A DNA stretch of 64,000 nt from Chachezhania sediminis (lineage in GTDB: Bacteria; Pseudomonadota; Alphaproteobacteria; Rhodobacterales; Rhodobacteraceae), in the NCBI RefSeq assembly GCF_009765275.1, contig NZ_VOPH01000004.1, positions 315,810 to 379,809 on the forward strand, in the 5' to 3' direction. Shown one piece after another: positions 1 through 64,000 of the stretch. Made by a program: the position numbers and the translations under genes. Within the stretch, counting starts at the first letter, position 1. Every line of letters begins with the position of its first letter. The notes beneath the pieces were generated by a model that made no database searches, was not told where the DNA came from, and saw only the letters and a list, made by a program, of their open reading frames with translations.

Positions 1-469
1 CGCCGGCCGCATGGTGCGTGACATGCCCACCGATCGACGAGGGCGGCGCGATGATCGCATCGCCCGGCTGGCAGGTCGCCATGAAGGCGTAAAGGTTGGC
101 CATCGCGCCCGAGGAGACGCGGATCTCGGCGTATTTCGCGCCAAAGATCTCTGCGGCCAGTTCGGCGGCGATGACCTCGATCTTCTCGATCGCCTCCAGC
201 CCCATCTCGTACTTGTCGCCGGGATAGCCCAGCGAAGGCCGCGTGCCCAGGCCCGAGGCCAGCAGCGCCTCGGCCCTCGGGTTCATCACGTTCGTCGCCG
301 GGTTCAGGTTCACGCACTGCGCTTCGTGGATCCGACGGTTTTCTGCCGACAGCTCCAGGATCCGCGCCTCGACCGCGTCACTGCCTGCGGCGGATGTCCA
401 GCCGGCGATTTCTGCGACATAGTCTTCGACCCCGCCCGCAACCCAGCCGCGCCGTTCCAGACTGCCCAT
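1..469 (-). CDS. Serine hydroxymethyltransferase-like PLP enzyme, N-terminal part (3' end lies beyond the window start)
   Basis: Minus-strand translation MGSLERRGWV...ILELSAENRRIHEAQCVNLNPATNVMNPRAEALLASGLGTRPSLGYPGDKYEMG...AIIAPPSSIGGHVTHHAAG matches the SHMT N-terminal region (LIASEN..., GYPG.RYY.G). The start ATG is at 467-469. The frame runs off the window edge. Confidence 0.6.
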   Translation of the reverse strand, partial: MGSLERRGWVAGGVEDYVAEIAGWTSAAGSDAVEARILELSAENRRIHEAQCVNLNPATNVMNPRAEALLASGLGTRPSLGYPGDKYEMGLEAIEKIEVIAAELAAEIFGAKYAEIRVSSGAMANLYAFMATCQPGDAIIAPPSSIGGHVTHHAAG

Positions 470-663
470 GCCCGATGCTCCCCAGCTGTGTGGCCCTGAT
501 CCAAAGGGATAGGCGATCCGGGATCGTCTGTCGATGTGTCGGACGGGCAGGGCAGCGGCTTGTGACGTGCCGATTGCCTTCGACGCATCGCCCGGTCGCG
601 GCTAGGCTGGTCCGCAACGTCCGGGCGACGGAAGGTTTCGACCGGCAAAAGGGGGGGAAGACG

Positions 664-1479
664 ATGACCGGACACCTGCCGGACTATCAGATCTATGCCA
701 TTCGCCACGGGGTCAACACGGTGCGGATCCGGGCGCAGAACTTCATCAACGATCCCGATCCGGCGGCGCTGCTGCAGATGGACTTCTATTCCTGGGTGCT
801 GGTCGGGCCCGACCGGACGGTCGTCGTCGACACCGGAATGAAGGTCGAAACGGCGGCGCGGTACGGCCACACCCCGGTGATGGCCCCGCCGGAGGCCCTG
901 GCCCAACTGGGCATCGACCCTGCGTCGGTCGATACCGTCCTTTTGACCCATGCCCATTATGACCATGTCGGCCACATCGATGCCTTCCCGCAGGCGCGGT
1001 TCTGGATGCAGGCGCGCGAGATGGCCTATGTCACCGGCCCTTGGATGGAACACGCGCTGTTCCGTCATGCCTATCTGGCGCCGGATATCGCTGCACTGGT
1101 CGGCCTGCTGCACGCCGGGCGGCTGCACCTGCACGGGCCGGACGCCGGGGTCGCCCCCGGCGTCACCGTCCACTGGGTCGGCGGCCATTGCGACGGGCAG
1201 GAGATCGTGCGCGTCCATACCGCGCGGGGCTGGGTGGTGCTGGCGTCCGACGCGCTGCACTATTTCGAGGAGCTGGAGCGGGGCAAACCCTATGCCGTGG
1301 CCTTCAACATCTCCGACATGATCGCGGCCCATGGCCGGATCCGGGAGCTGGCCGACAGCGACGATCACATCGTGCCCGCCCACGATCCGCGTGTGGCCGA
1401 CTTGTGGCCGGCGGCGGGACCCGGCCTGGACGGCCGGATCCTGCGGGTGGACGTGGCGCCGGTGGCGGCAGGGTCCTGA
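664..1479 (+). CDS. MBL-fold metallohydrolase (N-acyl-homoserine-lactonase-like)
   Basis: HxHxDH zinc motif (LTHAHYDHVGH) and downstream His/Asp ligands. ATG at 664 is in frame with the 394..1479 ORF. Confidence 0.75.
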   Translation: MTGHLPDYQIYAIRHGVNTVRIRAQNFINDPDPAALLQMDFYSWVLVGPDRTVVVDTGMKVETAARYGHTPVMAPPEALAQLGIDPASVDTVLLTHAHYDHVGHIDAFPQARFWMQAREMAYVTGPWMEHALFRHAYLAPDIAALVGLLHAGRLHLHGPDAGVAPGVTVHWVGGHCDGQEIVRVHTARGWVVLASDALHYFEELERGKPYAVAFNISDMIAAHGRIRELADSDDHIVPAHDPRVADLWPAAGPGLDGRILRVDVAPVAAGS

Positions 1480-1485
1480 GGGGCC

Positions 1486-1887
1486 TCAGCCCCTGTCCCT
1501 CACCAGGTCGAACCCTTCGTCCAGCCAGCCGGTGATTCCGCCGATCATCAGCTTCACCGGAAGGCCCAGCCGCGCCAGCCGGACGGCGGCCTTGTTGGCG
1601 CCGTTGCAATGGGGCCCGGCGCAGTAGACGACAAAGGTTGTGCCGGACGCGAATTCCGACATCCTGCGGCCGGTGATCTTGCCATGGGGCAGGCACAGCG
1701 CGCCGTCGATATGGCCCTGCGCGTAAAGCTGGGGGGACCGGACGTCGAGGACGACAAAGTCGGTTTCGCCCGACTCCAGCGCTGCGTGGGTGTCCCAGCA
1801 ATCGGTTTCGAACTCCAGCATCGCCTCGAAATGCGCAAGCGCGCGGTCCGAGGGGGCGGCGGGCACTTCAGTGATCGGGTTGGTCAT
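1486..1887 (-). CDS. Rhodanese-domain sulfurtransferase
   Basis: Single rhodanese domain with active-site Cys (VVYCAGPHCNGA). Start chosen at the internal Met MTNPITEV; the upstream extension is Arg-rich junk. Confidence 0.7.
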   Translation of the reverse strand: MTNPITEVPAAPSDRALAHFEAMLEFETDCWDTHAALESGETDFVVLDVRSPQLYAQGHIDGALCLPHGKITGRRMSEFASGTTFVVYCAGPHCNGANKAAVRLARLGLPVKLMIGGITGWLDEGFDLVRDRG

Positions 1888-1996
1888 GGGCGAACTCCAG
1901 TCTGTCGCTGCAGATTTACGCCGGGACACGCCAATCGGGAATTGGCGGGAATGACAATCTGCGCTAGTATTCCGCCAAACGTGACGGGGACCCCCG

Positions 1997-2962
1997 ATGA
2001 CCTCCACGACCCGCGTCGTCTGCCTTGTCTATGATGGGCTTTGCACCTTCGAATTCGGCATCGTGACCGAACTTTTCGCCCTGCCGCGGCCGGAATTCGA
2101 TTTCCCGTGGTACGATTTCGCCCTGGCGGGGGTGGATCCGGTGATCCGGGGCATGGGCGGTTACCGGATGCAGGTCGACGGCGGGCTGGATCTGCTGGAC
2201 ACGGCCGACCTGATCTGCCTGCCGGGCTGGCGGGACCGGAATGAAGCCCCACCGGCGGAGCTGTCGGCCGCGCTGGCCCGCGCACATGCACGCGGTGCGC
2301 GGCTGATGTCGATCTGTTCCGGCGCTTTCCTTCTGGGTGCGGCCGGCCTGCTTGACGGACGGCCCGCCGCGACCCACTGGCGCTATGCGGCCGACCTTCA
2401 GGCGCGGTTCCCGGATGCGCAGGTCCGTGACGACGTGCTTTATACCGAGGCAGACGGGATCGTGACATCGGCCGGGTCCAGCGCGGGCATCGATGCGGGT
2501 CTGCACCTGATCCGGACGGATCACGGGGCCAAGGTCGCCAATCTGGTCGCCCGGCGGCTGGTCATGCCGCCCCACCGCGACGGCGGGCAGGCACAGTTCG
2601 TGGATGCGCCGGTCAGGCTGCGGCCCGGGTCATCGCTGGCGCCGGTGCTGGACTGGGCGCGGGGACAGCTGGCGGGGCCCATGGGGGTGCCGGACATGGC
2701 GAAACAGGCGGGGCAGAGCGAACGCACCTTCCTGCGCCGCTTCCGCGAGGCGACGGGCCAGACCCCGGTCCAGTGGCTGCGCCGGGAACGCGTTTTGCGG
2801 GCCATGCGCCTGCTGGAAGAGACTGCTCTGACGCTGGAGGACATCGCCGAGGATTGCGGCTTCGGCTCGCAAGCCACCTTCCGCGCCACCTTCCACGAAT
2901 TTGCCGGGACATCCCCCAGCGCCTACCGGGAACGGTTCCGGATCAAGCGTGCGGCGCTGTGA
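1997..2962 (+). CDS. GlxA-family transcriptional regulator (DJ-1/PfpI domain + AraC HTH)
   Basis: N-terminal DJ-1/PfpI-like domain (ICSGAFLLGAAGLLDGR) and C-terminal AraC-type HTH (FGSQATFRATF...YRERF). Confidence 0.8.
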   Translation: MTSTTRVVCLVYDGLCTFEFGIVTELFALPRPEFDFPWYDFALAGVDPVIRGMGGYRMQVDGGLDLLDTADLICLPGWRDRNEAPPAELSAALARAHARGARLMSICSGAFLLGAAGLLDGRPAATHWRYAADLQARFPDAQVRDDVLYTEADGIVTSAGSSAGIDAGLHLIRTDHGAKVANLVARRLVMPPHRDGGQAQFVDAPVRLRPGSSLAPVLDWARGQLAGPMGVPDMAKQAGQSERTFLRRFREATGQTPVQWLRRERVLRAMRLLEETALTLEDIAEDCGFGSQATFRATFHEFAGTSPSAYRERFRIKRAAL

Positions 2963-2971
2963 TCCTGGGCG

Positions 2972-3781
2972 TCAGCGGCCGCGATAGACAGGCCGGCGCT
3001 TTTCCATGAAGGATCTTGGGCCTTCGACCGCATCCTCGGTCGCCAGAACGCGGTCCATGGCCTCGGTCTCGCGCTGGAACCCGTCGTCGAAGGGGCGGCC
3101 GATGGCATCCAGCGCCGCCATCTTGATCTCGCGCACCGCGACGGGGCCGTTGGCGGCGATCCTGGCCGCGATCTTCAACGCGCGGGGCAGGACCTCCTCT
3201 GCCGGAACGACGGCATTGATCAGGCCCAGGGCGGCCATCCGTTCCGCCGGATAGCTGTCGCCGGTCAGCATCATCTCCATCGCCAGCGCGGGCGGCAGTT
3301 GCCGGGGCAGTCGGGCCAGCGCGCCGGCAAAGGGCATCAGGCCCAGCTTCGCCTCGGGCAGGCCGAAGGTCGCGTGCGGCGCGGCAATGCGGATGTCGGT
3401 GCCCAGCATCAGTTCGAACCCGCCGGCCAGGCAGTGCCCGTTGATCGCGGCGATCACCGGCTTGGTCAACGGCCGGCCCTTGAAGCTTGCCCGGAACACG
3501 GTGTCCCGGTCTGCGGCGATGCGGCGGTCCCATTTGGTTTCGGGCGCCCGCGCGCCCGTCAGCAGCGGCAGCATGGTTTCAAGATCGCCGCCCGCGCAGA
3601 AGGCGGCGGATCCCGCGCCGGTGACGATGCAGACGCGCAGTGCGTCGTCCGCCTCGAACGCGGCAAGGGCGTCGTCCATGCGGCAGACGACCTCCGGGTT
3701 CAGGGCATTGTGCCGGTCGGGCCGGTTGAAGGTGATCGTGGCGACGGGGCCGTCGGTTTCGTAAAGCAGCGGCAGGGTCAT
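2972..3781 (-). CDS. Enoyl-CoA hydratase/isomerase (crotonase family)
   Basis: Crotonase fold motifs (AFCAGGDL, INGHCLAGGFELML..DIRIAA..A.FGLPE). This is the last 269 aa of the long 2972..5305 ORF. Its start codon overlaps the upstream gene's stop (ATGA). Confidence 0.85.
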   Translation of the reverse strand: MTLPLLYETDGPVATITFNRPDRHNALNPEVVCRMDDALAAFEADDALRVCIVTGAGSAAFCAGGDLETMLPLLTGARAPETKWDRRIAADRDTVFRASFKGRPLTKPVIAAINGHCLAGGFELMLGTDIRIAAPHATFGLPEAKLGLMPFAGALARLPRQLPPALAMEMMLTGDSYPAERMAALGLINAVVPAEEVLPRALKIAARIAANGPVAVREIKMAALDAIGRPFDDGFQRETEAMDRVLATEDAVEGPRSFMEKRRPVYRGR

Positions 3782-5601
3782 TGCGGCACCCCGGCGCGGA
3801 AGGTCACGGTCAGCGGCATGGTGGCCAGCGCGGCCTTCAGCGCCGGCAACCGATCCTCGGGCGCGGTGACGGTGGCCTTCAGGTCGTCGGATACCTCGAC
3901 CTCCACCTCTGTCAGGCCGGCGGTTTCGGCGGCGCTTGCGACGGCCCACAGAACGGCCTCCTGCCGCAGGGTTGGCTTGAAGATCTTGCCCACCGGGGTC
4001 AGGGGCAGGCTGTCCTTCACGGCAATGCGTTTCGGCAAGGCGACCGGATCTTCGATCCGGTCCTTCAGAAAGCCGATCAGGTCCGCCCCCGTCGCGGTGC
4101 CGCCCGCGCGTAGCGTGACGAAGGCCACGGGAAGCTCTCCGGCATAGGCGTCGGGCATGCCGACGGCGGCAGCATTCTCGACCTCTGGATGGGCCAACAG
4201 TGTGTCTTCGATCATCTGCGGGTCGATATTGTGGGCGCCGCGGATGATGATGTCCTTCTTGCGGCCGGTGATGAACAGGCGCCCTTCGGCATCCAGCATC
4301 CCGACGTCGCCCGACACCAGCCAGCCGCCGGGCAGGAAGGTGCCGGCATTGCGCGACGGATCGGAATAACCGGCCGAGACATTGGGACCGCGCAGCGCGA
4401 TGATGCCCGTCTCGCCCGCCGGCAGGATCTTGGACGGGTCGGCGTCGCCATCGGTCTCTCCCAGGATCGCGACCTGCGAAAACGGGATGCGCAGGCCGCA
4501 GGACAGGGGCGTCCGGGGTCCGTGGACCGGTTCCACCGCGACGGTGCCTGCGCATTCGGTCATGCCCAGGATGTTGCGCACGCCCTTGCCGGTCTGCCGT
4601 TCGACCATGTCGGCCAGTTCCACCGGCAGCGGCGACCCGCCGGTCAGGAAATACCGAAGCGAGGAGATGTCGGCATCGATCGGATGGCCCGCGAAAGTGG
4701 TCATAGAGGTCGGAACGGCGCCGATCATGGTGATGCCGTGGCGTTCGACCTGTTCCCAGATCGAGCCGACGAAGGCCCGGTTCCGCATACCCTGTATGCC
4801 AGGGATCAGCAGCGTGCCGCCGACCGACAGGGTCGACAGCCCATAGACGAAGGCGCCGGCGACGTGGAACAGGGGAAAGCCGTTCAGCATCACGTCGGTG
4901 GCCCGCAGATCGTGCATCAGCGCGCAGGACCGGGCGACATGGGCCTGGTTCAGCCGCGAATGCAGCACCAGCTTCGGTGCGCCTGTGGTGCCCCCGGTGT
5001 GATAGCACGCGGCAAGCGCGGTTTCGTCCCCATGAGGCGTCGTCAGAGGCGCGGCCTCTTCCAACATCTTTTCCAGATGCCCATGGGCGCCGGGGGCCTC
5101 GCCATCCGCGTCGATGGCCAGGATCGGGATCGTGACACCTTCGGCCCGCAGCGCAGGGACGAGGGCGGACCAATAGTCGACCTCGGAATTGGGCCCGCAG
5201 ATCACGGCCACGGCGGCATCGGCGGCCTTCAGCAGGACGGCGATATGGTCCGGCCGCAGCATCGGGTTGATCGGACAAAGGTGCCCGGCGCCCTGCGCGC
5301 CCCACAGCACCACCTGCGCGGACGGCGTGTGCTGGCCTAAAAAGGCCACCGATTTCCCGGGCTCCACGCCCAGGTCGCGGAAGACCTGCGCGGCACGGGC
5401 GATGCGGTCGGCGAACTGGGCATAGGTCAAGGTCACGTCGCGGGACGTATCGGTTGCATCGGTCAGATAGCGGATCGCCAGGCTGTCTGGCGCGCGCCCG
5501 GCCGCGTCGCGGATCAGGTCCCAGGGGGTCTTCACGGGAAAGACGGCGTCGAAGCCATGGGCTTCCAGCGCCTCGATATCGGCCAGGCTTCTGATGGTCA
5601 T
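3778..5601 (-). CDS. AMP-forming acyl-CoA synthetase (aromatic-acid/feruloyl-CoA-ligase-like)
   Basis: AMP-binding signature YHTGGTTGAPKLV, GDVG..D..G...I.GR.KD, conserved Lys near the C-terminus. Coupled to the crotonase gene downstream. Confidence 0.85.
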   Translation of the reverse strand: MTIRSLADIEALEAHGFDAVFPVKTPWDLIRDAAGRAPDSLAIRYLTDATDTSRDVTLTYAQFADRIARAAQVFRDLGVEPGKSVAFLGQHTPSAQVVLWGAQGAGHLCPINPMLRPDHIAVLLKAADAAVAVICGPNSEVDYWSALVPALRAEGVTIPILAIDADGEAPGAHGHLEKMLEEAAPLTTPHGDETALAACYHTGGTTGAPKLVLHSRLNQAHVARSCALMHDLRATDVMLNGFPLFHVAGAFVYGLSTLSVGGTLLIPGIQGMRNRAFVGSIWEQVERHGITMIGAVPTSMTTFAGHPIDADISSLRYFLTGGSPLPVELADMVERQTGKGVRNILGMTECAGTVAVEPVHGPRTPLSCGLRIPFSQVAILGETDGDADPSKILPAGETGIIALRGPNVSAGYSDPSRNAGTFLPGGWLVSGDVGMLDAEGRLFITGRKKDIIIRGAHNIDPQMIEDTLLAHPEVENAAAVGMPDAYAGELPVAFVTLRAGGTATGADLIGFLKDRIEDPVALPKRIAVKDSLPLTPVGKIFKPTLRQEAVLWAVASAAETAGLTEVEVEVSDDLKATVTAPEDRLPALKAALATMPLTVTFRAGVPQ

Positions 5602-6092
5602 GTGTCGTCTCCGTTCCCGTCGTCGGAAAAGGCGCTGCGCAGGTTGCCGTCGATCTTCGACAGAAGCTGCAGCAGCCGGGTGCGGTCCATGGCGCTGAGG
5701 CCGGTGGTCATCATCGCCTCGTGGCGAAGCACCTCGTGCTCCAACCGGGCCAGGCGGGTCCGCCCGTCGCCCGTCAGAAAGACCTGCCGGACGCGCTTGT
5801 CGTTGGGGCAGGGGTGGCGTTCGATCCAGCCTTCCCGGGTCAGCGTTTCAAGGATCGGCACAAGGCTGGAACGGTCGAGGAAGATCGCCTCGGCCAGGCG
5901 GGCCTGGCTGATGCCGGGATTGGCCTCGACCATCTTCAGCAGGCCGAAATATCGCGGCGCGGTGCCGTGGCCCGCCACCACCCTCTCAAAGCTCTTGTAG
6001 GCGGCGATCTGAAGCAGGCGGATCCGGTAGCTGACGCTGTCGGTCAGTTCCGCCGGCTCGGTGATTTCGGATTTGCGACCGCCGTCTTCCAT
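5598..6092 (-). CDS. MarR-family transcriptional regulator
   Basis: MarR winged-HTH (LLKMVEANPGISQARLAEAIFLDRSSLVPILETLTREGWIER). 4-nt overlap with the CoA-ligase start. Confidence 0.8.
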   Translation of the reverse strand: MEDGGRKSEITEPAELTDSVSYRIRLLQIAAYKSFERVVAGHGTAPRYFGLLKMVEANPGISQARLAEAIFLDRSSLVPILETLTREGWIERHPCPNDKRVRQVFLTGDGRTRLARLEHEVLRHEAMMTTGLSAMDRTRLLQLLSKIDGNLRSAFSDDGNGDDT

Positions 6093-6095
6093 CGC

Positions 6096-7388
6096 TCAGT
6101 GCATCCCCGACGGCAGGAACAGCACGATGGCCGGGAAGGCGATCAGGAGCAGAAGGCGCAGCACGTCGGTCACCACAAAGGGCAGGACGCCCTTGAAGAT
6201 CGTGACCAGGCTGACCCGCGTGGCGATGGAGTTGATGACGAAGACGTTCATCCCCACCGGCGGCGTGATCAGGCCCAGTTCCACGGTCATCACGATGATG
6301 ATACCGAACCAGATCGGGTCGAAGCCCAGCTCCAGCACGACGGGAAAGACGATGGGAACCATCAGGATGATCATCGCCATCGCGTCCAGGAAACAGCCCA
6401 TGACGAAGAACAGAAGCATGATCAGCAAAAGCGTGCCATAGGTCCCGGCACCCAGCCCCAGCAGGTATTCCGTCAGGTTCTGCGGCACCTGCGTGATCGT
6501 CAGGAAGTACCCGAACAGCGTGGCCCCGATCAGCACGACATAGATCGCGACCGAGGTGCGCAGCGCTTCGACCAGGCTGTCCAGAAGCATCGACCAGCTC
6601 AGCCGGCCGCGCGCCATGCCGATGATCGCGGTGACGACGGCGCCGACGGCCGCGGCCTCGGTCGCGGTCGCGATGCCGAAATAGATCGACAGGATCACCG
6701 CCATGAACAGCAGCAGCACGGCCCAGATGCCCCGCAGCGATTTCAGCCCGGCCTTCAGGCTGAACGTGTCGCCGGCCGGCAGGTCGCTGCCATACCACAG
6801 GCGCACGGTGGCCATGTACATGATCACGGCCAGGATGCCGGGAACGATGCCCGCCACGAAAAGCGTGCCGATATCGGTTTCTGTGATGAAGCCATAGATC
6901 GCCAGGACGACCGAAGGAGGGATCAGGATGCCCAGCGTGCCGCCCGCGGCGATGATGCCGGTCGCGGCCTCGTCCGAATAGCCGTTCTGCTTCATCTCGG
7001 GATAGGCGATCTTGGTCATCGTGGCCGCGGTGGCGACGGAGGACCCGCAGATCGCGGCAAAGCCCGCGCAGGCCCCGACAGAGGCCAGCCCAAGCCCGCC
7101 CTTCATGCCGCCCAGCCAGGCCCGCCCGGCGCCGAACAATTCGGACGACATGCCGGAATTGGTGGCCAGGACGCCCATCAGGACGAAGAAGGGGATCAGC
7201 GTCAGGTTGAAGTCGGTAATGGTCGAGATCGGGGACTGCGCCAGGAGGTTCAGCGCCGGGCCAAAGCCCACGATGGCGCCGAAACCGCCGATGCCCACTA
7301 GGCCCATGGCCACGCCCACAGGCACCCGCAGGATCATCATTCCGAACAGGGCGGCGAAGCCTGCGAAGGTCAGGAACTCGTTGCTCAT
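6096..7388 (-). CDS. TRAP transporter large permease (DctM family)
   Basis: 430-aa polytopic membrane protein with DctM-family conserved blocks. Confidence 0.85.
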   Translation of the reverse strand: MSNEFLTFAGFAALFGMMILRVPVGVAMGLVGIGGFGAIVGFGPALNLLAQSPISTITDFNLTLIPFFVLMGVLATNSGMSSELFGAGRAWLGGMKGGLGLASVGACAGFAAICGSSVATAATMTKIAYPEMKQNGYSDEAATGIIAAGGTLGILIPPSVVLAIYGFITETDIGTLFVAGIVPGILAVIMYMATVRLWYGSDLPAGDTFSLKAGLKSLRGIWAVLLLFMAVILSIYFGIATATEAAAVGAVVTAIIGMARGRLSWSMLLDSLVEALRTSVAIYVVLIGATLFGYFLTITQVPQNLTEYLLGLGAGTYGTLLLIMLLFFVMGCFLDAMAMIILMVPIVFPVVLELGFDPIWFGIIIVMTVELGLITPPVGMNVFVINSIATRVSLVTIFKGVLPFVVTDVLRLLLLIAFPAIVLFLPSGMH

Positions 7389-7398
7389 TTTTGGGGGC

Positions 7399-7935
7399 TC
7401 ATTCTTTGTGACCTTCGGTCTCGATGCTTTCGAATTCGCCCAGGTCGGTGCCCCGGGTCACGATCAGCCACAACCGAAGTGCGGTGGTGAACAGGGCCGC
7501 CAGAAGGCCCAGGCAGATCCCCAGGAAGAAGGGCCAGTGGGCCAGGCGCAGCTCCATCGTGGCATCGCCGCCGCCCATCGCGTCCATGGTGCGTTCCCAG
7601 ATCTTCCAGGTCATCAGCGCGGTGAAGAACAGCAGCACCCCCCACGCGAAGGCGTTGATCGCCTTAAGCACGACGCGCGGCACGGCCTGGGCCAGCAGGT
7701 CGACCTTGATGTGGTTGCCGCGAAAGCCCAGGCTGGCGAAACCCCAGGCGATGGCGATGCCCAGCACCAGGCGCGAGACGTCGAACACATCCGGCACTGG
7801 CATGGCAAAGCCGTATCGCGTGATGGCCGACACCATGATCAGGACTGTGACAAGGCCAAGGATCACAGCGGCGATACGTTCGATCGCAAGGATCGCACGC
7901 GATACCGCGTTCCCCGTTCCAGAGCTTTTTTCCAT
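7399..7935 (-). CDS. TRAP transporter small permease (DctQ family)
   Basis: 178-aa protein with 4 TM helices, positioned between the DctP and DctM genes. Confidence 0.8.
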   Translation of the reverse strand: MEKSSGTGNAVSRAILAIERIAAVILGLVTVLIMVSAITRYGFAMPVPDVFDVSRLVLGIAIAWGFASLGFRGNHIKVDLLAQAVPRVVLKAINAFAWGVLLFFTALMTWKIWERTMDAMGGGDATMELRLAHWPFFLGICLGLLAALFTTALRLWLIVTRGTDLGEFESIETEGHKE

Positions 7936-8000
7936 GGAAAACCCGAAGCTGGAGGATCTGCGCGGCGTACCGCGCAGATCAGTGGCAGTGAAAAAGAGGA

Positions 8001-9020
8001 TCAGTACTTGGCGTCGTTCGCTTCAAGCGACGCGATGTAGGCCGCCAGGATCGCGTCGGCGTCCAGGCCCTTGGCGTTGACCGAGGCTTTCCATTCCTCG
8101 ATCAGCGGCTGGGACGCAGCGCGCCAGGCTTCGACTTCCTCTGCCGTCGGCTCGTTCAGGGTCTGGTCCGGGTCGGCGATCAGCTTGTCGCGGGCGGCCA
8201 TATCGTCGTCGTTCCAGCCTTGGGCGACCTTGGCCGACCACTCTGGCGAGCAATGCTCGTCGATCACCTTCTTGTTGGCGTCCGACAGCTTGTCATAGCT
8301 GGCCTTGTTCATCACCAGCGACTGTGCCGACAGGTAGAACGGCATGTCGAGGTGCTGCGGCACTTCGCCGGTCAGCTTGAAGTCGTACATTGCCCCCCAG
8401 GGGAAGGTGACGGCTTCGGCCGTACCACGGGCCAGTGCCTCGCGCACTTCGGGAGCGGGCACCTGGACGGGGCCGCCGCCCAGAAGGCTGATGAAGCGGG
8501 CCATGGTGCCGTGCGCCGGGCGCACGTTCTTGCCCTTGACCTCTTCCGGCTTGGTGATCTTGGTCTTGGAATGCAGCGTGCCCGGCGCGTGCGGATGGAC
8601 GAAGCAGAACTTCACGTCCTCCATTTCCGCGGGGGCGCCGTATTCCACATACCATTCGTGGATCGCCTTCGCGCCCCTGACGGAATTGTCCGCCATGAAC
8701 GGGATTTCGGTCAGCGCGTAGACCGGGAAACGGCCTGCGGTATAGCCCGGATTCACCCAGGCGAAATCGACGATGCCCTGCTTGGCCATGTCATAGTGAT
8801 CCGGCGCCTTGCCCAGCTGCTGCGCCGGGAAGATCTGGATCTTGATGCTGCCGTTCGACGCTTCCTCGACTGACTTGGCCCAGGGCTCGATCCCGGCCTT
8901 GGCGGGGGCGATGCCGGCCGGCACCCAGTGCGACAGGCGCAGGGTGACATCGGATGCCTGCGCGGCGAAGGGCACGACAGCAGAAATGATTGCGCCAAGC
9001 GCAATACGACGATTGATCAT
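8001..9020 (-). CDS. TRAP transporter substrate-binding protein (DctP family)
   Basis: Signal peptide MINRRIALGAIISAVVPFAAQA plus DctP-family body. A GGAGGAAAT Shine-Dalgarno precedes the ATG at 9018-9020. Confidence 0.85.
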   Translation of the reverse strand: MINRRIALGAIISAVVPFAAQASDVTLRLSHWVPAGIAPAKAGIEPWAKSVEEASNGSIKIQIFPAQQLGKAPDHYDMAKQGIVDFAWVNPGYTAGRFPVYALTEIPFMADNSVRGAKAIHEWYVEYGAPAEMEDVKFCFVHPHAPGTLHSKTKITKPEEVKGKNVRPAHGTMARFISLLGGGPVQVPAPEVREALARGTAEAVTFPWGAMYDFKLTGEVPQHLDMPFYLSAQSLVMNKASYDKLSDANKKVIDEHCSPEWSAKVAQGWNDDDMAARDKLIADPDQTLNEPTAEEVEAWRAASQPLIEEWKASVNAKGLDADAILAAYIASLEANDAKY

Positions 9021-9188
9021 GATTTCCTCCCGTAAAGGCCTCTCCACTCGGCCTTCGACGATCGATGGATATCAAACATATCGGATTGCGCAAATGATTC
9101 CTCGCAGCGGCGACAAATATCTGAGCGCGCGGGCGTCGTCACCGAACCGGGGTGGCCCGAAGCGGTCGGGGGCGGTCCGGGGCGGGGA

Positions 9189-10766
9189 TCAGATGTTGAA
9201 GCCCGCGAAGCGAAGGCCCTGCAGGAACATCTCGCGGTGGTCGTCCCGCCGGAACGGGTAGGAGGCGATGATGGCATGCGGATCCAGCGTCTGGCCCAGA
9301 TCCGCCAGCCGCCGCGCGGCCGCCTGTGCCGCATCGCGGTTGCCGGTCAGGCCGGACAGGACCATCCGGCGCTGCAACGCGCGACCATAGGCCGGGTCCC
9401 AGCTTTGCGCCCGGGCCAGATGGTCGTCGGCCTCGGCCCAGTTGCCGTCCAGCATGTGCCACAGGCCCAGGTCCGCCTCGATCACCGCACGGTAGGGATA
9501 GACGGGATCGACGCGGCAGATCCGTTCCTGGTAGGTGCGCGCCTTGGTGGGATCGCCGGAAAAGCCTGTGATGCAGCCGCCGAAGTGATAGTTGATGGCG
9601 GCGCTGGGGTTCAGTTCCAGGGCCTTTTCCACGTGCAGCAGGGCGCGGTCATGGGTGCGGTTGGACCAGAGCTCGCCCACCGCGGTCAGCGCATGGGCGA
9701 TCCAGGCGGTCTGGTCCACTTCCAGCGCGCGACGGGCGGCCTCCAGCGTGGGCTGGAAGGCCTGGCCACTGTCGGCCACCGAAAATCCCGACATCGCCTG
9801 GTGAAAGCGGGACATCGCGATCAGCGTATAGGGCAGGACCCAGCCGGGCGCGTGATTGGCGGCCGCCGTGGCCAGTGCCTCGGCCTCGGACAGGACGTCG
9901 GGGTTGCGCTGGCTCAGAAGCCAGGCCGCCCGCATCGACATGTCCCAGGCGGTCAGGTCGGCGGGCGCCTTGTGCATGATCCGCCGCGCCTCGGCCCCTT
10001 CCAGTTCGGGCGAGACGGCGGTGGCGATCAGGGCTGCGACCTCTTCCTCCAGGTCCAGCACGCCTGCCACATCCTGCGCGATGCGGTCGGCCCAGATCTG
10101 GGTGTCGGTTTCGGTATCGGTCAGCGTGACCTGCACCTTCAGGCGATTGCCCAGGTTCCGGATCGATCCCGACACCAGATAGCGCGCCTTCAACGCCGCG
10201 CCGATATCGGCGGCGCTCAGGGGGCTGCCCCGAAACCGCGCGGCAGAGGTGTGGGCGATCACCGGGAAATAGCGCCAGGCAGACAGGGCCGCCGACAGTT
10301 CCATCGTCAGGCAGTCCGCCAGCGGCGATGGCCGCCCGTCGGATGTCAGGTCGTCGAAGGGCAGGACCGCCACGGCGGGCCGTTCGAAGCTGTCGGGTGC
10401 GGGCTGGGGCGACGTCGGTGCCAGCGCCGGCGTCTGTGCCGCGACGACGCCCGGCACGATCTTTTGCGCGGCGCCCACGAAGCGCAGGCCGCGGCGCTGG
10501 ATGGTGCGGATGTATTTCTGGGCCTTGCCATCGTCGCCGATGGCCTTGCGCGCATCGCGCACCCGGCTGGACAGGGCCGCGTCCGACACGATCCGGTCGC
10601 CCCAGATCCGGTCGAAGATTTCGTCCCGCGTCACGATCCGGTCGCCGGCCCCGACCAGCAGGTTCAGCAGATCGAAGACCTGCGGTTCGACCGGCACGAC
10701 CTGGCCTTCGCGCCGAAGCTCTGCCCTGTCGGCATCCAGTTCGAAATCGGCAAAGACATAGCGCAT
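9189..10766 (-). CDS. Transcriptional regulator: N-terminal CadC/OmpR-type winged-helix DNA-binding domain + C-terminal TPR-like region
   Basis: MRYVFADFELD...RIVTRDEIFDRIWGDRIVSDAALSSRVRDARKAIGD...YIRTIQRRGLRFVGA is a trans_reg_C winged helix. It is followed by about 400 aa of repeat-like helical sequence. The internal Met at 10764-10766 was chosen as start; the upstream ORF extension is low-complexity. Confidence 0.65.
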   Translation of the reverse strand: MRYVFADFELDADRAELRREGQVVPVEPQVFDLLNLLVGAGDRIVTRDEIFDRIWGDRIVSDAALSSRVRDARKAIGDDGKAQKYIRTIQRRGLRFVGAAQKIVPGVVAAQTPALAPTSPQPAPDSFERPAVAVLPFDDLTSDGRPSPLADCLTMELSAALSAWRYFPVIAHTSAARFRGSPLSAADIGAALKARYLVSGSIRNLGNRLKVQVTLTDTETDTQIWADRIAQDVAGVLDLEEEVAALIATAVSPELEGAEARRIMHKAPADLTAWDMSMRAAWLLSQRNPDVLSEAEALATAAANHAPGWVLPYTLIAMSRFHQAMSGFSVADSGQAFQPTLEAARRALEVDQTAWIAHALTAVGELWSNRTHDRALLHVEKALELNPSAAINYHFGGCITGFSGDPTKARTYQERICRVDPVYPYRAVIEADLGLWHMLDGNWAEADDHLARAQSWDPAYGRALQRRMVLSGLTGNRDAAQAAARRLADLGQTLDPHAIIASYPFRRDDHREMFLQGLRFAGFNI

Positions 10767-11013
10767 GGCGGCTCCACCCCGGGCCTGCGACAGGGCCGGT
10801 GGACGCAACGTAAACTCAATTCCGCGATCTGGGAACACATTTGGCTGCCCCGGGCGCGCAGACGGGGCTTTCCGGCGCGTTGCAGACAGAAACCACGGCT
10901 TCTCCCGCAATCTGCAGAGGTTCTGCAGATCTCCTCCAAGCAACGGAACCGGGGATGGGCGATCAGTTGGGTACTGATCCACCCTGAACGATCCGACCCA
11001 AGGAGAACCCACA

Positions 11014-11835
11014 ATGAACGTCGCAACCGCCCCCTTGCCCGATCTCGCCGCCGTCAAGGCCAGGCAACAGGCCACCTGGGCCACCGGTGACTATCCCGCC
11101 ATCGGCACCACGATCCAGATCGTAGGCGAAAACCTGGCCGAGGCCATGGACCTGCGCCCCGATGCCCGCGTCCTGGACGTGGCCGCCGGCAACGGCAACG
11201 CCACGCTGGCCGCCGCGCGCCGCGGCTGCAACGTCGTCTCGACCGATTACGTCACCGACTGGCTGAAGGCCGGCATGGCCCGGGCCGAGGCCGAAAAGCT
11301 GACCGTCGCCTTCCGCGAGGCCGATGCCGAAAACCTGCCCTTCGAGGATGGCTCCTTCGACGCGGTGATGTCGACCTTCGGCGTGATGTTCACGGCCGAC
11401 CAGGATACGGCCGCGGCGGAACTGCTGCGGGTCTGCCGGTCGGGCGGCAAGATCGGCCTTGCCAACTGGACGCCCCAGGGCTTCATCGGCCAGGTCTTCA
11501 AGACCATCGGCAAGCACGTCCCGCCGCCTGCCGGTCTGCGGTCCCCCGCCGAATGGGGCACCGAAGGCCGCCTGCGCGAACTCTTCGGCGCGCAGTCCCG
11601 CAAAATCGACGTTCGGCTGCGCGACTATACCTTCCGCCTGCGCTCGCCCGAATACTGGATCGAAAGCTGGAGCGTCGCCTACGGCCCCATGAACAAGGCC
11701 TTCCAGGCCGTGGGTGCCGACGGGCACAAGGCGCTGGCCGCCGACCTGATCGCGCTGGCCCGTGTCCATTCGTCCTGCGACCGGCAGATGATCGTCCCGG
11801 CACAATATGCCGAGATCGTGGTCCACAAGGCCTGA
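11014..11835 (+). CDS. Class I SAM-dependent methyltransferase
   Basis: Motif I VLDVAAGNGNATLAAARRG and post-I acidic residue. Divergent from the wHTH-TPR regulator. Confidence 0.75.
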   Translation: MNVATAPLPDLAAVKARQQATWATGDYPAIGTTIQIVGENLAEAMDLRPDARVLDVAAGNGNATLAAARRGCNVVSTDYVTDWLKAGMARAEAEKLTVAFREADAENLPFEDGSFDAVMSTFGVMFTADQDTAAAELLRVCRSGGKIGLANWTPQGFIGQVFKTIGKHVPPPAGLRSPAEWGTEGRLRELFGAQSRKIDVRLRDYTFRLRSPEYWIESWSVAYGPMNKAFQAVGADGHKALAADLIALARVHSSCDRQMIVPAQYAEIVVHKA

Positions 11836-11973
11836 CACCGGACCTGACAGGGCAGCCGGCCCTGCGTCCGGTCCTCTTCTGCCCGACCCCGGCGGCGATC
11901 CCGTTCCCCCAACCCCTCCCGGTCGCCGCCGGGCCTTTCCCCCAGATGCCCCATAGACGGAAGGAATGATGCC

Positions 11974-12357
11974 ATGACCACTGCCGTAACGCGTTCCCGT
12001 TCCCTGCCGCTGTTCGAGAAATACGGCGGCATCCGGATGCTTCGGAACGTGATCATGGACTTCTACGACCGCGTCCTGGACAGCGACACGCTGGGTCCCT
12101 ATTTCGACGATGTCGACATGACCCGGCTGATCGACCACCAGACCAAGTTCTTCGCCATGATGATGGGCGGTCCGGTCGACTTTTCCGACGACCGCCTGGC
12201 CCGGGCCCACGCGTCGATGGCCATCACCCATGCCGAATTCGACGAGATCGCGGCCCTTCTGACCGAGACGCTGACCGCCGCCGGGCTGGAGCCCGTCGAT
12301 ATCGTCACCATCCTGACCTCCGTAGAACGGCGGCGGTCCGTCATCGTCAGGAGATAG
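11974..12357 (+). CDS. Group I truncated haemoglobin (trHbN-like, 2/2 globin)
   Basis: LFEKYGGIRMLRNVIMDFYDRVLDSDTLGPYFDDVDMTRLIDHQTKFFAMMMGGP... matches the trHbN pattern (YDKIGG...VVEDFY.RVL.D..L..FF...M..L...Q..FF....GGP), including the B10 Tyr and the distal/proximal region. 127 aa. Confidence 0.8.
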   Translation: MTTAVTRSRSLPLFEKYGGIRMLRNVIMDFYDRVLDSDTLGPYFDDVDMTRLIDHQTKFFAMMMGGPVDFSDDRLARAHASMAITHAEFDEIAALLTETLTAAGLEPVDIVTILTSVERRRSVIVRR

Positions 12358-12361
12358 GCCG

Positions 12362-13402
12362 ATGTTTCCCGAAACGCTCAGCACCCGCCTTCTGAAATCC
12401 ATCGGCGTCGGTCTCTGCCTCCTGGACAGTGCCAGCCACCGGATCCTCTTCTGCAACAGGACCTTTCAGGGCTGGTTCCCCGACGCCGCCCCGGAAAGCC
12501 CCGTGGCCGCGGTCGTCGAAAGCCTGGGTCCCGAGGCGATGGAAGACGCCATCGCAAGCGGCCAGGTCGAGATCCGCGCCAAGGTCAGGCGCCGCACCCT
12601 GATCCTCGAGGCGCGCGTCGACCGGGCCGAACATGACGGCCGCCAGATGCTGATCCTGGAATGCCAGAACGTCTCGCGCCTGCGCGAGACGGAAGCCATG
12701 ATCGACAGCTACGCCGCCATGGTCGACCGCCGCACCCGCGACCTGGAACGCGAGAAGGTGCAGGTCGAAAAGCTCCTGCTGAACATCATGCCGCGCACGG
12801 TTTATGAGGAATACCGCAGCTTCGGTTCCGTCGCGCCACGCCTGTTCGAACCGGTCTCGGTCCTGATGCTGGACTTCGTGGGCTTCACCGACATGGCGGC
12901 GGCCGCGGACCCGACGGTCACGGTGGCGGAACTGAACGACCTCTTCACCGCCTTCGACCGGATCGGCGAAATGCACGGCTGCGAGCGGATCAAGACCATC
13001 GGCGATTGTTACCTGGCGGTGGCGGGCCTGCCGCATCCGAACCCGGACCACATGCTGTCGGCCGCCCGCTGCGCGGCCAAGATGGTGCGCTATCTCGAAC
13101 ACCGTAATCGCACCCACCAGCACAAGTGGCAGGCCCGGATCGGCCTGGCCTCGGGCTCGGTCGTGGGCTCGGTCGTCGGGATCCAGAAATACATCTACGA
13201 CGTCTTCGGCCCGGCCGTGAACCTGGCCGCGCGACTTCAGGACATTTCCGAACCGATGGAAATCACCGTCAGCGGCCCCATGATCCGCGAGCTGGAGCAG
13301 GAATTCGACCTCGCCTGTCTCCGCACTGAAACCCTGCGCGGCTTCGGCGACACCCAGATCGCCACGATGTCGGACCGCGCGCCCACCGCGGCCGTCGCCT
13401 GA
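12362..13402 (+). CDS. Class III adenylate/guanylate cyclase with N-terminal PAS-like sensor domain
   Basis: C-terminal cyclase catalytic core (VSVLMLDFVGFT, KTIGDCYLAVAGLP, FGPAVNLAARL). The first about 110 aa are PAS-like, followed by a coiled-coil. The AGGAG Shine-Dalgarno overlaps the end of the globin gene; the start is 4 nt after the globin stop. Confidence 0.8.
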   Translation: MFPETLSTRLLKSIGVGLCLLDSASHRILFCNRTFQGWFPDAAPESPVAAVVESLGPEAMEDAIASGQVEIRAKVRRRTLILEARVDRAEHDGRQMLILECQNVSRLRETEAMIDSYAAMVDRRTRDLEREKVQVEKLLLNIMPRTVYEEYRSFGSVAPRLFEPVSVLMLDFVGFTDMAAAADPTVTVAELNDLFTAFDRIGEMHGCERIKTIGDCYLAVAGLPHPNPDHMLSAARCAAKMVRYLEHRNRTHQHKWQARIGLASGSVVGSVVGIQKYIYDVFGPAVNLAARLQDISEPMEITVSGPMIRELEQEFDLACLRTETLRGFGDTQIATMSDRAPTAAVA

Positions 13403-13669
13403 CCCGCGCGCGTCCTCGGCACGGGCCGGTCGACGCCTTGGCGGCGTGCCGCCTCCGGCGGGAGTATTTTCGAAGAGAAGAAGCCAGGGGCGCGCTCCTG
13501 CTTCTCCTCTTTCCCAAATACCTCCGGGGGAGTCGCGCCAGGGGCGCGGCGGGGGCAGAGCCCCCGAACCACGCAGGGACTGCTGCGTCGCTGGAAGTTT
13601 CCGCGCAGGGCGGGGTTTGCCCCGCCGTTTGCGCAAGACGCGGGCCGGCGCGGCGGGGCGTACCCCGCG

Positions 13670-14455
13670 CTAGGCGATCTTGGCCGGCGCCGTGGGGACC
13701 GGCATCGCCTCGACCTGGCGCAACATGTCGATGAAGCCCGCGACCTGGTGATCGGCGGTGGCCGCCCCTTTCTCGGCCGTGGCCAGGGACGCGTCGCCCA
13801 CCGTGCCGTCCGGGTTCAGGTCGGACGCGATCCAGCCGCGGCTAATCGGGCCCGTGGGCGGGATCGGCATCGTCTCGGCCGCGGAGCGGAAGTTGACCGC
13901 CTTCGACATGTCCACCGTGTCAGGGCGGAATTCCAGCATCAGCGAGGTTTCGACATCGCCGCCATGGATACCGAAGCGCAGCTCGTGCGGTGTGTACATG
14001 CCGTCCGGGTGGCCGAAATTGCCCCACTGGCATTTGACCGCCAGCATCCCGGCCTCGACCCGGAGTTCCCGCGACAGGATCGAGATCAGGTCCAGGTTGC
14101 CGCCATGGGAATTCGCTATGACGATCTTCCGGACGCCGGCGCGGGCGACGGAGAGGCCAATCTCGGTCCATGCCGCCAGCGCCGTCGCGGCCGAAAGCGT
14201 CAGCGTTCCGGCGGCCCACAGATGTTCGTTCGACTTGCCGACCGCCATGATCGGCAGGATCGCCAGGTCCAGGTCCGCCGGGCAGGTGGCGCGCAGGCGG
14301 TTCAGCATGCCTTCCGCGATCAGCGTGTCGGTCCCCACCGGCAGGTGCGGCCCGTGCTGTTCCACCGCCGCCGTCGGCAGGATCGCGATGGTCTTCATCG
14401 GGTCCACGGCACCGAATTCGGGCGCGCGGCGCGCGGTCCAGTCCAGGGTTCTCAT
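13670..14455 (-). CDS. Creatininase-family amidohydrolase
   Basis: Creatinine amidohydrolase fold motifs (ILPTAAVEQHGPHLPVGTD, VIANSHGGN, HGGDVETS). Last gene of the overlapping operon; ATGA overlap with the upstream gene. Confidence 0.75.
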   Translation of the reverse strand: MRTLDWTARRAPEFGAVDPMKTIAILPTAAVEQHGPHLPVGTDTLIAEGMLNRLRATCPADLDLAILPIMAVGKSNEHLWAAGTLTLSAATALAAWTEIGLSVARAGVRKIVIANSHGGNLDLISILSRELRVEAGMLAVKCQWGNFGHPDGMYTPHELRFGIHGGDVETSLMLEFRPDTVDMSKAVNFRSAAETMPIPPTGPISRGWIASDLNPDGTVGDASLATAEKGAATADHQVAGFIDMLRQVEAMPVPTAPAKIA

Positions 14456-15372
14456 GGGGCGGGCTCCGTCTTGTAGGTCGCGTCGAGGCGCATCTGAAGA
14501 TAGTCGGCGCCGGTCACGGGCGGGTATTTGGCCGTACCGGTGCCGGGCAGGGCGGTGATCACGCTGTCGGGGTTCGGGTCCAGGAAAAAGGCGATGGACC
14601 GCCGCGCACGTTTCGGCGGCAGCACCCGATGGGGCGTCGAGACATAGATGTCGTTGGTCCAGCGCATCAGGCAATCGGCGATGTTGATCACGAAGGCGCC
14701 CGGCACATGGGGTACATCCACCCAGCCCTGCCCGCGGGGGCGGACCTGAAGCCCGGCCTCGCCATCCGTCATCAGCAGCGTGATCGAGCCATAGTCGGTA
14801 TGGGCGCCGGCGCCGATCTCGTTCGCCGCTCCGGTGCCGGGCGGGTAGGAGAGCAGGCGCAGCGTGGCCAGCGGCGCCGTGAAATGGGGGGCGAAAAAGT
14901 CTTCCTCCAGCCCCAGGTCGCGGGCGATGGCGCGGTGGATATCGACCCCCAGCGTCAGCACGGCGTCGAAATAGGCGGTCAGCGTCGTCCGGAAACCCGG
15001 CAGGTCGGGCCACAGGTTCACCCCCCGAAACCGTTCGCCCGCCACGACCCGCGGATCGTCGGCCGCAAGGTCGAGGCCGATGTTGAACGCTTCCTTCCGG
15101 TCGACCTGGTCGGAGCTGTCGTCCAGGTTCTCGCCCCCCGGCCCGGTCCAGCCGCGGTTGTGGGGGTTGCGGGCGATCGACATTTGCTCCTTTGCCGCGA
15201 CCGGCAGGGCAAACAGCGCATCGCCGGCGGCAAAGGTTCTTTCGATCAGCGCGTCGGGGATGCCGTGGCCGGTCAGCAGGAAGAACCCGGTTTCGCGGCA
15301 GGCCTCGCCCAGGCACGTGGTAAAGACATCCGGGTCGGTGGCGAAGGTGCTCCAGTCCAGGACGGGGATCAT
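14452..15372 (-). CDS. 2OG-Fe(II) oxygenase (isopenicillin-N-synthase-like)
   Basis: H-x-D...H facial triad (AHTDYGSITLL...HRV) and RxS. Start at the internal Met MIPVLDW, preceded by GGAGG. Confidence 0.75.
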   Translation of the reverse strand: MIPVLDWSTFATDPDVFTTCLGEACRETGFFLLTGHGIPDALIERTFAAGDALFALPVAAKEQMSIARNPHNRGWTGPGGENLDDSSDQVDRKEAFNIGLDLAADDPRVVAGERFRGVNLWPDLPGFRTTLTAYFDAVLTLGVDIHRAIARDLGLEEDFFAPHFTAPLATLRLLSYPPGTGAANEIGAGAHTDYGSITLLMTDGEAGLQVRPRGQGWVDVPHVPGAFVINIADCLMRWTNDIYVSTPHRVLPPKRARRSIAFFLDPNPDSVITALPGTGTAKYPPVTGADYLQMRLDATYKTEPAP

Positions 15373-15995
15373 GCGGCGGCCTCCTTCATTGATCGCCGGC
15401 CGGCCAGGAACCTGTCCAGCGTGCGGACGACGCGGGTCAGGTGCCGCGCCCGGCTGTCGGGGGTGGAACTGTCCATCCGGTAATGCGCGGCAAAGGCGGT
15501 GCGGCAGCGTTTGGCACACAGGATCCGCAGACCCCGCAGCAGCGTCCGCCGGCCCGGCGCGCCGATCAGCCGTGTCAGCCACCAGCTGGCGCCGCAGGTC
15601 GTGAAGACCGCCAGCCGGGTGATATGGGTCAGGCCCGGGCGGATGTCGCTATGTTCGGCGTCCGGCATCAGGAAGGCGCTGCCCGGCAGCAGCACCCGGT
15701 CCAGCCAGCCCTTCAGCATCGCCGGCATCCCGTACCACCAGGTCGGATAGACGAAGATCAGCGTGTCGCACCATTCCAGCGCCTGGACATGGTCCAGCAC
15801 ATGGGCCTTGCCCAGCGAACAGGCCAGGTAGGCCGCGTTTTCCGGCCCGTCCATCACCGGGTCGAAGCCTTCGGCGTAAAGGTCCAGCACCTCGACTTCG
15901 GCGCCCGCGGCATCCAGCCGGGCCAGGACGGTGGCCTTGATCGCGGCCGTGAAACTCTCCGGCCTCGGATGGCAGTAGACAACAAGGGCGCGCAT
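15369..15995 (-). CDS. NAD(P)H dehydrogenase (quinone)-like flavoprotein (flavodoxin-like fold)
   Basis: MRALVVYCHPRPESF...FVYPTWWYGMPAMLKGWLDRV is typical of the NQO1/FMN-reductase-like family. It is the C-terminal 208 aa of the 15369..16469 ORF. Confidence 0.7.
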   Translation of the reverse strand: MRALVVYCHPRPESFTAAIKATVLARLDAAGAEVEVLDLYAEGFDPVMDGPENAAYLACSLGKAHVLDHVQALEWCDTLIFVYPTWWYGMPAMLKGWLDRVLLPGSAFLMPDAEHSDIRPGLTHITRLAVFTTCGASWWLTRLIGAPGRRTLLRGLRILCAKRCRTAFAAHYRMDSSTPDSRARHLTRVVRTLDRFLAGRRSMKEAAA

Positions 15996-15997
15996 GG

Positions 15998-16576
15998 TCA
16001 GAGCACTTCCATCTCGTGCCGGACCTTCGCCTGGAAGGCCGCGCGTTTTGCGTCGCTGGCGCGGTTCATGTCGTAAAGCGCCAGGTACTTCATCTTGTCG
16101 GGCCGGGTCGAATGCCAGACCGCGCGGGTCACCGACCGGCGCGGCGGATCGCCCGCGGTGAAGGCCCGCCAGCGGGTGCCGCCATAGGTGGTGACCGCCA
16201 CCAGCGTCTTGATGTTGTCGAGGTTGGGCACGACCTTGCCGTCTTCCAGCCGGAACGACACGCCCGGCAGGAAGACCTTGTCGAAGAACCCTTTCAGGAT
16301 CGCCGGATAGCCGAAGTTCCAGACCGGGAAGGACAGGATCAGCGCATCCGCCGCCCGCAGCCGTTCGACATAGCCCGCCACCCGCGTCTGGTTGGTCTGC
16401 ACGTCGTGATAGCTGCGCCGGTCCTCGGCCGACATCACCGGATCGAAGCCTTCGGCGTTCAGGTCGCAATCGTCGACCTCCCAGCCGCGGCCCTGCAGCG
16501 TTTCGACGATCGTCGTGTGCAGCGCCGCGCCGTAACTTTCCGGCACCGGGTGGGCAAAGAGAACAAGGGCTTTCAT
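15998..16576 (-). CDS. NAD(P)H dehydrogenase (quinone)-like flavoprotein, tandem paralogue
   Basis: MKALVLFAHPVPESY...FPVWNFGYPAILKGFFDKV is paralogous to the downstream gene. Confidence 0.7.
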   Translation of the reverse strand: MKALVLFAHPVPESYGAALHTTIVETLQGRGWEVDDCDLNAEGFDPVMSAEDRRSYHDVQTNQTRVAGYVERLRAADALILSFPVWNFGYPAILKGFFDKVFLPGVSFRLEDGKVVPNLDNIKTLVAVTTYGGTRWRAFTAGDPPRRSVTRAVWHSTRPDKMKYLALYDMNRASDAKRAAFQAKVRHEMEVL

Positions 16577-16586
16577 CTGGGGGCCC

Positions 16587-17987
16587 TCATGCCGGTTTCG
16601 TCATGTCGGGATAGTGGTACATGCCCGCATAGTCGAAATCCGGGTTGTCCCAGCCGATCATCTTGCCGGGGTTCAGAAGGCCCTTGGGATCCGCCTCGCG
16701 CTTGAAGGCCAGCTGGGTGTCGTCGGTCATCTGGCGGCCGCCTTCCTCCAGCGTGTAGCGGTGCGGGTTGAAGATCAGGGCGCCGGCCTCTTCATGCAGC
16801 GCGATGATCTCGTTCAGGCGCTCCTCGGTCGTGTATTTCACCAGCGTCAGCCCGGCAAAGGCCGCCTTGCCGCCGGACCGCATGACCTCCAGGTGCTGCA
16901 GGATCTCGGGCGAGAATTTCGCGCGGATCTTTTCCACCAGTTCCTTGTGGTCGGGGAAGGCATAGCGGACCTGAAGATAGGTGATCGACGGATCGACCTT
17001 CAGCGCGCGCAGGGTGGTGTGGTTCCAGCCGTATTCGAACACCTTGCCCGGCCCCTTGGGCCAGTCGTGATCGTCGGACCGGTAGATCATCCTGGCCGCC
17101 GGACGCCGGCCCAGGAAGGTCAGGAACCCGTCCATGTTCTGCGGCGCCACCATCAGGCCCACAAGGTGCGTGCCTTCGGTGACATGGGGCTTCACCCGCT
17201 GGAAATAGTCATGTGCGATGGGCGCCTCGTAGACCGACGCGATCTTCAGAAGGATCCCGTCCTCGTTCGCGATGTCGTCGGCAAAGCTCATCGCCGCGCC
17301 GAAATCGTCGAAGGCCACGAAGATGTCGGTCCAGTCATAGGCCGGGGCCAGCGGCATCTCCAGTTCGGTGATGATGCCGTTGGTGCCGTAGGCGTGGCTG
17401 ACGCGGGCCAGTTCCTCGCCCTTGAATTCCAGGATCCGTGGCTCGGCTTCCATCGTCACGACCCGCAGGCGGATGATGTTGCCCAGATCGCGCAGCGCGC
17501 CCCAGGTCACCGACCCTACGCCGCCCGATCCGCCCGCGATGAAACCGCCGATGGTCGCCGTCGCCCAGGTGGACGACACCATGCGCAGTTCCTGACCGGA
17601 ATGCGCGATTGTGGCGGCATCCAGATCCTTCAGCAGGCAGCCCGGCTCCACGACGACGCGACCCGGTGCGATTTCCTTCACTGCCGTCATGTGGCGCAGG
17701 TGCATGACGCAGCCGCCCCGCATCGGCATGGCCTGGCCATAGTTGCCCGTGCCGGCCCCCCGCGTGGTGACGGGGACGTCATGGGCATAGCAGACCTTCA
17801 GGATCTCGATCACCTCGGCCTCGGTCCGGGGGCGGACGACGAAATCCGCCTCCAGGTGGTCCATGTGTTCCTTCAGCACGGGCGAGTACCAGAAGAAGTC
17901 CCGGCTGGCGGCCTTGATGCCTGCGGGGCTCTGTTCGATGTCCAGATGGGCCAGCGCGGCCTTGGCTCCGGCGATATCGGCAGTCAT
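16587..17987 (-). CDS. FAD-linked oxidase (FAD_binding_4 / GlcD-type)
   Basis: FAD-binding PCMH domain (VVRPRTEAEVIEILKVCYAHDVPVTTRGAGTG), 466 aa. Confidence 0.75.
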   Translation of the reverse strand: MTADIAGAKAALAHLDIEQSPAGIKAASRDFFWYSPVLKEHMDHLEADFVVRPRTEAEVIEILKVCYAHDVPVTTRGAGTGNYGQAMPMRGGCVMHLRHMTAVKEIAPGRVVVEPGCLLKDLDAATIAHSGQELRMVSSTWATATIGGFIAGGSGGVGSVTWGALRDLGNIIRLRVVTMEAEPRILEFKGEELARVSHAYGTNGIITELEMPLAPAYDWTDIFVAFDDFGAAMSFADDIANEDGILLKIASVYEAPIAHDYFQRVKPHVTEGTHLVGLMVAPQNMDGFLTFLGRRPAARMIYRSDDHDWPKGPGKVFEYGWNHTTLRALKVDPSITYLQVRYAFPDHKELVEKIRAKFSPEILQHLEVMRSGGKAAFAGLTLVKYTTEERLNEIIALHEEAGALIFNPHRYTLEEGGRQMTDDTQLAFKREADPKGLLNPGKMIGWDNPDFDYAGMYHYPDMTKPA

Positions 17988-17994
17988 GTCGTCC

Positions 17995-19260
17995 TCAATT
18001 CGTCATCAGGTGGTCGAGTTCGGCGTAGTCGGGCAGGGTGCGGTCGATGGCCGTTCCCCTCCGCAGGACCACGCGGTCGGATTGCGGGCGGGCGAAGAAT
18101 TCGGTCCACGACCGCGCCCGGAACAGGATCAGATCGGCAGGGGCGTCGGGGCTGAGGTCCGGGGCATCGAACATGCAGGCGGCGGCCGGGGTCGTGGTGA
18201 AGGCCTTCACCCAGTCGGTGCCTGTATGGTCCAGATGGGCGATGCGGGTCGCCTCTCGCATCACCTCGACCATGTCCAGATCGCCATAGGCATAGAACGG
18301 ATCCCGCGTGTTGTCGGAGGCAAAGCTGACGGGGATGCCGCGCGCTTTCATCTCGTGCACCAGCGTCACGCCGCGGCGGCGGGGCGTGCGGCCCGGGGCG
18401 CGGTCCTGCAGGTAAAGGTTGCACATCGGCAGCGACACGGCGTTCAGACCGGCCTTGGCCACGATGTCGAGCGTGTCGAGCGCGCGCGCCTCCTCCTGCG
18501 TCGACACCGAACAGCAGTGGCCGACGACGACCGGCAGATCATAGCCCGTTTCCAGCACCGACTCGGCAATCATGCACAGCGTTTCGGACGTGGGGTCCAT
18601 CGTCTCGTCCGTGTGGAAGTCGACATGCAGGCCCATCCTGCCCGCCATCTCGAAGAACCCGTTCAGGATGCGGGGCAGGTCGGGGATCGGATAGGTCACC
18701 AGGCCCAGAACGCCGCCCGCCTGCTGGACCACATTGGCCAGGTCGTCGAAGGCCGCGTCGGTGCCGAAGCGGTCGCAGCTCATGAGGGACACAGCCTGAA
18801 GGTCGATCCTGCCGGCCCATTTCTCGCGCATCTCGACCACCACGGGCCAGCTGCGTTGATACTGGCCGTCGACGCTGTCGATATGGGTGCGGATCCGGGC
18901 GGTGCCGTGAGCATAGGCGCAGCGCAGGGCGAAATCCATCCGGGCGCCGACGTCCTCGGCCGTCCAGCGGGCATGGTCGGCGCGCACCGTCGACAGCGCA
19001 CCGTCGAAGGTGCCGTCGGGATTGGGGGACCGGGGCCAGATATGGCCCTTGTCCAGATGGGTGTGCATGTCGGTGAAGGTGGGCAGCACCATGGCGCCGC
19101 CCATGTCCACGTCCATGCCGCCGGGCGCTGCGATCTTGCCCGCGTCCACACCGATATCGGTGCGGACCAGGTCGCCCGGCTGGCCGATCAGACAGGCCGG
19201 AACAGATACGTTGCGCAGGGTGAAGCGCCCGGAAGGCAGGGTCTTGAAGTCCATGTTCAT
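17995..19260 (-). CDS. Amidohydrolase, cytosine-deaminase (CodA) family
   Basis: Metal-binding HxH (TFTDMHTHLD), later His/Asp ligands and DNTRDPF. This is the C-terminal 421 aa of the 17995..20175 ORF; the start ATGA overlaps the permease stop. Confidence 0.75.
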   Translation of the reverse strand: MNMDFKTLPSGRFTLRNVSVPACLIGQPGDLVRTDIGVDAGKIAAPGGMDVDMGGAMVLPTFTDMHTHLDKGHIWPRSPNPDGTFDGALSTVRADHARWTAEDVGARMDFALRCAYAHGTARIRTHIDSVDGQYQRSWPVVVEMREKWAGRIDLQAVSLMSCDRFGTDAAFDDLANVVQQAGGVLGLVTYPIPDLPRILNGFFEMAGRMGLHVDFHTDETMDPTSETLCMIAESVLETGYDLPVVVGHCCSVSTQEEARALDTLDIVAKAGLNAVSLPMCNLYLQDRAPGRTPRRRGVTLVHEMKARGIPVSFASDNTRDPFYAYGDLDMVEVMREATRIAHLDHTGTDWVKAFTTTPAAACMFDAPDLSPDAPADLILFRARSWTEFFARPQSDRVVLRRGTAIDRTLPDYAELDHLMTN

Positions 19261-20117
19261 TCTCGTTTCAGGGCGCTTTCGTGCCAGCGGTACAGCGCCA
19301 GATAGGAAATCGCGCTCATCAGCGCGAAGATGACCACGCCCATGACCGAAATCAGGATCAGCGCGGCGTAAAGACGACCGAAGTTGAAGCGATAGGACGC
19401 CTCCAGCAGGGTCGAGGCAAGGCCAAGGCCCGTGCCCGCCCGGCCGATCACGAATTCGGCCACCACGGCGCCGATCAGCGCCAGGCCCCCCGCGATCTTC
19501 AGCCCGCCCAGGAAGAAGGGCAGCGCCGACGGCGCAGAAAGGTAGCGCAGCCGCTGCCATTTCGTGGCCCCGTAAATCGTGAAAAGGTCGCTCAGGTTGT
19601 GATCCGCCGACTTCAGCCCGATGGTCGTATTCGACAGGATCGGAAAGAAGGCGACGATCCAGGCGCACAGCAACGCGGCGACAAAGGCGTTTTCCACGTA
19701 GATCTGGATCAGCGGCGCCACCGCCACGACCGGCGTCACCTGCAGGATCACGGCGTAGGGAAAGAACGACATTTCCGCCCATTTCGACTGGGTGAAGGCC
19801 ACGGCCAGCCCCACGCCGCCGATCACCGCCAGCGTCAGCGCCAGCACCGTCAGGCGGCCGGTCTTGATCATTGCGGGCCACAGGATCGACCAGTCCTCGA
19901 CCATCTTCTGGGCCACCAGTGTCGGTCCGGGCAGGATATAGTGCGGGATTTCCCCGATGGTCACGTAAAGGTGCCAGGCCAGGATCGTCAGGACCATGAC
20001 CAGCGACGGCAGCGTCCAGCGGGCGATTTTCATCACCCGTTCGGTGCGCGCGCGGGCGGCTTCCTCGGCGTCCAGTTCCGGGTGCACCACGGGGGCGCCG
20101 TCTTGGGCCAGGGTCAT
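19257..20117 (-). CDS. ABC transporter permease (NitT/TauT family)
   Basis: 6-TM permease with an EAA-like loop. Start at MTLAQDGAP overlaps the ATPase stop. Confidence 0.75.
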   Translation of the reverse strand: MTLAQDGAPVVHPELDAEEAARARTERVMKIARWTLPSLVMVLTILAWHLYVTIGEIPHYILPGPTLVAQKMVEDWSILWPAMIKTGRLTVLALTLAVIGGVGLAVAFTQSKWAEMSFFPYAVILQVTPVVAVAPLIQIYVENAFVAALLCAWIVAFFPILSNTTIGLKSADHNLSDLFTIYGATKWQRLRYLSAPSALPFFLGGLKIAGGLALIGAVVAEFVIGRAGTGLGLASTLLEASYRFNFGRLYAALILISVMGVVIFALMSAISYLALYRWHESALKRE

Positions 20118-20899
20118 GCCGCTTCTCCCATCGCTTCGTGCAGCGCCTCGGAGGCCTGCCGGCAATAGGCGGCATATTCGGCCGAGGTACGGAAGGCCTC
20201 GTCGCGCGGATAGGGCGCGTCGACCTGCAATTCGCGGATCACCCGGCCCGGGCGGGCGGCCATGACGACGATCCGGTCCGACAGGAACACGGATTCAAAG
20301 ACCGAATGGGTCACGAAGATCACCGTGCAGTTCACCCGCTGGCGCAGTTCCAGAAGGTCGTTGTTCAGCTTGTGCCGCGTGATTTCGTCAAGCGCCGCAA
20401 AGGGTTCGTCCATCAGGATCAGCCGCGGCTTGGTCACCAGTGCGCGGGCGATGGACACGCGCATCTTCATCCCGCCCGACAGTTCGCGCGGGAAGGCGCG
20501 CTGGAATTTTTCCAACCCCACCAGCTTCAGCGCCTCCAGCACGTCGTCCCTGACCTCGGCATAGGGTTTGCCGCGCAGGCGGAACGGCAGCCAGACATTG
20601 TCGGCCACCCGCGCCCAGGGCATCAGCGTCGGTTCCTGAAAGACGACGCCCAGGTCGTCCTTGGTCTGACCGCCGGCCCAGCGGATGGATCCGGACGTGG
20701 GCTGCATCAGCGACGAGATCAGCCGCAGCGCAGTGGACTTGCCGCAACCCGACGGCCCAAGCAGCGAGATGAAGTCGCCCTCGTTCACGTCCAGGTTCAT
20801 GTCCTTCAGTGCCACGACATTGCCGCGGAATGTCTTTTCGACATGGCTCATGTGCAGCACCGGGTCGCGTTGCCCCAGCGGTTTGCGTTCCTTGGCCAT
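20114..20899 (-). CDS. ABC transporter ATP-binding protein (NitT/TauT family)
   Basis: Walker A GPSGCGKST, signature LSGGMKMRVSIARAL, Walker B LILMDEPFAALD. Start at MAKERKP follows a GGAGG Shine-Dalgarno. Confidence 0.85.
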   Translation of the reverse strand: MAKERKPLGQRDPVLHMSHVEKTFRGNVVALKDMNLDVNEGDFISLLGPSGCGKSTALRLISSLMQPTSGSIRWAGGQTKDDLGVVFQEPTLMPWARVADNVWLPFRLRGKPYAEVRDDVLEALKLVGLEKFQRAFPRELSGGMKMRVSIARALVTKPRLILMDEPFAALDEITRHKLNNDLLELRQRVNCTVIFVTHSVFESVFLSDRIVVMAARPGRVIRELQVDAPYPRDEAFRTSAEYAAYCRQASEALHEAMGEAA

Positions 20900-20950
20900 A
20901 GCTACCTCCGAAAGGGGGCGGCGGGACATGTCGCCCCGCCGCAGGAACGT

Positions 20951-21943
20951 TTACTTCTTCAGGTCCATGCCGACCTGAGCGTTGACGAACTGGTTGTCAT
21001 AGGCCGACTTCCAGTCGATATCGGCGTCGGTCACCTTGGCGTCGACCATCTTGTCGAAGAAATCCTTCACCTTCTCGTCCGTCATCGCGCCGATGCCCAT
21101 CGTCTCGGCGTCGCCGGAATCGACGATGCCTTCGGACAGCATCTTCTCGATCGCGTAGTTGATCTTGTCCTGCGTCATCTCCGGATTTTCGGCCATGATC
21201 ATCGCATCGGCGGCCGAATGATCGCCGTAAAGATAGTTGTACCACCCCTTGATCGACCCATCGACGAAGCACTGCACCTGCTCGGGCTTATTGGCGATGG
21301 TGTCGGCCATCGTCTCGATCGTGGTGGCATAGGTGGAATAGCCCGCATCGGCGATCAGGAACACGGCCGGGGTGAATCCGCCTTCCTTTTCAACCAGATA
21401 GGGTTCCGACGACAGGTAGCCCTGCATGCCCTTGTTGTCGTCCGCCAGGAAGGGGCCCGGGTTGAACGTGTAGGGCTGGCGCTGTTCGGCGGTGAAGCCG
21501 TAGGCGGCCATCATCCACTGGTAATAGGACTGATAGCCGTTGTCGCCGATCAGCAGGGTCAGGTTCTTCAGGTCCTCGAAGGTTTCGGCCTTGCCCGGGT
21601 GGGCCAGGATCACCTGCGGGTGCTTCTGGAAGATCGCGGCGACCGACACGACCGGCACGCCTTCCTTGACGGCGTTGAACGCCTGAAGCAGGTCGCCTCC
21701 CATGTGATAGTCGATCTTGCCGGCCAGCATCATGGCGCGGTTGTTCACCTGCGGGCCGCCCTGCACGATGGACACGTCCAGACCGCAGTCCTTGTAGGTG
21801 CCGTCGGCGACCGACTGATAGAACCCGCCATGTTCGGCCTGGGCCAGCCAGTTGGTGCCGAAGACGGCCTTGGGCAGGTCCTGGGCGGCCGCGGGTACCG
21901 CGGCCAGCGCCACCAGGGCGCCGGCGAGAGCTGTGGATTTCAT
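20951..21943 (-). CDS. ABC transporter substrate-binding protein (NMT1/THI5-like)
   Basis: Signal peptide MKSTALAGALVALAAVPAAAQ plus NMT1/THI5-type periplasmic fold. A GGAGGT Shine-Dalgarno precedes the start. Confidence 0.75.
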   Translation of the reverse strand: MKSTALAGALVALAAVPAAAQDLPKAVFGTNWLAQAEHGGFYQSVADGTYKDCGLDVSIVQGGPQVNNRAMMLAGKIDYHMGGDLLQAFNAVKEGVPVVSVAAIFQKHPQVILAHPGKAETFEDLKNLTLLIGDNGYQSYYQWMMAAYGFTAEQRQPYTFNPGPFLADDNKGMQGYLSSEPYLVEKEGGFTPAVFLIADAGYSTYATTIETMADTIANKPEQVQCFVDGSIKGWYNYLYGDHSAADAMIMAENPEMTQDKINYAIEKMLSEGIVDSGDAETMGIGAMTDEKVKDFFDKMVDAKVTDADIDWKSAYDNQFVNAQVGMDLKK

Positions 21944-22136
21944 TGGTAACCTCCGTGTTGGATCTTTGTTTCTTGAAGGCAATCCCGCCCGGCGCGGGTC
22001 ATGCCGTTCAGCCCTGCCGATTGTGTCGAGGCAGATGAAGACAGGGCCATGGGGGCGCGGGACCGGACCCGCGCCTGCCGGATTTCGCCACGGCAGGCGG
22101 TCGCGTTAACCTTTTCGGGCAACCGCCTGTCGTGCA

Positions 22137-23132
22137 TCATTTTTTTCCGTAATTCGCGCCAAGGCGCATCTGGATGTAATCGTGGCCAGTCATCGGATCG
22201 TACTTGCCGTCGGGACCGGCCAGCACGGTGTCCCTGTTGGCCTGGGCGAAGAAAGCCATGGAATAGCGCGGGCCCAGATATTCGTCGGACTTGGGCATCC
22301 GCACCCGGTGCAGCGTCGACTGCAGCCTGTCGTCGGACCAGCGCATCAGCATGTCGCCGATATTGCAGGTGATCACGCCCTCCAGCGGCGGCACGTCGGT
22401 CCAGGCGATGGCGCGGCCCCGGCTGTCCTTGAACGGGCACAGTTGCAGGCCGCCCTGACCGCCCTTCTGGTGCAACAGCGTCAGGCAGTCGAAATCGGTA
22501 TGGGCACCCGACCGCCAGCCCCTGAAATCCTCGGGCGTGGCGTCTTCCATTCCCAGATAGTGCAGCAGCCGCAGGGTGGACTGGTACTGGTCCGATTGCG
22601 GATCGTGGCCATCGATGAAGGTGTCGGGATGAAAGCCCAGCCGGTCGCCGAAACAGGACAGGACCTTCATCGCCAGGGCCCAGTTCTGACGTTCGAAGGC
22701 CAGCATGGTGGCGCGAAAGCCAGCCAGGTCCCCTTCGGACGGCCAGAGGCCCCGCATCCGCGGCAGGGTGATCTGGAAGCTTTCCTTGCGGTCCGCCGTC
22801 CCCGTCGACGGGCGCACCTGCGCCATGTATTCCCAGCCCGCATTGGTGCCGGGGCGCAGGGGCATGGTGTCCTTCAGATCCGCGGGCAGATCGAAGAAGG
22901 CCGCCGACAGGGCGAAGGCCTCGTCGATCAGGGCCTGCGGGATGCCGTGGTTTTCCAGCTGGAAGAAACCGATGCCGGTCGCGGCCTGCCACAGGTCTTC
23001 GGTGATCTCCGCCTTGCGGGCGTGGAAGTCGGACATGTCGATCCGGGGGATGTCGCGGTCGACCTCCTCGCCGTAACTGCCCATCAGGGCTTCCTTTTCC
23101 AGCTCCGCCAGTTTCGGCGTGTCGCTCGTCAT
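22137..23132 (-). CDS. 2OG-Fe(II) oxygenase (isopenicillin-N-synthase-like), second copy
   Basis: AHTDFDCLTLL...HRV triad. Start at MTSDTPK follows GGAGGAG. Confidence 0.75.
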   Translation of the reverse strand: MTSDTPKLAELEKEALMGSYGEEVDRDIPRIDMSDFHARKAEITEDLWQAATGIGFFQLENHGIPQALIDEAFALSAAFFDLPADLKDTMPLRPGTNAGWEYMAQVRPSTGTADRKESFQITLPRMRGLWPSEGDLAGFRATMLAFERQNWALAMKVLSCFGDRLGFHPDTFIDGHDPQSDQYQSTLRLLHYLGMEDATPEDFRGWRSGAHTDFDCLTLLHQKGGQGGLQLCPFKDSRGRAIAWTDVPPLEGVITCNIGDMLMRWSDDRLQSTLHRVRMPKSDEYLGPRYSMAFFAQANRDTVLAGPDGKYDPMTGHDYIQMRLGANYGKK

Positions 23133-23665
23133 CTCAGGTCTCCTCCTGCAGATGGGGAGCAATGACCGACGCCCTTCCGGTGGCGCTGACTGCTTCTACT
23201 CCGGTTGGTGATCCGGTCGTGCATGGGCGGTCTGCGCCGCGTCCGGCCGCAGCGGCAGGCCGACGGGCGATGGTCCCGCATGCCCGTGCTTCCAATGTGG
23301 CAAGCGCGGACCCGGGCCCTGCCGGAACACTGCGCTCCGGCCGTGTCACCCGTCATCCGCTGGGCAATATGCGCTGTGAACATGTTGCCGCCGGACGGGG
23401 TTGCACCGTTGTTGCTGTCGAGCATGCGTCGCCTCACCACAATAGCCCAGTCGCTGCCGCTTTCGCAGGCAACCGTCGGGAATGGATGAGCAATGACCGA
23501 GCCTGGGGCCCTTCCGCTTCTACTCGCCCCGAACCTATGCCGCAGTGCGGAAAGGCGGCCAGAACTGTCGTGACATGAAAGGCTGTGCTGCGAATAGTTG
23601 CACAAAAAATGCACATATTCCAAGTATCGATGATGAAACCCGCAGCGCCGCGTGTGCGGATCCGG

Positions 23666-24265
23666 TCAGATCCGCAGCAGCACCTTGCGCAGGAATCCCC
23701 CCAGCGCGCCGCGCACGTCACCGGGTGTCAGCGACGGGGCGGGGGCAGTCCGGTCCAGCGCCAGGCCGGTGCGGAAGGCCAGGAACTTGCTGGCCTTGTA
23801 GGCGGGCTTGTTCATCGGCCGCCCCGCAAGATCCGCCAACCGCGTCAGGTTCCGGCCCAGCTGCACGTGATTGTTGCCGCAAAGCTCGGTATAGCGCGCG
23901 GCAAAGCTTTCCGACCGCGCGGCATGCAGCGCGAATTCCACCGCCAGCAGGCACCAGTCCTGGCTTTCGCCTTCCAGGTCATAGACGCGGATCATCCGGT
24001 TCAGTGCCTCGTTGAAGCTGCTGCCGGCGGTGGCGGAACGTCCGCGCGCGATCTCCTGCGCCAGGTGGTCTTCCAGCAGCAGGAAGAAGACGGCTTCCTT
24101 GCTGTCGAAGTTCGAATAGAAGGCGCCCTTGGTATAGCCGGCGGTTTCGGCGATCACATCGACCGATGCCCCGGCAAAACCGTGCTGGGCAAAACAGGTG
24201 CGCGCCGCGGCAATCAGCTTGCCGCGTGTCGCCTCGCGGGCTTTTTCTCGGGACAATCGGGTCAT
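23666..24265 (-). CDS. TetR-family transcriptional regulator
   Basis: N-terminal TetR HTH (FAQHGFAGASVDVIAETAGYTKGAFYSNF). Confidence 0.8.
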   Translation of the reverse strand: MTRLSREKAREATRGKLIAAARTCFAQHGFAGASVDVIAETAGYTKGAFYSNFDSKEAVFFLLLEDHLAQEIARGRSATAGSSFNEALNRMIRVYDLEGESQDWCLLAVEFALHAARSESFAARYTELCGNNHVQLGRNLTRLADLAGRPMNKPAYKASKFLAFRTGLALDRTAPAPSLTPGDVRGALGGFLRKVLLRI

Positions 24266-24351
24266 CGTTACCTGGTGAACGCCTGCTTACGGCCTTCCTG
24301 CTGTATAGCCTCCGAATATCATCCACAGGGGATGTTCAAAGAGGTTTCTGA

Positions 24352-24365
24352 ATACCGAACGGTAT
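24352..24365. promoter_or_regulatory. Inverted repeat ATACCG-AA-CGGTAT upstream of the TetR gene (candidate operator)
   Basis: Perfect 6-bp arms with a 2-nt spacer, about 85 nt upstream of the TetR start codon. Confidence 0.35.
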
Positions 24366-24665
24366 GGTCGGCAGTTGAATCGCGTCCTGTGCAGAGGGCC
24401 TGCACGGATGGCCTGTTCCCGGCGCAGACGGGCGTTCCCCTTTAACGGACACCACTTTTCGATGCGGCCGCGCGCCATGGCCCGGTGTCCGGACCCCGCC
24501 CAGGACGCCCGACACGTGCCCACCCGCACTGCGAAACGCCCGGGACAGGTGCCCCGGGCAAGGCCACGCCGCCCGGCGCCTGCGTGACATGATCCGCCCC
24601 CGCGGGACGCGTGCGCCCCGGGCGCCGTCGGGGCGGGGGACCGCCTTTTGGATGGGCCGGTGCCG

Positions 24666-25991
24666 TCAGACCGTCGCATCCCAGGGGCAGGCGGCGCGGC
24701 GTTCGGCATCGGCGCGCTGGCTGGCGGCTTCCCAGTCGGCGGTGTCGGTGATCGCGTCGTTCGACAGGGGGCCGAAGATCCTGGACACGTCGACGCCGTT
24801 GCGCATGGGCAGCGCGGTTTCTTCCGCGTCGGCCAAGTTCCGGATCGCCTCGCGCAGCATGCGGCGGAACTTGATGATGCCGACATCGGTCTTGCCCAGA
24901 TGCTCCTGCGTGCGGTCCTGGATCGTCCCCATGCTTTCCACCGCCCACTGGTCGTGCACGTTGATGTCCAGCCCCATGCCCGTATAGGTCTGCGTCGCCT
25001 GTTCCGCCGGGTCGAAGTTATAGTTGTTCGACTTGTTCTTCAGCGGCGCATAGTCGGGCAACGTGTGCTCCTTCAGCCGCTGTTCGCGCATCAGATCCTT
25101 GTTCACCGGTTTGGCAAAGCTGGTAAACATCGAATACCAATAGCAATTTTCATCGTCGATGGGCACGTGCCACTGGGTGATCGTCATCTCGCGGCTCATG
25201 GGAATGCAGATCGCTTCGGGGAAGATCTGGTTCGTGACGCGGACATGGGTCATGCCGTTTTCCATGTGCCGCAGGGCCGTCAGCTTCATGCCGAAATCGG
25301 TTTCCTCCACCCGGATCTCCGGGCGGGGATAGTCCCGCAGAAGCTGGGTCATGGGGATGTTGGTTTCGCCCGCGCTGTCGCGGAACTGCTTGCCATAGCT
25401 GTCTTTCGGGTCCTCGTCTTCCAGAAAGCGGTGCAGGAAGGATGCGTGCGCCGGGTCGATCCCCACTTCCAGCGCCTGAAGCCAGTTGCACTGCCACAGG
25501 CCCTTGAAGGCAAAGACATGGGTGTCGGGCGCGCGGAAACAGTCGAAATTCGGAAAGCTGGGCGGTTCGCCCGGGCCCATATAGGCGAAGACGATGCCGT
25601 TTCGTTCTTCAACGGGATAGGATACCGTCTTGATCTGCTTGTACATTTCCGAACCTTCGGGTTCCCCGGGCTGTTCCACGCACTGGCCGTTGCGGTCGAA
25701 GTGCCAGCCGTGGAAGGGGCAGCGCAGGCCGTTGTCCTCGCGCCGGCCGAAACACAGGTCGGCGCCCCGGTGCGGGCAGTGGCGGCCGATCAGGCCCAGA
25801 TTGCCGTCGTTGTCGCGAAACAGGACCAGCCGTTCCCCCAACAGCGTGACCGGCACCACGGGCCTTTCGCCGGCCAGTTCGTCGACAAGTGCCGCCGGCT
25901 GCCAATAGCGGCGCAGGACCTCTCCGGCCGCCGTGCCGGGGCCGACCCGGGTGATCGTGTCGTTCAATTCCTGGCTGATCATCGCGGTCAT
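24666..25991 (-). CDS. Rieske [2Fe-2S] non-haem-iron oxygenase alpha subunit (GbcA/CntA/demethylase-like)
   Basis: Rieske motif CPHRGADL...CPFHGWHF and mononuclear Fe site D..H....H (DPAHASFLHRF). 441 aa. Confidence 0.8.
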   Translation of the reverse strand: MTAMISQELNDTITRVGPGTAAGEVLRRYWQPAALVDELAGERPVVPVTLLGERLVLFRDNDGNLGLIGRHCPHRGADLCFGRREDNGLRCPFHGWHFDRNGQCVEQPGEPEGSEMYKQIKTVSYPVEERNGIVFAYMGPGEPPSFPNFDCFRAPDTHVFAFKGLWQCNWLQALEVGIDPAHASFLHRFLEDEDPKDSYGKQFRDSAGETNIPMTQLLRDYPRPEIRVEETDFGMKLTALRHMENGMTHVRVTNQIFPEAICIPMSREMTITQWHVPIDDENCYWYSMFTSFAKPVNKDLMREQRLKEHTLPDYAPLKNKSNNYNFDPAEQATQTYTGMGLDINVHDQWAVESMGTIQDRTQEHLGKTDVGIIKFRRMLREAIRNLADAEETALPMRNGVDVSRIFGPLSNDAITDTADWEAASQRADAERRAACPWDATV

Positions 25992-26040
25992 CTCCCTGGG
26001 GCGGCGTGGTGGGCCGAGCTTGGTTGCCGTTGGCTGGGAC

Positions 26041-26055
26041 GTGCGTTATACGCAC
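26041..26055. promoter_or_regulatory. 15-bp perfect palindrome GTGCGT-TAT-ACGCAC in the Rieske/IclR divergent promoter region (candidate IclR operator)
   Basis: Seen directly in sequence between the two divergent genes. Confidence 0.4.
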
Positions 26056-26125
26056 ATATGTTGATATAGTGAAATGCTACCGTGCTGGCGCGACCTGTCA
26101 AGGGTGGCCGGCGGAAAGGGACCGC

Positions 26126-26902
26126 ATGCAGGACCGGAACATCGCCACGACCTTGTTGAAGGGGGTTGAGGTGTTGCGCGCCTTTCGCGGCACCGACGGG
26201 GACGTGACGCAGGCCGACCTGGCCCGACGGACAGGTCTGGACCGGGCGACGGTGCGACGGCTGAGCCTGACGCTGGTTCAGGCGGGGCTGCTGGCCGCGA
26301 CCGACCGCGGCTATCGCCTGGCGCCGGGGGTGCTGACGCTGGCGGGCGCCTTCCTGCGCGCCAATGCGGTGGGCCATTCCGTCCAGCCGGTCCTGAACGA
26401 TTGTGCGACCCGCATGGGGGGCGAGGTCAGTCTGGCGGTCCGCGACGGGATGCAGGCGATCTATGTCGCGCAGTCCGCCACGGCCGAGGCGCGGGTCAGC
26501 TTCGGCTTCACCATCGGCAGCACGCTTCCGCTGCTGCCCACCGCCGTGGGGCGGATGCTGCTGGCCGGTCTTCCAGAGGGCCAGCGCGCCGACCTGATCG
26601 CCGCCGCGCCGCTGGAGGCGATGACGGCCGACACCTGCCTGGACCGCGACGCGATTGCGAAGGCGGTGGAGGCGGCGATCTACGGCGGCGTCTCTGTCGT
26701 GCGCGGCGAATACGAAAGCGGCATCGCCGGGCTGGCCGTGCCCGTCGGTGCGACCGGGCCGGAACGGCGGGCGCGGGCGGTGCTTGGCACCTCGCTGCCG
26801 TTGGCGCTGCCGGACCTGATCGACCGGCAGGCCAAGGCGACCGTGGCGATGCAGATGGCCGCGGCCCGCCTGGCGGAACTGCCGGCGCTGGGGCAGTGGT
26901 AA
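26126..26902 (+). CDS. IclR-family transcriptional regulator
   Basis: N-terminal IclR HTH (LLKGVEVLRAF...VTQADLARRTGLDRATVRRL) and C-terminal effector domain. ATG at 26126. Confidence 0.8.
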   Translation: MQDRNIATTLLKGVEVLRAFRGTDGDVTQADLARRTGLDRATVRRLSLTLVQAGLLAATDRGYRLAPGVLTLAGAFLRANAVGHSVQPVLNDCATRMGGEVSLAVRDGMQAIYVAQSATAEARVSFGFTIGSTLPLLPTAVGRMLLAGLPEGQRADLIAAAPLEAMTADTCLDRDAIAKAVEAAIYGGVSVVRGEYESGIAGLAVPVGATGPERRARAVLGTSLPLALPDLIDRQAKATVAMQMAAARLAELPALGQW

Positions 26903-26905
26903 GAG

Positions 26906-27568
26906 TTACTGCCGCGGGCCGTTCCAGCGGCCGATGCGGACGAACTCGCCTGGCGGGCCCATGCGGATATCCAGCAGGATCGCCAGCGCCCGCAGGGTGA
27001 AGGCCGCCAGAAAGGCGATGCCCTGCGCGATCGGGACGGGGATGTCGGTCTGCATCAGCAGCGCATAGGTCAGCGCGCCGACCAGGGCGGCCGTTGCATA
27101 AAGCTCGCCGCTCAGGATGATGGGCTGGGTATTGGTCAGCACGTCCCGGATCACGCCGCCGCCGGTGGCGGTCAGCATCCCCATGAAGACCGCGATCACC
27201 AGTGGCGTGCCGAAGGCCAGCGCCGTGTGGCAGCCGACCACGGCAAAGGCCGCAAGACCCAGGGCGTCGGCCCAGATCAGGCCGCGCTGGCGATAGCGTT
27301 CGGACGGGACGAAGAAGAAGGTCGTCAGGGCCGCCACCGCGCACAGTAACAGCTCTGTCGGGTCGTGGACCCACCAGATTTCGCGGTTCAGCAGAAGGTC
27401 CCGCGTGGTGCCACCGCCGATGCCCGTGATCGTGCCGACCAGCACGAAGCCCAGCACATCCATCCGGAACCGCGCCGCCGTCAGCGCGCCGCTGACGGCA
27501 AAGACGACGTCGCCGAAATACATGATCGCCAGGATGCTGGTACTGATCGGTTCGCCTTCAATGCCCAT
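26906..27568 (-). CDS. TRIC/UPF0126-family membrane protein (YadS-like)
   Basis: Two UPF0126 repeats with Gly-rich helices (GTITGIGGGTTRD / TATGGGVIRD). Start at MGIEGEP. Confidence 0.65.
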   Translation of the reverse strand: MGIEGEPISTSILAIMYFGDVVFAVSGALTAARFRMDVLGFVLVGTITGIGGGTTRDLLLNREIWWVHDPTELLLCAVAALTTFFFVPSERYRQRGLIWADALGLAAFAVVGCHTALAFGTPLVIAVFMGMLTATGGGVIRDVLTNTQPIILSGELYATAALVGALTYALLMQTDIPVPIAQGIAFLAAFTLRALAILLDIRMGPPGEFVRIGRWNGPRQ

Positions 27569-27813
27569 GATGTCCCGTCTGCCCCCTGGATGCCCCTTGG
27601 AATGCCCCGTGGCAGCTTTACCGCCCTGTGGCCATGCGGGACAGGGGCCTTGAGGGGGCCTTGAGGGGGGGGGCTGACGAGAGCAGGTTGCCACCGACAG
27701 GTCGTGTGGGCCAACGGGGGCTTTCCATTGGACCTGCGCGCTGCCGTCGCGCGGCGCGCAGGTCCGGGGCATGGTATCGCATCAGGGAACGGATCTGAAA
27801 CGGGACGACAGGC

Positions 27814-28941
27814 ATGGCTTCGGGTGAACAGGTGGACGTGATCGTGATCGGCGCCGGCATGGCCGGGGCTTCGGCCGCGGCAGAGCTGTCGCGGGATACC
27901 AGGGTCCTGCTGCTGGAGATGGAAGGCCAGCCCGGCTATCACACGACCGGACGGTCCGCGGCGATGTACGAACCGGGCTATGGCCCGCCGGGGATCCGGG
28001 CGCTGACCCGTGCCGCGGGCACGTTCTTTCACGATCCGCCCGAAGGCTTTGCCGAGGCACCGCTGGTCACGCCCCGGGGTGTGCTGATGATCGCGCGGGC
28101 CGACCAGTCGGACACGCTGGACGCCATGATCACCGAGGCTTCGGCCGAAGGCACGGTCGAACGGCTGGATGCCGACGCGGCGCGCAAGCTCGTGCCGGTG
28201 CTTCGCGATGGCTATGCCGTGGGGGCCATGCTGTCGAAAAGCGGGCAGGACATCGACGTGCACGGGCTGTTGCAGGGTTATTTGCGCGCCTTCCGTGCCC
28301 GGGGCGGGAAACTGGTGACAAAGGCCCCTGTCACCGGCCTGACCCGGACGGCCGACGCCTGGACGGTCGAAACGGCCGCCGGCACCTTCAACGCTCCGGT
28401 GGTCGTCAATGCCGCCGGGGCCTGGGCCGACCGGATCGGCGCGCTGGCCGGGGCCGAGACCATCGGGCTGACGCCCAGGCGCCGCACGGCCCTGACCATC
28501 GCGGCGCCCGAGGGCGTGGATGTCGACGGCTGGCCCATGACCTGCGACGTGGACGAGGCGTTCTACATGAAGCCCGATGCCGGGCGACTGCTGATTTCGC
28601 CCGCCAACGAGGATCCGGAGGAGCCGCAGGACGTCCAGCCGGACGAGTTGGACATCGCCATCTGTATCGACCGGATCGAGACCGCCTTTGACCTGAAGGT
28701 CCGCCGCATCGAAAGCCGCTGGGCGGGCCTGCGCAGCTTCGTGGCCGACGGGGAACCGGTTGTGGGCTATTCCGACGTCGCGCCGGGCTTTTTCTGGCTG
28801 GCCGGGCAGGGCGGTTACGGCATCCAGACGGCGCCCGCCCTGTCGCGGCTGGCGGCGGCGCTGGTGCTGGGCCGGGGCGTTCCGGACGACATCGCGGCCC
28901 AGGGGCTGGTGCCGGAAAAGCTGGCGCCTGGACGGCTGTGA
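27814..28941 (+). CDS. FAD-dependent oxidoreductase (DAO family; glycine/sarcosine/D-amino-acid-oxidase-like)
   Basis: N-terminal GxGxxG (VIVIGAGMAGASAA) and the DAO fold length. Confidence 0.75.
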   Translation: MASGEQVDVIVIGAGMAGASAAAELSRDTRVLLLEMEGQPGYHTTGRSAAMYEPGYGPPGIRALTRAAGTFFHDPPEGFAEAPLVTPRGVLMIARADQSDTLDAMITEASAEGTVERLDADAARKLVPVLRDGYAVGAMLSKSGQDIDVHGLLQGYLRAFRARGGKLVTKAPVTGLTRTADAWTVETAAGTFNAPVVVNAAGAWADRIGALAGAETIGLTPRRRTALTIAAPEGVDVDGWPMTCDVDEAFYMKPDAGRLLISPANEDPEEPQDVQPDELDIAICIDRIETAFDLKVRRIESRWAGLRSFVADGEPVVGYSDVAPGFFWLAGQGGYGIQTAPALSRLAAALVLGRGVPDDIAAQGLVPEKLAPGRL

Positions 28942-28945
28942 GGCG

Positions 28946-29395
28946 TCAGTCTTCGATCACGCTTTCGGTGCGGGACCGGCGCCTGTAGATGCCGTGGACG
29001 CTGGCGACGGTCGTGTCGCCCACCACCATCAGCGCGCGGAAGAAGAACATCCGCCGCGTGACGCGGGTCAGTTCCGGCGTGGCCCCGACCTGATCGCCCT
29101 GTTTCACCGGCGCCAGGTCGTCGCCCGAGAGCGTGATCGTCGGGCCGGTCTTTTCGGACGAGGTCAGGTCCATCGCGCGACCCATCATGTCGGCGAAGAC
29201 GGCCAGCGTGCCGCCATGGCAGAGGCCCGACCGGTTCAGGCGGCGTCGTTCGACGCGGAAGCCCAGCGTGCCGGGGCCGGTTGCGGCGGGCATCAAGTAG
29301 TGCGGGCCGTTGACGGCCGCCATCTCGGTCGGGTCTTCGAGGCGGACAAAGCCGGGCGGGACGGACATCGATTCTGGCAAGGGGACGGTCGTCAT
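28946..29395 (-). CDS. PaaI-family hotdog-fold thioesterase
   Basis: LCHGGTLAVFADMMGRAM core. The start is ambiguous between 29395 (MTTVPLPES) and 29368 (MSVPPGF). Confidence 0.65.
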   Translation of the reverse strand: MTTVPLPESMSVPPGFVRLEDPTEMAAVNGPHYLMPAATGPGTLGFRVERRRLNRSGLCHGGTLAVFADMMGRAMDLTSSEKTGPTITLSGDDLAPVKQGDQVGATPELTRVTRRMFFFRALMVVGDTTVASVHGIYRRRSRTESVIED

Positions 29396-29510
29396 GGTCA
29401 CTCTGACCCGGGTCCTGGTCCTGCCGGGACTGGTGGCCCGGGCACAAACATGCATGACTGAAGTCCGGGGGTCGCCGGGATATAAGACCGGAGTGGGCCG
29501 GGACAGGGAG

Positions 29511-30266
29511 ATGACGATGACCGACCAGGTTCTGCAACAATCCACGGCAGACGGGGTGCTGACGCTGGCGATGAACCGGCCCGACGCGCTGAATTCGCTG
29601 TCGCGGGCCTTGAAGGCAGCGATGGTGGCGGCACTGAAGGTGGCCGATGCGGATGCCGGGATCCGCGCCATTGTGATCACCGGCCGGGGCCGTGCCTTCT
29701 GTGCGGGGCTGGATCTGAAGGAACTTGGATCATCGGGCGCGCCGGTCGGCACGTCCCTGGCGGCCGACACCAATCTGGGCGACACGCTGGCGGCGGTGAA
29801 AAAGCCGGTGATCGCGGCGGTGAACGGGCTGGCGGTGACCGGCGGGTTCGAACTGGCGCTGGCCTGCGACATGTGCCTGGCGGGGCGGTCGGCCTGGTTC
29901 GGCGACACCCATGCGAAATTCGGGCTGATCCCGGGCTGGGGCCTGTCCCAGCGCCTGCCGCGGCTGATCGGGCCGCACCGCGCCAAGGAGATTTCCCTGA
30001 CAGGGCGCCGGGTGACGGCGGAAGAGGCGGAACGGCTGGGCTTCATCAACCGTTGTGTCGACGATGCGGATCTGGGGACGGAGGCACAGGCGCTGGCCGC
30101 TGCGGCCGCGGCCTTCGATCCGGCGAATGTGGCGGCGATGAAGAAGCTGATCGACGACGGCTATGCAATGCCCTTTGGCGAGGCCATGGAATTCGAGGAT
30201 CGGGCGGCAGATGCCAACAATGGCGGGGTGGCAATCCGGCCGGGGGCCATCGGATCGAAGCCCTGA
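29511..30266 (+). CDS. Enoyl-CoA hydratase/isomerase family protein
   Basis: AFCAGLDLKE, VNGLAVTGGFELALACDMCLAG..A.FG. Start at MTMTDQ. Confidence 0.8.
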   Translation: MTMTDQVLQQSTADGVLTLAMNRPDALNSLSRALKAAMVAALKVADADAGIRAIVITGRGRAFCAGLDLKELGSSGAPVGTSLAADTNLGDTLAAVKKPVIAAVNGLAVTGGFELALACDMCLAGRSAWFGDTHAKFGLIPGWGLSQRLPRLIGPHRAKEISLTGRRVTAEEAERLGFINRCVDDADLGTEAQALAAAAAAFDPANVAAMKKLIDDGYAMPFGEAMEFEDRAADANNGGVAIRPGAIGSKP

Positions 30267-30368
30267 CACAGAGCACATGCCGGACCGCGACGGCGTCCGG
30301 CATCGGTGGCTCGACAGGGTGAGGCCTGCAGGATCGGCCGTCAGAGGGCGGTCAAACGCGGCTGGCGT

Positions 30369-30746
30369 TCAGAGAAACCCCAGTTCCAGTCGCGCCTCGT
30401 CCGACATCATGTCCATGCCCCAGGGCGGTTCCCAGGTCAGGTCGACATCGACCTTGCGGACACCCGGCAGGGGTTCGACGGCATCGGCGACCCAGCCCGG
30501 CATGTCGCCGGCCACGGGGCAGCCCGGGGCTGTGAGGGTCATCAGGATGCGGACGTCGTTTTCTTCGCTGATCTCGATGGTGTAGATCAGCCCCAGCTCG
30601 TAGATGTTCACCGGGATTTCCGGGTCATAGACCGTGCGGCAGGCGTCGGTGACGGCCTCGTAAAGCGGATGGTCCGTGGTCGACGGTGCGATCAACGGTG
30701 TGCCTTCCAGCGGCTGGGTGCTTTCGGTCATTCCGGCCTCGTTCAT
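30369..30746 (-). CDS. DUF59/SufT-like (MIP18-family) Fe-S assembly protein
   Basis: VYDPEIPVNIYELGLIY...TLTAPGCPVAGDMPGWV is the DUF59 signature. Start at MNEAGM; MTEST is an alternative. Confidence 0.6.
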   Translation of the reverse strand: MNEAGMTESTQPLEGTPLIAPSTTDHPLYEAVTDACRTVYDPEIPVNIYELGLIYTIEISEENDVRILMTLTAPGCPVAGDMPGWVADAVEPLPGVRKVDVDLTWEPPWGMDMMSDEARLELGFL

Positions 30747-30812
30747 ATCCTGACCGAATATATAGGATTTTGCGCAGGTAACGTCCACCCCGCGGCTGGT
30801 ATGGGGAGCGCG

Positions 30813-31094
30813 TCAGTCGTTGATGTCCCGGCGGATGATCCGCACCTGTCCGGTGGGCAGCGCAAAGAGCCGCCGCAGCACAATCCAGGCCACCAGCGCC
30901 ACCACCGCGAAGATCACAAGCAGCGCCAGCGCGCCCACGGCCAGGGGCAGGATTAGCAGCAACAGCCCAACCAGCAGGGCGGAAATCGCGAAGCCCAGGA
31001 AGACGAAGCCGGGCACCAGCACCTCCAGCGTGGCAAGGACCAGCGCGGCGGCCAGCCAGACCCACCAGAGGACAAGAAGGTCCAGAAAGATCAT
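30813..31094 (-). CDS. NfeD-like small membrane protein
   Basis: 93 aa, two TM helices plus a C-terminal beta-domain. Overlaps the stop of the SPFH gene; this is the classical SPFH/NfeD pairing. Confidence 0.65.
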   Translation of the reverse strand: MIFLDLLVLWWVWLAAALVLATLEVLVPGFVFLGFAISALLVGLLLLILPLAVGALALLVIFAVVALVAWIVLRRLFALPTGQVRIIRRDIND

Positions 31095-31999
31095 CGCCCG
31101 GCCCCTGTCTTGCCCACGCCCCTGAGCATGGCGAAGGCGTCGCCGAAGGCATCCATCGCGTTGGCGGGCAGGACGATGGTCTGGCGGCCTTCGCCCTTGC
31201 CCAGCGCCACCAGCGCCTCGACCTGTTTCAGGGCGACCTGGTACTGTGCCGCCTCGATCCCGTGATCGCGGATCGCCCTGGCCACCACCTCGGTCGCGTA
31301 AGCTTCGGCATCGGCCTGGATGCGGCGCGCCTTGGCGATCTGTTCCGAGGAATAAAGTTCGGCATCCGCGGCCAGTTCGACCGCGCGCTTCTTGCCTTCG
31401 GCCTCTGTCACCTGGGCGCGGCGGGCGCGTTCGGCGTTCAGCTGCTGCAGCATCGCTGCGCGGGTCGCCTGGTCCAGGTTCACGTCCAGAAGTTCCGCCC
31501 GGGTGACCTCGATCCCCCAGTCGTCGACCACGGCAAATACCGATTCCTTGATCGTCGCGGTCAGGGTGGCGCGGTTCGACTGCACCTCGTCCAGTTCCAT
31601 CTTGCCGATTTCCGAGCGCACGATGCCGGCCACGGTGGTCGCGATGGCCGCGTCCACGTCGCGGATCCGGTAGACGGTCTTTTCCGGTTCGATGATGCGG
31701 TAGAAGACGGAACTTTCGACTTCGACCAGCACGTTGTCCGATGTGATGGCATCCTGGCTCATCGTCGGAAGCTGCCGTTCCAGGATCGAAATCCGGTGCG
31801 CGACATAGTCGATGAAGGGCACGATCACGTTGATGCCCGGCCCCAGCACCGAATGCAGCCGGCCGAACCGTTCGACCACGTATTTTTCCGACTGCGGCAC
31901 AATCTTCACGCCGCGGAAGATCACCACCACGACCAGCACGAAGGCCAGGACATAGACGAGGTTCCCGGCCAGAAGGTCGATCAGAAGTTGTTCGTCCAT
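31091..31999 (-). CDS. SPFH/band-7 (stomatin/HflC-like) protein
   Basis: N-terminal TM plus PHB domain (IVPQSEKYVVERFGR...). A GGAGGA Shine-Dalgarno precedes the ATG at 31997-31999. Confidence 0.8.
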   Translation of the reverse strand: MDEQLLIDLLAGNLVYVLAFVLVVVVIFRGVKIVPQSEKYVVERFGRLHSVLGPGINVIVPFIDYVAHRISILERQLPTMSQDAITSDNVLVEVESSVFYRIIEPEKTVYRIRDVDAAIATTVAGIVRSEIGKMELDEVQSNRATLTATIKESVFAVVDDWGIEVTRAELLDVNLDQATRAAMLQQLNAERARRAQVTEAEGKKRAVELAADAELYSSEQIAKARRIQADAEAYATEVVARAIRDHGIEAAQYQVALKQVEALVALGKGEGRQTIVLPANAMDAFGDAFAMLRGVGKTGAGR

Positions 32000-32911
32000 C
32001 GGTGATCCTCCTGTCCGTGGCACAACCTTCATGTAGGATGTGCCGGATCGGAAGTCACGATCCGACCGCCCCCAGCGGTTGGGGGTCGCGTTCATGATCT
32101 GCTCCATGATCGTGCCGGTGCCGGTGTCGGTATCGGCGCTGAAGCTGATCAGGCGCGGCGGGCAGGTCTGGAAGGTGTCCGCCAGTTGCTGGACGATGGC
32201 CAGCGCCGGTGACAGCGCCCAGGATAGGTTTTCCTGCCATTCGTCGAAACCGCGCGCCTCGTGAAAGCGTTCGAACGGGTCCAGGTCCAGCCGGGTGATC
32301 AGCTGGCTGACAACACCGTTGAACCACTTGTCCTGCGTCGTGAACAGGATTTTCCATTTGCCGTGATGCAGGCCGTGGAAGGGGGATTCGGTGAAATAGA
32401 AGAATTCCATGCGGTTGGACGGGCCGGTGCCGTTCAGGATCGGCCTCTGGTCGTAACCGTCCAGTTGGACACGATAATTCGTGCCGCCGATGTCGGCGCC
32501 GTCCAGCTGCCCGTCCTTCAGGTCGGGCTGGCCCGGAACGGACATGATGGTGGGCATCCAGTCCCCCATCGGCGTCATCTCGCCGGTGGTGGTGCCGGCA
32601 GGGATCACGCCCGGCCATTTCACCGCTATCGGCACCTTGAAGCCGCCTTCATAGCCGCCCAGCCCCTTTTCGCCGCGGAAGGGCTGGTTGCCGCCGTCGG
32701 GCCAGGAATGCGTCGCCGCCCCGTTGCCGGTCGAGAACATGGCCATGGCGTTGTCGGCCACGCCCAGTTCGTCCAGCAGGTTCAGCAGTTCGCCCACGTC
32801 GTCGTCCGGTTCGACCATCCCGTCGGCACAGACGTTGCCGGTGATGCCCTTCTGGTGGTCGTTCAGGTGGGTCTGGCAGTGCATCCGCGTCGCGTTGTGC
32901 CGGACAAACAA
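32000..32911 (-). pseudogene. 5'-truncated sulfatase (arylsulfatase-family C-terminal half only)
   Basis: Translation contains sulfatase C-terminal blocks (DNAMAMFSTGNG...RGEKGLGGYEGGFKVPIAVKWPGVIPAG...FFYFTESP...GKWKILFTTQD). The N-terminal catalytic half with the C/S-x-P-x-R motif is missing. Only 128 nt separate it from the next gene. It continues in frame into the SPFH gene with no stop codon. Confidence 0.5.
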
Positions 32912-33039
32912 CGGTTCCCCCGCGGCGACGGCGTCACGGGGGAAGCGTTTGGATGGGCTTTTTTCCCGGAGTGTAGAACAGCCTTAAGGCGAACCGTGCG
33001 GGAACCCGTGCGCTTGTGTGTCGATGAGAGCGTTCCGGC

Positions 33040-34446
33040 CTATGCGTCTTCCGACGCTGCGGCCTTGCGGCGACGCACCGGCTGCGGGCGCACGCGCAGC
33101 TCGATCTCGTCATAAAGCTTGCCGACGATGTCCTTGCCGGTCGCCGTCTCGATCCCCTCGAACCCGGGGGAGGAATTGACCTCCAGCACCTTGGGCCCGT
33201 CGGAGGATCGCAGAAGGTCGACGCCCGCCAGGTTCAGCCCGAAGGCGCGGGCGGCGCGCAGGGCGGTGTCGCGCTCTTCCTTCGTGATGCGGACTGCCGT
33301 TGCCGTACCGCCCTGGTGCAGGTTCGACCGGAAGTCGCCTTCGGCCCCGGTGCGCTTCATCGCCGCCACGACGCGGGACCCCACGACCAGACAGCGGATA
33401 TCCTCGCCCGCGGCTTCCTTGACGAATTGCTGGACCAGGAAGTTCGCGCGCAGGCCCCGGAAGGCGGAAATCACGCTTTCGGCGGCCTTGGTCGTTTCCG
33501 CCAGCACCACGCCCTTGCCTTGCGTGCTTTCCAGCAGCTTCACCACCAGCGGCGCGTCGCCCACCAGTTCGATCAGGTTGTCGGTGTCCTTGGGCGACGC
33601 CGCAAAGGCCGTAACCGGCATCCCGATCTGGCGGGCGGCCAACACCTGATGGGCATGCAGCTTGTCCCGGCTGGCGGTGATGCCGGCGCTGCCGTTCACG
33701 CAGAAGGTCCCTATGGTTTCGAACTGGCGGATGACGGCCGTCCCATAGGGCGTGATCGAGGCCCCGATGCGCGGGATCACCGCGTCATAGCGGGGCAGGC
33801 GCTTGCCATCGTAATGCACTTCGGGCGCCAGGGCGTTGATCGCCATGTAGCAGCGCGCGGTATCGATCACCTCCACCACGTGGCCGCGGGCTTCGCCGGT
33901 TTCGACCAGACGCTTGGTGGAATAGTTGTTCTCGCGGCTCAGGACCGCGATCCTGAGCGCGCGTTTCGGCGCGGCGCGGCGGACCTGCTGGGAATGGTAG
34001 ACGTCGTAGCTGAGTTCCGGCTGCAGGTTCCGTTCCGTGGGCGCGATGGAGATATGCTCGCTGAGCGCCTGCCGGCCCAGCAGCATGCGCGAGGCCATGC
34101 CGGACCGGTTGGTCAGCGTCACCTCGATCGGCCAGCTTTGGCCGGCGACGGTCAGATTGGTGCGGATGACATAGCGCAGTTCGGATTCCCCGTTGGACGA
34201 CGTCACCTCGCGCCGGTCGACCAGTTCGGCGGAACAGGCGATGGCCAGATCGGTGCGGCCGGGGATCGGCTGGACGGAAAAGCGGACGCGCGGATGCGAG
34301 ACGGGGCCGAACGTTTCGATATCCGAGGCATGGAGCGCCGAGGTCCGCGCCCCGGTATCCACCTTGGCCCGGATCGCGGGCAGGCCGAGATCGGGCAGGG
34401 CGACCCATTCTTCCCATCCGAAGGTCAGGGGCTTGGGCTGGAACAT
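33040..34446 (-). CDS. RimK-like ATP-grasp ligase fused to an N-terminal putative ATP-dependent zinc-protease (retropepsin-like) domain
   Basis: C-terminal ATP-grasp core ([37 protein letters not shown]). The N-terminal about 150 aa ([30 protein letters not shown]) is a RimK-associated aspartyl-protease-like domain. Start at MFQPKPL. Confidence 0.7.
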
Positions 34447-34944
34447 GTCGACTCCGTCAGATTGAGAGGCGGCCCCTATAGGGCCGATGCATGGCCGGCG
34501 AAACCCGCGAATTTCGGTCGGGCAGGGCGCTGCCGGATGAATCGCGTGCGTCGCCGTTCCAGTGTCGGAACTTGGTGAAGAATGTGTGAATGTCCGGGGC
34601 CAGTTCTGGCGCAACGCGGCGGCCCGACCCGATGACCCGACCCGGCCGGCCGACGCGCCGGATAGGCGCCCGTCCGGCGGCCGATACGGCCTGTCGAATG
34701 GACGTGGAGCGGGGCGAGGCAGGGCGCTGAAATGCGACCGGAGCGGGAACGCTTGCAGTCCCGGTCGCCATTTCACGTACTGCCTGCGGATTAATCACCG
34801 ACCTCGGGAGTGTCGCAAAAGTGACATGTTCGCGACGGCCGGCATCGGGGCACTGCGGGCCATGTTGCTGCAACCGCAAAACGGGCGTGAAGATCGGCCC
34901 AGTTACCAGGACGACTGGTTTAATCATTGCATAGGGGACAGAAC

Positions 34945-36342
34945 ATGGCCGAAGGGATACCGCATCACGATCTGGTCTACGGGCTGGACGATGTGCCACC
35001 GCCACCGCAGGCGGCACTGGCCGCGCTTCAGCACCTGCTGGCCGCCATCGTGGGGATCGCCACGCCGACACTGATCATCGGGGGCGTGCTGGGTCTGGGC
35101 GAACATGTGCCCTATCTGATCGCGATGGCCTTCTTCGTGTCGGGGGTCGGCACCTTCATCCAGTGCCGCAGGATCGGGCCGGTAGGGTCCGGCCTTCTCA
35201 GCCTGCAGGGCACCAGCTTTGCCTTTCTGGGCGCGGTGCTGGCTGCCGGTTTTGCGGTCAAGGGCCGCGGCGGCACGCCCGAGGACATCCTGGCGATGAT
35301 CTTCGGACTGTGCCTTGTGGGCTGTCTGGTCGAGGTGGTGCTGTCGCAGCTGCTGCCCTACCTGTCCAGGATCATCACCCCGACGGTGACGGGGATCGTG
35401 ATCACGGTGATCGGTCTCAGCCTGCTGCGGGTGGGGTTCACCGACTTTGCCGGCGGTGCCACGGCGGGCGAAAACCTGGGCGCGCCGGAAAACCTGCTGA
35501 TGGGGACGGTCGTCGTGGTGATCATCCTGGTCATGACCTTCCTGGGCAAGCCGATGCTGCGCATTTCCGCGATCATGGTGGGGCTGGTCGTCGGCACGAT
35601 CATCGCCGCCTTCATGGGCATGGTCAGCTTTGCGCCGGTGGCCAATGCGCAGCTTTTCGCGGTGCCGATGCCGTTCAAGTACGGTTTTGATTTCGACCTG
35701 GGTCTCTTCATCCCGATTGCGTTCCTGTACCTGGTGACGGCGATCGAGACCTCGGGCGACCTGACCGCGAACTCGGTCATCTCGGGCCAGCCGGTGGAAG
35801 GCGAGCTTTACATGAGCCGCATCAAGGGCGGCGTGCTGGGCGACGGGATCAATTCGGGGATCGCGGCGATCTTCTGCACCTTTCCGAACACGACCTTCAG
35901 CCAGAACAACGGCGTGATCCAGATGACGGGCGTTGCCAGCCGTCATGTGGGCCTGTGGATCGCGGGCTACCTGGTGCTGATGGGGCTGTTCCCGGTGATC
36001 GGCTCGGCCTTCCTGATCATCCCAAAACCAGTCCTGGGCGGCGCGACGCTGGTCCTGTTCGGCACCATCGCCGTGGCGGGCATCCGCATTCTGGCGACGG
36101 AACCGATCGACCAGCGCCGGGTCTATATCATGGCGGTCAGCTTCGGCCTGTCGCTGGGTGTGGTCATGGTGCCGGACGCCACGCAGCACCTGCCGACCTT
36201 CATCAAGCAGGTCGTGGCCGCCCCCATCACCCTGGCCGGTCTGTCCGCGATCATCCTGTCGCTGGTCCTGCCGGAACACGAAGTGACCGATCCCGAGGAA
36301 GAAGAGGCGCTGGAACTGGCCTCCGAAGCAGACGCGATCTGA
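34945..36342 (+). CDS. Nucleobase:cation symporter-2 (NCS2) family permease (xanthine/uracil-type)
   Basis: NCS2 signature region (FQHLLAAIVGIATPTLIIGG...) with 12-14 TM helices. ATG at 34945 with an upstream AGGGGA; the track ORF starts at an in-frame TTG at 34927. Confidence 0.8.
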   Translation: MAEGIPHHDLVYGLDDVPPPPQAALAALQHLLAAIVGIATPTLIIGGVLGLGEHVPYLIAMAFFVSGVGTFIQCRRIGPVGSGLLSLQGTSFAFLGAVLAAGFAVKGRGGTPEDILAMIFGLCLVGCLVEVVLSQLLPYLSRIITPTVTGIVITVIGLSLLRVGFTDFAGGATAGENLGAPENLLMGTVVVVIILVMTFLGKPMLRISAIMVGLVVGTIIAAFMGMVSFAPVANAQLFAVPMPFKYGFDFDLGLFIPIAFLYLVTAIETSGDLTANSVISGQPVEGELYMSRIKGGVLGDGINSGIAAIFCTFPNTTFSQNNGVIQMTGVASRHVGLWIAGYLVLMGLFPVIGSAFLIIPKPVLGGATLVLFGTIAVAGIRILATEPIDQRRVYIMAVSFGLSLGVVMVPDATQHLPTFIKQVVAAPITLAGLSAIILSLVLPEHEVTDPEEEEALELASEADAI

Positions 36343-36555
36343 CCTGGGACCCCACGGGGCCGGTCCATCCGGCCCAACGGTTCCCAGACGTTTTGCCGAC
36401 ACGTGCCAGACGCGCCCGGAGCTGTTCCGGGCGCGTTCTGCATGACCCGTAGGGCGGGGTTCACCCCTCTGCACCTGCCCTTGGGACCGGCAACGGCGGG
36501 GGGAGCCCCGCCCTGCCTTTGCGTCGCGGCGGTTTCGGGCGTAATCCCTGCTGCC

Positions 36556-37686
36556 ATGACCGACCGATTCTCATTTTCGCTGCAGGCCACCGACGGGGCC
36601 GCACGTACCGGCGTGATCTCGACCCCGAGGGGAGAGATCCGCACCCCTGCCTTCATGCCCGTGGGCACCGCCGCGACCGTCAAGGCGATGCGGCCCGAAA
36701 GCGTGGCCGAAACCGGCGCCGACATCCTGCTGGGCAATACCTATCACCTGATGCTGCGCCCCGGGGCGGAACGGATCGACCGGCTGGGCGGCCTGCACAG
36801 GTTCATGAACTGGGATAAGCCCATCCTGACCGACAGCGGCGGCTTTCAGGTGATGAGCCTGGCCGAACTGCGCAAGCTGACCGAGGAGGGCGTGACCTTC
36901 CGGTCCCATGTCGACGGGTCGCGCCACACGCTGACGCCGGAACGGTCGATGGAGATCCAGCGCCTGCTGGGGTCCGACATCGTGATGTGCTTCGACGAAT
37001 GCCCCGCGCTGCCCGCGACCGACGAACGCGTGGCCGAGGCCATGCGCCTGTCGATGCGGTGGGCGCTGCGGTCGCGCGAGGCCTTCGGCGACAGGCCGGG
37101 CCATGCGCTGTTCGGGATCCAGCAGGGCGGCGTCACGCGGGAATTGCGCGAAGAAAGCGCCAAGGCGCTGATCGAGATCGGTTTCGACGGCTATGCCCTG
37201 GGCGGGCTGGCCGTGGGCGAGGGGCAGGAGGCGATGTTCGGCGTCCTTGACTATGCGCCGGCCATGCTGCCCGCGGACAAGCCGCGCTATCTGATGGGCG
37301 TGGGCAAGCCCGACGACATCGTCGGCGCCGTGAAGCGCGGGGTCGACATGATGGACTGCGTGCTGCCGTCCCGGTCGGGACGGACGGGGCAGGCCTTTAC
37401 CCGCCGCGGCGTCGTGAACATCAAGAATGCGCGCCATGCCGACGATCCGCGCCCCCTGGACGAGGCCTGCACCTGTCCGGCCTGCCGCAGCTATTCCCGC
37501 GCCTACCTGCACCACCTGTTCCGCGCGGGCGAGATCCTGTCGTCGATGCTGATGACCTGGCACAACCTGCATTACTTCCAGGAGATCATGGCCGGAATGC
37601 GCGGCGCCATCGCCGAAGGCCGGTTCGATGCCTGGGAGGCAGAGTTCCACGCCGGCCGGGCCGAGGGGGATATCCCGCCGCTGTGA
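36556..37686 (+). CDS. tgt: Queuine tRNA-ribosyltransferase
   Basis: [27 protein letters not shown], zinc site CxCxxC...H ([17 protein letters not shown]). Confidence 0.9.
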
Positions 37687-38149
37687 GGCAGCTTTGATCC
37701 CCGACGGGCCGGTCCCCGGTCTGCGGCGTCATGAGGCCGTCATCGACAGGCCACGCGTTGGGCCCGATCCGAATATTGTGCGCGCCCGTCCGGGCGCGCG
37801 GCGGTGCCCCGGACCGTGGCCGTTTGCGGACCCGGTGTGCGGTGCCCCGCGGTGCCGGCGGATCGGGGCGCGGCCCTTGAAGGGCCGGGACGCGATGAAT
37901 ATTTCAGCACTGCGCCGGGAAAGGCGGCGCCCTTCGGCAGGCGGGCCGGGCTTCTCCCCAGACGGGGACGGGACGCCGGACGCGACTTGCCGAAAAGACC
38001 CGGACCGGCCACGCTGGTTCGGCGACAGTGTGGGATTGCCACGAACGGACCCGCCACCAACCGGACCTGAACGGTCCGGAGCCGACGCTTCCCGAGGATC
38101 GGATCGACCGGACCAGATACCCGGCACGCCCCATCCGAACGGCGAGAGC

Positions 38150-38182
38150 GGTTGACAGAGCCGGAACGGTGCCCCACCTATT
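38150..38182 (+). promoter_or_regulatory. Sigma-32 (RpoH)-type heat-shock promoter upstream of lon
   Basis: gTTGACAg, a 14-nt spacer, then CCCCACCTAT matches the CTTGAAA-N13-15-CCCCATNT consensus. About 70 nt upstream of the lon ATG. Confidence 0.55.
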
Positions 38183-38251
38183 TCGTTCGACCGGAGACGG
38201 CCACCGTGCTGCCGCCTTGCGGGGCCTCGGCCGTCTTGCCCAAGATAAGGA

Positions 38252-40678
38252 ATGCCAATGGAAGCGCCTTCGTACACCACCACCCCGGTTCCGGTTCTGC
38301 CGCTTCGGGATATTGTCGTCTTCCCGCACATGATCGTGCCGCTCTTTGTCGGGCGGGAAAAGTCGGTGCGCGCCCTGGAAGAGGTGATGGCAGATGACAA
38401 GCAGATCCTGTTGTCGAGCCAGATCGACCCGGCAGAGGACGATCCCGACGCCGACGGCATCTACAAGACCGGCGTCGTGGCCAATGTCCTGCAATTGCTG
38501 AAACTGCCCGACGGCACCGTCAAGGTGCTGGTCGAAGGCCAGGAACGCGTGCGGATCACCCGGCTTCTGGACAACCCCGCCTATTTCGAGGCCCTGGGCG
38601 AGCCGCTGGAGGAAGTGCCCGGCGACGAGGAAGTGGCCGAGGCCCTGCTGCGCACCGTCGCGCAGGAATTCGAACGCTATGCCAAGGTCCGCAAGAACAT
38701 CCCCGAAGAAGCCCTGGCCGCCGTCGGTCAGTCGACCGAGCCGGCAAAGCTGGCCGACCTGGTCGCGGGTCATCTGGGCATCGACGTGCAGCGCAAGCAG
38801 GAACTGCTTGAGACGCTGTCGGTCAGCGAACGTCTGGAGAAGGTCTATGGCCTGATGCAGGGCGAGCTGTCGGTCCTGCAGGTCGAGAAGAAGATCAAGA
38901 CCCGGGTCAAGAGCCAGATGGAGAAGACCCAGCGCGAGTACTATCTGAATGAGCAGATGAAGGCCATTCAGAAGGAGCTGGGCGACGGCGAGGACGGCGC
39001 CGGCGAAGTGGCCGAACTGGAAGCCAAGATCGCCGAGGCGAAGCTGTCCAAGGAAGCCCGCGAAAAGGCCGAGGGCGAGCTGAAGAAGCTGAAGTCGATG
39101 TCGCCGATGTCGGCCGAAGCCACTGTCGTGCGCAACTACCTCGACTGGATGCTGTCGATCCCGTGGGGCACGAAAAGCCGCGTGAAGAAGGACCTGCACC
39201 GCGCGCAGGAGATCCTGGATACCGACCATTATGGCCTGGAGAAGGTCAAGGAACGGATCGTGGAATACCTGGCGGTGCAGCAGCGCTCGAAGAAGCTGAA
39301 GGGGCCGATCCTGTGCCTCGTCGGCCCTCCGGGTGTTGGTAAAACGTCGCTCGGCAAATCGGTGGCGAAGGCCACGGGCCGGGAATTCATCCGCATCAGC
39401 CTTGGCGGCGTGCGCGACGAATCCGAGATCCGCGGTCACCGCCGGACCTATATCGGCTCCATGCCCGGCAAGATCATCCAGGCGATGAAGAAGGCCAAGA
39501 CCACGAACCCCCTCATCCTGCTCGACGAGATCGACAAGATGGGCCAGGACTTCCGTGGCGATCCGGCCTCGGCCATGCTCGAAGTGCTCGACCCGGAACA
39601 GAACGGGACCTTCGTGGACCACTATCTTGAGGTGGAATACGACCTGTCGAACGTGATGTTCCTGACCACGGCGAACACCTACAACATGCCCGGGCCGCTT
39701 CTGGACCGGATGGAGATCATCAGCCTGGCCGGCTATACCGAGGATGAAAAGCGCGAGATCGCGAAACAGCACCTGGTCGACAAGCAGGTCAAGTCGCACG
39801 GCCTTCGCAAGAAGGAGTTCGAGCTGACCGACGAGGCGCTGACCCAGACCATCCGCACCTATACCCGCGAAGCGGGCGTGCGGAACCTGGAACGCGAACT
39901 AGGCAAGCTGACCCGGAAGGCCGTGACCAAGATCGTCAAGGGCGAGACCGACAGCGTGACGGTCACCCCGGAAAACCTGTCGGATTTCCTGGGCGTGCCC
40001 AAGTACCGCTATGGCCTGGCCGAGAAAGAGGATCAGATCGGTGTGGTCACCGGGTTGGCCTATACCTCGGTCGGGGGCGAGCTTCTGTCGATCGAGGCAC
40101 TGCGCCTGCCGGGCAAGGGCCGGATGAAGACCACGGGCAAACTGGGCGACGTGATGAAGGAATCCATCGACGCCGCGGCCAGCTATGTCCGGTCGGTCGG
40201 GCCGAAGCTTGGCCTGACCCCGCCGCAGTTCGAGGCATGGGACATCCACGTCCACGTCCCTGAAGGCGCCACGCCCAAGGACGGCCCGTCGGCCGGCCTG
40301 GCGATGGTGACCTCGATCGTGTCCGTGCTGACCCAGATCCCGGTGCGCAAGGACATCGCGATGACGGGCGAGGTGACGCTGCGCGGCAACGCGCTGGCCA
40401 TCGGCGGATTGAAGGAGAAGCTCTTGGCGGCGCTTCGGGGCGGCATCACCACGGTGCTGATCCCGCAGGAAAACGCCAAGGACCTGCCGGAGATCCCCGA
40501 CAACGTGAAGGAGGGGCTGACCATCATCCCCGTCAGCCACGTGTCGGAAGTGCTGCAACACGCCCTGGTCCGTGTGCCGGAACCGGCCGACTGGGACGAG
40601 GCCGCCGATGCCGAAGCCGCAGCCGCCCGCGCGGCCATGGCCTCGGGCAAGCCTGCGCCCGCGACCACGGCGCACTGA
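38252..40678 (+). CDS. lon: ATP-dependent Lon protease
   Basis: LON N-domain, Walker [10 protein letters not shown], Walker [10 protein letters not shown], catalytic Ser in [12 protein letters not shown]. 808 aa. Confidence 0.95.
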
Positions 40679-40716
40679 TCGCGCCGGGGCCGTTTTTCGG
40701 GCCAGTGAACAGGATG

Positions 40717-40747
40717 CGGCCGGACCTTCGGGTCCGGCCGTTTTCGT
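40717..40747 (+). terminator. Rho-independent terminator after lon
   Basis: GCGGCCGGACC-ttcg-GGTCCGGCCG hairpin followed by TTTTCG. Confidence 0.7.
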
Positions 40748-40989
40748 GTCGGGATCGTCCGATTCTGCTTTGAACTCCGCCGGACGCCCCTGCTGCGCGT
40801 CCGGGGCTGGTCGCCCGGGGTGTAAATGGTGCCTGCGGGCCAGGATCGCGCAAAATATGTGTAAAATTGCCGTCTTTTGGAGGCATGGAGGCGCAACATT
40901 CGCCAAATTCCGTAGTGTTGTGACCTCATCGGGTGTAAGATTTGAAAATACTCAACCCTGTCGAGGACTGCAGATGAGCACCGACAAGA

Positions 40990-41363
40990 CCCCTTCCAGC
41001 AAGACCGAACAGCGCGCCCCGCGCGCCAAGGTCATGGCAGCCGAAATCGACGGCGAAGACGCCGTGGCGACCGATCCGGCCGAGGTGGTGGAAGAGCTGA
41101 AGCGCCGCGACCTGATCGATATGATCGTGGCCGAAACAGGCGTGAAGAAGAAATTCGCGAAGCCGGTCATCGATGCGATGCTGGCCCAGATGGGCGCCAC
41201 CCTTGCAGAAGGCCGTCCGATGAACCTGCCCCCGATGGGCAAGCTGCGGGTTAACCGTTCGACCGAGACGGAAGGGGCCACGACCTATTTCTGCCGCGTG
41301 CGCATGCCCAAGCTCAAGACGGAAGACGATGCCGTCGAGAGCGGCGAGACCGACGTCTCCTGA
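40990..41363 (+). CDS. HU-family DNA-binding protein (divergent, with an acidic N-terminal extension)
   Basis: LKRRDLIDMIVAETGVKKKFAKPVIDAMLAQMGATLAEGRPMNLPPMGKLRV aligns to the HU/IHF N-terminal helices (ELIDAIAEKTGLSKA...). Conserved position immediately downstream of lon. Confidence 0.55.
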
Positions 41364-41401
41364 AAACGCCGGGCTTCGGCCCGTTTCGACACCCGAGTCG
41401 G

Positions 41402-41438
41402 AAAGGCCCCGGACGATGTTCCGGGGCCTTTCATTTTC
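41402..41438 (+). terminator. Rho-independent terminator after the HU-like gene
   Basis: AAAGGCCCCGG-(8-nt loop)-CCGGGGCCTTT 11-bp stem followed by CATTTTCC. Confidence 0.7.
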
Positions 41439-41494
41439 CTGTCCGCAGGCTCTTGCGGACCCCGCCGCCTGCCGCTACATACCCGGTCCACGGC

Positions 41495-41569
41495 GGGTGA
41501 TTAGCTCAGTGGTAGAGCGCTTCGTTCACATCGAAGATGTCGGGGGTTCAAATCCCTCATCACCCACCA
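41495..41569 (+). tRNA. tRNA-Val (anticodon CAC)
   Basis: Cloverleaf folded by hand: acceptor GGGTGAT/ATCACCC, D-arm GCTC/GAGC, anticodon stem CTTCG/CGAAG with loop TTCACAT, T-arm GGGGG-TTCAAAT-CCCTC, discriminator A, encoded CCA. Confidence 0.85.
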
Positions 41570-41890
41570 TGATTTCATAGACCGATCCATGATCTGCGAA
41601 ATGTTCCGAAGTCCCCATAAGCTGTGGTCTCCCGTTTCCGGCATGCAAAACCCGGCACATCGACCGCGTCCTGCATATGTTCGGGCAGATGGCGCCCACA
41701 TGCGGAAAACGTGACTCCCGTACTGGAATGGGCCAGGATCTGGGCTGTGGCGGGACAGGGGGTTTTTCAGTATGCGACACGCAGAGTTGCAGCAGAGACG
41801 TTGGGTTGTGGCGGCCGCCTTCTGGTGACGAACGCGTCTCGCCAGACCGGTATCGTCGGCAGCGACGCGTAGATCTTCACGAGGCGTCAG

Positions 41891-42430
41891 GTGAAGCCAA
41901 AACTATATCTGATGGGTGCTTCTTGCTCGGGCGTGTCGACGCTTGGCGCGGTCCTGGCCGAACGACTAGATGTCCAACAGATTGACGTCGACAATTTCTA
42001 TTGGATGCCGACCGACCCGCCGTTCAGCGTCAAACGAGATCCCGAAGACCGTGTCCTGCTGATCAGCGAGCGCCAACGCCGGAGCGAGGGCTGGGTGCTG
42101 ACCGGATCGTTCATCGGTTGGGGCGATCCGCTGGTCGTGAATGTCGATCTGATCGTCTTCATCCATACGCCAACCCCGTTACGCCTGAAACGACTGGACG
42201 CGCGTGAGGCGCTCCGTCATGGAAGCCGGATTCTTCCCGGCGGCGACATGCACCGGTCACATCTGGCGTTCCGTGACTGGGCCTCTCGTTACGACGATCC
42301 GTCATTCACCGGACGAAACCTCGCACAGCATGAACGGTGGCTGGCCACGCAAACCGCCCCGGTTCTTCGCCTCGATGGCGAACGCTCGCCCCAGGATCTT
42401 GCAGGCAGGGTCGTGGACGCGCTGCCCTGA
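41891..42430 (+). CDS. P-loop NTPase (adenylate-kinase/shikimate-kinase-like small AAA-family kinase)
   Basis: Walker A LMGASCSGVSTL directly after the start. 179 aa. GTG start with an upstream GAGG. Lower GC than the flanking sequence. Confidence 0.6.
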   Translation: MKPKLYLMGASCSGVSTLGAVLAERLDVQQIDVDNFYWMPTDPPFSVKRDPEDRVLLISERQRRSEGWVLTGSFIGWGDPLVVNVDLIVFIHTPTPLRLKRLDAREALRHGSRILPGGDMHRSHLAFRDWASRYDDPSFTGRNLAQHERWLATQTAPVLRLDGERSPQDLAGRVVDALP

Positions 42431-42499
42431 GGTCTTCCCCATTTCCCGAACATATTTGGGCGTCGCCAAGCTAGCCTGTCGATCATGCTGCTGCCTGTC

Positions 42500-42678
42500 A
42501 GGCCGGCCATGCTGCCCTGTGCCTGCCGCTTCCAGGTGTCGATCGGCGTTTCATGCACGCCATTGCCGCCAGCTCGGCTTTCGTCGTCTCGCCACGAATG
42601 GTTCCAGGCGGCGCCTTCTGCCTTGAATTCGGCGCCGTGAATCTTCCGTTTGCCAGCCTCGCTGTTCGTCCTCGCCAC
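42500..42678 (-). pseudogene. IS3-family transposase OrfA remnant (HTH_Tnp_1 N-terminal fragment)
   Basis: MARTNSEAGKRKIHGAEFKAEGAAW...GVHETPIDTWKRQAQG resembles the IS3 OrfA N-terminus (RRKFSAEFKAEAV...L..W.KQ). There is no downstream OrfB and the rest of the frame degenerates. Confidence 0.4.
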
Positions 42679-42822
42679 GGTTGCTGGCAGGCTTGGCAGG
42701 GTGCCCGGTCTTCGGGGACGACCTCTGTTTGCAGGGCTGTTAATGGCGGACGCAACTTAATCGACTGGTAAGGTCACGGTGCTATTTCTGCGGGACGAAA
42801 AGATTCCTTTGGAAAGGCCGCA

Positions 42823-43119
42823 ATGCGTGTCGTTGCAATGATATGTTTGGTCATGGGACCCCTGATCTCGGCGCCAGTGCTGGCTCTGACAGGGCGCCCT
42901 GTTCAGACGACAAGCACACTTCTTGTTATCGGGCCGATGAACGGTTTGCCTGACCTGGTCAGCCGCGCGGGCGGACGTCCCGTCGGACCGACGCGTGCAC
43001 CGTTTGCCCTGCTTGCCGTGGCAGACACTCATCCTGAAGACTTTCCAGAGCGTCTGAATGCCGAAGGCGCTTGGTTGGTCCTCGACGGCGCAATCGCAGC
43101 GCAACTCTGCGGAGTTTAG
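42823..43119 (+). CDS. Small secreted/periplasmic hypothetical protein (98 aa)
   Basis: Signal peptide MRVVAMICLVMGPLISAPVLALTG. The stop is 1 nt before the MCP start codon. Confidence 0.45.
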   Translation: MRVVAMICLVMGPLISAPVLALTGRPVQTTSTLLVIGPMNGLPDLVSRAGGRPVGPTRAPFALLAVADTHPEDFPERLNAEGAWLVLDGAIAAQLCGV

Positions 43120-43120
43120 A

Positions 43121-44680
43121 ATGACCAGCAACACCTCCTCACTTGCGGTCGCGCAGGCAAATGGCCTCCGCGTAATCGGCTATGTCAACATCCTGCTGGC
43201 GCCCCTCCCGGCGTGCGGTGCCTGGTTGGCGGGCTTGTCGCCCTGGCCGTTTCTGGCAGTATCCTTGGCAATTGTCACAGTCGCCCTCGGCCTTCAGCGC
43301 CGGGGCGGGGGTATTGCTCGGATCGCAGTGTCGCTAGGGGCAATGGGCCAGTTGCCGCTGCTGACGGCAGCCCTGGCCGGAAACCCGTGGCAGCTCGACT
43401 CCCACCTCATCTATTTTGCCGTGCTGGCCGGTCTGGTTATCCTGCAAGACCAGCGGGCACTTCTCGCCGCTTCAGGGCTCGTCATTGTTCATCACGCGAT
43501 GCTGACGTTCTTTCTGCCGACGCTGATTTACCCAAGCAGCGGCTTGCTGCTTGATCTGGGGCGCCTGGCGCTGCACGGCACCGTTTGGGTGGCGGAAACC
43601 ATGGGTCTTTCCTACCTGCTGCACATGCAGCTGAAACAACGCGCCCAGATCGAGCAAGAGGCGACACAGCTGTCCGATGCGTTGACCAGCTCGCAAGAGT
43701 TGCAACTGAACCTGACGCGGAAGGAAGCCGAACAGCTCAATGTCATGGAACAGTTCAGCGCGGCTTTGACCAAATTGGCAAATGGAGACCTTGCAACACG
43801 GATCGAGACCGTGTTTCCGGAACAGTTCGAGCCGCTGCGAAACGAATTCAACAGCGCGGTCAATTCTCTGTCGGTTGCCATGACCCGCGTCCAGGATACC
43901 GCAGGCTCAATCAAGCTGGACACAATGAGTATCGCGTCGGCATCCGAACAACTTGCCCAGCGGACCGAGCATCAGGCGAACGCTCTGGGAAGCGTAACCT
44001 CGCGTATCGACAACATCAGCGAAGTCATGTCCGCCGCATCGGAAGACGCCCGGAAGGCAGCGGTGACGACAGCCGGGACAAGGGTGGATGCCGAAAACGG
44101 CATGAAAGTGGTCGACGGTGCGCTGGACGCGATGGATCAGATCAAGGAAAGCTCCGACCGCATCCAGCTGGTTGTCGATATGATCGAAGACGTGGCGTTT
44201 CAGACCAATCTTCTGGCGCTCAACGCCGGTGTCGAGGCCGCGCGCGCCGGGTCGGGGGGGCAAGGGTTCGCGGTTGTCGCTACGGAAGTTCGCGCGCTTG
44301 CCGGTCGTTCGTCGGATGCCGCCAAGGAAATCAGTGTTCTTATCAGCGACAGTGCGCGCCAGGTCCGAAACGGTGTGCAGCTTGTCGACAACGCGGGTGA
44401 GGTACTTCGCGGTGTTCTGGATGCGGTCCGCAAGGCATCTGACTCCATGCAGAACATCGCATCTACGGTGGGCACCCAGTCAAAGGGAATCGCCGATCTC
44501 AAGCACACCATGGGTGAGCTTGATCAGCTTACACAGCAGAATGCGGCAATGTTTGAAGAAACCTCTGCTGCAACGACGGCTTTGACCGACGCGACCAATT
44601 TGCTGAGCGAAGTTGTGGCGGAATTCCAGATTGCCTCGGCGCAGGATGCTTCAGTGCCACATCTCCGTAAGATCGCCTAG
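43121..44680 (+). CDS. Methyl-accepting chemotaxis protein with a multi-TM membrane-embedded N-terminal sensor
   Basis: HAMP-like segment, then the MCP signalling domain (LLALNAGVEAARAGSGGQGFAVVATEVRALAGRS). The N-terminal about 170 aa are 4-5 TM helices with no periplasmic domain. A GGAG Shine-Dalgarno precedes the start. GC is about 58% against a background of about 66%. Confidence 0.85.
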   Translation: MTSNTSSLAVAQANGLRVIGYVNILLAPLPACGAWLAGLSPWPFLAVSLAIVTVALGLQRRGGGIARIAVSLGAMGQLPLLTAALAGNPWQLDSHLIYFAVLAGLVILQDQRALLAASGLVIVHHAMLTFFLPTLIYPSSGLLLDLGRLALHGTVWVAETMGLSYLLHMQLKQRAQIEQEATQLSDALTSSQELQLNLTRKEAEQLNVMEQFSAALTKLANGDLATRIETVFPEQFEPLRNEFNSAVNSLSVAMTRVQDTAGSIKLDTMSIASASEQLAQRTEHQANALGSVTSRIDNISEVMSAASEDARKAAVTTAGTRVDAENGMKVVDGALDAMDQIKESSDRIQLVVDMIEDVAFQTNLLALNAGVEAARAGSGGQGFAVVATEVRALAGRSSDAAKEISVLISDSARQVRNGVQLVDNAGEVLRGVLDAVRKASDSMQNIASTVGTQSKGIADLKHTMGELDQLTQQNAAMFEETSAATTALTDATNLLSEVVAEFQIASAQDASVPHLRKIA

Positions 44681-44914
44681 CTGATGCCCGCTTCCGCAGC
44701 CGGTTCATCTGGAAGCGGCGGACCGAAGCGGCGATGGGGGGCGGGCGCAGGAAGACGGGTAGGCTTGCGAAGTGCCCGTTGGGTCGCGAACCCAGGGTTC
44801 CGGGTTTCAGTCCAACGGGTCAGAGGGATCTGCAGCAGTCCGGTAGCCGGCGGTCCGGGTCGTCAGGCCGGGAGAAGGGGACGGACCTACGCGTAGCCGC
44901 CGCCGCCTTTTCGT

Positions 44915-45418
44915 TCAGTCCCAGACGTCGGGGGCATTGGCGACCCGCAGCTTCGACGCCAGGGCGCCCAACGCAATCCGATGCACGATCTCGGACGGCG
45001 CGGTGCAAAGATCGCCGATGACGGTTACATCGAACTTTGCCGCGGCGTCCGACATGGCTGTGAACACGACGCAATTCTGTGTCATCATCCCGCAGACCAG
45101 AAGGTCGGTGGCCCCCTCCAGATGCCGGGCGAGATCCGTATCCTGAAACGCATCGGCGAACGTCTTGGTCACGACCGGGGCGTCGCCGACGGCCGCCAGG
45201 ATTGCCGGACGAATGGAAACGCCATCCCCGCCGGCGGCGAACAGCCCGGTCTCTGCCTGCGATACATGACGGATCGCGATCACGCGATCGCCGGCCCGCC
45301 GGGCACGTCCGATTGCAGCGACGACACGTCCTTCGACCGCCTCTGCATCATGCAGCGGCAGGACGCCGCCCGGGAAATAGTCATTCTGAATATCGATGAC
45401 GAGAAGCGCGCGGCTCAT
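44915..45418 (-). CDS. Isochorismatase-family cysteine hydrolase
   Basis: ALLVIDIQNDY...catalytic Cys in LLVCGMMTQNCV. 167 aa. Confidence 0.8.
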   Translation of the reverse strand: MSRALLVIDIQNDYFPGGVLPLHDAEAVEGRVVAAIGRARRAGDRVIAIRHVSQAETGLFAAGGDGVSIRPAILAAVGDAPVVTKTFADAFQDTDLARHLEGATDLLVCGMMTQNCVVFTAMSDAAAKFDVTVIGDLCTAPSEIVHRIALGALASKLRVANAPDVWD

Positions 45419-45511
45419 CTGGGGCCTCCTTTTGGGTCCGGTATTCGACCTACTATGCCGATCCGGCGGTTTGCAGTGGCCCGAAGGTCATGTTTCAATT
45501 ATTTTGGGCCA

Positions 45512-46450
45512 ATGCGCATCGCCGTCATCGCCTACAAGGGCATAAGCCCCTTCATGCTCTCCGTGCCGCTCGCGGTCTTTGGCGAGCCCTTTCTGGCCAT
45601 GGACCACGAAGTGATGGTCTGCGCTGAAGAACGCCGCATCCCGACGACGACCGGCGGTGTCCTGATCGAAACAGATCATGGGCTCGATGCCACGGAAACG
45701 GCGGATATTGTCATTCTTCCTGGTTGGCGGGATGCGGAGGAGCCGGTTTCCGGACCGCTGCTGGAGCAGCTCCGTGCCGCTCATGGGCGGAGCGCCATCG
45801 TGATCGGCCTGTGTCTCGGGGCTTTTGGTCTGGCCGAAGCGGGCCTGTTGAACGGCCGGCGTGCGACGACCCACTGGGCGAAGGTCGGGGAATTTGCCGC
45901 GCGCTTTCCCGCCGTTCGGACCGATCCGCAGGCGATCTTCGTCGATGAAGGTCAGGTGCTGACCTCGGCGGGCATTGCCGCCGGGCTTGATTGTTGCCTG
46001 CATGTGCTTGCCCGGCTTTCCGGCGTGGCAACGGCCAATCGGGTGTCGCGCCAGCTTGTCGTTGCGCCGCAGCGCGCGGCCGACCAGCCGCAGTTGCTGG
46101 ACCGTCCTGCGCCGGCCTCCTCGGCGGAACGCCGGGTCGCCGGTATCCTCGAACGGCTCTGGTCCGACCCGGTGACAAGTCCCTGCCTGGATGCTTTGGC
46201 GGCCCAGTCGGGTATGAGCCGCCGCAGCCTGACCCGGCACATCCGGGCGCGCACCGGTGGCAGCCTGGGGGGATGGATCCGTCGGGCGAGGGTCGCGCGG
46301 GCCCAGGACGCCCTGTTGCAAGGGTCCCGGGGGATTGAACGGATCGCCGCTCTGTCCGGCTTTCCCGACGCCCAATCGCTGCGCAGGGCGTTTCGGAGCG
46401 AACTGGGCATGACACCCGTGCAGTGGCTCAGCCGGCAACGATTGGGCTGA
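45512..46450 (+). CDS. GlxA-family transcriptional regulator (DJ-1/PfpI + AraC HTH)
   Basis: IGLCLGAFGLAEAGLLNGRRATTHW plus a C-terminal AraC HTH. Divergent from the isochorismatase gene. Confidence 0.8.
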   Translation: MRIAVIAYKGISPFMLSVPLAVFGEPFLAMDHEVMVCAEERRIPTTTGGVLIETDHGLDATETADIVILPGWRDAEEPVSGPLLEQLRAAHGRSAIVIGLCLGAFGLAEAGLLNGRRATTHWAKVGEFAARFPAVRTDPQAIFVDEGQVLTSAGIAAGLDCCLHVLARLSGVATANRVSRQLVVAPQRAADQPQLLDRPAPASSAERRVAGILERLWSDPVTSPCLDALAAQSGMSRRSLTRHIRARTGGSLGGWIRRARVARAQDALLQGSRGIERIAALSGFPDAQSLRRAFRSELGMTPVQWLSRQRLG

Positions 46451-47199
46451 GCTGCCACCCGCCGGCAGGTGCCAGAACAGGTCCAGGAGCCGATCCGGGA
46501 CGACGCGGCCACCTGTCATCCATATCGACCGAAGCGCCTGCCGCACCCAGCCCACGGCGGTAGTTCGGGCGAGGCGCTGCGAACGATCCTTGCCGAAAAG
46601 GAATAGGGTTACGCCGCCTATTTCGAAATGAAATTTCGTCCAATGTACCCTCGCGCGAAGGACAGAAGATTTACGTCGAGATTGTAAGATTTCAGATAAT
46701 ATTCAGCCGCCAAATCGCTCGAATCTGATAAATTGAAACTGTCTTCGGCAGTGCGAATGGACATTGCAGATCAATGGAAATGACCTTTATTTCGAGTGTC
46801 TGTAGAAAGCGGGCTGCACCATCACCTGAGATAAGATCCAAGCGTAGCGTTTTCGGATCTGGATTGAGGCAAAGATGTGCCGAACGCGTCCGGAGTGCAT
46901 CGAGCCTTCATAGGTGCAATTGACGGGGAGGAGCCGCGTCGGGGTTTGCAGCGCCGGGCCAATTGGGCTGCTTCACAGGATCGATACTTGATCGCTTTGG
47001 CCGGCGGCCGGGGATGCCTTGGTGTTGGGGACGGGAACGGTCGCTTTGCCGTGACGGAGATTTAATTTCAGATGCGCGTTTTTTTTTGGAACGTGGAATC
47101 CGGAATGGCAGTGTGACGCATGGGAATTTGGAAAAGTCTGAATTTCGCCGCCGTCCGTGTACGCTACGTATCATAGGGTTTTGTGAGGGGAATTGAGAA

Positions 47200-48625
47200 A
47201 TGGCGGCAAATCTTTCCTGGAGTGGTTTCAACTGGGCGACACCGCAGGCGAATTTCATCAGCCAGGATTTCGTTGTCAGTGCCACGCATATGAATCACGG
47301 CGACATCGGCGTGGACTACTCCGGCTTTATTGCCTGCCTTTCGCCTGATGCGGTTTGGGACATGTCAGACAGCTTTGTCTTGGTGTCAGGGCTTGTCGGT
47401 CTGACTCCCGGTGCGTCGTACCGGTCCAACGTAGACGAGGCTGCCCATTTGCAATCCGGGCCGTTGCCCGGTGACTACTACATGCTGGTCGTGGCCGACG
47501 CGGATAACTACATCGATGAGGAGGATCAGACCGACAACCTGTTGGCAATCGGGTTCACGATCCTGCCAACATCTGATCTGGTCCCGACGGCCCATGACTT
47601 TTTCGAAACGCCGCCCCTGTTCTTCCGCGGCGACGGGACCGAGACATTGTCCCTGACCGTCTCAGACGAGCCCGCGCCCGCCTACGTCCGGATCGGTGTG
47701 GATGGAACGTCTGCCGACTATGTGGTGGCGGGCTTATGCGCCAGGGGGATCAGGACGAAGGCCAGGCGGTGGTCTCCGGCGTTGGGAGAGACCTGTCCCT
47801 GACGGGCAACGCGTGGAAATACCTTACGGTCGATGCGCAGATCACGGCGGACACAGTCCTGTCCTTCGATTTCTCGAGTAGCGATCCGGGCGAGATCGCG
47901 GCCATCGGTTTCGATGCGGACAGCAGATTCAACGGAAGCGGAAGGGATTTCCCGCATTTCTTCCAACTGGGCGGAACCGAATTCCGCAAGAACATGGCGG
48001 CGCATCTGGACTATGCCGGCAACGGCGACACCCGTCATTTCGAGATCGCGGCAGGCACGTTCTTCCAGGGTGATTTTGCCAATCTTGCCATGGTACCTGA
48101 CGACGATGCGGACGGCTCCGGCATGGTTCAGTTCTCGAATATCGAACTTCTGCGCGATCCGTTCTCGGTGAATGTGACCAGCCAGGGCGGGGCGGCCAAC
48201 GACAAGGGGGCCGCTCGAGAATTCGTGGGAGGCGGGGGCTCGAACTGGCGTCCAATGCCCGGAAGGCGATCCTGGCAGGGCAGGATCTGGAGGTCGACGC
48301 CAATACCGTGCTGTCGGTCCGGTTCCGCAGCGATGCCGAGGGCGAAATACAAGGTATCGGCCTGGACTGTGACACCGGTCTCGACAATGACCTCTTCTTC
48401 CAGTTTGCCGGGACGCAACAGTGGGGGCACTCCGGCGGCGAATACGAGATCGGCAGTGGTTACAAGACATTTGAGATCGATGTCGGCAGCATCCATCAAG
48501 GCACGTTCGACCGGATCGTCCTGGGCATGGGGAGCGACGCACCGGGCGAAGTCGGGAACGCCTATTTCGCAGATATCGCCCTGACAGGTCTGGGCAAAAG
48601 CGATGACACACTGGTGATCCTCTAG
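47200..48625 (+). pseudogene. Secreted/cell-surface tandem-repeat protein gene broken by two -1 frameshifts at G5 runs (function unknown)
   Basis: Three consecutive ORFs in frames 1, 0 and 2 (47200..47802, 47736..48584, 48308..48625). They encode two homologous modules of about 100 aa: ...TVLSFDFSSSDPGEIAAIGFDAD... and ...TVLSVRFRSDAEGEIQGIGLDCD.... Both frame breaks map to GGGGG runs (about 47742-47746 and about 48234-48238). Adding one G at each restores one continuous reading frame of about 475 aa. Confidence 0.6.
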
Positions 48626-49065
48626 CCGGGACCGACCCGGAAGGTGCTCCAGCTGCGCGTTCAGCGGAATCGCCGTGACGGGTGCGCATGGCTTGACCGC
48701 CAGCGCGGTGCCCTGTCGATCCCCGGGCGTCGGGGCCGGCCTACGACGGTCGGTGATCGGCCTGCTTGCCACACTGGACCGGAACGCCATCCTGACGCCC
48801 GCTGAAGTCGGCGAAGCGGCGACAGACCTCGTGCCGGACGCCGAAGCTGGTTGCGGCTGGTGAGCGGTCGAAGAGCTCCGCCCGGGCTGCGGTTGCCCGC
48901 ACTTCCGCCGGATGCCGGAAATCGAGATCCAGCCGCATTGCCGGAAACCGCAAGGAACGGGTCGCCGAGCCTATGTCGAAACGGACAATCATCGCTTCGA
49001 AATGCCGCCCAGTCGGCCGAACCGGAGTACGATAATTGCAATCGCCATCGGCAACTCATCGCGCC

Positions 49066-49986
49066 ATGTCTCTCTTGGAATGGTCCATGTTGCTGGCACT
49101 GGCCGGCGTTTGGGGCGGGTCATTTTTCTTCAATGCGATTGCCGTACGCGAGTTGCCTGTCTTCACGGTGGTGGTCTGCCGCGTCGCCCTGGCGGCAATG
49201 ATCCTGCTGGCGATCATGCGTCTAAGCGGTCAGCGCCTGCCGCGCGGTCGGAGGATCTGGGGGGCGTTTTTTGCAATGGGGCTCCTGAACAACGCGATCC
49301 CCTTTACCCTCATCGTCTGGGGGCAGAAGGACATAGCATCCGGCGTCGCCTCGATCCTGAATGCATCGACCCCAATGTTCACGGTGATTTTCGCGCACTT
49401 TCTGACCGACGACGAACGCATGACAGGTGGCAAGGTCCTTGGGGTCCTGGTCGGTTTTGCCGGTGTCGCTGTCATGATCGGTCTGGACGCGTTGCGCGGC
49501 ATTGGCGCCGGTCTTTTTGCTCAGTTTCTGTGCCTGGGGGGCGCCATCTCATATGCTTTGGCCGGCATCTATGGCCGACGGTTCCGTGATAGGGGTGTCA
49601 GCCCTATCGGAACGGCCACAGGTCAGGTCATGGCCTCCAGCCTGATCATGTTGCCGCTTGTCGCCGTCGTGGACCGCCCCTGGACCCTGCCGATGCCGAG
49701 CCCTGAAGCAATCGGCGCCGCCATAGGTGTTGCTGCGATTTCGACGGCATTGGCTTACGTGCTTTACTTTCGCATCCTCGCCACGGCCGGAGCAACGAAC
49801 CTGTTGCTCGTGACCTTCCTCATCCCGGTCAGTGCAATTCTTCTGGGCACGGCATTCCTTGGAGAAACCATGCTGCCGCGCCATTTCGTCGGGATGGCTT
49901 TGATCTGTGCCGGCCTGGTCGCCATCGACGGCCGACTGATTTCGACCTGGAGCGGCACTGCACGCGGGGGAAGGGAAAGACCCTGA
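49066..49986 (+). CDS. DMT-superfamily (EamA-like) transporter
   Basis: Two EamA repeats, 10 TM helices. ATG at 49066; the track ORF begins at an in-frame TTG at 49036. Confidence 0.8.
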   Translation: MSLLEWSMLLALAGVWGGSFFFNAIAVRELPVFTVVVCRVALAAMILLAIMRLSGQRLPRGRRIWGAFFAMGLLNNAIPFTLIVWGQKDIASGVASILNASTPMFTVIFAHFLTDDERMTGGKVLGVLVGFAGVAVMIGLDALRGIGAGLFAQFLCLGGAISYALAGIYGRRFRDRGVSPIGTATGQVMASSLIMLPLVAVVDRPWTLPMPSPEAIGAAIGVAAISTALAYVLYFRILATAGATNLLLVTFLIPVSAILLGTAFLGETMLPRHFVGMALICAGLVAIDGRLISTWSGTARGGRERP

Positions 49987-50664
49987 GCTCAGGACCCATT
50001 GATTTGGGTGGGCGTCCATGAGCCACGGCTTGAAAACGAGCGGTGAGCATGTCTGGTCTACTCCGGTCGAGCGACGCAAAGATGGCGCGTCCGAAACCCT
50101 GCTTGCCGAAGCCACACGGGAAGCCACGGGGCGTTGATCGGCGTGTCCTGAGAGGAATTGTCCTTATCAATCGCAATGGCTTGGGTCGGCGCGAGGCCCC
50201 AAGGAAATGCGGCCCTCACAAGACACGTCTCGGAACCGTTGCAAGATGTGTAGCGATAAAGGCGTCTTCGCCCGGATCATGATGGGTTTGGCCTTTATGC
50301 TGGACTCCGCATGATGCTGGACACCGCATGGCACGGACCTCTCCTGAGGAGGAAGGTGGAACGCAACCATGATCCGCCGAGCCGGTTTAACACGTCGCTC
50401 GACAGATGAAGAAATTGCCTCCCGACGATGATTGAATTTCGTGCAAGCGCTCGGTGCAGTCTGTCGGCCGTGCCGCAGCGGTGACCCATGCGGGCAGCAT
50501 CCGATGCGCCCGGCCTGTTGCCGCGAATAGAAACAGCACCCTCCCGCCGCACTGTGGCCCTTCGCAACGGACATTCACGACGGAGGACCGGCGTCGGCCT
50601 CGCTGAATGTCCGGAAACAACTTTTCCACGATGAACTCCTCGATCCATGTGATATTTCAACAGC

Positions 50665-53175
50665 ATGGACATTGTTCTCATCACGACCGTCATTGCCTCG
50701 CTTTTCCTCGTCATCGGGCTTGCGGAGCCGTTGGCTGCGCGGCTGCGGCTGCCCTTCAGCGTGATCCTGGCGGGCATCGGCATCCTGATCGGCGTCGGCG
50801 CGACCTTTTTCCTGCGGACCCAGCTGACCGACGCGCTGAACCCCGTGGCCGAAGCGATCCTGGGTTTGCCGATCCGGTCGAACGCGTTTCTCTATGTCTT
50901 CCTGCCGACACTGCTGTTCCAGGCCACGCTGGGGATGGACCTGCGCAGGATGCTCGACGATTGGGTGCCGATCCTGATGCTGGCCGTCGTGGCCGTGGTC
51001 GCGGCGACGCTTTTCGTGGGCTATGCGCTGTCGTGGGTCAGCACGCTTCCGCTTGCGGCCTGTCTGCTGATCGGCGCGATCATTTCCACGACCGATCCGT
51101 CCGCCGTGGTCTCGATCTTCCGGTCGATCTCGGCACCGCGCCGCCTGTCGCGGATCATCGAGGGCGAAAGCCTGCTGAACGACGCCGCCGCCATCGCGCT
51201 GTTCGGGCTGTTCATGGGCTTCGTCATGTTGGGCGTACCGGACCCCGAACTGGGTGACGCGCTGGCGCGCTTTCCCTTCCTGATCGTCGGCGGTGCCGTC
51301 ACAGGCTGGCTGGCCGCGCGGATCGCGGTCTGGGTCATGGGTATGTTCGGCCGTCACGAACTGGCACAGATCTCGATCTCGGTGGCGCTGCCGTATCTCA
51401 CCTATATCGGCGCGGAACAGAGCGTGGGCGCGTCCGGCGTCATCGCCGTCGTGGCAGCCGGTCTGACACTGAACCTCAGCGGTCCCGGGCGTCTGCCGCC
51501 GCAGACCTGGACCAACCTGCGCGAGCTGTGGGACGTCCTGGCGCACTGGGCTGGCGCGCTGATCTTCATCCTGGCGGCGCTGCTGGTGCCCCGGCTTCTG
51601 GAAGAGGTCCGGATCGAGGATTTCGTGCAGGTCGGCGTGGTGATCCTTGCTGCCATTGCCGCACGGGCCCTGATCCTTTTCATCATCCTGCCGTTGCTGG
51701 CCGCCTTGAAGCTGTCCCCCACGGTCGAACAGCCCTATCGGGTCGCGATCCTGTGGGGCGGGTTGCGCGGCGCCGTGACGCTGGCGCTGGCGCTGGCGGT
51801 CACCGAAAGCTTCCGCGTCCCGGACGGGGTTCAGCGCGTGGTCGGCATCCTTGCCACCGGCTTCACGCTGTTCACGCTGATCGTGCAGGGCACGACCCTG
51901 CGCTGGATCATCGGCAAACTGGGGCTGGACCGCCTGTCGCCGATCGACGAGGCACTGTCGCGACAGGTGGTCGCTGTGGCCCTGCAGCAGGTCCGGGAAG
52001 ACCTGGCGCGCACCACAGAGAATTACGACCTTGGCCGCGATATCGTCCGGTCAGAAGCCAAGCGTTTCGGCGAAAGGCTGGAGGACGCCGTCAGGGCGGC
52101 CGAGGATAGTGCCGACATCCTGGACCGGGACCGGATCACCCTGGGCCTGATTGCGCTGGCCGGTCACGAACGCGACACGATCCTTGCCCGGGTGAGGGAG
52201 CGTACGATCTCTGCCCGGATGGCCGAGCAGGTGCTGTCGGATGCGGATCGCCTGATCGAGGGCGCGCGCTCGGGCGGACGAAACGGGTATAACCGCGCCG
52301 CACGCCGCAGCGTGGCCTACGGCCGCGCCTTCCGTGCGGCCGGGCGCCTGAATTTCCGGCTGCGCATGTCGCGACCGCTGGCGCGTATGACCGCGGCCCA
52401 TTTCGAACTGCTGCTGTCGCAGCGGCTGGTCCTGCGCGATCTGGACGGTTTCATCACCGGACGCATCCGCCGTATTCACGGCAAGAGGGTCAGCGACCTG
52501 TTGTCGGAACTGCTGTCGCGCCGGATCGAGATGGTCGAAACCGCGCTGGAAGGGCTGAGGCTGCAGTATCCCGGCTATGCCGAGGAACTGGAGCGCCGCT
52601 TCATTCGCCGGACCGCTCTGCGTCTGGAAGAGCGTGAGTATTCGACGATGCGCGAAGATGGCCTGATCGGGGCCGAAGTCTACACCAAGCTGATGGAGGA
52701 CCTCGACCTGCGCCGGGCGGCGGCCGAGGATCGCCCCAACCTGGATATCACGCTTCAAAGGATCGAACTGGTGCGCCAGCTTCCGCTTTTTGCCGGGCTG
52801 GAGGAACGTGACCTGAAACGTCTGAGCCGCGTGCTTCGGGCGCGTTATGCGAATGCCGGGGACGTCATCGTCCGCAGGGACGGCGTTGCGAAAAGCGTGT
52901 TCTTCATTGCGTCGGGGGCGGCAGAGGTGGAAACGGCCGGCCAGACCTGGCGCCTGGGGCGCGGTGAAATGTTCGGCCAGATGTCCATCCTGATGAAAAA
53001 GACGCTCAGGACGGAAGTGCGCGCGATTGCGCCGTCGATCCTTCTGGAACTGGACGAGGCACGGTTCCGCCGTTTGCTAGGCCGCAGCACCTCGATGCAG
53101 GACGCCGTCCGTGCGAGCGCGAAGAAACGCGGGATCGCACCGGAAGATCTGTTCGCCGACACCAATGCCGCCTGA
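50665..53175 (+). CDS. NhaP-type Na+(K+)/H+ antiporter (CPA1) fused to a C-terminal cyclic-nucleotide-binding domain
   Basis: N-terminal 12-TM Na_H_Exchanger domain (TDPSAVVSIF motif), a long helical linker, then a CNBD (FFIASGAAEV...GEMFGQMSIL...RTEVRA). 836 aa. Confidence 0.8.
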   Translation: MDIVLITTVIASLFLVIGLAEPLAARLRLPFSVILAGIGILIGVGATFFLRTQLTDALNPVAEAILGLPIRSNAFLYVFLPTLLFQATLGMDLRRMLDDWVPILMLAVVAVVAATLFVGYALSWVSTLPLAACLLIGAIISTTDPSAVVSIFRSISAPRRLSRIIEGESLLNDAAAIALFGLFMGFVMLGVPDPELGDALARFPFLIVGGAVTGWLAARIAVWVMGMFGRHELAQISISVALPYLTYIGAEQSVGASGVIAVVAAGLTLNLSGPGRLPPQTWTNLRELWDVLAHWAGALIFILAALLVPRLLEEVRIEDFVQVGVVILAAIAARALILFIILPLLAALKLSPTVEQPYRVAILWGGLRGAVTLALALAVTESFRVPDGVQRVVGILATGFTLFTLIVQGTTLRWIIGKLGLDRLSPIDEALSRQVVAVALQQVREDLARTTENYDLGRDIVRSEAKRFGERLEDAVRAAEDSADILDRDRITLGLIALAGHERDTILARVRERTISARMAEQVLSDADRLIEGARSGGRNGYNRAARRSVAYGRAFRAAGRLNFRLRMSRPLARMTAAHFELLLSQRLVLRDLDGFITGRIRRIHGKRVSDLLSELLSRRIEMVETALEGLRLQYPGYAEELERRFIRRTALRLEEREYSTMREDGLIGAEVYTKLMEDLDLRRAAAEDRPNLDITLQRIELVRQLPLFAGLEERDLKRLSRVLRARYANAGDVIVRRDGVAKSVFFIASGAAEVETAGQTWRLGRGEMFGQMSILMKKTLRTEVRAIAPSILLELDEARFRRLLGRSTSMQDAVRASAKKRGIAPEDLFADTNAA

Positions 53176-53523
53176 CGGGCAACTGCCGGATGCCGACGCG
53201 CGTCTGTTGGTGATGGAACACGACCTGGCTGCTGGGATCGCAGTCTCTGTCGGCGGCATCATGACTGGGCAGGTCTCGTGACCTGGCAGGCCAATCGCCA
53301 ACGCGCAAGCGAACGCTTCGCCAAGTGTTTGACGTTTTAGGTGACCTAAGATCCGGCTCTCCTCCGAATGAACGGAGTGTCCGGCAGGTTGATTGCGCTG
53401 CTCCCCCAACTCTGGACCGCCGAACACCGGATTTTTCCGGCTGTCTTATGATGGCGGCTGGTGACGCCATCGGGACGATGCAGGGCTATCGGGACTTTTT
53501 ATCCGATCGCGCGGTCGGGCCGG

Positions 53524-53907
53524 TCACGACCACCTCTTCATCGGAAGCACTCGCTCGGTGTTGCCCGACCGCGCAAGGATTTCGGTCAGAAGCGGGCCGG
53601 ACAGTTTGGCCGGTGTGGTGTCGCCCAGCAGCTTGTTGCTGGAAAAGGCGTTTGAACCGGCCTGTTCGGCTTCGTGAATATCGCTCAGAAAATCCTGGAC
53701 GACATTCCGGAAGGCGATCAGGGCAGAATCGGGCCATTGTCCCAGAGACTTGACCGCGACGGTCGGCTGGTCTTGCATCTGTGCCATAAGCTGGTCGAAA
53801 TCGGGATCCGCCCGGTCGTCTGGCCCTTCAGCATTGATGGACCGCAGAAAGCTCCAAAGGACCCATTGCAGGCTGTCACTCACGGTTGCCTCTCCGCGTT
53901 TGATCAT
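53524..53907 (-). CDS. Hypothetical protein (127 aa)
   Basis: ORF with non-repetitive composition and no recognisable motif. Weak Shine-Dalgarno. Confidence 0.35.
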   Translation of the reverse strand: MIKRGEATVSDSLQWVLWSFLRSINAEGPDDRADPDFDQLMAQMQDQPTVAVKSLGQWPDSALIAFRNVVQDFLSDIHEAEQAGSNAFSSNKLLGDTTPAKLSGPLLTEILARSGNTERVLPMKRWS

Positions 53908-54321
53908 ATCTCTTCTACTTGACTAGTTAAGGTCGTAACCCCCTGTTCGGGAACCGATCTTTCGTATAGGTCCTATAGCCAGAATTGCTGGAAGGTCGGC
54001 CTTTTGGGGCATGCGGCCAGGTCCATGGCAAAGGGTCGGCCACAGCCGCCGGCACACGCGCGGCTGTTTCAGTCGCCGAAATCGGACCGCCAGAAATCAC
54101 ACCACCCGGATCGCCGGAAGTGTCCTGGCAGGCTGCGGATGGCATGCGAAATGCTGGCGCGGTCATGACCGGACGAAACTTCGCAGAATCGTCACGGCGT
54201 CGTGTCCCCGAACCGTCTTGTCGAACGGTCCTGCTGAAATGCGGCCGGGCGCGGGGGGCGTTGCGGTGGTGGGCTGGGTTGCCGGCATCGGCGCCGTGCG
54301 GCGTGATGCAGCGGCAGCGGT

Positions 54322-54498
54322 TTATGAGATCGCGGAAAGTAGCGCGCGGCCGATCTGGAACCAGACGGCAACGCCCCCGATTACGCTGGGCAGAAGCCAC
54401 CAGCCACTGGGCAGGGACAGGACTGCGGCTTCGCCACGGGTGTCGGATGCATCGGTGGAAAGCGCGGGACGCAGCCCGGCCATGATCGCAATCATCAT
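54322..54498 (-). CDS. Small membrane protein (58 aa)
   Basis: Perfect GGAGGAGG Shine-Dalgarno 6 nt upstream of ATGATG. C-terminal TM helix WWLLPSVIGGVAVWFQIGRALLSAIS. This is the internal part of the 54322..54549 ORF. Confidence 0.45.
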   Translation of the reverse strand: MMIAIMAGLRPALSTDASDTRGEAAVLSLPSGWWLLPSVIGGVAVWFQIGRALLSAIS

Positions 54499-54799
54499 TC
54501 CAATCCTCCTCCCCGACAACCGTCTGTCAGTGCGCTTGGGGTCCATCACCCCTGCTGTGGGATCGTTTATTACCCCGGATCTGTTTCCAAGACATTAATT
54601 CAAGCGGCGAATGCCCCTGTACGAAAGGATAGTTCCTTTGTCGAAAGAGCATAACCTTCCATGATGTTGGAGGAAACCTGAACGCGGCGCAAAATATCCT
54701 GTGAAAGGGCGGGTTTTCGTTGCGCGAATACAATTCAGGATGGAACTGACCCGGGCCGGAAGGGTGCCGGCCCGAATTGGACCGCAATCGCCTTTGGCT

Positions 54800-55045
54800 T
54801 CAGGGCTGGTGTGCGGCCGGGCTGTCCGCCTGCTCTTTCACCCGGCGCAGGACGAACAGCCGGATGGCCGAGGCCAGGCCGATGTCCAGCCCGCGTTCCT
54901 CGTCGATCCGGGCGGCCAGGGCGCTGACCGACACGCCGTCGGCGCGGGCGATGGCGCGGAATTCGTCCCAGAATGGGTCTTCCAGCGAAACCGAGGTGCG
55001 GTGCCCGCGAAGCGTCAAGGATCGTTTGCGGGGGCGGCCAGTCAT
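54800..55045 (-). CDS. Ribbon-helix-helix (CopG/Arc-like) domain protein
   Basis: RSLTLRGHRTSVSLEDPFWDEFRAIARADGVSVSALAARID is an RHH fold. Start at MTGRPRK. Confidence 0.65.
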   Translation of the reverse strand: MTGRPRKRSLTLRGHRTSVSLEDPFWDEFRAIARADGVSVSALAARIDEERGLDIGLASAIRLFVLRRVKEQADSPAAHQP

Positions 55046-55052
55046 CGGGGGA

Positions 55053-55232
55053 TCAGTCGTCGTCGCGGCGGTGGGCATCAAGGCGGCGCTCTTCGCGCTC
55101 TGCCTCTGCCTTGTCGCGCGATTTCTCGGCCTTGGTGCGGCCGAACTTCACGGCGTTCTCGTCTGCGCGGGCCTTTCGATCGGCCCGCGCCTTTTCCTTT
55201 CGAAACCGGTTCAGATTGACCGGTTCGCTCAT
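55053..55232 (-). CDS. DUF4169-family small basic protein (59 aa)
   Basis: [59 protein letters not shown]. The start ATGA overlaps the fumC stop. Not in the ORF track because it is under 60 aa. Confidence 0.6.
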
Positions 55233-56623
55233 CCCTTGGGGCCGATCATGTCCTCGGGGCGGACGACACGGTCGAAGGTTTCGGCGTCCACGAAGCCAAG
55301 GGCAATCGCTTCTTCCTTCAGTGTGGTGCCGTTCTTGTGCGCCGTCTTCGCCACCTTGGTCGCGTTGTCATAGCCGATGGTCGGCGCCAGCGCGGTCACC
55401 AGCATCAGCGATTCACGCATCAGCTTGCCGATCCGGTCAACATTGGCTTCGGTCCCGTTCAGCATCCGCAGGGTGAAGCTGTCGGCGGCGTTGCCCAGCA
55501 GCGTCATCGACTGCAGCAGGTTGTAGGCCATCATCGGGTTGTAGACGTTCAGTTCGAAATGGCCCTGGCTGCCGGCGAAGGAGATCGCGGCGTCGTTGCC
55601 CAGGATATGGGCGCAGACCTGGGTCATGGCCTCGGCCTGGGTCGGGTTCACCTTGCCCGGCATGATCGAGGAGCCCGGTTCGTTTTCCGGCAGGATCAGT
55701 TCGCCCAGACCCGACCGGGGGCCGGAGCCCAGGAACCGCATGTCGTTGGCGATCTTGTAGCAGGCCATGGCGACAGTTTTCACAGCACCCGACATGAAGA
55801 CCATGGCGTCATGGGCGGCCAGCGCCTCGAACTTGTTGGGGGCAGTGATGAAGGGCAGGCCCGTGATCTCGGCCATGTTGGCCGCGACGGTGGTGTCCCA
55901 GCCCACGGAGGTGTTCAGGCCGGTGCCGACGGCGGTGCCGCCCTGCGCCAGTTCCAGAACGCCCGGCAGCGCCAGCTTGATACGCTCGATCCCGTTGCGG
56001 ATCTGCTTGGCATAGCCGGAAAACTCCTGACCGAGCGTCAGCGGCGTCGCATCCTGGGTGTGGGTCCGGCCGATCTTGATGATGTCCTTGAATTCTTCAG
56101 CCTTGGCTTCCAGCCCCGCGGCCAGCACTTCCAGTCCCGGCAGCAGCGTGTCGTGCACGGTGGTGGCCGCTGCGATGTGCATCGCGGTCGGGAAGGTATC
56201 GTTGGACGACTGACCCATATTGCAGTGGTCGTTCGGGTGGACCGGATCCTTGGACCCGATCACGCCACCCAGAATCTCGATCGCGCGGTTGGCGATGACC
56301 TCGTTGGCATTCATGTTCGACTGGGTGCCGGACCCGGTCTGCCAGACGACCAGCGGGAAGTTGTCGTCGAACTTGCCCTCGATCACCTCGGACGCGGCCT
56401 GGATGATCGCGTCGGCGATCTTGGGATCCATCTTGCCGCTGGCCTTGTTGGCCATGGCACAGGCTTTCTTGATGACCCCCAGCGCGCGGACGATGGCCAC
56501 GGGCTGTTTTTCCCAGCCGATCGGGAAGTTCATCAGCGACCGTTGGGTCTGAGCGCCCCAGTACTTGTCGGCCGGAACTTCCAGCGGGCCAAAACTGTCG
56601 GTTTCGGTACGGGTTGCGGACAT
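55229..56623 (-). CDS. fumC: Fumarate hydratase class II
   Basis: [16 protein letters not shown] signature, 464 aa. This is the C-terminal part of the 55229..57391 ORF; the start is at the Met MSATRTE. Confidence 0.95.
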
Positions 56624-56830
56624 GGGCGCCTCCGTCGCGTGAAATGTCGGAAATGGATTGACAAGCCGTCTACCGGCCCACGCGGGGGGAGGCAATGGCA
56701 CAGATGGCGCAGGGGCGTTGTGTACCGATGCAATCGTGTCGAGCGCACGTCTTGCTGGCGGCACAATATAGTCTAGATAGGATAGCGGGGCTGCCGCCGT
56801 CTCGGCCTGTCCGGACTGGCGGCTGGCCCA

Positions 56831-57493
56831 ATGGCAAGGAGGCAGGCCGTGACCGAACGCAATCCGAAAGCTGGACCGCGACAGATGCTGGATCAGGGGC
56901 ACCGCAGGGCCGCGGCCACCCGGGCCGTCGTATCGGACCGGCGCGCGATCCTTCTGGCGGCGGGCGTTTTTCTGATGATGGCCTGGTCGGCCATCGCCGC
57001 CCATGCCGCGACTATTTCGGATTTCTACGGCAGCTATTCGGGATCGGCCGAAGTGGTATCGACCGACGGCGAGGTTCATCAGCGCGACATGAGCGTGAAG
57101 ATCTCGGGCTATCCGCAGGACAAGAACCGCAAGGATCAGTTCACGGTCGCCTGGACGTCGATCAGCTATTTCGACGACGGACGCAGCAAGGAAGCGTCCT
57201 ATTCCATCGATTTCAACCGGACCGACCGGCCGGACGTCTTTGCTGCAGCGATGCAGAAGAACGTCTTCGGGCACGAGGTGCAGGCCGATCCGATGAAGGG
57301 ACAGCCCTTCGTCTGGGCCCGGATCCAGGGCAACACGATGACCGTCTTCTCGCTGTTCGTGGGCGATGACGGCGGCTACGAGATCCAGCAATACGACCGT
57401 ACCCTGACGGATCTGGGGCTGGACCTGGCCTTCAGCCGTGTCCGCAATGGCGAGATCCTGAGGACCATCAACACGATTCTTGTCAGGGACTGA
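56831..57493 (+). CDS. Hypothetical exported protein
   Basis: Hydrophobic signal/anchor [22 protein letters not shown] plus a beta-rich body. The start is uncertain. Confidence 0.5.
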
Positions 57494-57711
57494 CCGCGAC
57501 TACCAGGCGCGGGCGGGGCGTTTGATCCCGCTTGCGCGGCCAGGGGAAATCCGGCCATAGTCCTGATCGAGGGCAGGCGATGGCGTCGCCGCCGCCGTCT
57601 GGCGCGCCCTTCATGTCCGTCCTGAACGCCGGGATCCTGCCTTGCCACCGCCGGTGGCCCGGGCCGGTCCGGCCCCGGGATCCGGCGGCGGCTCCGTCAA
57701 GGAGCGCCTCT

Positions 57712-58914
57712 TTGAACCGTCCAGACTTCTACCGCTTTCACCAGGGCGACCGGATCCTGCCGTTCGAACCCGCCGAATACGATGCCCGCCTGTCCGGTCT
57801 GCGCCGGTCGATGGTGGCCGAGGGTGTCGGCGCCTGCGTCTTCACCTCGATGCAGAACATCGCCTACTATTCGGGCTTCCTTTATTGCAGCTTCGGACGG
57901 CCTTTCGGCCTGGTGGTGACCGCGACCGACAGCGTCACGATCAGCGCGGGCATCGATGCGGCCCAACCCTGGCGACGCTGCCATGGCGACAACATCACCT
58001 ATACCGACTGGCAGAGGGACAATTTCTGGCGCGCGATCCTGTCGGTTGCGGGCGCGGGCAGGGTGGTAGGCTATGAAGGCGACCACCTGACGCTGGCGCA
58101 GAAGGGGCCGCTGGATTTCTTCCTAAAGCCTTCGGCGACAGTCGACATCGCCCCGGCCACGATGCGCCAGCGCATGTCGAAGTCCCAGGCCGAAATCGCG
58201 CTGATCCGCCATGGGGCGCAGGTCGCCGATATCGGCGGATATGCCATGCGGGACGCGATCCGCGAAGGCGCGCGGGAAATCGACGTGGCCATGGCCGGCC
58301 GCGACGCGATGGAGCTGGAGATCGCCAGGCGCTTTCCCGAAGGCGAATACCGCGACACCTGGGTCTGGTTCCAGTCGGGCATCAACACCGACGGCGCCCA
58401 TAACCCGGTGACGGGCCGCATCCTGCAACGCGGGGACGTCCTGTCGCTGAACGCCTTTCCCATGATCTCGGGCTATTACACCGCACTGGAACGGACCCTG
58501 TTTCTGGGCGAGGTCGACGATGCCTCGCTGAAGATCTGGGAGGCGAATGTCGCAGCCCACGAATACGGAATGTCGCTGCTGAGGCCGGGCCGGTCCTGCG
58601 CCGAGGTGACAGAGGCCATCAACGCCTTCTTCGCCGACCGCGACCTGCTGCAGTACCGCACCTTCGGGTACGGACATTCCTTCGGGATCCTGTCCCACCA
58701 CTACGGGCGCGAGGCCGGGTTGGAACTGCGCGAGGATATCGACACGGTGCTGGAGCCCGGCATGGTCATCTCGATGGAGCCGATGCTGACCATCCCCGAA
58801 GGCCGGCCCGGCGCGGGCGGCTACCGCGAACACGATATCCTGGTCATAACCGAGAACGGGAACGAGGATATCACCGGCTATCCCTATGGGCCGGGGTTCA
58901 ACGTGGTGGGCTGA
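57712..58914 (+). CDS. Creatinase (creatine amidinohydrolase), M24 family, TTG start
   Basis: Near-collinear match to bacterial creatinase (FTSMQNIAYYSGFLYCSFGRP, GQPWRR, VWFQSGINTDGAHNPVT, YRTFGYGHSFG, LEPGMV.SMEPM). An AAGGAG Shine-Dalgarno sits 7 nt before TTG 57712. No in-frame ATG at the homologous N-terminus. Confidence 0.8.
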   Translation: MNRPDFYRFHQGDRILPFEPAEYDARLSGLRRSMVAEGVGACVFTSMQNIAYYSGFLYCSFGRPFGLVVTATDSVTISAGIDAAQPWRRCHGDNITYTDWQRDNFWRAILSVAGAGRVVGYEGDHLTLAQKGPLDFFLKPSATVDIAPATMRQRMSKSQAEIALIRHGAQVADIGGYAMRDAIREGAREIDVAMAGRDAMELEIARRFPEGEYRDTWVWFQSGINTDGAHNPVTGRILQRGDVLSLNAFPMISGYYTALERTLFLGEVDDASLKIWEANVAAHEYGMSLLRPGRSCAEVTEAINAFFADRDLLQYRTFGYGHSFGILSHHYGREAGLELREDIDTVLEPGMVISMEPMLTIPEGRPGAGGYREHDILVITENGNEDITGYPYGPGFNVVG

Positions 58915-59035
58915 CCTGGGTTTTTCGGCCGGGGGGGGCCGGTCGAGCCGGACAGCCTTCCTGTGGTTTTCGCGTTGGAACGGCCTAGATTGATGAACAA
59001 AGAGCACGAGAACATTCAGGTGGACGTCCAAGCCC

Positions 59036-60685
59036 ATGCAAAGCCAAGCGAAATCCAGAATTGCAGTCGTCGGGTTCGGCCCCCGCGGCCTTGGCGCGCT
59101 GGAAGCGCTGGCAGCCCGGCTTCCGCATGCGTGGCACCCGCTGGCGGTAGAGATCTTCGAACCGTTCCCCGCGCGCGGCGCGGGCCCGAATTTCGACCCG
59201 GCGGAAAGCCCTTTCTGCCGGCTGAACATTCCCTTGCGCGATATAGACATCCGCCCGCCGGACATCGGGGCCTGCGGGTCCTTCGCCGACTGGCTGCCCG
59301 GTCCCGTGGACCCGGACGTCTTTCCGCCACGGACCGAAATCGGCCGCTACCTGGAAGCGCGGGTCAGGGATCTGTGCAAAGACAAGGCGCTGTCCCTGAC
59401 ATTCCATGCAGATCATGTGCTGGCGGCCGAACAGGTGGGCACGGGCTGGCGGATGAAGGCGGGCGACGCTTGGCATGGCCCCTATGACGAGGTTCTGCTG
59501 ACGGTCGGCCAGCCGAAGGTTTCGCCCGACGATCAGCTGGCCGAATGGCAGGCCCATGCAGATGAAACGGGCGCCGCGCTGGCCGATGCCTATCCCGCCC
59601 GCGATCTGGCCCGGAGGACAGAGGACTGGACAGGCAAGACCGTCGCGATCCGCGGTCTGGCGCTGTCGGCCTTCGACGTGCTGCGCGTCCTGACCGAAGC
59701 GCAAGGCGGCCGGTTCGTGGATGGCGTCTATATCCCCTCGGGGCGCGAGCCTGCGCGCATCCTGCCGTTCTCGCTGGACGGACGACCGCCGTTCCCGAAG
59801 CCGGAAACGGAAGGGATCGACGCGCTGTTCGAACCGACAGAGGCAGAGACCGGGTGCTTTCAGGACCATATCGCCAGGGCCGCGGCGGCAGATCCGGGCA
59901 CTGCGCGCGAGCTGATAGGCGCGGCCCTTTTGCCGGTCCTGGAACGGATCTGGAAAAAGGCCGGCGGCGCGGCCGACAAGGCGGCCATCGAGGACTGGCT
60001 GAGGACCGAATGGACCGACCCCGGCACGCAGGAAATCGGCGGACCGGAAAAGATCCTGCACGACGGGATCGCCATGGCCGAAGGGCGCGTGCCACCCGGC
60101 ATCGGCTACACCGCAGGTCAGGTCTGGCGGAAATGGCAGGACTCGCTGCGGTCGGGCTTCAACCCCGCCGACACGGCGCCTGAAACGGCCGAACTGATCA
60201 TCGGCTTCGACGAGGGGCTGAAGCGCTATTCCTACGGGCCGCCGGTGTCGTTCAGCCATGAACTGGCTGCGCTGATCCGGGCCGGGATCGTCGATCCGGG
60301 CCTGTCCGCAGATCCGGGGATCGAGCTGGTCTCCAACGGCTGGAAGCTGAGCGCGGACGGGCGCGAAGCCGTGGCCGAGGTGATGATCGACGCTGTCCTG
60401 CCGTCACCCGATCTGTCCATCGTGACCGATCCGCTGGTGACCGGTCTGGTGTCCGACGGTCGCCTGTCCCCGGTTGCGGACGGTATGGGCGCCCGGACAA
60501 CAGCGGATGGCACCGTGCTGGGCACGGACGGCACGCAATCCCGGGGGCTGACCTTCCTGGGCCGTCTGGCGCTTGGAAGCGTGATCGCCGCCGATTCCCT
60601 CCAAGACTGTTTTGGCGCGGCGGCCTCTCGCTGGGCCCTCGGGGTAATCGCGCGGATCGGGGCGCCTCGGACCGGCGACCGATAG
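59036..60685 (+). CDS. FAD/NAD(P)-binding-domain protein (PF13454-like)
   Basis: N-terminal GxGxxG (RIAVVGFGPRGLGAL), 549 aa, no further assignable motif. Confidence 0.6.
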   Translation: MQSQAKSRIAVVGFGPRGLGALEALAARLPHAWHPLAVEIFEPFPARGAGPNFDPAESPFCRLNIPLRDIDIRPPDIGACGSFADWLPGPVDPDVFPPRTEIGRYLEARVRDLCKDKALSLTFHADHVLAAEQVGTGWRMKAGDAWHGPYDEVLLTVGQPKVSPDDQLAEWQAHADETGAALADAYPARDLARRTEDWTGKTVAIRGLALSAFDVLRVLTEAQGGRFVDGVYIPSGREPARILPFSLDGRPPFPKPETEGIDALFEPTEAETGCFQDHIARAAAADPGTARELIGAALLPVLERIWKKAGGAADKAAIEDWLRTEWTDPGTQEIGGPEKILHDGIAMAEGRVPPGIGYTAGQVWRKWQDSLRSGFNPADTAPETAELIIGFDEGLKRYSYGPPVSFSHELAALIRAGIVDPGLSADPGIELVSNGWKLSADGREAVAEVMIDAVLPSPDLSIVTDPLVTGLVSDGRLSPVADGMGARTTADGTVLGTDGTQSRGLTFLGRLALGSVIAADSLQDCFGAAASRWALGVIARIGAPRTGDR

Positions 60686-60782
60686 AAGTCCGCGGAACGC
60701 CGGTCCGTCGCGTGCCTGTCAGGCCATGCCGTTTAGGTCCGCGGGCAGTCTCTGGCCCTTTGAGGCGTCCAGCAGGGCAAGG

Positions 60783-61172
60783 TCATTCCAGATCGGTCTG
60801 AATCCAGCGTGGCGAATGGTGGATGTCGATGGTCTGCAGCCGCCCAGGCCCCAGGTTGATAAACTTGTGGGGCAGGCCCTTTGGGCCGAACACGACCTCT
60901 CCGGCGCTGGCTTCGATCACCTGGTCGCCGACGAAGAAGCGGGCGTTGCCCATCAGCACCACGAAGGTTTCGTCATAGGGATGGACGTGCAGCAGCGGCC
61001 CTTCGCCCGGCGTGTCGTTGCCATAGGCCAGCACCGTGGTTTCAGAGTTCAGGCCTTCGCCGTTCAGCGACCCGCGCCAGGCGGTCTCGACGCCGGGATC
61101 GAACAGCCGCTCCTTGGTCGCGGGGCGGTCGTCGGCCGTGACCGTGGACGGATCGAAATCGTGGCGCGCCAT
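60783..61172 (-). CDS. Cupin-domain protein
   Basis: Cupin motifs (HVHPYDETFVVLMGNARF...GEVVFGPKGLPHKF). Confidence 0.65.
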   Translation of the reverse strand: MARHDFDPSTVTADDRPATKERLFDPGVETAWRGSLNGEGLNSETTVLAYGNDTPGEGPLLHVHPYDETFVVLMGNARFFVGDQVIEASAGEVVFGPKGLPHKFINLGPGRLQTIDIHHSPRWIQTDLE

Positions 61173-61382
61173 CTATTCCGACCCTTCGCGCAAGGTGTCG
61201 GCCACCAACGCATTCGCGTGGCCGTGGCCCATCCCGTGCTCCTGCTTTAGCCAGGTCACCAGCTCCATGTGCTTCATCGGCCCCTGCGCGCGGATCAACG
61301 CCTTCCATTCCGCGATCGGGCGCCCGTACTTGGCCTCGATCGACGGAAAATAGGACGCGGGTCCCTTCACCTTGTCGGTCAT
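61173..61382 (-). CDS. DUF4287-domain protein (70 aa)
   Basis: MTDKVKGPASYFPSIEAKYGRPIAEWKALIRAQGPMKHMELVTWLKQEHGMGHGHANALV. A GGGGGGA Shine-Dalgarno precedes the start. Immediately upstream of the cupin gene. Confidence 0.6.
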   Translation of the reverse strand: MTDKVKGPASYFPSIEAKYGRPIAEWKALIRAQGPMKHMELVTWLKQEHGMGHGHANALVADTLREGSE

Positions 61383-61576
61383 GATGTCCCCCCATGCATG
61401 CAGGGGCAGACACAACCCGGAACTGTCTGCGGCGTCAACATCGGACCTGCGTACCCAAGGGGGGTCGTAAACATTCAGGCGCGGATGCAGTTTTGCCGCT
61501 GACAGTATAGGTTAAACCGGGACTGCGACCCACTCTCGCGGTCCGACGCACGTATTCTTCAGAAAGCGAGGGGAAA

Positions 61577-62248
61577 TTGAGCCCAGCTGCAGACGATCAT
61601 GGCAGGTCCCTTGGTGCCGCCCTGGTGGACAGCATCGCGTCCCCGGAAGGTATCGATGCCTTGGCGGCTGTCGCCGATGCCGGTGTGGATGCGGTGGTCA
61701 CTTCTGGTGCGTTGGACGGGGTTCCCATTCTAGGGATCGTCACCGGCCTAGTGCGCGCAGGACGGAGTATCGGGGACGAATTGTTCCTGAGAAAGACCGC
61801 CAGGTTCCTGGCCGGCATGTCCAGTACGACACCCAAGGCAAGGCGGCGCTTCGTCGAAGACTTAAAGGAAATGAAGCGAGTTCATGAGTTCGGCGAGACG
61901 GTCCTTCTGATTCTGGAACGGGCCGATGACACGAAGAAGCCGCTTATCGTTGGGCGCCTCATGGCCGCGCATGTCGAAGGCGGGCTGACTTATGATCAGG
62001 CCATGCGACTGGCCGCAATGGTCAACAGATGTTACATGCCCGATCTGCTTTATCTCTTGAAGTTTCAGCCCGGTCTTCAAGGAAAGATGGAGGAGATTGC
62101 CGATGCTCTTCATTTCGCGGGGTTGCTTCGGAAAGCCGGAAGCGATGAGGGCCACCCCAGCGACCCGGAATCTGGCGGCACACAGTACGAACTGAACCAG
62201 TACGCCAAGCTTTTGTTGAAGTACGGCTTGGACGAAAGTCGGTCCTAG
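61577..62248 (+). CDS. Hypothetical protein (223 aa), TTG start
   Basis: ORF with balanced composition. A GAGGGGAAA Shine-Dalgarno precedes TTG 61577. No recognisable domain. Confidence 0.45.
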   Translation: MSPAADDHGRSLGAALVDSIASPEGIDALAAVADAGVDAVVTSGALDGVPILGIVTGLVRAGRSIGDELFLRKTARFLAGMSSTTPKARRRFVEDLKEMKRVHEFGETVLLILERADDTKKPLIVGRLMAAHVEGGLTYDQAMRLAAMVNRCYMPDLLYLLKFQPGLQGKMEEIADALHFAGLLRKAGSDEGHPSDPESGGTQYELNQYAKLLLKYGLDESRS

Positions 62249-62355
62249 AACGTGCGCGTAGCGTGGCGCGGGCAGGTAACCTGGATACCCAAGACGCAGA
62301 ACGCCGCGCTTTGGTTTGCGCGGCGCAGCTTTTTTCGCCTGTCACGCCGGCCGCC

Positions 62356-62913
62356 TCACTGGTGCACCCTGCGGAACTCGAAGACCCGTGCCGGGGGCAG
62401 GTTGTTCCAGACCATGCCGCGGTGGCGGCAGGTGATGCCCAGTTCGGCCCGCATGTCTTCCGCGATGGGCGGCGTCGGGCTGTAGGTGATCTGGGTGAAG
62501 AACCCGTCCTTCGCCATGACTTTCAGGGCCGTGCCCACGACCTCGCGCTGGATCTTGGGGCGCGCCAGCACCGGAACCCCGGAAATCACGGCCGAGATAT
62601 CGGTCAGGCCTAACTGGTCGATTTCCTGCGCAGGGCGGTTCAGGACGGTCACGCCCGGGAACTTCAGCCGCAGCGCCTCGCAGAAGCGTTCGTTGGTCTC
62701 CATCAGCGTCACCCGCTCCGGTGCCACGCCGCGGGCCAGGATCGCCTTTGTGAAGCTGCCGGTGCCCGGCCCGATCTCGACGATCGGCCCCGTCGTGGCC
62801 TCCAGCCCTTCGGTCATCTTTCGTGCCACGGCCGCCGAAGAGGGCGCAATCGCCACCACCTCGGTCGGCCGGCGGATCATCTCCCCCAGGAATACCGCAA
62901 AATCGTTTGCCAT
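62356..62913 (-). CDS. Class I SAM-dependent methyltransferase (phospholipid/rRNA-adenine N-methyltransferase-like)
   Basis: Motif I VEIGPGTGSFT. Start at MANDFAV. Confidence 0.65.
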   Translation of the reverse strand: MANDFAVFLGEMIRRPTEVVAIAPSSAAVARKMTEGLEATTGPIVEIGPGTGSFTKAILARGVAPERVTLMETNERFCEALRLKFPGVTVLNRPAQEIDQLGLTDISAVISGVPVLARPKIQREVVGTALKVMAKDGFFTQITYSPTPPIAEDMRAELGITCRHRGMVWNNLPPARVFEFRRVHQ

Positions 62914-63142
62914 GTGCGCAGTCCCGCTCCAGTTCCGTCGACATGACCGGTTGCCGGTCGATCCTTGATCGACTGCCTGCAGCACATCCCGGCCGTGTCT
63001 TATTAACGTTAATCTTTCGGAAAACTGTCAACCGGGCGGACGGCAAGTCCCCGCCGGTCGTGGCCGGTTCATGGAGTTGTCACATGCAAAGCGCCGGAGA
63101 CACAGGTCACCGGCGCTATTGTATCTGTCCTGGAAAGGTCTT

Positions 63143-63655
63143 TTATTTCCGGAACTTGTCCAGCGAAACGATTTCGGCATCGGCGCGGGGACGGTCGGGA
63201 TCGGTCGAACCGTCACCGTTGCCTTCGCCATCCTGACGATCCGCCGACCGCAGCGGGCGTTCGGTCACCAGAACGTCTTCGTCATCATCTTCCTCGTCGT
63301 CCTCGGGCGCCTCGAAGCGCAGGCCGAATTCGACGGAGGGGTCCACGAAGGTCCGGATCGCGGTGTAGGGGATATAAAGCGGTTCGGGCATGTCGCCAAA
63401 GTTCAGCGTGATGGCAAAACCGTCTTCGCCGACGTCCAGATTGTCATACCAGTGCTGCAGGACCACCGTCATCTCGGCCGGATAGCGGTCGGCCAGGCGG
63501 TCGGCCATCTGGACCCCGGGATGGGTCGTGTCGAAGGTGATGAAGAAATGGTGTGCGCCCGGCAATCCTTCGGCTTCTACGCCTTCCAGGACGGTTCGGA
63601 TGAGCCCGCGCATCGCCGCGTGCATCAGGTTGCCATAGTCGATTTCGCGCGCCAT
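63143..63655 (-). CDS. sspB: ClpXP adaptor SspB (stringent starvation protein B)
   Basis: Conserved N-terminal domain (IDYGNLMHAAMRGLIRTVLEGV...HHFFITFDT) and an acidic C-terminal tail ending with a ClpX-binding-like motif. Confidence 0.75.
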   Translation of the reverse strand: MAREIDYGNLMHAAMRGLIRTVLEGVEAEGLPGAHHFFITFDTTHPGVQMADRLADRYPAEMTVVLQHWYDNLDVGEDGFAITLNFGDMPEPLYIPYTAIRTFVDPSVEFGLRFEAPEDDEEDDDEDVLVTERPLRSADRQDGEGNGDGSTDPDRPRADAEIVSLDKFRK

Positions 63656-63798
63656 TCCTGCTTCCTTCGGGTTCCGCCGTTCCCCACGCCGACCCATGTC
63701 ACCAGTTCCTGACTGGCAGAATAGGGGATTCGGGTGAAAACGAAAGGGGCTGCGCACGGGCGCGAATGTCAACGCCTTGCGTGGCAGCTCGGCACGTC

Positions 63799-64000
63799 CG
63801 GACCGGACTAGACGACGCCGAAAATCCAGCCCGCCAGCGCCCCCAAAACGGCGCCTGCGGCCAGCGTTTCCCCCAGGCTGCGGCCCAGCCGCAACATGGC
63901 CAGTGCAGCCAGCGCCGTCAGCGCCAGGGCCAGCGGCTGCAGGCCGGACCAGGCCGGCCAGGGCAGGGACAAGGGGCCCAGGTCCAACTGGCCGACCTGC
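63799..64000 (-). CDS. Membrane protein, C-terminal part (5' end lies beyond the window end)
   Basis: Minus-strand frame encodes hydrophobic ...ALALTALAALAMLRLGRSLGETLAAGAVLGALAGWIFGVV* and runs off the window edge. Confidence 0.35.

Follow-up and report, generated by a model that had tools for sequence, protein, structure and literature searches.

A group-I truncated haemoglobin and a PAS-containing adenylate cyclase encoded side by side in Chachezhania sediminis: a putative split gas or redox sensor

Results

Organization of the locus

The window, that is, the whole stretch of 64,000 nucleotides of Chachezhania sediminis DNA that we analysed, contains a short globin gene that is followed directly by a cyclase gene. 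The features of this locus are listed in Table 1. The two open reading frames are separate genes in different frames, and the spacer between the globin stop codon and the cyclase ATG consists of the four nucleotides gccg (12358-12361). The first-pass annotation of this DNA had described both reading frames, the 4-nt gap, and an AGGAG sequence within the globin gene, and we found each of them exactly where it had been placed. Translational coupling of this kind suggests that the two proteins are made in a 1:1 stoichiometry, as for the partners of a complex.

Table 1. Positions of the features of the globin-cyclase locus and of other features in the window.
Feature	Position	Strand	Remarks
Class I SAM-dependent methyltransferase gene	11014..11835	+	138 nt upstream of the globin gene; lineage-specific neighbour
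Globin gene	11974..12357	+	127 aa; ATG start, TAG stop
Codons of His55 (E10) and Gln56 (E11)	12136..12141	+	Alignment with GlbN and HbN
Codon of His79, predicted proximal haem ligand (F8)	12208..12210	+	Invariant in the alignment
AGGAG Shine-Dalgarno sequence of the cyclase gene	12349..12353	+	Within the last globin codons, 8 nt 5' of the ATG
Cyclase gene	12362..13402	+	346 aa; ATG start
N-terminal PAS domain (aa 1-104)	12362..12673	+	AlphaFold2, Foldseek; receiver on which the globin is proposed to dock
Long signalling helix (aa 105-142) and cyclase-transducer-element-like segment EKLLLNIMPRTVYEEY (aa 136-151)	12674..12829	+	Predicted helices 105-142 and 145-154
Class IIIa catalytic domain and C-terminal tail (including stop codon)	12830..13402	+	PF00211, residue alignment
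Terminator-like hairpin followed by a T-run	13447..13470	+	45 nt past the cyclase stop codon; possible operon end, weak
CNBD-NhaP antiporter gene	50665-53175		Na_H_Exchanger 1.9e-46; cNMP_binding 1.1e-12

Family and haem pocket of the globin

Profile searches with both proteins bore out the families that had been proposed. The globin matched Bac_globin (PF01152) with an E value of 2.6e-17 (63.6 bits against a cut-off of 21), and the cyclase matched Guanylate_cyc (PF00211) over residues 161-328 (E 3.1e-39). The globin is 100% identical to a protein recorded as 'group I truncated hemoglobin [Chachezhania sediminis]' (P0121). Its best solved relative is HbN of M. tuberculosis (1idr, E 2.3e-16), and its top matches in the PDB all belong to group 1, namely HbN and the Tetrahymena, Chlamydomonas and cyanoglobin structures. 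Group II structures matched it at only E ~1e-3, and the Protoglobin profile at only E 0.051. These matches place the protein among the group-I truncated haemoglobins (trHbN), that is, globins of the 2/2 T1/N type.

A possible lack of haem-binding residues had been raised in the first-pass annotation. All of these residues are present. TyrB10 (Y31), LeuE7 (L52), GlnE11 (Q56) and HisF8 (H79) align with HbN, PheCD1 is F44, and the Gly-Gly motifs are G18-G19 and G65-G66. HisF8, PheCD1, TyrB10, GlnE11 and the two Gly-Gly motifs do not vary among the 81 orthologues. As judged from this alignment, the globin very probably binds haem b via His79.

The E helix of the globin carries the motif D54-H55-Q56-T57-K58, which marks a His-E10 subfamily. 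All 81 orthologues have the E10 histidine (H55), as do the seven globins encoded beside other output proteins (see below). It aligns with His46 of Synechocystis GlbN, for which we used a reference sequence identical to PDB 1S69, and with Lys57 of HbN. In GlbN, His46 (E10) is the distal iron ligand and is displaced by exogenous ligands (PMC11904497). From the alignment we infer that H55 would be positioned to serve as the sixth iron ligand and that the globin may show a hexacoordination like that of GlbN. The globin has no histidine at the H-helix position aligned with His117 of GlbN, the residue of the covalent haem link, and it is devoid of the pre-A motif of HbN.

The globins found next to this type of PAS domain share other characteristics. 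Y17, D54, D109 and R121 are invariant residues specific to these partner globins, and a C-terminal motif, E-x-R-R-x-[LIV]-I-V, is conserved among them. Their mutual identity is 38-45%, as against 26-30% to HbN and GlbN. On these alignments, the globins that accompany the PAS domain are classed as a subfamily of their own.

Domains of the cyclase

The N-terminal domain of the cyclase had been called PAS-like. This held for the fold but not at the level of sequence, where the match to PAS_8 was below threshold (E 0.06, 13.7 bits against a cut-off of 21.8). The AlphaFold2 model (pLDDT 91.8, pTM 0.81) supports a PAS fold, with a five-stranded antiparallel sheet and flanking helices, and the neighbours of this model found by Foldseek were short LOV proteins, YF1, FixL and DosP (TM 0.6-0.74, probability 1.0). 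G17, N32, F35, W38, F39, R77, R78, Q102 and N103 are invariant or nearly invariant in this domain, R77 and R78 being part of a KRR motif, and the alignment of the PAS domains shows no conserved His, Cys or Met able to hold a cofactor. The family is narrow: the profile search yielded 223 representatives among 1.84 billion proteins.

The helix and transducer segment is the most conserved part of the cyclase, with a mean pairwise identity of 77%. The profile HNOBA (PF07701) matched the cyclase with an E value of 4e-4 (20.3 bits against a cut-off of 23.4), at model positions 157-214, that is, the helix only. Twenty-six of 55 partner enzymes matched HNOBA at E<=1e-3. The HNOB profile matched neither the globin nor the cyclase.

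In the catalytic domain we identified D171 and D215 as the metal-binding residues, K211 and D280 as the adenine-specifying residues, and N287 and R291 as the transition-state residues. They align with the corresponding residues of the C1 and C2 domains of mammalian adenylate cyclase and of Rv1625c/Cya, and all six are invariant or nearly so among the orthologues. The enzyme should thus be active. The best structural match of the cyclase was Cya/Rv1625c of M. intracellulare, with 30-35% identity. By its Lys-Asp pair, the enzyme is classed as a class IIIa adenylate cyclase and is a putative producer of cAMP.

Conservation of the gene pair

We then have to consider whether the pairing is kept in related genomes. 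We fetched 80 orthologues of the cyclase from marine Alphaproteobacteria of several orders, with identities of 51-74%; carriers of the pair include Ruegeria, Roseibium and Leisingera aquimarina DSM 24565. In all, the hits numbered 560 in genomes and 276 in metagenomes, enough for more than 800 gene pairs. A globin gene lay directly upstream on the same strand in all 80. The distance from the globin stop codon to the cyclase ATG ranged from -11 to +18 nt, with one of 42 nt; among the values were -11 (17 loci), -4 (17), 3 (11), 9 (10) and 4 nt (9). The neighbourhood survey thus sustained the pairing, with near-touching or overlapping codons. The arrangement of globin and cyclase is far beyond chance, because each of the 80 orthologous loci carries it.

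The first-pass annotation had also called a split module of this kind unusual. No fusion protein turned up in 150 PAS representatives or in about 165 loci. The module is no oddity of one genome but is widespread and occurs with several outputs, a wider scope than the first-pass annotation had assumed.

A mirror-tree comparison of globin and PAS divergence, controlled for the catalytic domain, gave a modest partial correlation (r 0.37). We dropped this value as evidence of contact, because shared phylogeny could explain it. A set of about 150 gene pairs would be too small for a reliable analysis of coevolution.

The methyltransferase gene is found directly upstream at 54 of the 80 genome loci, at none of the 8 loci with other outputs, and at none of 80 metagenome loci. 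We rejected it as a third core component, since it is missing from all 88 more distant loci and has no specific family assignment. The other flanking genes vary between loci, with the globin gene kept, and the surveyed loci share no reductase gene or other gene for detoxification near the pair. The search for terminators gave 3 sites against 1.9 expected in shuffled sequences, which is not above background. Around the operon no riboswitch, RNA element or repeat was found, nor was a sigma-70-like promoter found at it. The window does contain the CNBD-NhaP antiporter gene that had been put forward as encoding a plausible downstream effector, and both of its domains were matched. It lies 37 kb from the pair, and the shared window is the sole link between them.

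The same globin beside other output enzymes

The same type of PAS domain also heads proteins of the GAF-HK, PAS-HK-REC, SpoIIE/PP2C and Hpt/CheA-like types. We looked up eight loci with such other outputs, and a Bac_globin gene was adjacent in seven of them (L081, L082, L083, L085, L086, L087 and L088). The globin gene overlaps the partner gene by 4 nt in L081 and L086 and by 8 nt in L082. The remaining locus, L084, encodes a PAS-HK with a weak PAS match and is without a globin.

Metagenomic loci that encode a globin with the DHQT motif gave a similar picture. Among the 72 informative loci, 67 have a PAS-profile-positive reading frame directly downstream, and in another four this position is taken by a cyclase or a GGDEF enzyme, so that a signalling enzyme follows the globin in 71 of 72. 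The GGDEF-type neighbours (L112, L117 and L139) were tried as members of the same receiver family and rejected, because their N-terminal domains are not significantly related to the PAS domain (hhalign, 28%).

Globin and PAS are adjacent at loci that range from 33 to 73% GC and in combination with five or more output architectures; one locus has the gene order reversed. It is clear that globin and PAS domain form a portable module, in which the globin follows the PAS domain across output enzymes. The fact that the globin stays with the PAS domain when the output is a histidine kinase, a PP2C or an Hpt/CheA-like protein gives strong indirect support to a contact through the N-terminal PAS domain.

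Discussion

Comparison with known systems

The arrangement described here can be compared with several known systems. A small single-domain haem protein is likewise encoded beside a signalling enzyme in the H-NOX and NosP pairs, such as HnoX/HnoK, Hnox1/Lpg1057 and the H-NOX/Dgc1 of D. shibae. In our case, however, the haem protein would be a 2/2 globin (PF01152) and not of the H-NOX or FIST fold, a specific N-terminal PAS domain is the proposed receiver, and a class III adenylate cyclase is the main output. To our knowledge, no class III adenylate cyclase has been described as an output of H-NOX partners. The H-NOX partner sensors regulate a histidine kinase or a cyclase by direct contact, and one type of sensor serves several outputs (PMC8846402).

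The layout of PAS, coiled coil and catalytic domain is common to our cyclase and soluble guanylate cyclase. Full-length structural alignments (370-389 columns) were obtained only with the alpha and beta chains of the latter, with an rmsd of 12-19 A. In contrast to soluble guanylate cyclase, the enzyme lacks H-NOX, and the haem module would be the globin, a polypeptide of its own. It would be a homodimer with a Lys-Asp pair (ATP), whereas soluble guanylate cyclase is a heterodimer with a Glu-Cys pair (GTP), and the identity is about 20%.

In the globin-coupled sensors (HemAT, EcDosC, AfGcHK and HemAC-Lm), a haem globin controls the signalling output, which in some of them is an adenylate cyclase (PMC7475203). 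Their globin is a full-length sensor globin of the 3/3 S family and is fused N-terminally in one chain, whereas ours is a separate globin of the 2/2 T1/N type. GlbN of Synechocystis/Synechococcus and HbN have the fold, the group, TyrB10, GlnE11 and HisF8 in common with our globin. GlbN also shares His E10, although the identity to GlbN or HbN is 26-30%. The genomic context differs as well, being signalling here and not nif or detoxification.

Proposed mechanism and other explanations

We think that the globin and the PAS-cyclase form a split haem-based sensor in which the globin is the sensor subunit and docks on the PAS domain, and we would put the probability of this reading at roughly 0.65. 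It is favoured by analogy with H-NOX and NosP, which sense through haem as single proteins and regulate the enzyme encoded next to them (PMC8846402). In the mechanism that we propose, we infer haem binding, hexacoordination, physical contact, the sign of the regulation and the identity of the signal. Tyr31 (B10) and Gln56 (E11) would lie over the iron, and His55 (E10) could supply a sixth ligand from within the protein. The globin's partner would be a homodimeric class IIIa adenylate cyclase under the control of an N-terminal PAS domain without a cofactor, and this control would reach the catalytic domains via the long signalling helix and the transducer element. Coupled translation would keep globin and cyclase at nearly equal levels. 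The PAS domain would be the docking site of the globin, with possible further contacts to the first part of the signalling helix. When O2, NO or CO binds, or when the redox state of the iron changes, the distal pocket may be altered and the E helix may move, with displacement of His E10 as a plausible cause of this movement. The PAS domain would sense the movement and relay it along the helix, and the synthesis of cAMP would be altered.

Other explanations of the pair should be weighed against this. The closest solved relative of the globin is HbN, the TyrB10/GlnE11 pair of HbN NO dioxygenation is invariant here, and trHbN proteins have been assigned mainly to NO and O2 chemistry (PMC4256840, PMC3770913). 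The globin might accordingly be an enzyme, such as an NO dioxygenase or peroxidase like HbN, which is co-expressed to remove or produce a molecule sensed by the PAS domain or to protect the cell, and not a sensor. We regard this as unlikely, because the globin tracks the PAS domain and not one pathway or output, the translational coupling fits a 1:1 complex, no reductase or detoxification gene has been kept near the pair, and the PAS domain shows no obvious cofactor with which it could itself sense NO or O2. NO detoxification coupled to signalling, which the first-pass annotation had offered as an alternative, is less likely than a split sensor. The lack of conserved His, Cys and Met in the PAS domain also bears on the idea that this domain is the real sensor of haem or a small molecule and that the globin donates haem to it or acts as its chaperone or buffer. 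FixL and DosP, two haem-PAS sensors, are indeed structural neighbours of the PAS model, and the two proteins are co-translated, but a complete and invariant ligand pocket would be superfluous for a mere carrier, and we find this explanation improbable.

Co-regulation within an operon, with no direct coupling and with adjacency as inherited synteny, might be enough to account for the pair. Most of the 80 genome loci do come from related marine Alphaproteobacteria, and the upstream methyltransferase is an example of plain synteny in the same neighbourhood. The more distant loci speak differently: there the methyltransferase is absent throughout while the globin is retained, and the adjacency persists over the wide range of GC content and output architectures and at the locus with reversed gene order. 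We therefore give this explanation little weight. Finally, non-haem globins occur in signalling systems (PMC8717448), and our globin might have lost haem and serve as an adaptor or as a subunit for ligand binding, in the manner of RsbR or photoglobin. This seems highly improbable, since HisF8, PheCD1, TyrB10, GlnE11 and the Gly-Gly motifs are found in all 81 orthologues and in the seven partners of other outputs.

Significance

Most bacterial truncated haemoglobins have a physiological role that is either unknown or assumed to be the detoxification of NO or O2. Sensing has been seen as the task of the 3/3 sensor globins, an unrelated family (PMC7475203). A study of a truncated haemoglobin of R. 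denitrificans concerned a group II globin in the context of nitrogen metabolism. We found no description of a pairing of a truncated globin with a cyclase or a PAS protein in the searchable full-text literature, which lies mostly outside subscription journals. The pair has the look of a gas or redox sensor built from two proteins and so far undescribed. We also lean slightly towards the broader view that the His-E10 trHbNs are a third, hitherto unrecognised class of stand-alone bacterial haem sensors beside H-NOX and NosP. They would always be separate subunits on a dedicated N-terminal PAS 'globin-receiver', and O2, NO or redox state would act through them on cAMP synthesis, two-component phosphorelays, chemotaxis-like pathways, PP2C partner-switching and possibly the synthesis of c-di-GMP.

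If this broader view is true, truncated haemoglobins would have a first dedicated signalling role, and there would be a bacterial counterpart of soluble guanylate cyclase, split into two proteins and with a globin in place of H-NOX. A conserved and portable module of trHbN and PAS would assign a signalling function to this group of globins and would be a new sensor class in bacterial gas and redox sensing. The mechanism by which the haem signal is transmitted in soluble guanylate cyclase is still debated, and the pair would offer a simple two-protein model of a haem signal passing through a chain of PAS domain, signalling helix and cyclase. For free-living marine bacteria such as roseobacters, Roseibium and Sneathiella, to which gradients of O2 and NO on particles and on algal hosts matter, the pair would be the first class III adenylate cyclase system under haem control.

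Gene pair and its surroundings

The first-pass annotation described a bicistron in which a truncated haemoglobin gene precedes a cyclase gene, and its coordinates and anatomy were correct: both ORFs, the 4-nt gap between them and the AGGAG inside the globin gene were found. The two products are 100% identical to the Chachezhania sediminis proteins named by NCBI "group I truncated hemoglobin" and "adenylate/guanylate cyclase domain-containing protein", respectively. The CNBD-NhaP gene that had been proposed in the same window is also real; it is a possible candidate for a cAMP effector, 37 kb from the cyclase gene.

Positions of the gene pair and of neighbouring features in the window
Feature	Positions	Strand	Remarks
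Winged-helix protein gene	9189-11084	-	630 aa; OmpR/CadC-type DNA-binding domain (Trans_reg_C, aa 126-201), long C-terminal region without Pfam matches; divergent from the methyltransferase gene; annotated start may be too far upstream
Class I SAM methyltransferase	11014-11835	+	Methyltransf_11/25, UbiE-like; 138 nt upstream of globin; no specific NCBIfam assignment
Globin ORF	11974-12357	+	127 aa
AGGAG	12349-12353	+	Within globin gene, 8 nt ahead of cyclase ATG
Cyclase ORF	12362-13402	+	346 aa
Creatininase-family gene (PF02633)	13670-14590	-	Convergent with cyclase gene; stretched to 548 aa in the ORF list, probably by a spurious upstream start (65% GC DNA)
CNBD-NhaP gene	50665-53175	+	836-aa Na+/H+ exchanger (PF00999), C-terminal cyclic-nucleotide-binding domain (PF00027)

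Haem-pocket residues of the globin

The window globin matched Pfam Bac_globin (E 2.6e-17; 63.6 bits, cut-off 21), and its nearest solved relatives were all group-1 truncated haemoglobins, with M. tuberculosis HbN at the top (E 2.3e-16). In the alignment, the known pocket residues TyrB10 (33), LeuE7 (54), GlnE11 (58) and HisF8 (81) of HbN corresponded to Y31, L52, Q56 and H79, and these four residues, PheCD1 (F44) and both Gly-Gly motifs were invariant in 81 orthologues. Y17, D54-H55-Q56, D109 and R121, also invariant in the 81 orthologues, form a subfamily signature, together with a conserved C-terminal motif, E-x-R-R-x-[LIV]-I-V. H55 is at position E10 and aligned with His46 of Synechocystis GlbN, the sequence of which we verified to be identical to PDB 1S69. 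In GlbN, His46 is the sixth ligand of the iron and is displaced by exogenous ligands. The ability of the E10 residue to coordinate the iron has also been stated generally (PMC11904497).

Domains of the cyclase

The full-length cyclase was modelled with AlphaFold2 using 117 homologues (pLDDT 84.7). The model consists of a PAS domain (strands 16-22, 27-31, 68-75, 78-91 and 94-103), a 38-residue helix (aa 105-142), a short transducer-like helix (aa 145-154) bearing EKLLLNIMPRTVYEEY, and a class III catalytic domain. When modelled by itself, the PAS domain (pLDDT 91.8, pTM 0.81) superposed on short LOV proteins, YF1, YtvA, FixL and DosP (TM 0.6-0.74; 9-17% identity). Because no conserved His or Cys was found in this domain among the homologues, the domain is probably neither a LOV nor a haem PAS. 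The residues that are invariant in it, or nearly so, are G17, N32, F35, W38, F39, R77, R78, Q102 and N103. Conservation within the cyclase is highest in the helix and transducer segment (77% mean pairwise identity), and the helix region gave a weak Pfam HNOBA match (E 4e-4, under the threshold).

The top structural matches of the catalytic domain were mycobacterial Cya/Rv1625c (30-35% identity). The metal residues D171 and D215, the adenine-specifying pair K211 and D280, and the transition-state residues N287 and R291 aligned with those of the mammalian AC C1/C2 domains and were invariant or nearly so among the homologues. The enzyme is predicted to be an active homodimeric adenylate cyclase.

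Conservation of the pairing in genomes

With each species represented by one genome, a scan gave at least 560 cyclase relatives, and the best 80 (51-74% identity) were analysed. They came from Paracoccaceae/Roseobacteraceae (Ruegeria, Leisingera, Phaeobacter, Shimia, Tateyamaria and others), from Roseibium, Hoeflea and other Rhizobiales, and from Kiloniellaceae, Thalassobaculaceae, Pelagibius, Denitrobaculum and Sneathiella. In all 80 of these best relatives the globin gene was immediately upstream of the cyclase gene on the same strand, so the adjacency is conserved in related genomes, and no fusion of the two genes was seen among them. The stop-to-ATG spacing was -11 nt in 17 loci, -4 in 17, 3 in 11, 9 in 10 and 4 in 9; the others ranged from -10 to 18 nt except for a single locus at 42 nt. 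This last spacer, in a Denitrobaculum MAG (L038:5940-6003), is a tandem duplication of about 21 nt (ggataaagcccggatcg[c/t]a) that repeats the region around the globin stop codon.

The only other recurrent neighbour was the methyltransferase, which was directly upstream in 54 of the 80 genome loci (45-74% identity) but in none of 88 more distant loci (the loci with other outputs and 80 metagenome loci). We therefore treated it as lineage-specific synteny. In the L027-L063 clade (52-55% identity; e.g., L032:550-4569 and L050:399-4469), an alpha/beta hydrolase precedes the methyltransferase-globin-cyclase trio in 32 loci, and a PAS_7-PAS-HisKA-HATPase-REC hybrid kinase and a protein of about 238 aa lie farther upstream on the opposite strand in 28. 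Conservation here may extend to a wider signalling neighbourhood.

The globin follows the PAS domain

The key result of this study is that the globin follows the PAS domain and not the cyclase. Among 1.84 billion representatives, only 223 matched a PAS profile (aa 1-118) at E<=1e-3. None of them had a globin ahead of the PAS domain in the same chain, and part of them bore outputs other than a cyclase. Of the eight that were looked up, one was a divergent low-GC cyclase and the others had non-cyclase outputs. A Bac_globin gene was adjacent in seven of the eight; the one without it was the weakest PAS match among them.

Globin genes beside PAS proteins selected by profile
Locus	PAS protein	Globin	Spacing
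L081	PAS-GAF-HisKA-HATPase	Upstream	4-nt overlap
L082	PAS-SpoIIE/PP2C	Upstream	8-nt overlap
L083	PAS-PAS_7-HK-REC-REC	Upstream	28-nt gap
L084	Weakest match	None adjacent	
L085	Low-GC PAS-cyclase	Upstream	21-nt gap
L086	PAS-PAS_4-HK-REC	Upstream	4-nt overlap
L087	PAS-PAS-Hpt, next to CheX and receiver	Upstream	2-nt gap
L088	1118-aa PAS...Hpt...HATPase	Downstream	39-nt gap

The seven partner globins were 38-45% identical to the window globin (HbN, 30%; GlbN, 26%), and all retained TyrB10, His E10, Gln E11 and HisF8. In L087 (1257-4590) the globin-PAS module stands at the head of a CheA-like protein with an Hpt domain, in a chemotaxis-like cluster beside a sigma-54 activator, which suggests a globin input to a Che-type pathway. 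L088 (3001-6759) was the sole locus of reversed order.

In the reverse direction, metagenomes were scanned with the globin motif [ML]x[RK]L[IV]DHQT[KR], and the best 80 loci (33-71% GC) of 276 relatives were analysed. Eight were uninformative, having less than 150 nt of contig past the globin. A PAS-profile ORF was immediately downstream in 67 of the 72 others, mainly at -4 or 2-20 nt; these counts are of loci, not of independent lineages, and certain contigs are duplicated. The remaining five comprised one cyclase whose N-domain is a divergent PAS homologue (hhalign 84%, E 7.5e-6), three GGDEF diguanylate cyclases, the N-domains of which showed no significant similarity to the PAS receiver (hhalign, 28%), and one ambiguous case. 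In the three GGDEF loci (L112, L117 and L139), DHQT globins are followed by enzymes of about 320 aa with N-domains of about 130 aa, which may be a second receiver type. An SbmA/BacA-like transporter is upstream in two of these three. When 55 of the downstream ORFs were scanned with Pfam, Guanylate_cyc was matched by 48, HNOBA by 26, GGDEF by 3, SpoIIE by 2 and His_kinase by 1.

Interpretation

The globin is always separate, is almost always translationally coupled, and stays with one narrow PAS family despite changes of output. These findings speak for a specific unit of two subunits, with the PAS domain as the part that matters to the globin. The same logic is known in the stand-alone H-NOX and NosP proteins, whose partner kinases and diguanylate cyclases are encoded next to them (PMC8846402). 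Moreover, the sole whole-chain structural alignments of the window cyclase were with the alpha and beta chains of soluble guanylate cyclase (370-389 columns). The two share the PAS, coiled-coil and catalytic layout, and the window cyclase looks like soluble guanylate cyclase minus its H-NOX domain. Because the globin tracks the PAS domain across outputs, and in view of these two parallels, we favour a split haem-based sensor.

The TyrB10/GlnE11 pocket would also suit an enzymatic globin with a detoxifying role, but such a role does not account for the association with a cofactor-less PAS domain whose outputs are unrelated, and no conserved reductase is near the pair. It is also unlikely that the globin donates haem to the PAS domain, since no ligand residue is conserved in that domain. 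The turnover of all other neighbours and the one reversed-order locus contradict pure synteny, and the invariant haem pocket contradicts a non-haem globin.

For the split sensor, haem binding, hexacoordination and contact between the two proteins are inferred, as are the nature of the signal and the direction in which it would regulate the cyclase. The signal would start at the globin iron, with the binding of a ligand or a change of redox state; His E10 would possibly be displaced and the E helix moved. The PAS domain would read this change and pass it through the signalling helix and the transducer element to the catalytic dimer.

In recent reviews, globin-based sensing is assigned to single-chain fusions of the 3/3 S family, and bacterial T1/N globins are described only as single-domain proteins, with no sensor role given (PMC7475203). 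A census of c-di-GMP sensory inputs includes the H-NOX and NosP partners, and truncated globins are absent from it (PMC8846402). We found no description of a truncated-globin/PAS-cyclase pairing in the searchable full-text literature, which leaves most subscription journals outside its coverage. The trHbN, the PAS domain and the class III cyclase are already known as parts, and a stand-alone haem sensor beside its effector is known as a principle. What is apparently new is their combination, in which the sensor subunit is a truncated globin, the receiver is a dedicated PAS domain and the main output is cAMP.

Follow-up and report, generated by a model that had tools for sequence, protein, structure and literature searches.

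We found that nine co-directional minus-strand genes of Chachezhania sediminis (positions 13670-21943 of the window, the whole 64,000-nucleotide stretch analyzed here) belong to a partly characterized gene cluster. This operon probably encodes the import of pterins, which make up the pteridine half of folate and related cofactors, and their oxygen-dependent degradation. A pterin released on folate breakdown is most likely the nitrogen compound concerned, because the solved structure of one cluster enzyme is labelled as belonging to folate catabolism. An earlier, sequence-only reading of this DNA had described a tight unit, a pathway outside the textbooks and a pterin among several candidate substrates. 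These points were borne out, and pterins are now the best-supported substrate class. Its suggestions of creatinine, of a pyrimidine and of a methylated substrate, to which nothing points, were not supported.

Operon structure and conservation of the cluster

Profile annotation with Pfam and NCBIfam confirmed the nine genes and the domains that had been named for them. Features are on the minus strand unless stated otherwise. Four junctions are ATGA overlaps (ATPase/permease, permease/CodA-like, second flavodoxin-like/2-oxoglutarate [2OG] oxygenase and 2OG oxygenase/creatininase-like) and not five, as had been counted; the fifth was likely GCATGA, a run at the FAD gene stop that is not the start of the next gene. 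The remaining junctions have gaps of 51, 7, 10 and 2 nt, in line with the 2 to 51 nt reported before, and the 51-nt gap shrinks to 21 nt with an alternative ATPase start at 20929. Domain content and tight junctions thus indicate, at the level of sequence, one transcription unit, and the conserved gene order described below also supports a tight unit. Directly 3' of the stop of the last gene, a GC-rich hairpin (13603..13669; MFE -49.3 kcal/mol, z -2.9) is the probable 3' end of the transcript. Beyond this gene lies a convergent cyclase gene (12362-13402, plus strand). The genome of C. sediminis is GC-rich.

The order solute-binding protein (SBP), ATPase, permease, CodA-like enzyme, FAD enzyme, two flavodoxin-like proteins, (2OG oxygenase) and creatininase-like protein recurred in 61 flank-complete genome loci, taken from at least 587 species-level genome matches. 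Among these 61 loci, the CodA-like and FAD genes were present in all, the transporter with its SBP in 60, the first flavodoxin-like gene in 57, the creatininase-like gene in 56, the second flavodoxin-like gene in 49, a RidA gene in 48 and the in-operon 2OG oxygenase in 36. The same order was found in many Rhodobacterales and Hyphomicrobiales, on plasmids as well as on chromosomes, and the comparative synteny that had been suggested as a check shows conservation across these two orders of Alphaproteobacteria. Judged by such matches, the cluster is found in hundreds of alphaproteobacteria.

A cluster enzyme of solved structure suggests a link to folate catabolism

The fifth gene (16587..17987) encodes a VAO/PCMH-fold FAD enzyme (FAD_binding_4), an ortholog of PDB 6V42/6V43. 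Residues 9-454 were aligned with 6V42 by phmmer (E 3e-171), which was also the top Foldseek match, with 57% identity over the full length. The folate link of the cluster rests on the title of the 6V42 entry, "flavin oxygenase ... involved in folate catabolism." The crystallized protein is A9D9D1 of Hoeflea phototrophica, its sequence being an exact substring of protein P0388, and the A9D9D1 gene stands in the same type of cluster as the window operon. A literature search found no paper on the 6V42 reaction or on the pathway of the cluster, and no folate-specific genes (carboxypeptidase G, AbgAB) recurred beside it.

In H. phototrophica DFL-43, creatininase-like and RidA genes are divergent from genes for an SBP, an ATPase, a permease, an amidohydrolase, the FAD enzyme and two Flavodoxin_2 proteins. 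The eight shared genes, that is, all but RidA, are 52-67% identical to the window operon, and the two clusters are collinear from the SBP to the second flavodoxin-like gene. However, the window has an added 2OG oxygenase between the latter gene and the creatininase homolog, which forms the 3' end of the operon instead of lying divergently upstream. Additionally, the window has lost RidA and carries a riboswitch-controlled 2OG oxygenase and a TetR gene upstream.

The SBP (20951..21943; NMT1/THI5 family, Pfam PF09084, E 4e-18) has the signal peptide MKSTALAGALVALAAVPAAAQD, its ATG is preceded by the ribosome-binding site GGAGG, and it is 60% identical to the SBP of the Hoeflea cluster. We propose that it is the pterin/lumazine-binding component. 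It is followed by the ABC transporter ATPase (20114..20899; PF00005 ABC_tran, E 3e-33), 67% identical to its Hoeflea ortholog, and by the permease (19257..20117; PF00528 BPD_transp_1), whose start overlaps the ATPase stop. Downstream of the FAD gene, two flavodoxin-like NAD(P)H-dependent oxidoreductases, 35% identical to each other, are encoded at 15998..16576 (NQO/KefF-like; Flavodoxin_2 PF02525, E 7e-30) and 15369..15995 (PF02525, E 7e-33); they are 52% and 55% identical to their respective Hoeflea counterparts. The IPNS/PaIPNS-like 2OG/Fe(II) oxygenase (14452..15372; PF14226 DIOX_N and PF03171 2OG-FeII_Oxy) shows the HxD...H and RxS motifs. Missing from the Hoeflea reference cluster, it is an accessory member.

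The CodA-like enzyme is a candidate pterin deaminase

The fourth gene (17995..19260) encodes a CodA-like binuclear/mononuclear metal amidohydrolase (Amidohydro_3; NF005759 "cytosine deaminase," 593 bits). Among proteins of solved structure, its best matches belong to the CodA family (about 25-30% identity). The catalytic set is complete, with HxH, H216, E219, H248 and D316 invariant in 84 orthologs. In contrast, the position of Gln156, which binds cytosine in CodA, is occupied by Gly, Ser, Ala or Pro and never by Gln, and CodA Asp314 is replaced by Asn in all 84, which argues against cytosine or another pyrimidine as the substrate. We propose that the enzyme is a pterin deaminase converting pterin to lumazine.

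Arad_3529 of Agrobacterium radiobacter K84 was reportedly found by Fan et al. (J Am Chem Soc, 2013) to deaminate many pterins, and is said there to open a pterin degradation pathway that had yet to be described. The same cluster occurs on chromosomes of the R. rhizogenes group, with a 437-aa CodA-like gene, and the window enzyme shares about 50% identity with the proteins of the Rhizobium cluster. Section 12 of PMC12391406 and a passage of PMC9513972, both citing Fan et al. 2013, give Arad_3529, a CDA-like protein, as a pterin deaminase. The window enzyme is probably orthologous to Arad_3529. Like the latter as described, it is a CodA-like amidohydrolase, and its pocket is not one for cytosine. 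With a 6V42 ortholog and a CodA-like protein of published pterin deaminase activity, the enzyme set is not uncharacterized.

A xanthine riboswitch controls a separate upstream oxygenase

Upstream of the operon lie a second 2OG/Fe(II) oxygenase gene (22137-23132; assigned by Pfam, 38% identical to the in-operon oxygenase) and a TetR-family regulator gene (23666-24265; PF00440), both as previously claimed. The TetR gene adjoins the cluster in the window only and is not conserved with it among the loci compared; it is a neighbor only. The oxygenase gene is a separate riboswitch-controlled module outside the operon. A xanthine riboswitch aptamer (NMT1 RNA, RF03054; 23152..23206) scored 46.9 bits (gathering threshold 36; E 2.9e-7 over the full window) and ends 20 nt 5' of the oxygenase ATG, with a GGAGGAG ribosome-binding site between. 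A second, weaker aptamer-like copy in tandem (23483..23530; 29.2 bits, below gathering) keeps the conserved cores GAGUAGAAGC and CAUUGCUC. Tandem copies were also aligned in loci L091, L119 and L155, both copies in L119 being above gathering (57 and 48 bits); the main text of PMC7373994 makes no mention of such tandem aptamers. A strong hairpin after the oxygenase stop (22089..22134; stem of about 16 pairs in a fold of 21990-22139, z -2.4 for the whole region) sits within the 193-nt spacer before the SBP gene and may separate the two transcripts.

The riboswitch bears on the reading that the operon degrades an oxidized purine or analogue (xanthine, urate, 8-oxoguanine or isoguanine), the CodA-like enzyme deaminating an aminopurine and the oxygenases hydroxylating the purine ring. 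A xanthine/urate riboswitch immediately upstream fits this reading, Escherichia coli CodA also deaminates isoguanine, and homologs of the upstream oxygenase usually lie beside guanine-deaminase-like genes, a CDA-fold deaminase and guaA. Furthermore, genes for amidohydrolases, Rieske oxygenases, pcbC-like dioxygenases and NMT1-type SBPs are given as typical of this riboswitch in a paper that argues for purine oxidation (Yu & Breaker, RNA 2020; PMC7373994). Here, an aptamer above the Rfam threshold directly precedes a pcbC/IPNS-like dioxygenase, after which comes an NMT1-type ABC transporter; these are the two kinds of gene most often reported with the NMT1 RNA motif (PMC7373994). However, unlike in that regulon, the riboswitch of related loci governs the dioxygenase only and not the operon. 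Loci without this type of oxygenase are also without the riboswitch. In two loci, L013 and L024, the riboswitch-linked oxygenase and the operon are separated by a RidA gene of opposite orientation. Moreover, the operon SBP shares only 24% identity with the NMT1 SBP linked to the riboswitch, and the orthologous FAD enzyme is labelled folate catabolism. We consider a purine substrate unlikely.

Creatinine and thiamin pyrimidines as alternative substrates

The candidate that the sequence-only reading named first, a creatinine or N-methylhydantoin (cyclic guanidino or ureide) pathway, would require the CodA-like enzyme to be a creatinine deaminase, the oxygenases to oxidize C5 and the creatininase homolog to open the five-membered ring. 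The two hydrolases do belong to the creatininase and CodA families, and CodA enzymes include known creatinine deaminases. However, the creatininase-fold metal amidohydrolase (13670..14455; Creatininase PF02633, E 4e-67) scored 80 bits with TIGR04448, the model of true creatininase, whose cutoff is 235 bits. It keeps the binuclear-metal ligands and His178, but the creatinine-binding residues are changed (Y121G, E122G and W174F). The low score and the loss of Tyr121, Glu122 and Trp174 rule it out as a true creatininase; we propose that it performs a hydrolytic ring-opening or deformylating step. Also against creatinine, the CodA-like enzyme has no equivalents of Gln156 and Asp314, folate catabolism is the role assigned to the FAD ortholog, and the conserved neighbors of the cluster include no genes for a hydantoinase, carbamoylsarcosine amidase or sarcosine oxidase. 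This substrate is thus very improbable.

Also very improbable is the salvage or catabolism of a thiamin pyrimidine (HMP, AmMP or formylaminopyrimidine) by a ThiY-like SBP, a creatininase-fold deformylase and a 4-aminopyrimidine deaminase. It would agree with an SBP of the NMT1/THI5 family, whose weak PDB matches include THI5 and a ThiY-like protein, and with the presence of formamide hydrolases such as ArfB in the creatininase family. However, THI5 and ThiY resemble the SBP only marginally, with E values of 1e-3 to 3e-7 across some 90-110 residues, the window contains no TPP riboswitch, tenA and thiD are absent from the conserved gene set of the cluster, and such NMT1 genes were found to be distinct from thiamin genes by Yu & Breaker (PMC7373994). 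Finally, we give almost no credence to a chance juxtaposition or several independent transcription units, given the four start/stop overlaps, the gaps of at most 10 nt at seven of the eight junctions and the order kept in many members of two alphaproteobacterial orders. The arrangement is far beyond chance.

Proposed pathway for pterin breakdown

In the pterin pathway that we favor, the NMT1-type SBP and ABC transporter would import a pterin, e.g., pterin, 6-formylpterin or pterin-6-carboxylate, and the CodA-like enzyme would strip it of its 2-amino group, yielding the corresponding lumazine. On chemical grounds, as for all steps after deamination, the FAD oxygenase would then oxygenate the lumazine, while the two flavodoxin-like oxidoreductases would either deliver reducing equivalents or maintain quinonoid aminopyrimidine products in the reduced state. 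The creatininase-fold hydrolase would open the resulting pyrazine-ring lactam, and in most genomes RidA, which is missing in the window, would hydrolyze an imine. The in-operon 2OG oxygenase would be an optional extra hydroxylase.

The uracil-degrading Rut pathway of E. coli (RutA-F) likewise combines in one operon a flavin oxygenase acting on a ureide ring, one or more NAD(P)H flavin reductases, a hydrolase of amides and a protein of the RidA family. The resemblance is presumably one of function only, the same kinds of enzyme being combined. RutA belongs to the luciferase-like FMN enzymes and RutB to the hydrolases of the isochorismatase fold, families that we take to be unrelated to those of the window, where the oxygenase is an FAD-binding protein of the VAO fold.

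In 2025, a distinct lumazine pathway that depends on molybdenum was described in Cupriavidus sp. LA-1, in a paper that calls pteridine degradation otherwise unknown; its cluster I encodes a molybdenum lumazine dehydrogenase, a 6,7-dihydroxylumazine isomerase, a xanthine-8-carboxylate decarboxylase and a pterin deaminase (Commun Biol 2025). In that pathway too, a pterin deaminase acts first, giving lumazines, and a metal amidohydrolase-type enzyme acts on the oxidized pyrazine ring. However, the window operon has no molybdenum hydroxylase, amidohydrolase_2 isomerase or prFMN decarboxylase, and its oxidation would use O2, through the FAD oxygenase and the 2OG oxygenase(s).

Lumazine degradation in Cupriavidus ends in xanthine (PMC12391406), the ligand of the riboswitch beside the window operon. 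In favor of the pterin reading, the riboswitch and its oxygenase adjoin the cluster in at least four different arrangements; against it, most loci of the cluster have no riboswitch. The upstream oxygenase would be a unit of its own, which xanthine or urate would switch off through the riboswitch. Because a xanthine/urate riboswitch controls this oxygenase, we suggest that the pterin pathway supplies the oxidized-purine pool or is coordinated with it.

Nine minus-strand genes form a predicted operon

Nine consecutive open reading frames with a strong third-position GC bias occupy positions 13670-21943 of the minus strand. Pfam and NCBIfam searches assigned to them, in operon order, an NMT1/THI5-type substrate-binding protein (SBP) with a signal peptide, an ABC ATPase, an ABC permease, a CodA-like amidohydrolase (g4, 17995-19260, minus strand), an FAD_binding_4 protein (g5), two Flavodoxin_2 proteins sharing 35% identity (g6 and g7), a DIOX_N/2OG-FeII oxygenase (g8) and a creatininase-family protein (g9). 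All nine domain calls of the sequence-only reading were thus borne out. That reading had also counted five ATGA overlaps, of which we found four; the other junctions are gaps of 51 (or 21), 7, 10 and 2 nt. The last stop codon is followed by a stable GC-rich hairpin, and the downstream neighbor gene is convergent. With co-directional genes, overlapping or very short junctions and a gene order kept across taxa, the nine genes are predicted to form a single operon in one tight array. A chance array of genes is ruled out by synteny. Our scan for consensus promoters and terminators did no better than on shuffled sequence.

On the plus strand, convergent with the operon, an adenylate/guanylate cyclase gene comes right after a gene for a bacterial globin (11974-13402); the pair may serve in O2- or NO-responsive signaling.

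The cluster is conserved in other genomes

Comparative synteny, earlier proposed as a check, showed that the operon gene order recurs on plasmids and in loci of other genomes. Matches to the region revealed it on plasmids of Pseudooceanicola, Paroceanicella, Palleronia and Rhizobium. In addition, the FAD protein was scanned against one genome per species, giving at least 587 encoding loci; the best 80 of these were fetched, and genes were counted over the 61 loci with sufficient flank on both sides. The CodA-like and FAD enzymes were encoded in all 61 loci and the transporter in 60, followed by the first flavodoxin-like protein (57/61), the creatininase-like protein (56/61), the second flavodoxin-like protein (49/61) and a RidA-family protein (48/61). 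The in-operon 2OG oxygenase was present in 36 loci and the upstream 2OG oxygenase in 3. Clustering of the flanking ORFs recovered no conserved neighbor or regulator beyond RidA. Based on these counts, and since no other neighbor is kept, we take the transporter and RidA to form the conserved core together with the FAD enzyme, the flavodoxin-like reductase(s) and two hydrolases, one deaminase-like and one with a creatininase fold. TetR, Rieske and IclR genes are local features of the window and fall outside the set conserved across the 61 loci.

The window copy carries the optional 2OG oxygenase (g8). A RidA-family gene gave zero matches across the full 64-kb window, and the operon has lost it. 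In related loci, RidA is typically divergent from the SBP gene (e.g., at 5498-5848 in L013 and 5580-5930 in L024, two of the fetched loci); a 193-nt spacer with a strong hairpin (21944-22136) takes this place in the window. No shared operator or RNA motif was found 5' of the SBP gene in 69 loci, no 9-mer being common to more than 7 of them.

Several variants were observed. The version of the Rhizobium rhizogenes group (L086-L090) has one flavodoxin-like gene only; its additional genes encode a Flavin_Reduct (HpaC/RutF-like) protein, a LysR regulator and a SAM methyltransferase (1345-1875 and 10314-11498). In loci assigned to a Marinobacter metagenome-assembled genome (L009) and to Granulosicoccus (L040), the cluster is 73-79% identical to the Rhodobacterales version; mis-binning or a recent horizontal transfer may explain this. 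Among the local genes of the window, that of a Rieske oxygenase whose C-terminal domain is LigXa-like (24666-25991, minus strand) is divergent from the IclR regulator (26006-26902, plus strand); at the DNA level, this oxygenase gene shares about 80% identity with genes that other Rhodobacterales plasmids carry unlinked to the cluster.

The FAD enzyme is orthologous to a flavin oxygenase of known structure

The FAD enzyme g5 matched PDB entries 6V42/6V43 with an E value of 3e-171 and 57% identity (residues 9-454 on 9-453), the next-best PDB matches reaching at most 22% identity. The title of 6V42, released in December 2020, reads [quoted passage not shown] It was retrieved by a Foldseek search with a rough AlphaFold model of g5; this model, made from a shallow, low-diversity alignment, is mediocre (pLDDT 66) and served title retrieval only, not active-site inference.

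The 445 aligned residues of 6V42 occur without any change within A9D9D1 from Hoeflea phototrophica DFL-43. In this organism, the locus (L085) encodes a creatininase and RidA and, divergently, an NMT1-type SBP, ABC ATPase, permease, amidohydrolase, FAD enzyme and two Flavodoxin_2 proteins. Eight of these proteins, all but RidA, have counterparts in the window operon at 52-67% identity. The window thus shares with the 6V42-type cluster a full-length g5 ortholog and the gene neighborhood, whereas RidA is present in Hoeflea and absent from the window. Since the window has all eight counterparts, the 6V42 ortholog g5 among them, we conclude that the operon is orthologous to the cluster that yielded the "folate catabolism" oxygenase. 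That its enzymes would act on folate-derived pteridines is suggested by a single item, the title of the PDB entry. We found no paper describing the reaction of the 6V42/6V43 flavin oxygenase in the literature searched, and the names of homologs in protein databases, uniformly "cytosine deaminase" or "FAD-binding oxidoreductase," gave no functional hint.

The CodA-like protein has a pocket unlike that of cytosine deaminase

We aligned g4 with Escherichia coli CodA and the Klebsiella enzyme 4R7W and checked the residues in 84 orthologs. The equivalents of the CodA HxH motif, His214, Glu217, His246 and Asp313, which constitute the metal and catalytic residues, are retained, and H66, H68, H216, E219, H248 and D316 of g4 are invariant in the 84 orthologs, indicating that the deaminase machinery is intact. 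The position of CodA Gln156, the cytosine-binding residue (E. coli numbering), is occupied by Ser in g4 and by Gly, Ala, Pro or Ser in the orthologs, none of which has Gln. The position of Asp314 is Asn in 84/84. With both recognition residues replaced, cytosine deaminase (EC 3.5.4.1) was rejected for g4, which is predicted to be a deaminase with a pocket different from that of CodA. The protein passes the NCBIfam model NF005759, "cytosine deaminase" (593 bits; cutoff, 403), and stays below the cutoffs of the models covering E. coli-type CodA (104-157 bits; cutoffs, 438-483). Judging from these residues, the name given to NF005759, an "equivalog" model, is probably a systematic misannotation in hundreds of genomes.

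For Arad_3529, a cytosine-deaminase-like protein from Agrobacterium radiobacter K84, the best substrates are reportedly 6-formylpterin, pterin-6-carboxylate and pterin, according to the abstract of Fan et al. 2013; on the basis of genome context, these authors are said to have proposed "an undescribed pterin degradation pathway." Chromosomes of the Rhizobium rhizogenes group carry the same cluster as the window, with a 437-amino-acid CodA-like gene, and g4 is a likely ortholog of Arad_3529. Two papers state that pterins and folate are deaminated by Arad_3529 (PMC12391406, PMC9513972).

Two side observations concern further CodA-like genes. In L013, a locus of an uncultured member of the Rhodobacteraceae, the riboswitch-oxygenase module has just upstream of it (3028-4092) the gene of a second CodA-like amidohydrolase, which is only distantly related to g4 (29% identity). 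On plasmid pRlvA of Rhizobium leguminosarum UPM791, the adjacent RLV_169 and RLV_170, annotated as "cytosine deaminase like" and "FAD-binding dehydrogenase," were detected in pea but not in lentil bacteroids (PMC7950203). These two are possibly members of the cluster, which would imply a host-derived inducer.

The creatininase homolog is predicted not to act on creatinine

The g9 protein matches PF02633 (E value, 4e-67) and has the equivalents of Glu34, His36, Asp45, His120, His178 and Glu183, thus keeping the binuclear-metal ligands and the catalytic His178 of the creatininase fold. Against TIGR04448 it scores 80 bits (cutoff, 235), and its creatinine-binding positions are changed (Y121G, E122G and W174F). 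Creatinine amidohydrolase (EC 3.5.2.10) was rejected on this score and these residues, and with them creatinine and N-methylhydantoin, put forward earlier as substrates, drop out. Its residues suggest that g9 is a hydrolase of a cyclic amide or formamide other than creatinine.

Alignments and Pfam matches showed the iron triad and the 2OG motif in both 2OG oxygenases, as HTD...H(RV)...RRS in g8 and HTD...H(RV)...RYS in the enzyme encoded upstream of the operon (u1, 22137-23132, minus strand). Among proteins of solved structure, the two come nearest to EFE-like and PaIPNS proteins, whose function is unknown.

A predicted xanthine riboswitch precedes the upstream oxygenase

An RF03054 (NMT1 RNA) aptamer lies at 23152-23206 on the minus strand (46.9 bits; Rfam threshold, 36). 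It has the conserved junction nucleotides GAGUAGAAGC and CAUUGCUC and ends 20 nt before the ATG of u1, with the ribosome-binding site (RBS) GGAGGAG in between; the aptamer likewise stands beside the oxygenase RBS in L013, L024, L091, L094, L095 and L119. Other representatives of this class bind xanthine or urate and turn translation off, and the genes most commonly found downstream encode IPNS-like dioxygenases and NMT1-type transporters (PMC7373994). The window aptamer is thus predicted to be a xanthine riboswitch of u1. Another aptamer-like copy, 277 nt further upstream (23483-23530, minus strand), scores below the threshold (29.2 bits) and keeps the conserved cores. Tandem aptamers also precede homologous oxygenases in three metagenomic loci (L091, L119 and L155), both being above the threshold in L119; the main text of the paper describing the class does not mention tandems (PMC7373994).

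In the genome loci, the aptamer was seen only where the upstream oxygenase occurs, and no Rfam riboswitch was found before the SBP gene in loci without this oxygenase. An oppositely oriented RidA gene separates the riboswitch-oxygenase pair from the operon in L013 and L024, and in the window a strong hairpin follows the u1 stop codon. Because of this co-occurrence, the intervening RidA and the hairpin, we regard the pair as a separate module rather than as the start of the operon. The module lies upstream of the SBP gene in the window, L091, L013 and L024, downstream of the creatininase gene in L094 and L102, and next to rearranged soil versions of the cluster in L136, L138, L141 and L170. Elsewhere, its usual companions are guaA, guanine-deaminase-like genes and an NMT1 transporter that is paralogous and likewise riboswitch-controlled. 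These arrangements suggest that the cluster and the oxidized-purine pool are functionally tied. Such a tie is chemically reasonable, since one published lumazine pathway ends in xanthine (PMC12391406).

Three side observations concern this region. In a common arrangement around u1 homologs in L092-L169 (e.g., L122, 5031-9093), a riboswitch comes first, followed by a paralogous NMT1-type ABC transporter, another riboswitch, the oxygenase itself and then a further 2OG oxygenase. Often, guaA, a CDA-fold deaminase, an ArsC/Spx-like gene and a guanine-deaminase-like amidohydrolase of 463 amino acids are present as well. Between the two aptamers, the window (23206-23483, minus strand) and L091 (3560-3740) have in common "TTGTGGTGAGGCGACGC[A/G]TGCTCG," which resembles an RBS and start codon; in the window, an Arg-rich frame of 98 codons runs from this site to an ATGA overlap with the u1 start and may be a leader ORF or merely non-coding sequence. 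Finally, Rieske oxygenases are among the gene classes near xanthine riboswitches (PMC7373994), and no aptamer precedes the Rieske oxygenase gene of the window.

Discussion

Pterins, one entry on the candidate list of the sequence-only reading, are favored by the orthology to the 6V42-type cluster and by the non-cytosine pocket of g4, and we consider them the probable substrate class. A pterin would be imported and deaminated to the corresponding lumazine, which would be oxygenated in a flavin-dependent reaction, the flavodoxin-like NAD(P)H oxidoreductases giving reducing power or keeping quinonoid aminopyrimidines reduced. The creatininase-fold enzyme would then open the oxidized pyrazine ring by hydrolysis, RidA, where present, would hydrolyze an imine, and the optional 2OG oxygenase would add another hydroxylation. 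Any single step after deamination is proposed with much less confidence than the substrate class itself.

The main alternative, a role in purine oxidation, is suggested by the xanthine riboswitch, and we judge it rather improbable. The Mo-dependent lumazine pathway was rejected, its enzymes being absent: no domain of a xanthine-oxidoreductase-family lumazine dehydrogenase, a DHLI isomerase or a prFMN decarboxylase was found in the nine operon proteins and the scanned neighbors, whereas cluster I of Cupriavidus has the Mo-dependent enzymes leading from lumazine to xanthine. A thiamin-pyrimidine substrate fails the residue and score tests.

The earlier remark that the enzyme set matches no textbook pathway holds, in that textbooks do not cover the pathway and its public annotation is generic. 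Still, a structure deposited with a stated role exists for one enzyme of the cluster, and an activity has been published for another family member, so that the locus is a further copy of a partly known cluster rather than a new type of system. The useful new points are the probable misannotation by NF005759 and the riboswitch link between the xanthine regulon and pteridine metabolism.

Folate and other pterins are photolabile and are produced by all cells. To our knowledge, what becomes of their pteridine ring in soil and seawater is understood only poorly. One Mo-dependent route was published as late as 2025 (PMC12391406). At a minimum, several hundred species have the cluster, above all rhizobia and marine bacteria of the Roseobacter group, and its public labels still read "cytosine deaminase," "FAD-binding oxidoreductase" and "creatininase family protein." Connecting the operon with a pterin deaminase and with the "folate catabolism" enzyme of solved structure provides a concrete, testable substrate hypothesis. 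More speculatively, and with some doubt, we suggest that the cluster could represent a Mo-independent, O2-dependent degradation of the pteridine ring, by an FAD oxygenase, a 2OG oxygenase and a creatininase-fold ring opener, that is unpublished as a pathway and wired to the oxidized-purine pool via xanthine riboswitches, some of them in tandem. If this is true, part of the "purine oxidation" regulon of NMT1 RNA would in reality be pteridine breakdown giving xanthine-like products.

What the first reader, a model, noticed from the sequence alone, without database searches (positions are those of the whole stretch)
47200..48625. Two independent -1 frameshifts in one gene, both at G5 homopolymers repairable by +1 G
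A tandem-repeat protein of about 475 aa (two roughly 100-aa beta-sandwich-like modules plus an acidic N-domain) is split across three frames. Each break lies exactly at a GGGGG run. Inserting one G at each site restores a single ORF with a clean inter-repeat alignment (GGGG-LELASNARKAIL...). Two possibilities follow. It may be slipped-strand phase variation or pseudogenisation of a surface or secreted protein. Or the assembly systematically under-calls G homopolymers; a G8 run at 58933-58940 and other G runs make that testable.
Basis: seen in the sequence. Interest (0 to 1): 0.65.

Follow-up and report, generated by a model that had tools for sequence, protein, structure and literature searches.

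The report
Frameshift-broken secreted-protein gene, probably a pseudogene
One gene of the marine bacterium Chachezhania sediminis, encoding a likely secreted sugar-binding-type protein, is broken into three reading frames by small slips in short runs of G; it is most likely a recently inactivated gene, which is ordinary.

Summary
Window 47200-48625 (+) is one gene of about 475 codons read in three successive frames. A codon-usage segmentation places the frame switches at 47733/34 and 48240/41. These are the only same-strand frame changes in the 64 kb that lack a stop codon.

The pieces encode a weak CARDB-like N-domain and two copies of a ~145-aa beta-sandwich module. That module occurs in about 2,700 protein clusters, always in one uninterrupted frame, and has no Pfam or NCBIfam model. 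NCBI annotates the fragments as two separate CDSs.

- **Break 2** is an unambiguous frameshift, best placed at G5 48234-48238.
- **Break 1** lies in 47728-47748.

Systematic G under-calling is not supported: 71 other G/C runs of 5 or more, including G6 and G7, sit in 48 intact coding segments. G5/G6 is below known phase-variation tract lengths. Neither site has a slippery heptamer or a downstream RNA structure.

My estimates: young pseudogene ~0.6, local sequencing error ~0.25, phase variation or recoding under 0.1. Raw reads were not available. Interest is low.

The parts
47200..47802 (+). Fragment 1 (frame pos%3=1): ATG start, CARDB-like N-domain plus linker. Real coding runs only to about 47730-47748. 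The last ~20 codons (CARGIRTKARRWSPALGETCP*) are an out-of-frame tail. NCBI annotates it as 'CARDB domain-containing protein' (P0012, 200 aa).
   Evidence: (PF07705 CARDB E 3e-4, 21.4 bits, below the gathering score of 22.7).
47728..47748 (+). Lesion zone 1 (frame 1 -> 0). It contains G3 47730-47732 and G5 47744-47748. A 1-nt deletion in either run, or one inserted G in each, explains the shift.
   Evidence: Viterbi switch at 47733/34; codon likelihood profile; comparison of repairs by HMM and codon log-odds.
47736..48584 (+). Fragment 2 (frame pos%3=0). NCBI annotates it as 'hypothetical protein' (P0001, 282 aa). Real coding runs from about 47745 to about 48238. The rest (SNWRPMPGRRSWQ...) is an out-of-frame tail.
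47748..48158 (+). Module 1: a ~140-aa beta-sandwich (CBM-like) domain with the family motifs LxLTGNAWK, TVLSFDF, GEIxAIGFD, FFQLGGT, DDDAD and FSNI.
48234..48238 (+). Lesion site 2 (frame 0 -> 2): the G5 run that is the most likely site of a 1-nt deletion. Homology only bounds the lesion to 48160-48239, which also holds G4 48189-92 and G5 48206-10.
   Evidence: Viterbi switch at 48240/41; codon likelihood optimum 48239-48245, with G5 48234-38 at -2.5 and G5 48206-10 at -7.9 ln units. HMM scores cannot discriminate the sites.
48239..48625 (+). Fragment 3 (frame pos%3=2): module 2 (more divergent: ASNARK in place of GNxWK, GSDAP in place of DDDAD) and the C-terminus ...GKSDDTLVIL, stop at 48623-25. 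The first start codon in this frame is GTG 48308, which lies inside the module. The first 23 codons can therefore only be read as a continuation of an upstream frame.
   Evidence: (80-81 bits, E ~2e-26).
47186..47192 (+). Purine-rich Shine-Dalgarno-like GAGGGGA, 8-14 nt before the ATG at 47200. An in-frame TGA lies at 47194-47196.
   Evidence: Read directly from the sequence; the stop-to-stop ORF begins at 47197.

Best explanation
This is a recently inactivated gene (a young pseudogene) of Chachezhania sediminis. The ancestral gene encoded a protein of about 475 aa: a CARDB-like N-domain followed by two tandem ~145-aa CBM-like beta-sandwich modules. The protein was probably exported, and I infer a binding role for the modules.

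Replication slippage in short G runs changed the frame twice, in the two inter-domain linkers:
- Once within 47728-47748, at either G3 47730-32 or G5 47744-48.
- Once most probably at G5 48234-38.

Translation from the ATG at 47200 now stops at 47802 and yields only the N-domain with a junk tail. The downstream modules are not made as part of that protein.

Shown:
- The three-frame coding signal.
- The lack of any start codon for the first 23 codons of module 2.
- The uninterrupted state of homologues.
- The absence of other frame breaks in the window.

Inferred:
- That the lesions are in the organism's DNA rather than in the assembly.
- That they are recent.
- The export and binding function.
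For: 1. An independent codon-model segmentation finds frame switches at 47733/34 and 48240/41. These are the only same-strand switches in 64 kb where the upstream frame's stop does not coincide with the switch; the stops lie 69 and 344 nt further on.
2. Homologous modules (P0002-P0011, then 2,671 cluster representatives) occur as 1-8 tandem copies in single continuous ORFs, so the split is specific to this locus.
3. Frame 2 has no ATG, GTG or TTG between 48101 and 48308, although module 2 begins by 48239.
4. 0 of 71 other G/C runs of 5 or more in 48 intact coding segments break frame, against 2 of 4 in this gene (P = 0.002). Lesions clustered in one gene are what relaxed selection gives, not what uniform error gives.
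5. The gene looks like a dispensable accessory gene:
   - Its only sequence relatives, within the reach of the word-indexed search, are the module homologues at 28-37% identity. Each of the two searches otherwise returned only the locus's own annotated fragment, and the N-domain has no relative at all.
   - Its GC3 is 0.735, against a typical 0.80-0.89 for core genes of the window.
   - It lies in a lower-GC stretch downstream of tRNA-Val.
6. The repaired frame has no stop in 475 codons and keeps its codon periodicity, so the inactivation is young.
Against:
- Both lesions can be explained as one missing G each, and nothing else in the gene looks decayed. That is also exactly what two consensus errors in an intact gene would look like.
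- No close orthologue exists, so neither the ancestral tract lengths nor dN/dS can be determined.
- The sequencing platform of the assembly could not be established.
Confidence: 0.6

Rival explanations
1. Local sequencing or assembly error: the gene is intact in the organism, and the consensus dropped one G at two short G runs, for example in a low-coverage or poorly polished patch.
For: - Both frame changes can be explained as a single missing G in a G run, and both go in the same direction.
- The repaired ORF is otherwise pristine: no stops, retained codon bias, and both modules match the family profile.
Against: - No other frame break occurs in 48 coding segments that carry 71 G/C runs of 5 or more, including G6 and G7 runs. 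A further G7 at 44254 sits inside an unbroken MCP domain.
- Two errors within 500 nt and none in the remaining ~48 kb of coding sequence is improbable under a uniform error rate (P ~0.002).
- At site 1 the simple 'G5 should be G6' repair creates a TTA codon, which is 1 of 7,488 host codons.
Confidence: 0.25
2. Slipped-strand phase variation: the G runs act as reversible ON/OFF switches for a surface or secreted protein, and the sequenced clone is OFF at both.
For: - A +1 G at each run restores the frame.
- The product belongs to a family of extracellular proteins, the class that is often phase-variable.
Against: - The tracts are G5 (G6 when ON). This is below the 7 or more (C. jejuni, PMC4965091) and the G9 cut-off or G7 minimum (Neisseria, PMC5953494) associated with switching.
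- G/C runs of 5 or more are at background density in this 60-67% GC DNA: 113 per 64 kb, with 4 in the gene against 2.5 expected.
- Needing two independent tracts ON at once would make the ON state very rare.
- Site 1 may not be at the G5 at all.
Confidence: 0.05
3. Programmed recoding: the full-length protein is made by -1 ribosomal frameshifting or transcriptional slippage at both G runs.
For: At site 1 a P-site tRNA-Gly on GGG (47746-48) could re-pair perfectly with GGG in the -1 frame (read from the sequence).
Against: - Neither site has an X_XXY_YYZ heptamer.
- At site 2 a -1 slip from GGG (48234-36) lands on CGG, a mismatch.
- The 88 nt downstream of each site fold no better than shuffled sequence (z = +1.10 and -0.70).
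- No homologue is split.
- Two successive low-efficiency events would give negligible yield.
- G5 is far shorter than known transcriptional-slippage tracts (my own knowledge).
Confidence: 0.02
4. Two genes at junction 1: the 200-aa CARDB ORF and the ORF starting at ATG 47736 are separate overlapping genes, as NCBI annotates them, and only junction 2 is a lesion.
For: - An ATG sits at 47736, exactly where the coding signal switches frame.
- Profile homology crosses junction 1 only weakly, by +4.7 bits and only in the two-insertion repair.
Against: - It would require a 67-nt same-strand overlap.
- In that overlap, frame 1 reads an Arg-rich junk-like tail and scores worse on codon usage.
- The protein would begin at the GDQD motif, lacking the preceding strand that family members have (consensus ..ATVSSYGGSSQD..).
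- There is no good Shine-Dalgarno sequence before 47736.
- Family modules normally sit inside larger multi-domain proteins.
Confidence: 0.08

Closest known systems
Frameshift pseudogenes created by indels in short homopolymer runs (ordinary bacterial gene decay)
   Same: - One-base frame changes sit in mononucleotide runs.
- Several lesions fall in one gene while the neighbours are intact.
- Homologues elsewhere are uninterrupted.
- The fragments are annotated as separate short CDSs.
   Different: The lesion has not been verified in reads. No orthologue is available to show the ancestral tract length. Apart from the frameshifts there are no other signs of decay, so the event is very young, if it is real.
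Simple-sequence-repeat phase variation (contingency loci) of Neisseria, Campylobacter and Haemophilus
   Same: An intragenic polyG run whose length sets the reading frame of a gene for an extracellular protein.
   Different: - The tracts are only 5 nt, against at least 7-9 in those systems (PMC4965091, PMC5953494).
- The runs are at genomic background frequency.
- Two tracts would both have to be ON.
- Length polymorphism has not been shown.
Homopolymer under-calling in 454, Ion Torrent, Nanopore or PacBio CLR assemblies
   Same: Apparent 1-nt deletions in G runs that split ORFs.
   Different: Such artefacts are spread across the genome and get worse with run length. Here G6 and G7 runs in coding sequence are all in frame, and the only breaks are in one gene.
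Programmed -1 frameshifting (dnaX, IS3-family transposases)
   Same: A downstream domain lies in the -1 frame relative to the upstream one.
   Different: There is no slippery heptamer and no stimulatory structure. The split is not conserved in homologues. Two sites occur in one gene.
Beta-sandwich carbohydrate-binding modules (e.g. CBM8 7t7z, CBM29 1gwk, CBM11 1v0a, CBM30 2c24)
   Different: Sequence identity is 9-18%. The module matches no Pfam or NCBIfam model. Ligand binding is untested.

Membership tests
Frameshifted pseudogene | Homologues encode the same domains in one uninterrupted frame | tested here: met
   P0002-P0011 carry 1-4 modules in single ORFs. The 150 best of 2,671 representatives have 2-8 matched stretches per protein.
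Frameshifted pseudogene | Coding signal continues into another frame with no stop/start gene boundary | tested here: met
   The Viterbi switches lie 69 and 344 nt before the upstream frames' stops. There is no start codon in frame 2 before 48308.
Frameshifted pseudogene | The lesion is present in the organism's DNA (reads, resequencing or other isolates) | not testable with these tools
   No reads were available. P0001 is on one NCBI contig only and is not in the encoding-contig index. DNA patterns found no second copy in the metagenome or genome collections.
Homopolymer sequencing artefact (systematic) | Frame breaks recur at other homopolymers of equal or greater length across the assembly | tested here: not met
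   0 of 71 G/C runs of 5 or more (13 of length 6, 1 of length 7) in 48 coding segments break frame. This covers the 64-kb window only.
SSR phase-variable (contingency) locus | Repeat tract at or above the length that gives high-frequency slippage (polyG of 7-9 or more) | tested here: not met
   The tracts are G5. Thresholds come from PMC4965091 (abstract) and PMC5953494.
SSR phase-variable (contingency) locus | Tract-length polymorphism within or between populations | not testable with these tools
   There is a single assembly and no reads.
SSR phase-variable (contingency) locus | Tracts over-represented relative to genomic background | tested here: not met
   4 runs of 5 or more in 1,426 nt against 2.5 expected from 113 per 64 kb.
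Programmed -1 ribosomal frameshift | Slippery heptamer X_XXY_YYZ in the zero frame | tested here: not met
   Site 1 reads GCC AGG GGG ATC and site 2 reads GGC GGG GGC TCG. Neither fits the pattern.
Programmed -1 ribosomal frameshift | Downstream stimulatory RNA structure | tested here: not met
   Folding z-scores are +1.10 and -0.70 against shuffled sequence.
Programmed -1 ribosomal frameshift | The frameshift is conserved among homologues | tested here: not met
   The homologues are single ORFs.
CARDB domain (PF07705) | Score at or above the Pfam gathering threshold | tested here: inconclusive
   21.4 bits against a cut-off of 22.7, E 3e-4, residues 66-115 only. NCBI names the fragment 'CARDB domain-containing protein'.
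Carbohydrate-binding module (beta-sandwich CBM) | Beta-jelly-roll or sandwich fold similar to solved CBMs | tested here: met
Carbohydrate-binding module (beta-sandwich CBM) | Sequence membership in a curated CBM family | tested here: not met
   Module 1 has no Pfam hit, and only stray single-member hits occur among the 17 aligned modules. There is no NCBIfam hit.
Carbohydrate-binding module (beta-sandwich CBM) | Demonstrated glycan binding | not testable with these tools
   This needs an experiment.

The most novel reading that the evidence does not exclude
The split is functional rather than decay. The two short G runs would either act as a two-site reversible switch, or be decoded by slippage (transcriptional or ribosomal) at both sites. 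The cell could then make the CARDB-only product, an intermediate, or the full three-domain secreted protein from one gene. That would be phase variation or recoding on tracts far shorter than those currently recognised.
Probability: 0.06. Interest if true: 0.6.

Novelty: new member of a known kind. Interest (0 to 1): 0.15.

Why it matters
The main value is an annotation correction. Two NCBI CDSs, 'CARDB domain-containing protein' (200 aa) and 'hypothetical protein' (282 aa, about 40% of it out-of-frame junk), are fragments of one disrupted gene and should be a single pseudogene feature.

The case is also a worked example of how clustering of lesions can separate gene decay from homopolymer error when no reads are available.

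The more useful by-product is the module itself. It is a ~145-aa CBM-like beta-sandwich domain present in about 2,700 protein clusters, and in tandem in the best-scoring ones. It is found in secreted proteases, RTX proteins and T9SS cargo. It has no Pfam or NCBIfam model and could be curated as a new domain family.

Tried and rejected
1. Homologue profiles did not pinpoint the lesions. Both conserved module cores lie entirely within one frame, so the HMMs only bound the sites. Site-2 alternatives differ by 2 bits or less.
2. The inter-repeat alignment was no more precise. It starts just after site 2 (G-G/R-D/G-L-x-L) and does not cross either junction.
3. No close orthologue or second copy was found:
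   - A genome-contig scan with the repaired protein gave 173 pattern hits, none confirmed.
   - DNA patterns tolerant of tract length found nothing in metagenome contigs or genome contigs. The source genome itself was not retrieved.
   - The look-up of encoding contigs for P0001 found nothing on record.
4. The sequencing platform was not found in the literature. Only two papers mention the genus, and neither title or abstract concerns its genome sequencing; I did not open them.
5. AlphaFold on the full repaired protein without an alignment gave pLDDT 31, which is uninformative.
7. Two apparent 'same-frame stop' junctions at 6096 and 20951 turned out to be ordinary boundaries. From reading the translations, they look like a TRAP-type permease followed by a MarR-like regulator, and a substrate-binding protein followed by an ABC ATPase.
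8. A possible frame irregularity at 54.8-55.4 kb resolves into a fumarase C gene and a separate RHH_4 gene.
9. Rfam found nothing near the locus. The terminator and promoter scans gave nothing above shuffle expectation.

Full report
**What is in the sequence**

Window 47200-48625 (+) holds three overlapping ORFs in three different frames:
- 47200-47802, frame pos%3=1.
- 47736-48584, frame 0.
- 48308-48625, frame 2, open from 48101.

G5 runs lie at 47744-47748, 48206-48210, 48234-48238 and 48423-48427. Adding one G at 47744-48 and one at 48234-38 yields a 1,428-nt ORF of 475 codons without a stop.

Third-position GC follows the same path. It peaks at pos%3=0 up to about 47750, at pos%3=2 up to about 48200, and at pos%3=1 after that.

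I trained a codon model on 16 long ORFs of the window and ran it as a 7-state Viterbi over all 64 kb. It placed the switches at 47733/34 and 48240/41 without any prior information. For every other same-strand frame change in the window, the upstream frame's stop codon coincides with the switch. Only these two do not: their stops lie 69 and 344 nt further on.

**What the gene is**

The source organism is Chachezhania sediminis, a Rhodobacteraceae/Roseobacteraceae-group alphaproteobacterium. NCBI carries two of the fragments as separate proteins on one 478-kb contig:
- The 200-aa first ORF, as 'CARDB domain-containing protein' (P0012).
- The 282-aa middle ORF, as 'hypothetical protein' (P0001).

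So the locus is annotated as two genes, not as a pseudogene.

The N-terminal ~120 residues give a sub-threshold CARDB match (PF07705, 21.4 bits against 22.7). Within the reach of the word-indexed search they have no other sequence relatives.

The rest consists of two copies of a ~140-145-aa module. The copies are 34% identical to each other, E 9e-13. Distant homologues at 28-37% identity carry 1-4 tandem copies of this module in single ORFs.

A profile of 17 modules found 2,671 cluster representatives in 1.84 billion proteins (1,375 at E up to 1e-30). The best-scoring ones are proteins of 400-6,000 aa with 2-8 matched stretches. Partner domains are all extracellular:
- S8 subtilase.
- Serralysin-type M10 with RTX repeats.
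- The T9SS sorting tail.
- Ig-like and cadherin-like domains, beta-helix and CAP.

No Pfam or NCBIfam model covers the module.

- CBM11, CBM30 and a hyaluronan-binding module.

The intact protein would therefore be a small secreted or surface binding protein. It has no N-terminal signal peptide. It ends in ...DDTLVIL, and the RTX-bearing homologue P0003 ends in ...NGNLIL. From memory, an acidic residue followed by hydrophobic residues at the C-terminus is typical of some type-1-secreted proteins. This is a lead, not a test.

**Where the lesions are**

Both conserved module cores lie wholly inside one frame. Module 1 covers profile positions 15-150 in frame 0, and module 2 covers positions 20-147 in frame 2. 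The frame changes are therefore in the two linkers, and homology only bounds them.

*Site 2.* Frame 0 must be read through FSNIELLRDP (about 48160), and frame 2 from LELASNARK (48239). That 80-nt zone contains G4 48189-92, G5 48206-10 and G5 48234-38.
- Profile scores do not discriminate between these sites.
- Codon likelihood peaks at 48239-48245. G5 48234-38 is 2.5 ln units below the peak, G5 48206-10 is 7.9 below, and the G4 is about 15 below.
- Frame 2 has no start codon before GTG 48308, which lies inside the module. Site 2 is therefore an unambiguous frameshift lesion.
- Linker 2 is about 8 residues shorter than linker 1 and the homologues, and it lacks the SY..G.QD motif. A larger 3n+1 deletion cannot be excluded.

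*Site 1.* The zone is 47722-47748, with DYVV in frame 1 and GDQD in frame 0. It holds G3 47730-32 and G5 47744-48. I compared three repairs:

| Repair | Junction sequence | HMM (bits) | Codon log-odds |
|---|---|---|---|
| (b) +G in the G3 | ..AGLMRQGDQD.. | 142.3 | +0.7 |
| (c) Remove one G from each run, i.e. two insertions | ..AAYAPGDQD.. | 147.2 | -3.0 |

- Repair (a) scores badly on codons because it needs TTA (1 of 7,488 host codons, 0 in the rest of the gene) and AGG.
- Repair (c) restores the family's conserved aromatic residue (consensus ..VSSYGGSSQD..).
- Longer runs are more mutable and one event is more parsimonious than two. After weighing those priors, the three cannot be separated.
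- 'Exactly at a G5' is therefore plausible but not shown for site 1.

**Artefact, decay, switch or recoding?**

*Systematic G under-calling.* The window has 113 G/C runs of 5 nt or more. Of these, 71 lie well inside 48 coding segments whose frames are intact (57 of length 5, 13 of length 6, one of length 7), and none breaks a frame. In the target gene, 2 of 4 do. A further G7 at 44254 lies inside an uninterrupted MCPsignal match, residues 341-492 of the chemoreceptor.

If two breaks are placed at random among the 75 runs, both fall in this gene's four runs with P = 6/2775 = 0.002. Uniform homopolymer error, or systematic under-calling, is therefore not supported within this window.

*Gene decay.* Lesions concentrated in one gene are what relaxed selection produces. 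The gene also looks dispensable:
- It has no close orthologue anywhere, within the reach of the word-indexed search.
- Its GC3 is 0.735, against a typical 0.80-0.89 for core genes of the window.
- It sits in a lower-GC stretch after tRNA-Val 41495-41569.
- Its neighbours are unrelated and intact: MCP, isochorismatase, GlxA/AraC, EamA, and a cNMP-gated Na/H exchanger.

The absence of stops in the repaired frame says the event is young.

*Local sequencing error.* This cannot be excluded without reads. I give it about 0.25.

*Phase variation.* This is unlikely. G5/G6 is below the tract lengths associated with switching: 7 or more in C. jejuni (PMC4965091, abstract seen), and a G9 cut-off in Neisseria with G7 the shortest reported switch (PMC5953494). 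The runs are at background density, and two tracts would both have to be ON.

*Programmed recoding.* This is very unlikely:
- Neither site has an X_XXY_YYZ heptamer.
- A -1 slip at site 2 mispairs.
- The downstream 88 nt fold no better than shuffled sequence (z = +1.10 and -0.70).
- No homologue is split.

**Two genes at junction 1?**

An ATG sits at 47736, right at the switch. The annotated two-gene reading therefore deserves mention. Against it:
- It needs a 67-nt same-strand overlap in which frame 1 reads an Arg-rich tail with poor codon usage.
- The protein would start at the GDQD motif without the preceding strand.
- There is no convincing ribosome-binding site before 47736.

I give it about 0.08. 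Even then the downstream gene is frameshifted at site 2.

**Verdict**

This is a real, correctly spotted three-frame split of one gene. It is most probably a young frameshift pseudogene that current annotation lists as two CDSs. The kind of event is well known, so interest is low. What remains undecided is real lesion against local consensus error, and that needs reads or Sanger sequencing. The side observation of a large uncurated CBM-like domain family is more useful than the frameshifts themselves.

Noticed in passing
window 47748-48158 and 48239-48583; proteins P0002-P0159: The ~145-aa module (motifs LxLxGNxWK, TVLxFDFxS, GEIxGIGxD, FQLxGTQ, YFTG, NDDDA, FSNIxLYE) defines a large family: 2,671 clusters at 50% identity. 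The 150 best-scoring proteins carry 2-8 matched stretches. It occurs in secreted proteases, RTX proteins, T9SS cargo and Ig-rich giants. It has a CBM-like beta-sandwich fold and no Pfam or NCBIfam model. It is a candidate for curation as a new domain family.
   Followed up: partly
window 47200-47802 and 47736-48584: NCBI annotates the fragments as two independent proteins: P0012 'CARDB domain-containing protein' and P0001 'hypothetical protein'. About 115 of the 282 residues of P0001 are out-of-frame translation of module 2.
   Followed up: yes
window 27665-27673 (G9) and 58931-58938 (G8): The two longest G tracts of the window are intergenic. The G9 lies in the divergent promoter region between a membrane-protein gene (- strand, Met at about 27568) and an FAD-oxidoreductase-like gene (+ strand, ATG 27814); those gene labels are my own reading of the translations. 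The G8 lies between a gene ending at 58914 and one starting at 59036. These lengths, unlike G5, are in the range where slippage could modulate transcription.
   Followed up: no
window 46560-47199, including T9 at 47079-47087: A 640-nt AT-richer stretch (GC about 0.40-0.55) with no convincing ORF lies upstream of the gene, with a T9 run 113 nt before the ATG. Short minus-strand ORF fragments in several frames (46618-46962) might be remnants of another decayed gene.
   Followed up: no
window 41400-50600: The region downstream of tRNA-Val (41495-41569) has lower GC (0.60-0.63, against 0.63-0.70 for the rest of the window) and weaker codon bias. No ORF there passed my filter requiring GC3 above 0.75. 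It holds accessory-type genes: an MCP, an isochorismatase, a GlxA/AraC regulator, the split gene and an EamA transporter. It may be a horizontally acquired island, but no integrase was seen.
   Followed up: partly
window 23152-23206 (-): A xanthine (NMT1) riboswitch aptamer (RF03054, 46.9 bits, gathering score 36) lies immediately upstream of the minus-strand gene at 22153-23133.
   Followed up: no
window 48596-48622; P0003 C-terminus: The repaired protein ends in ...GKSDDTLVIL, and the RTX-repeat homologue P0003 ends in ...DNGNLIL. An acidic residue followed by a hydrophobic C-terminal tail is reminiscent, from memory, of type-1 secretion signals. No T1SS genes are nearby.
   Followed up: no
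Genome-contig collection: Neither peptide patterns nor an exact 30-nt DNA pattern from this locus retrieved the source genome from the GTDB-representative collection. The C. sediminis record seems to be absent or masked there.
   Followed up: partly
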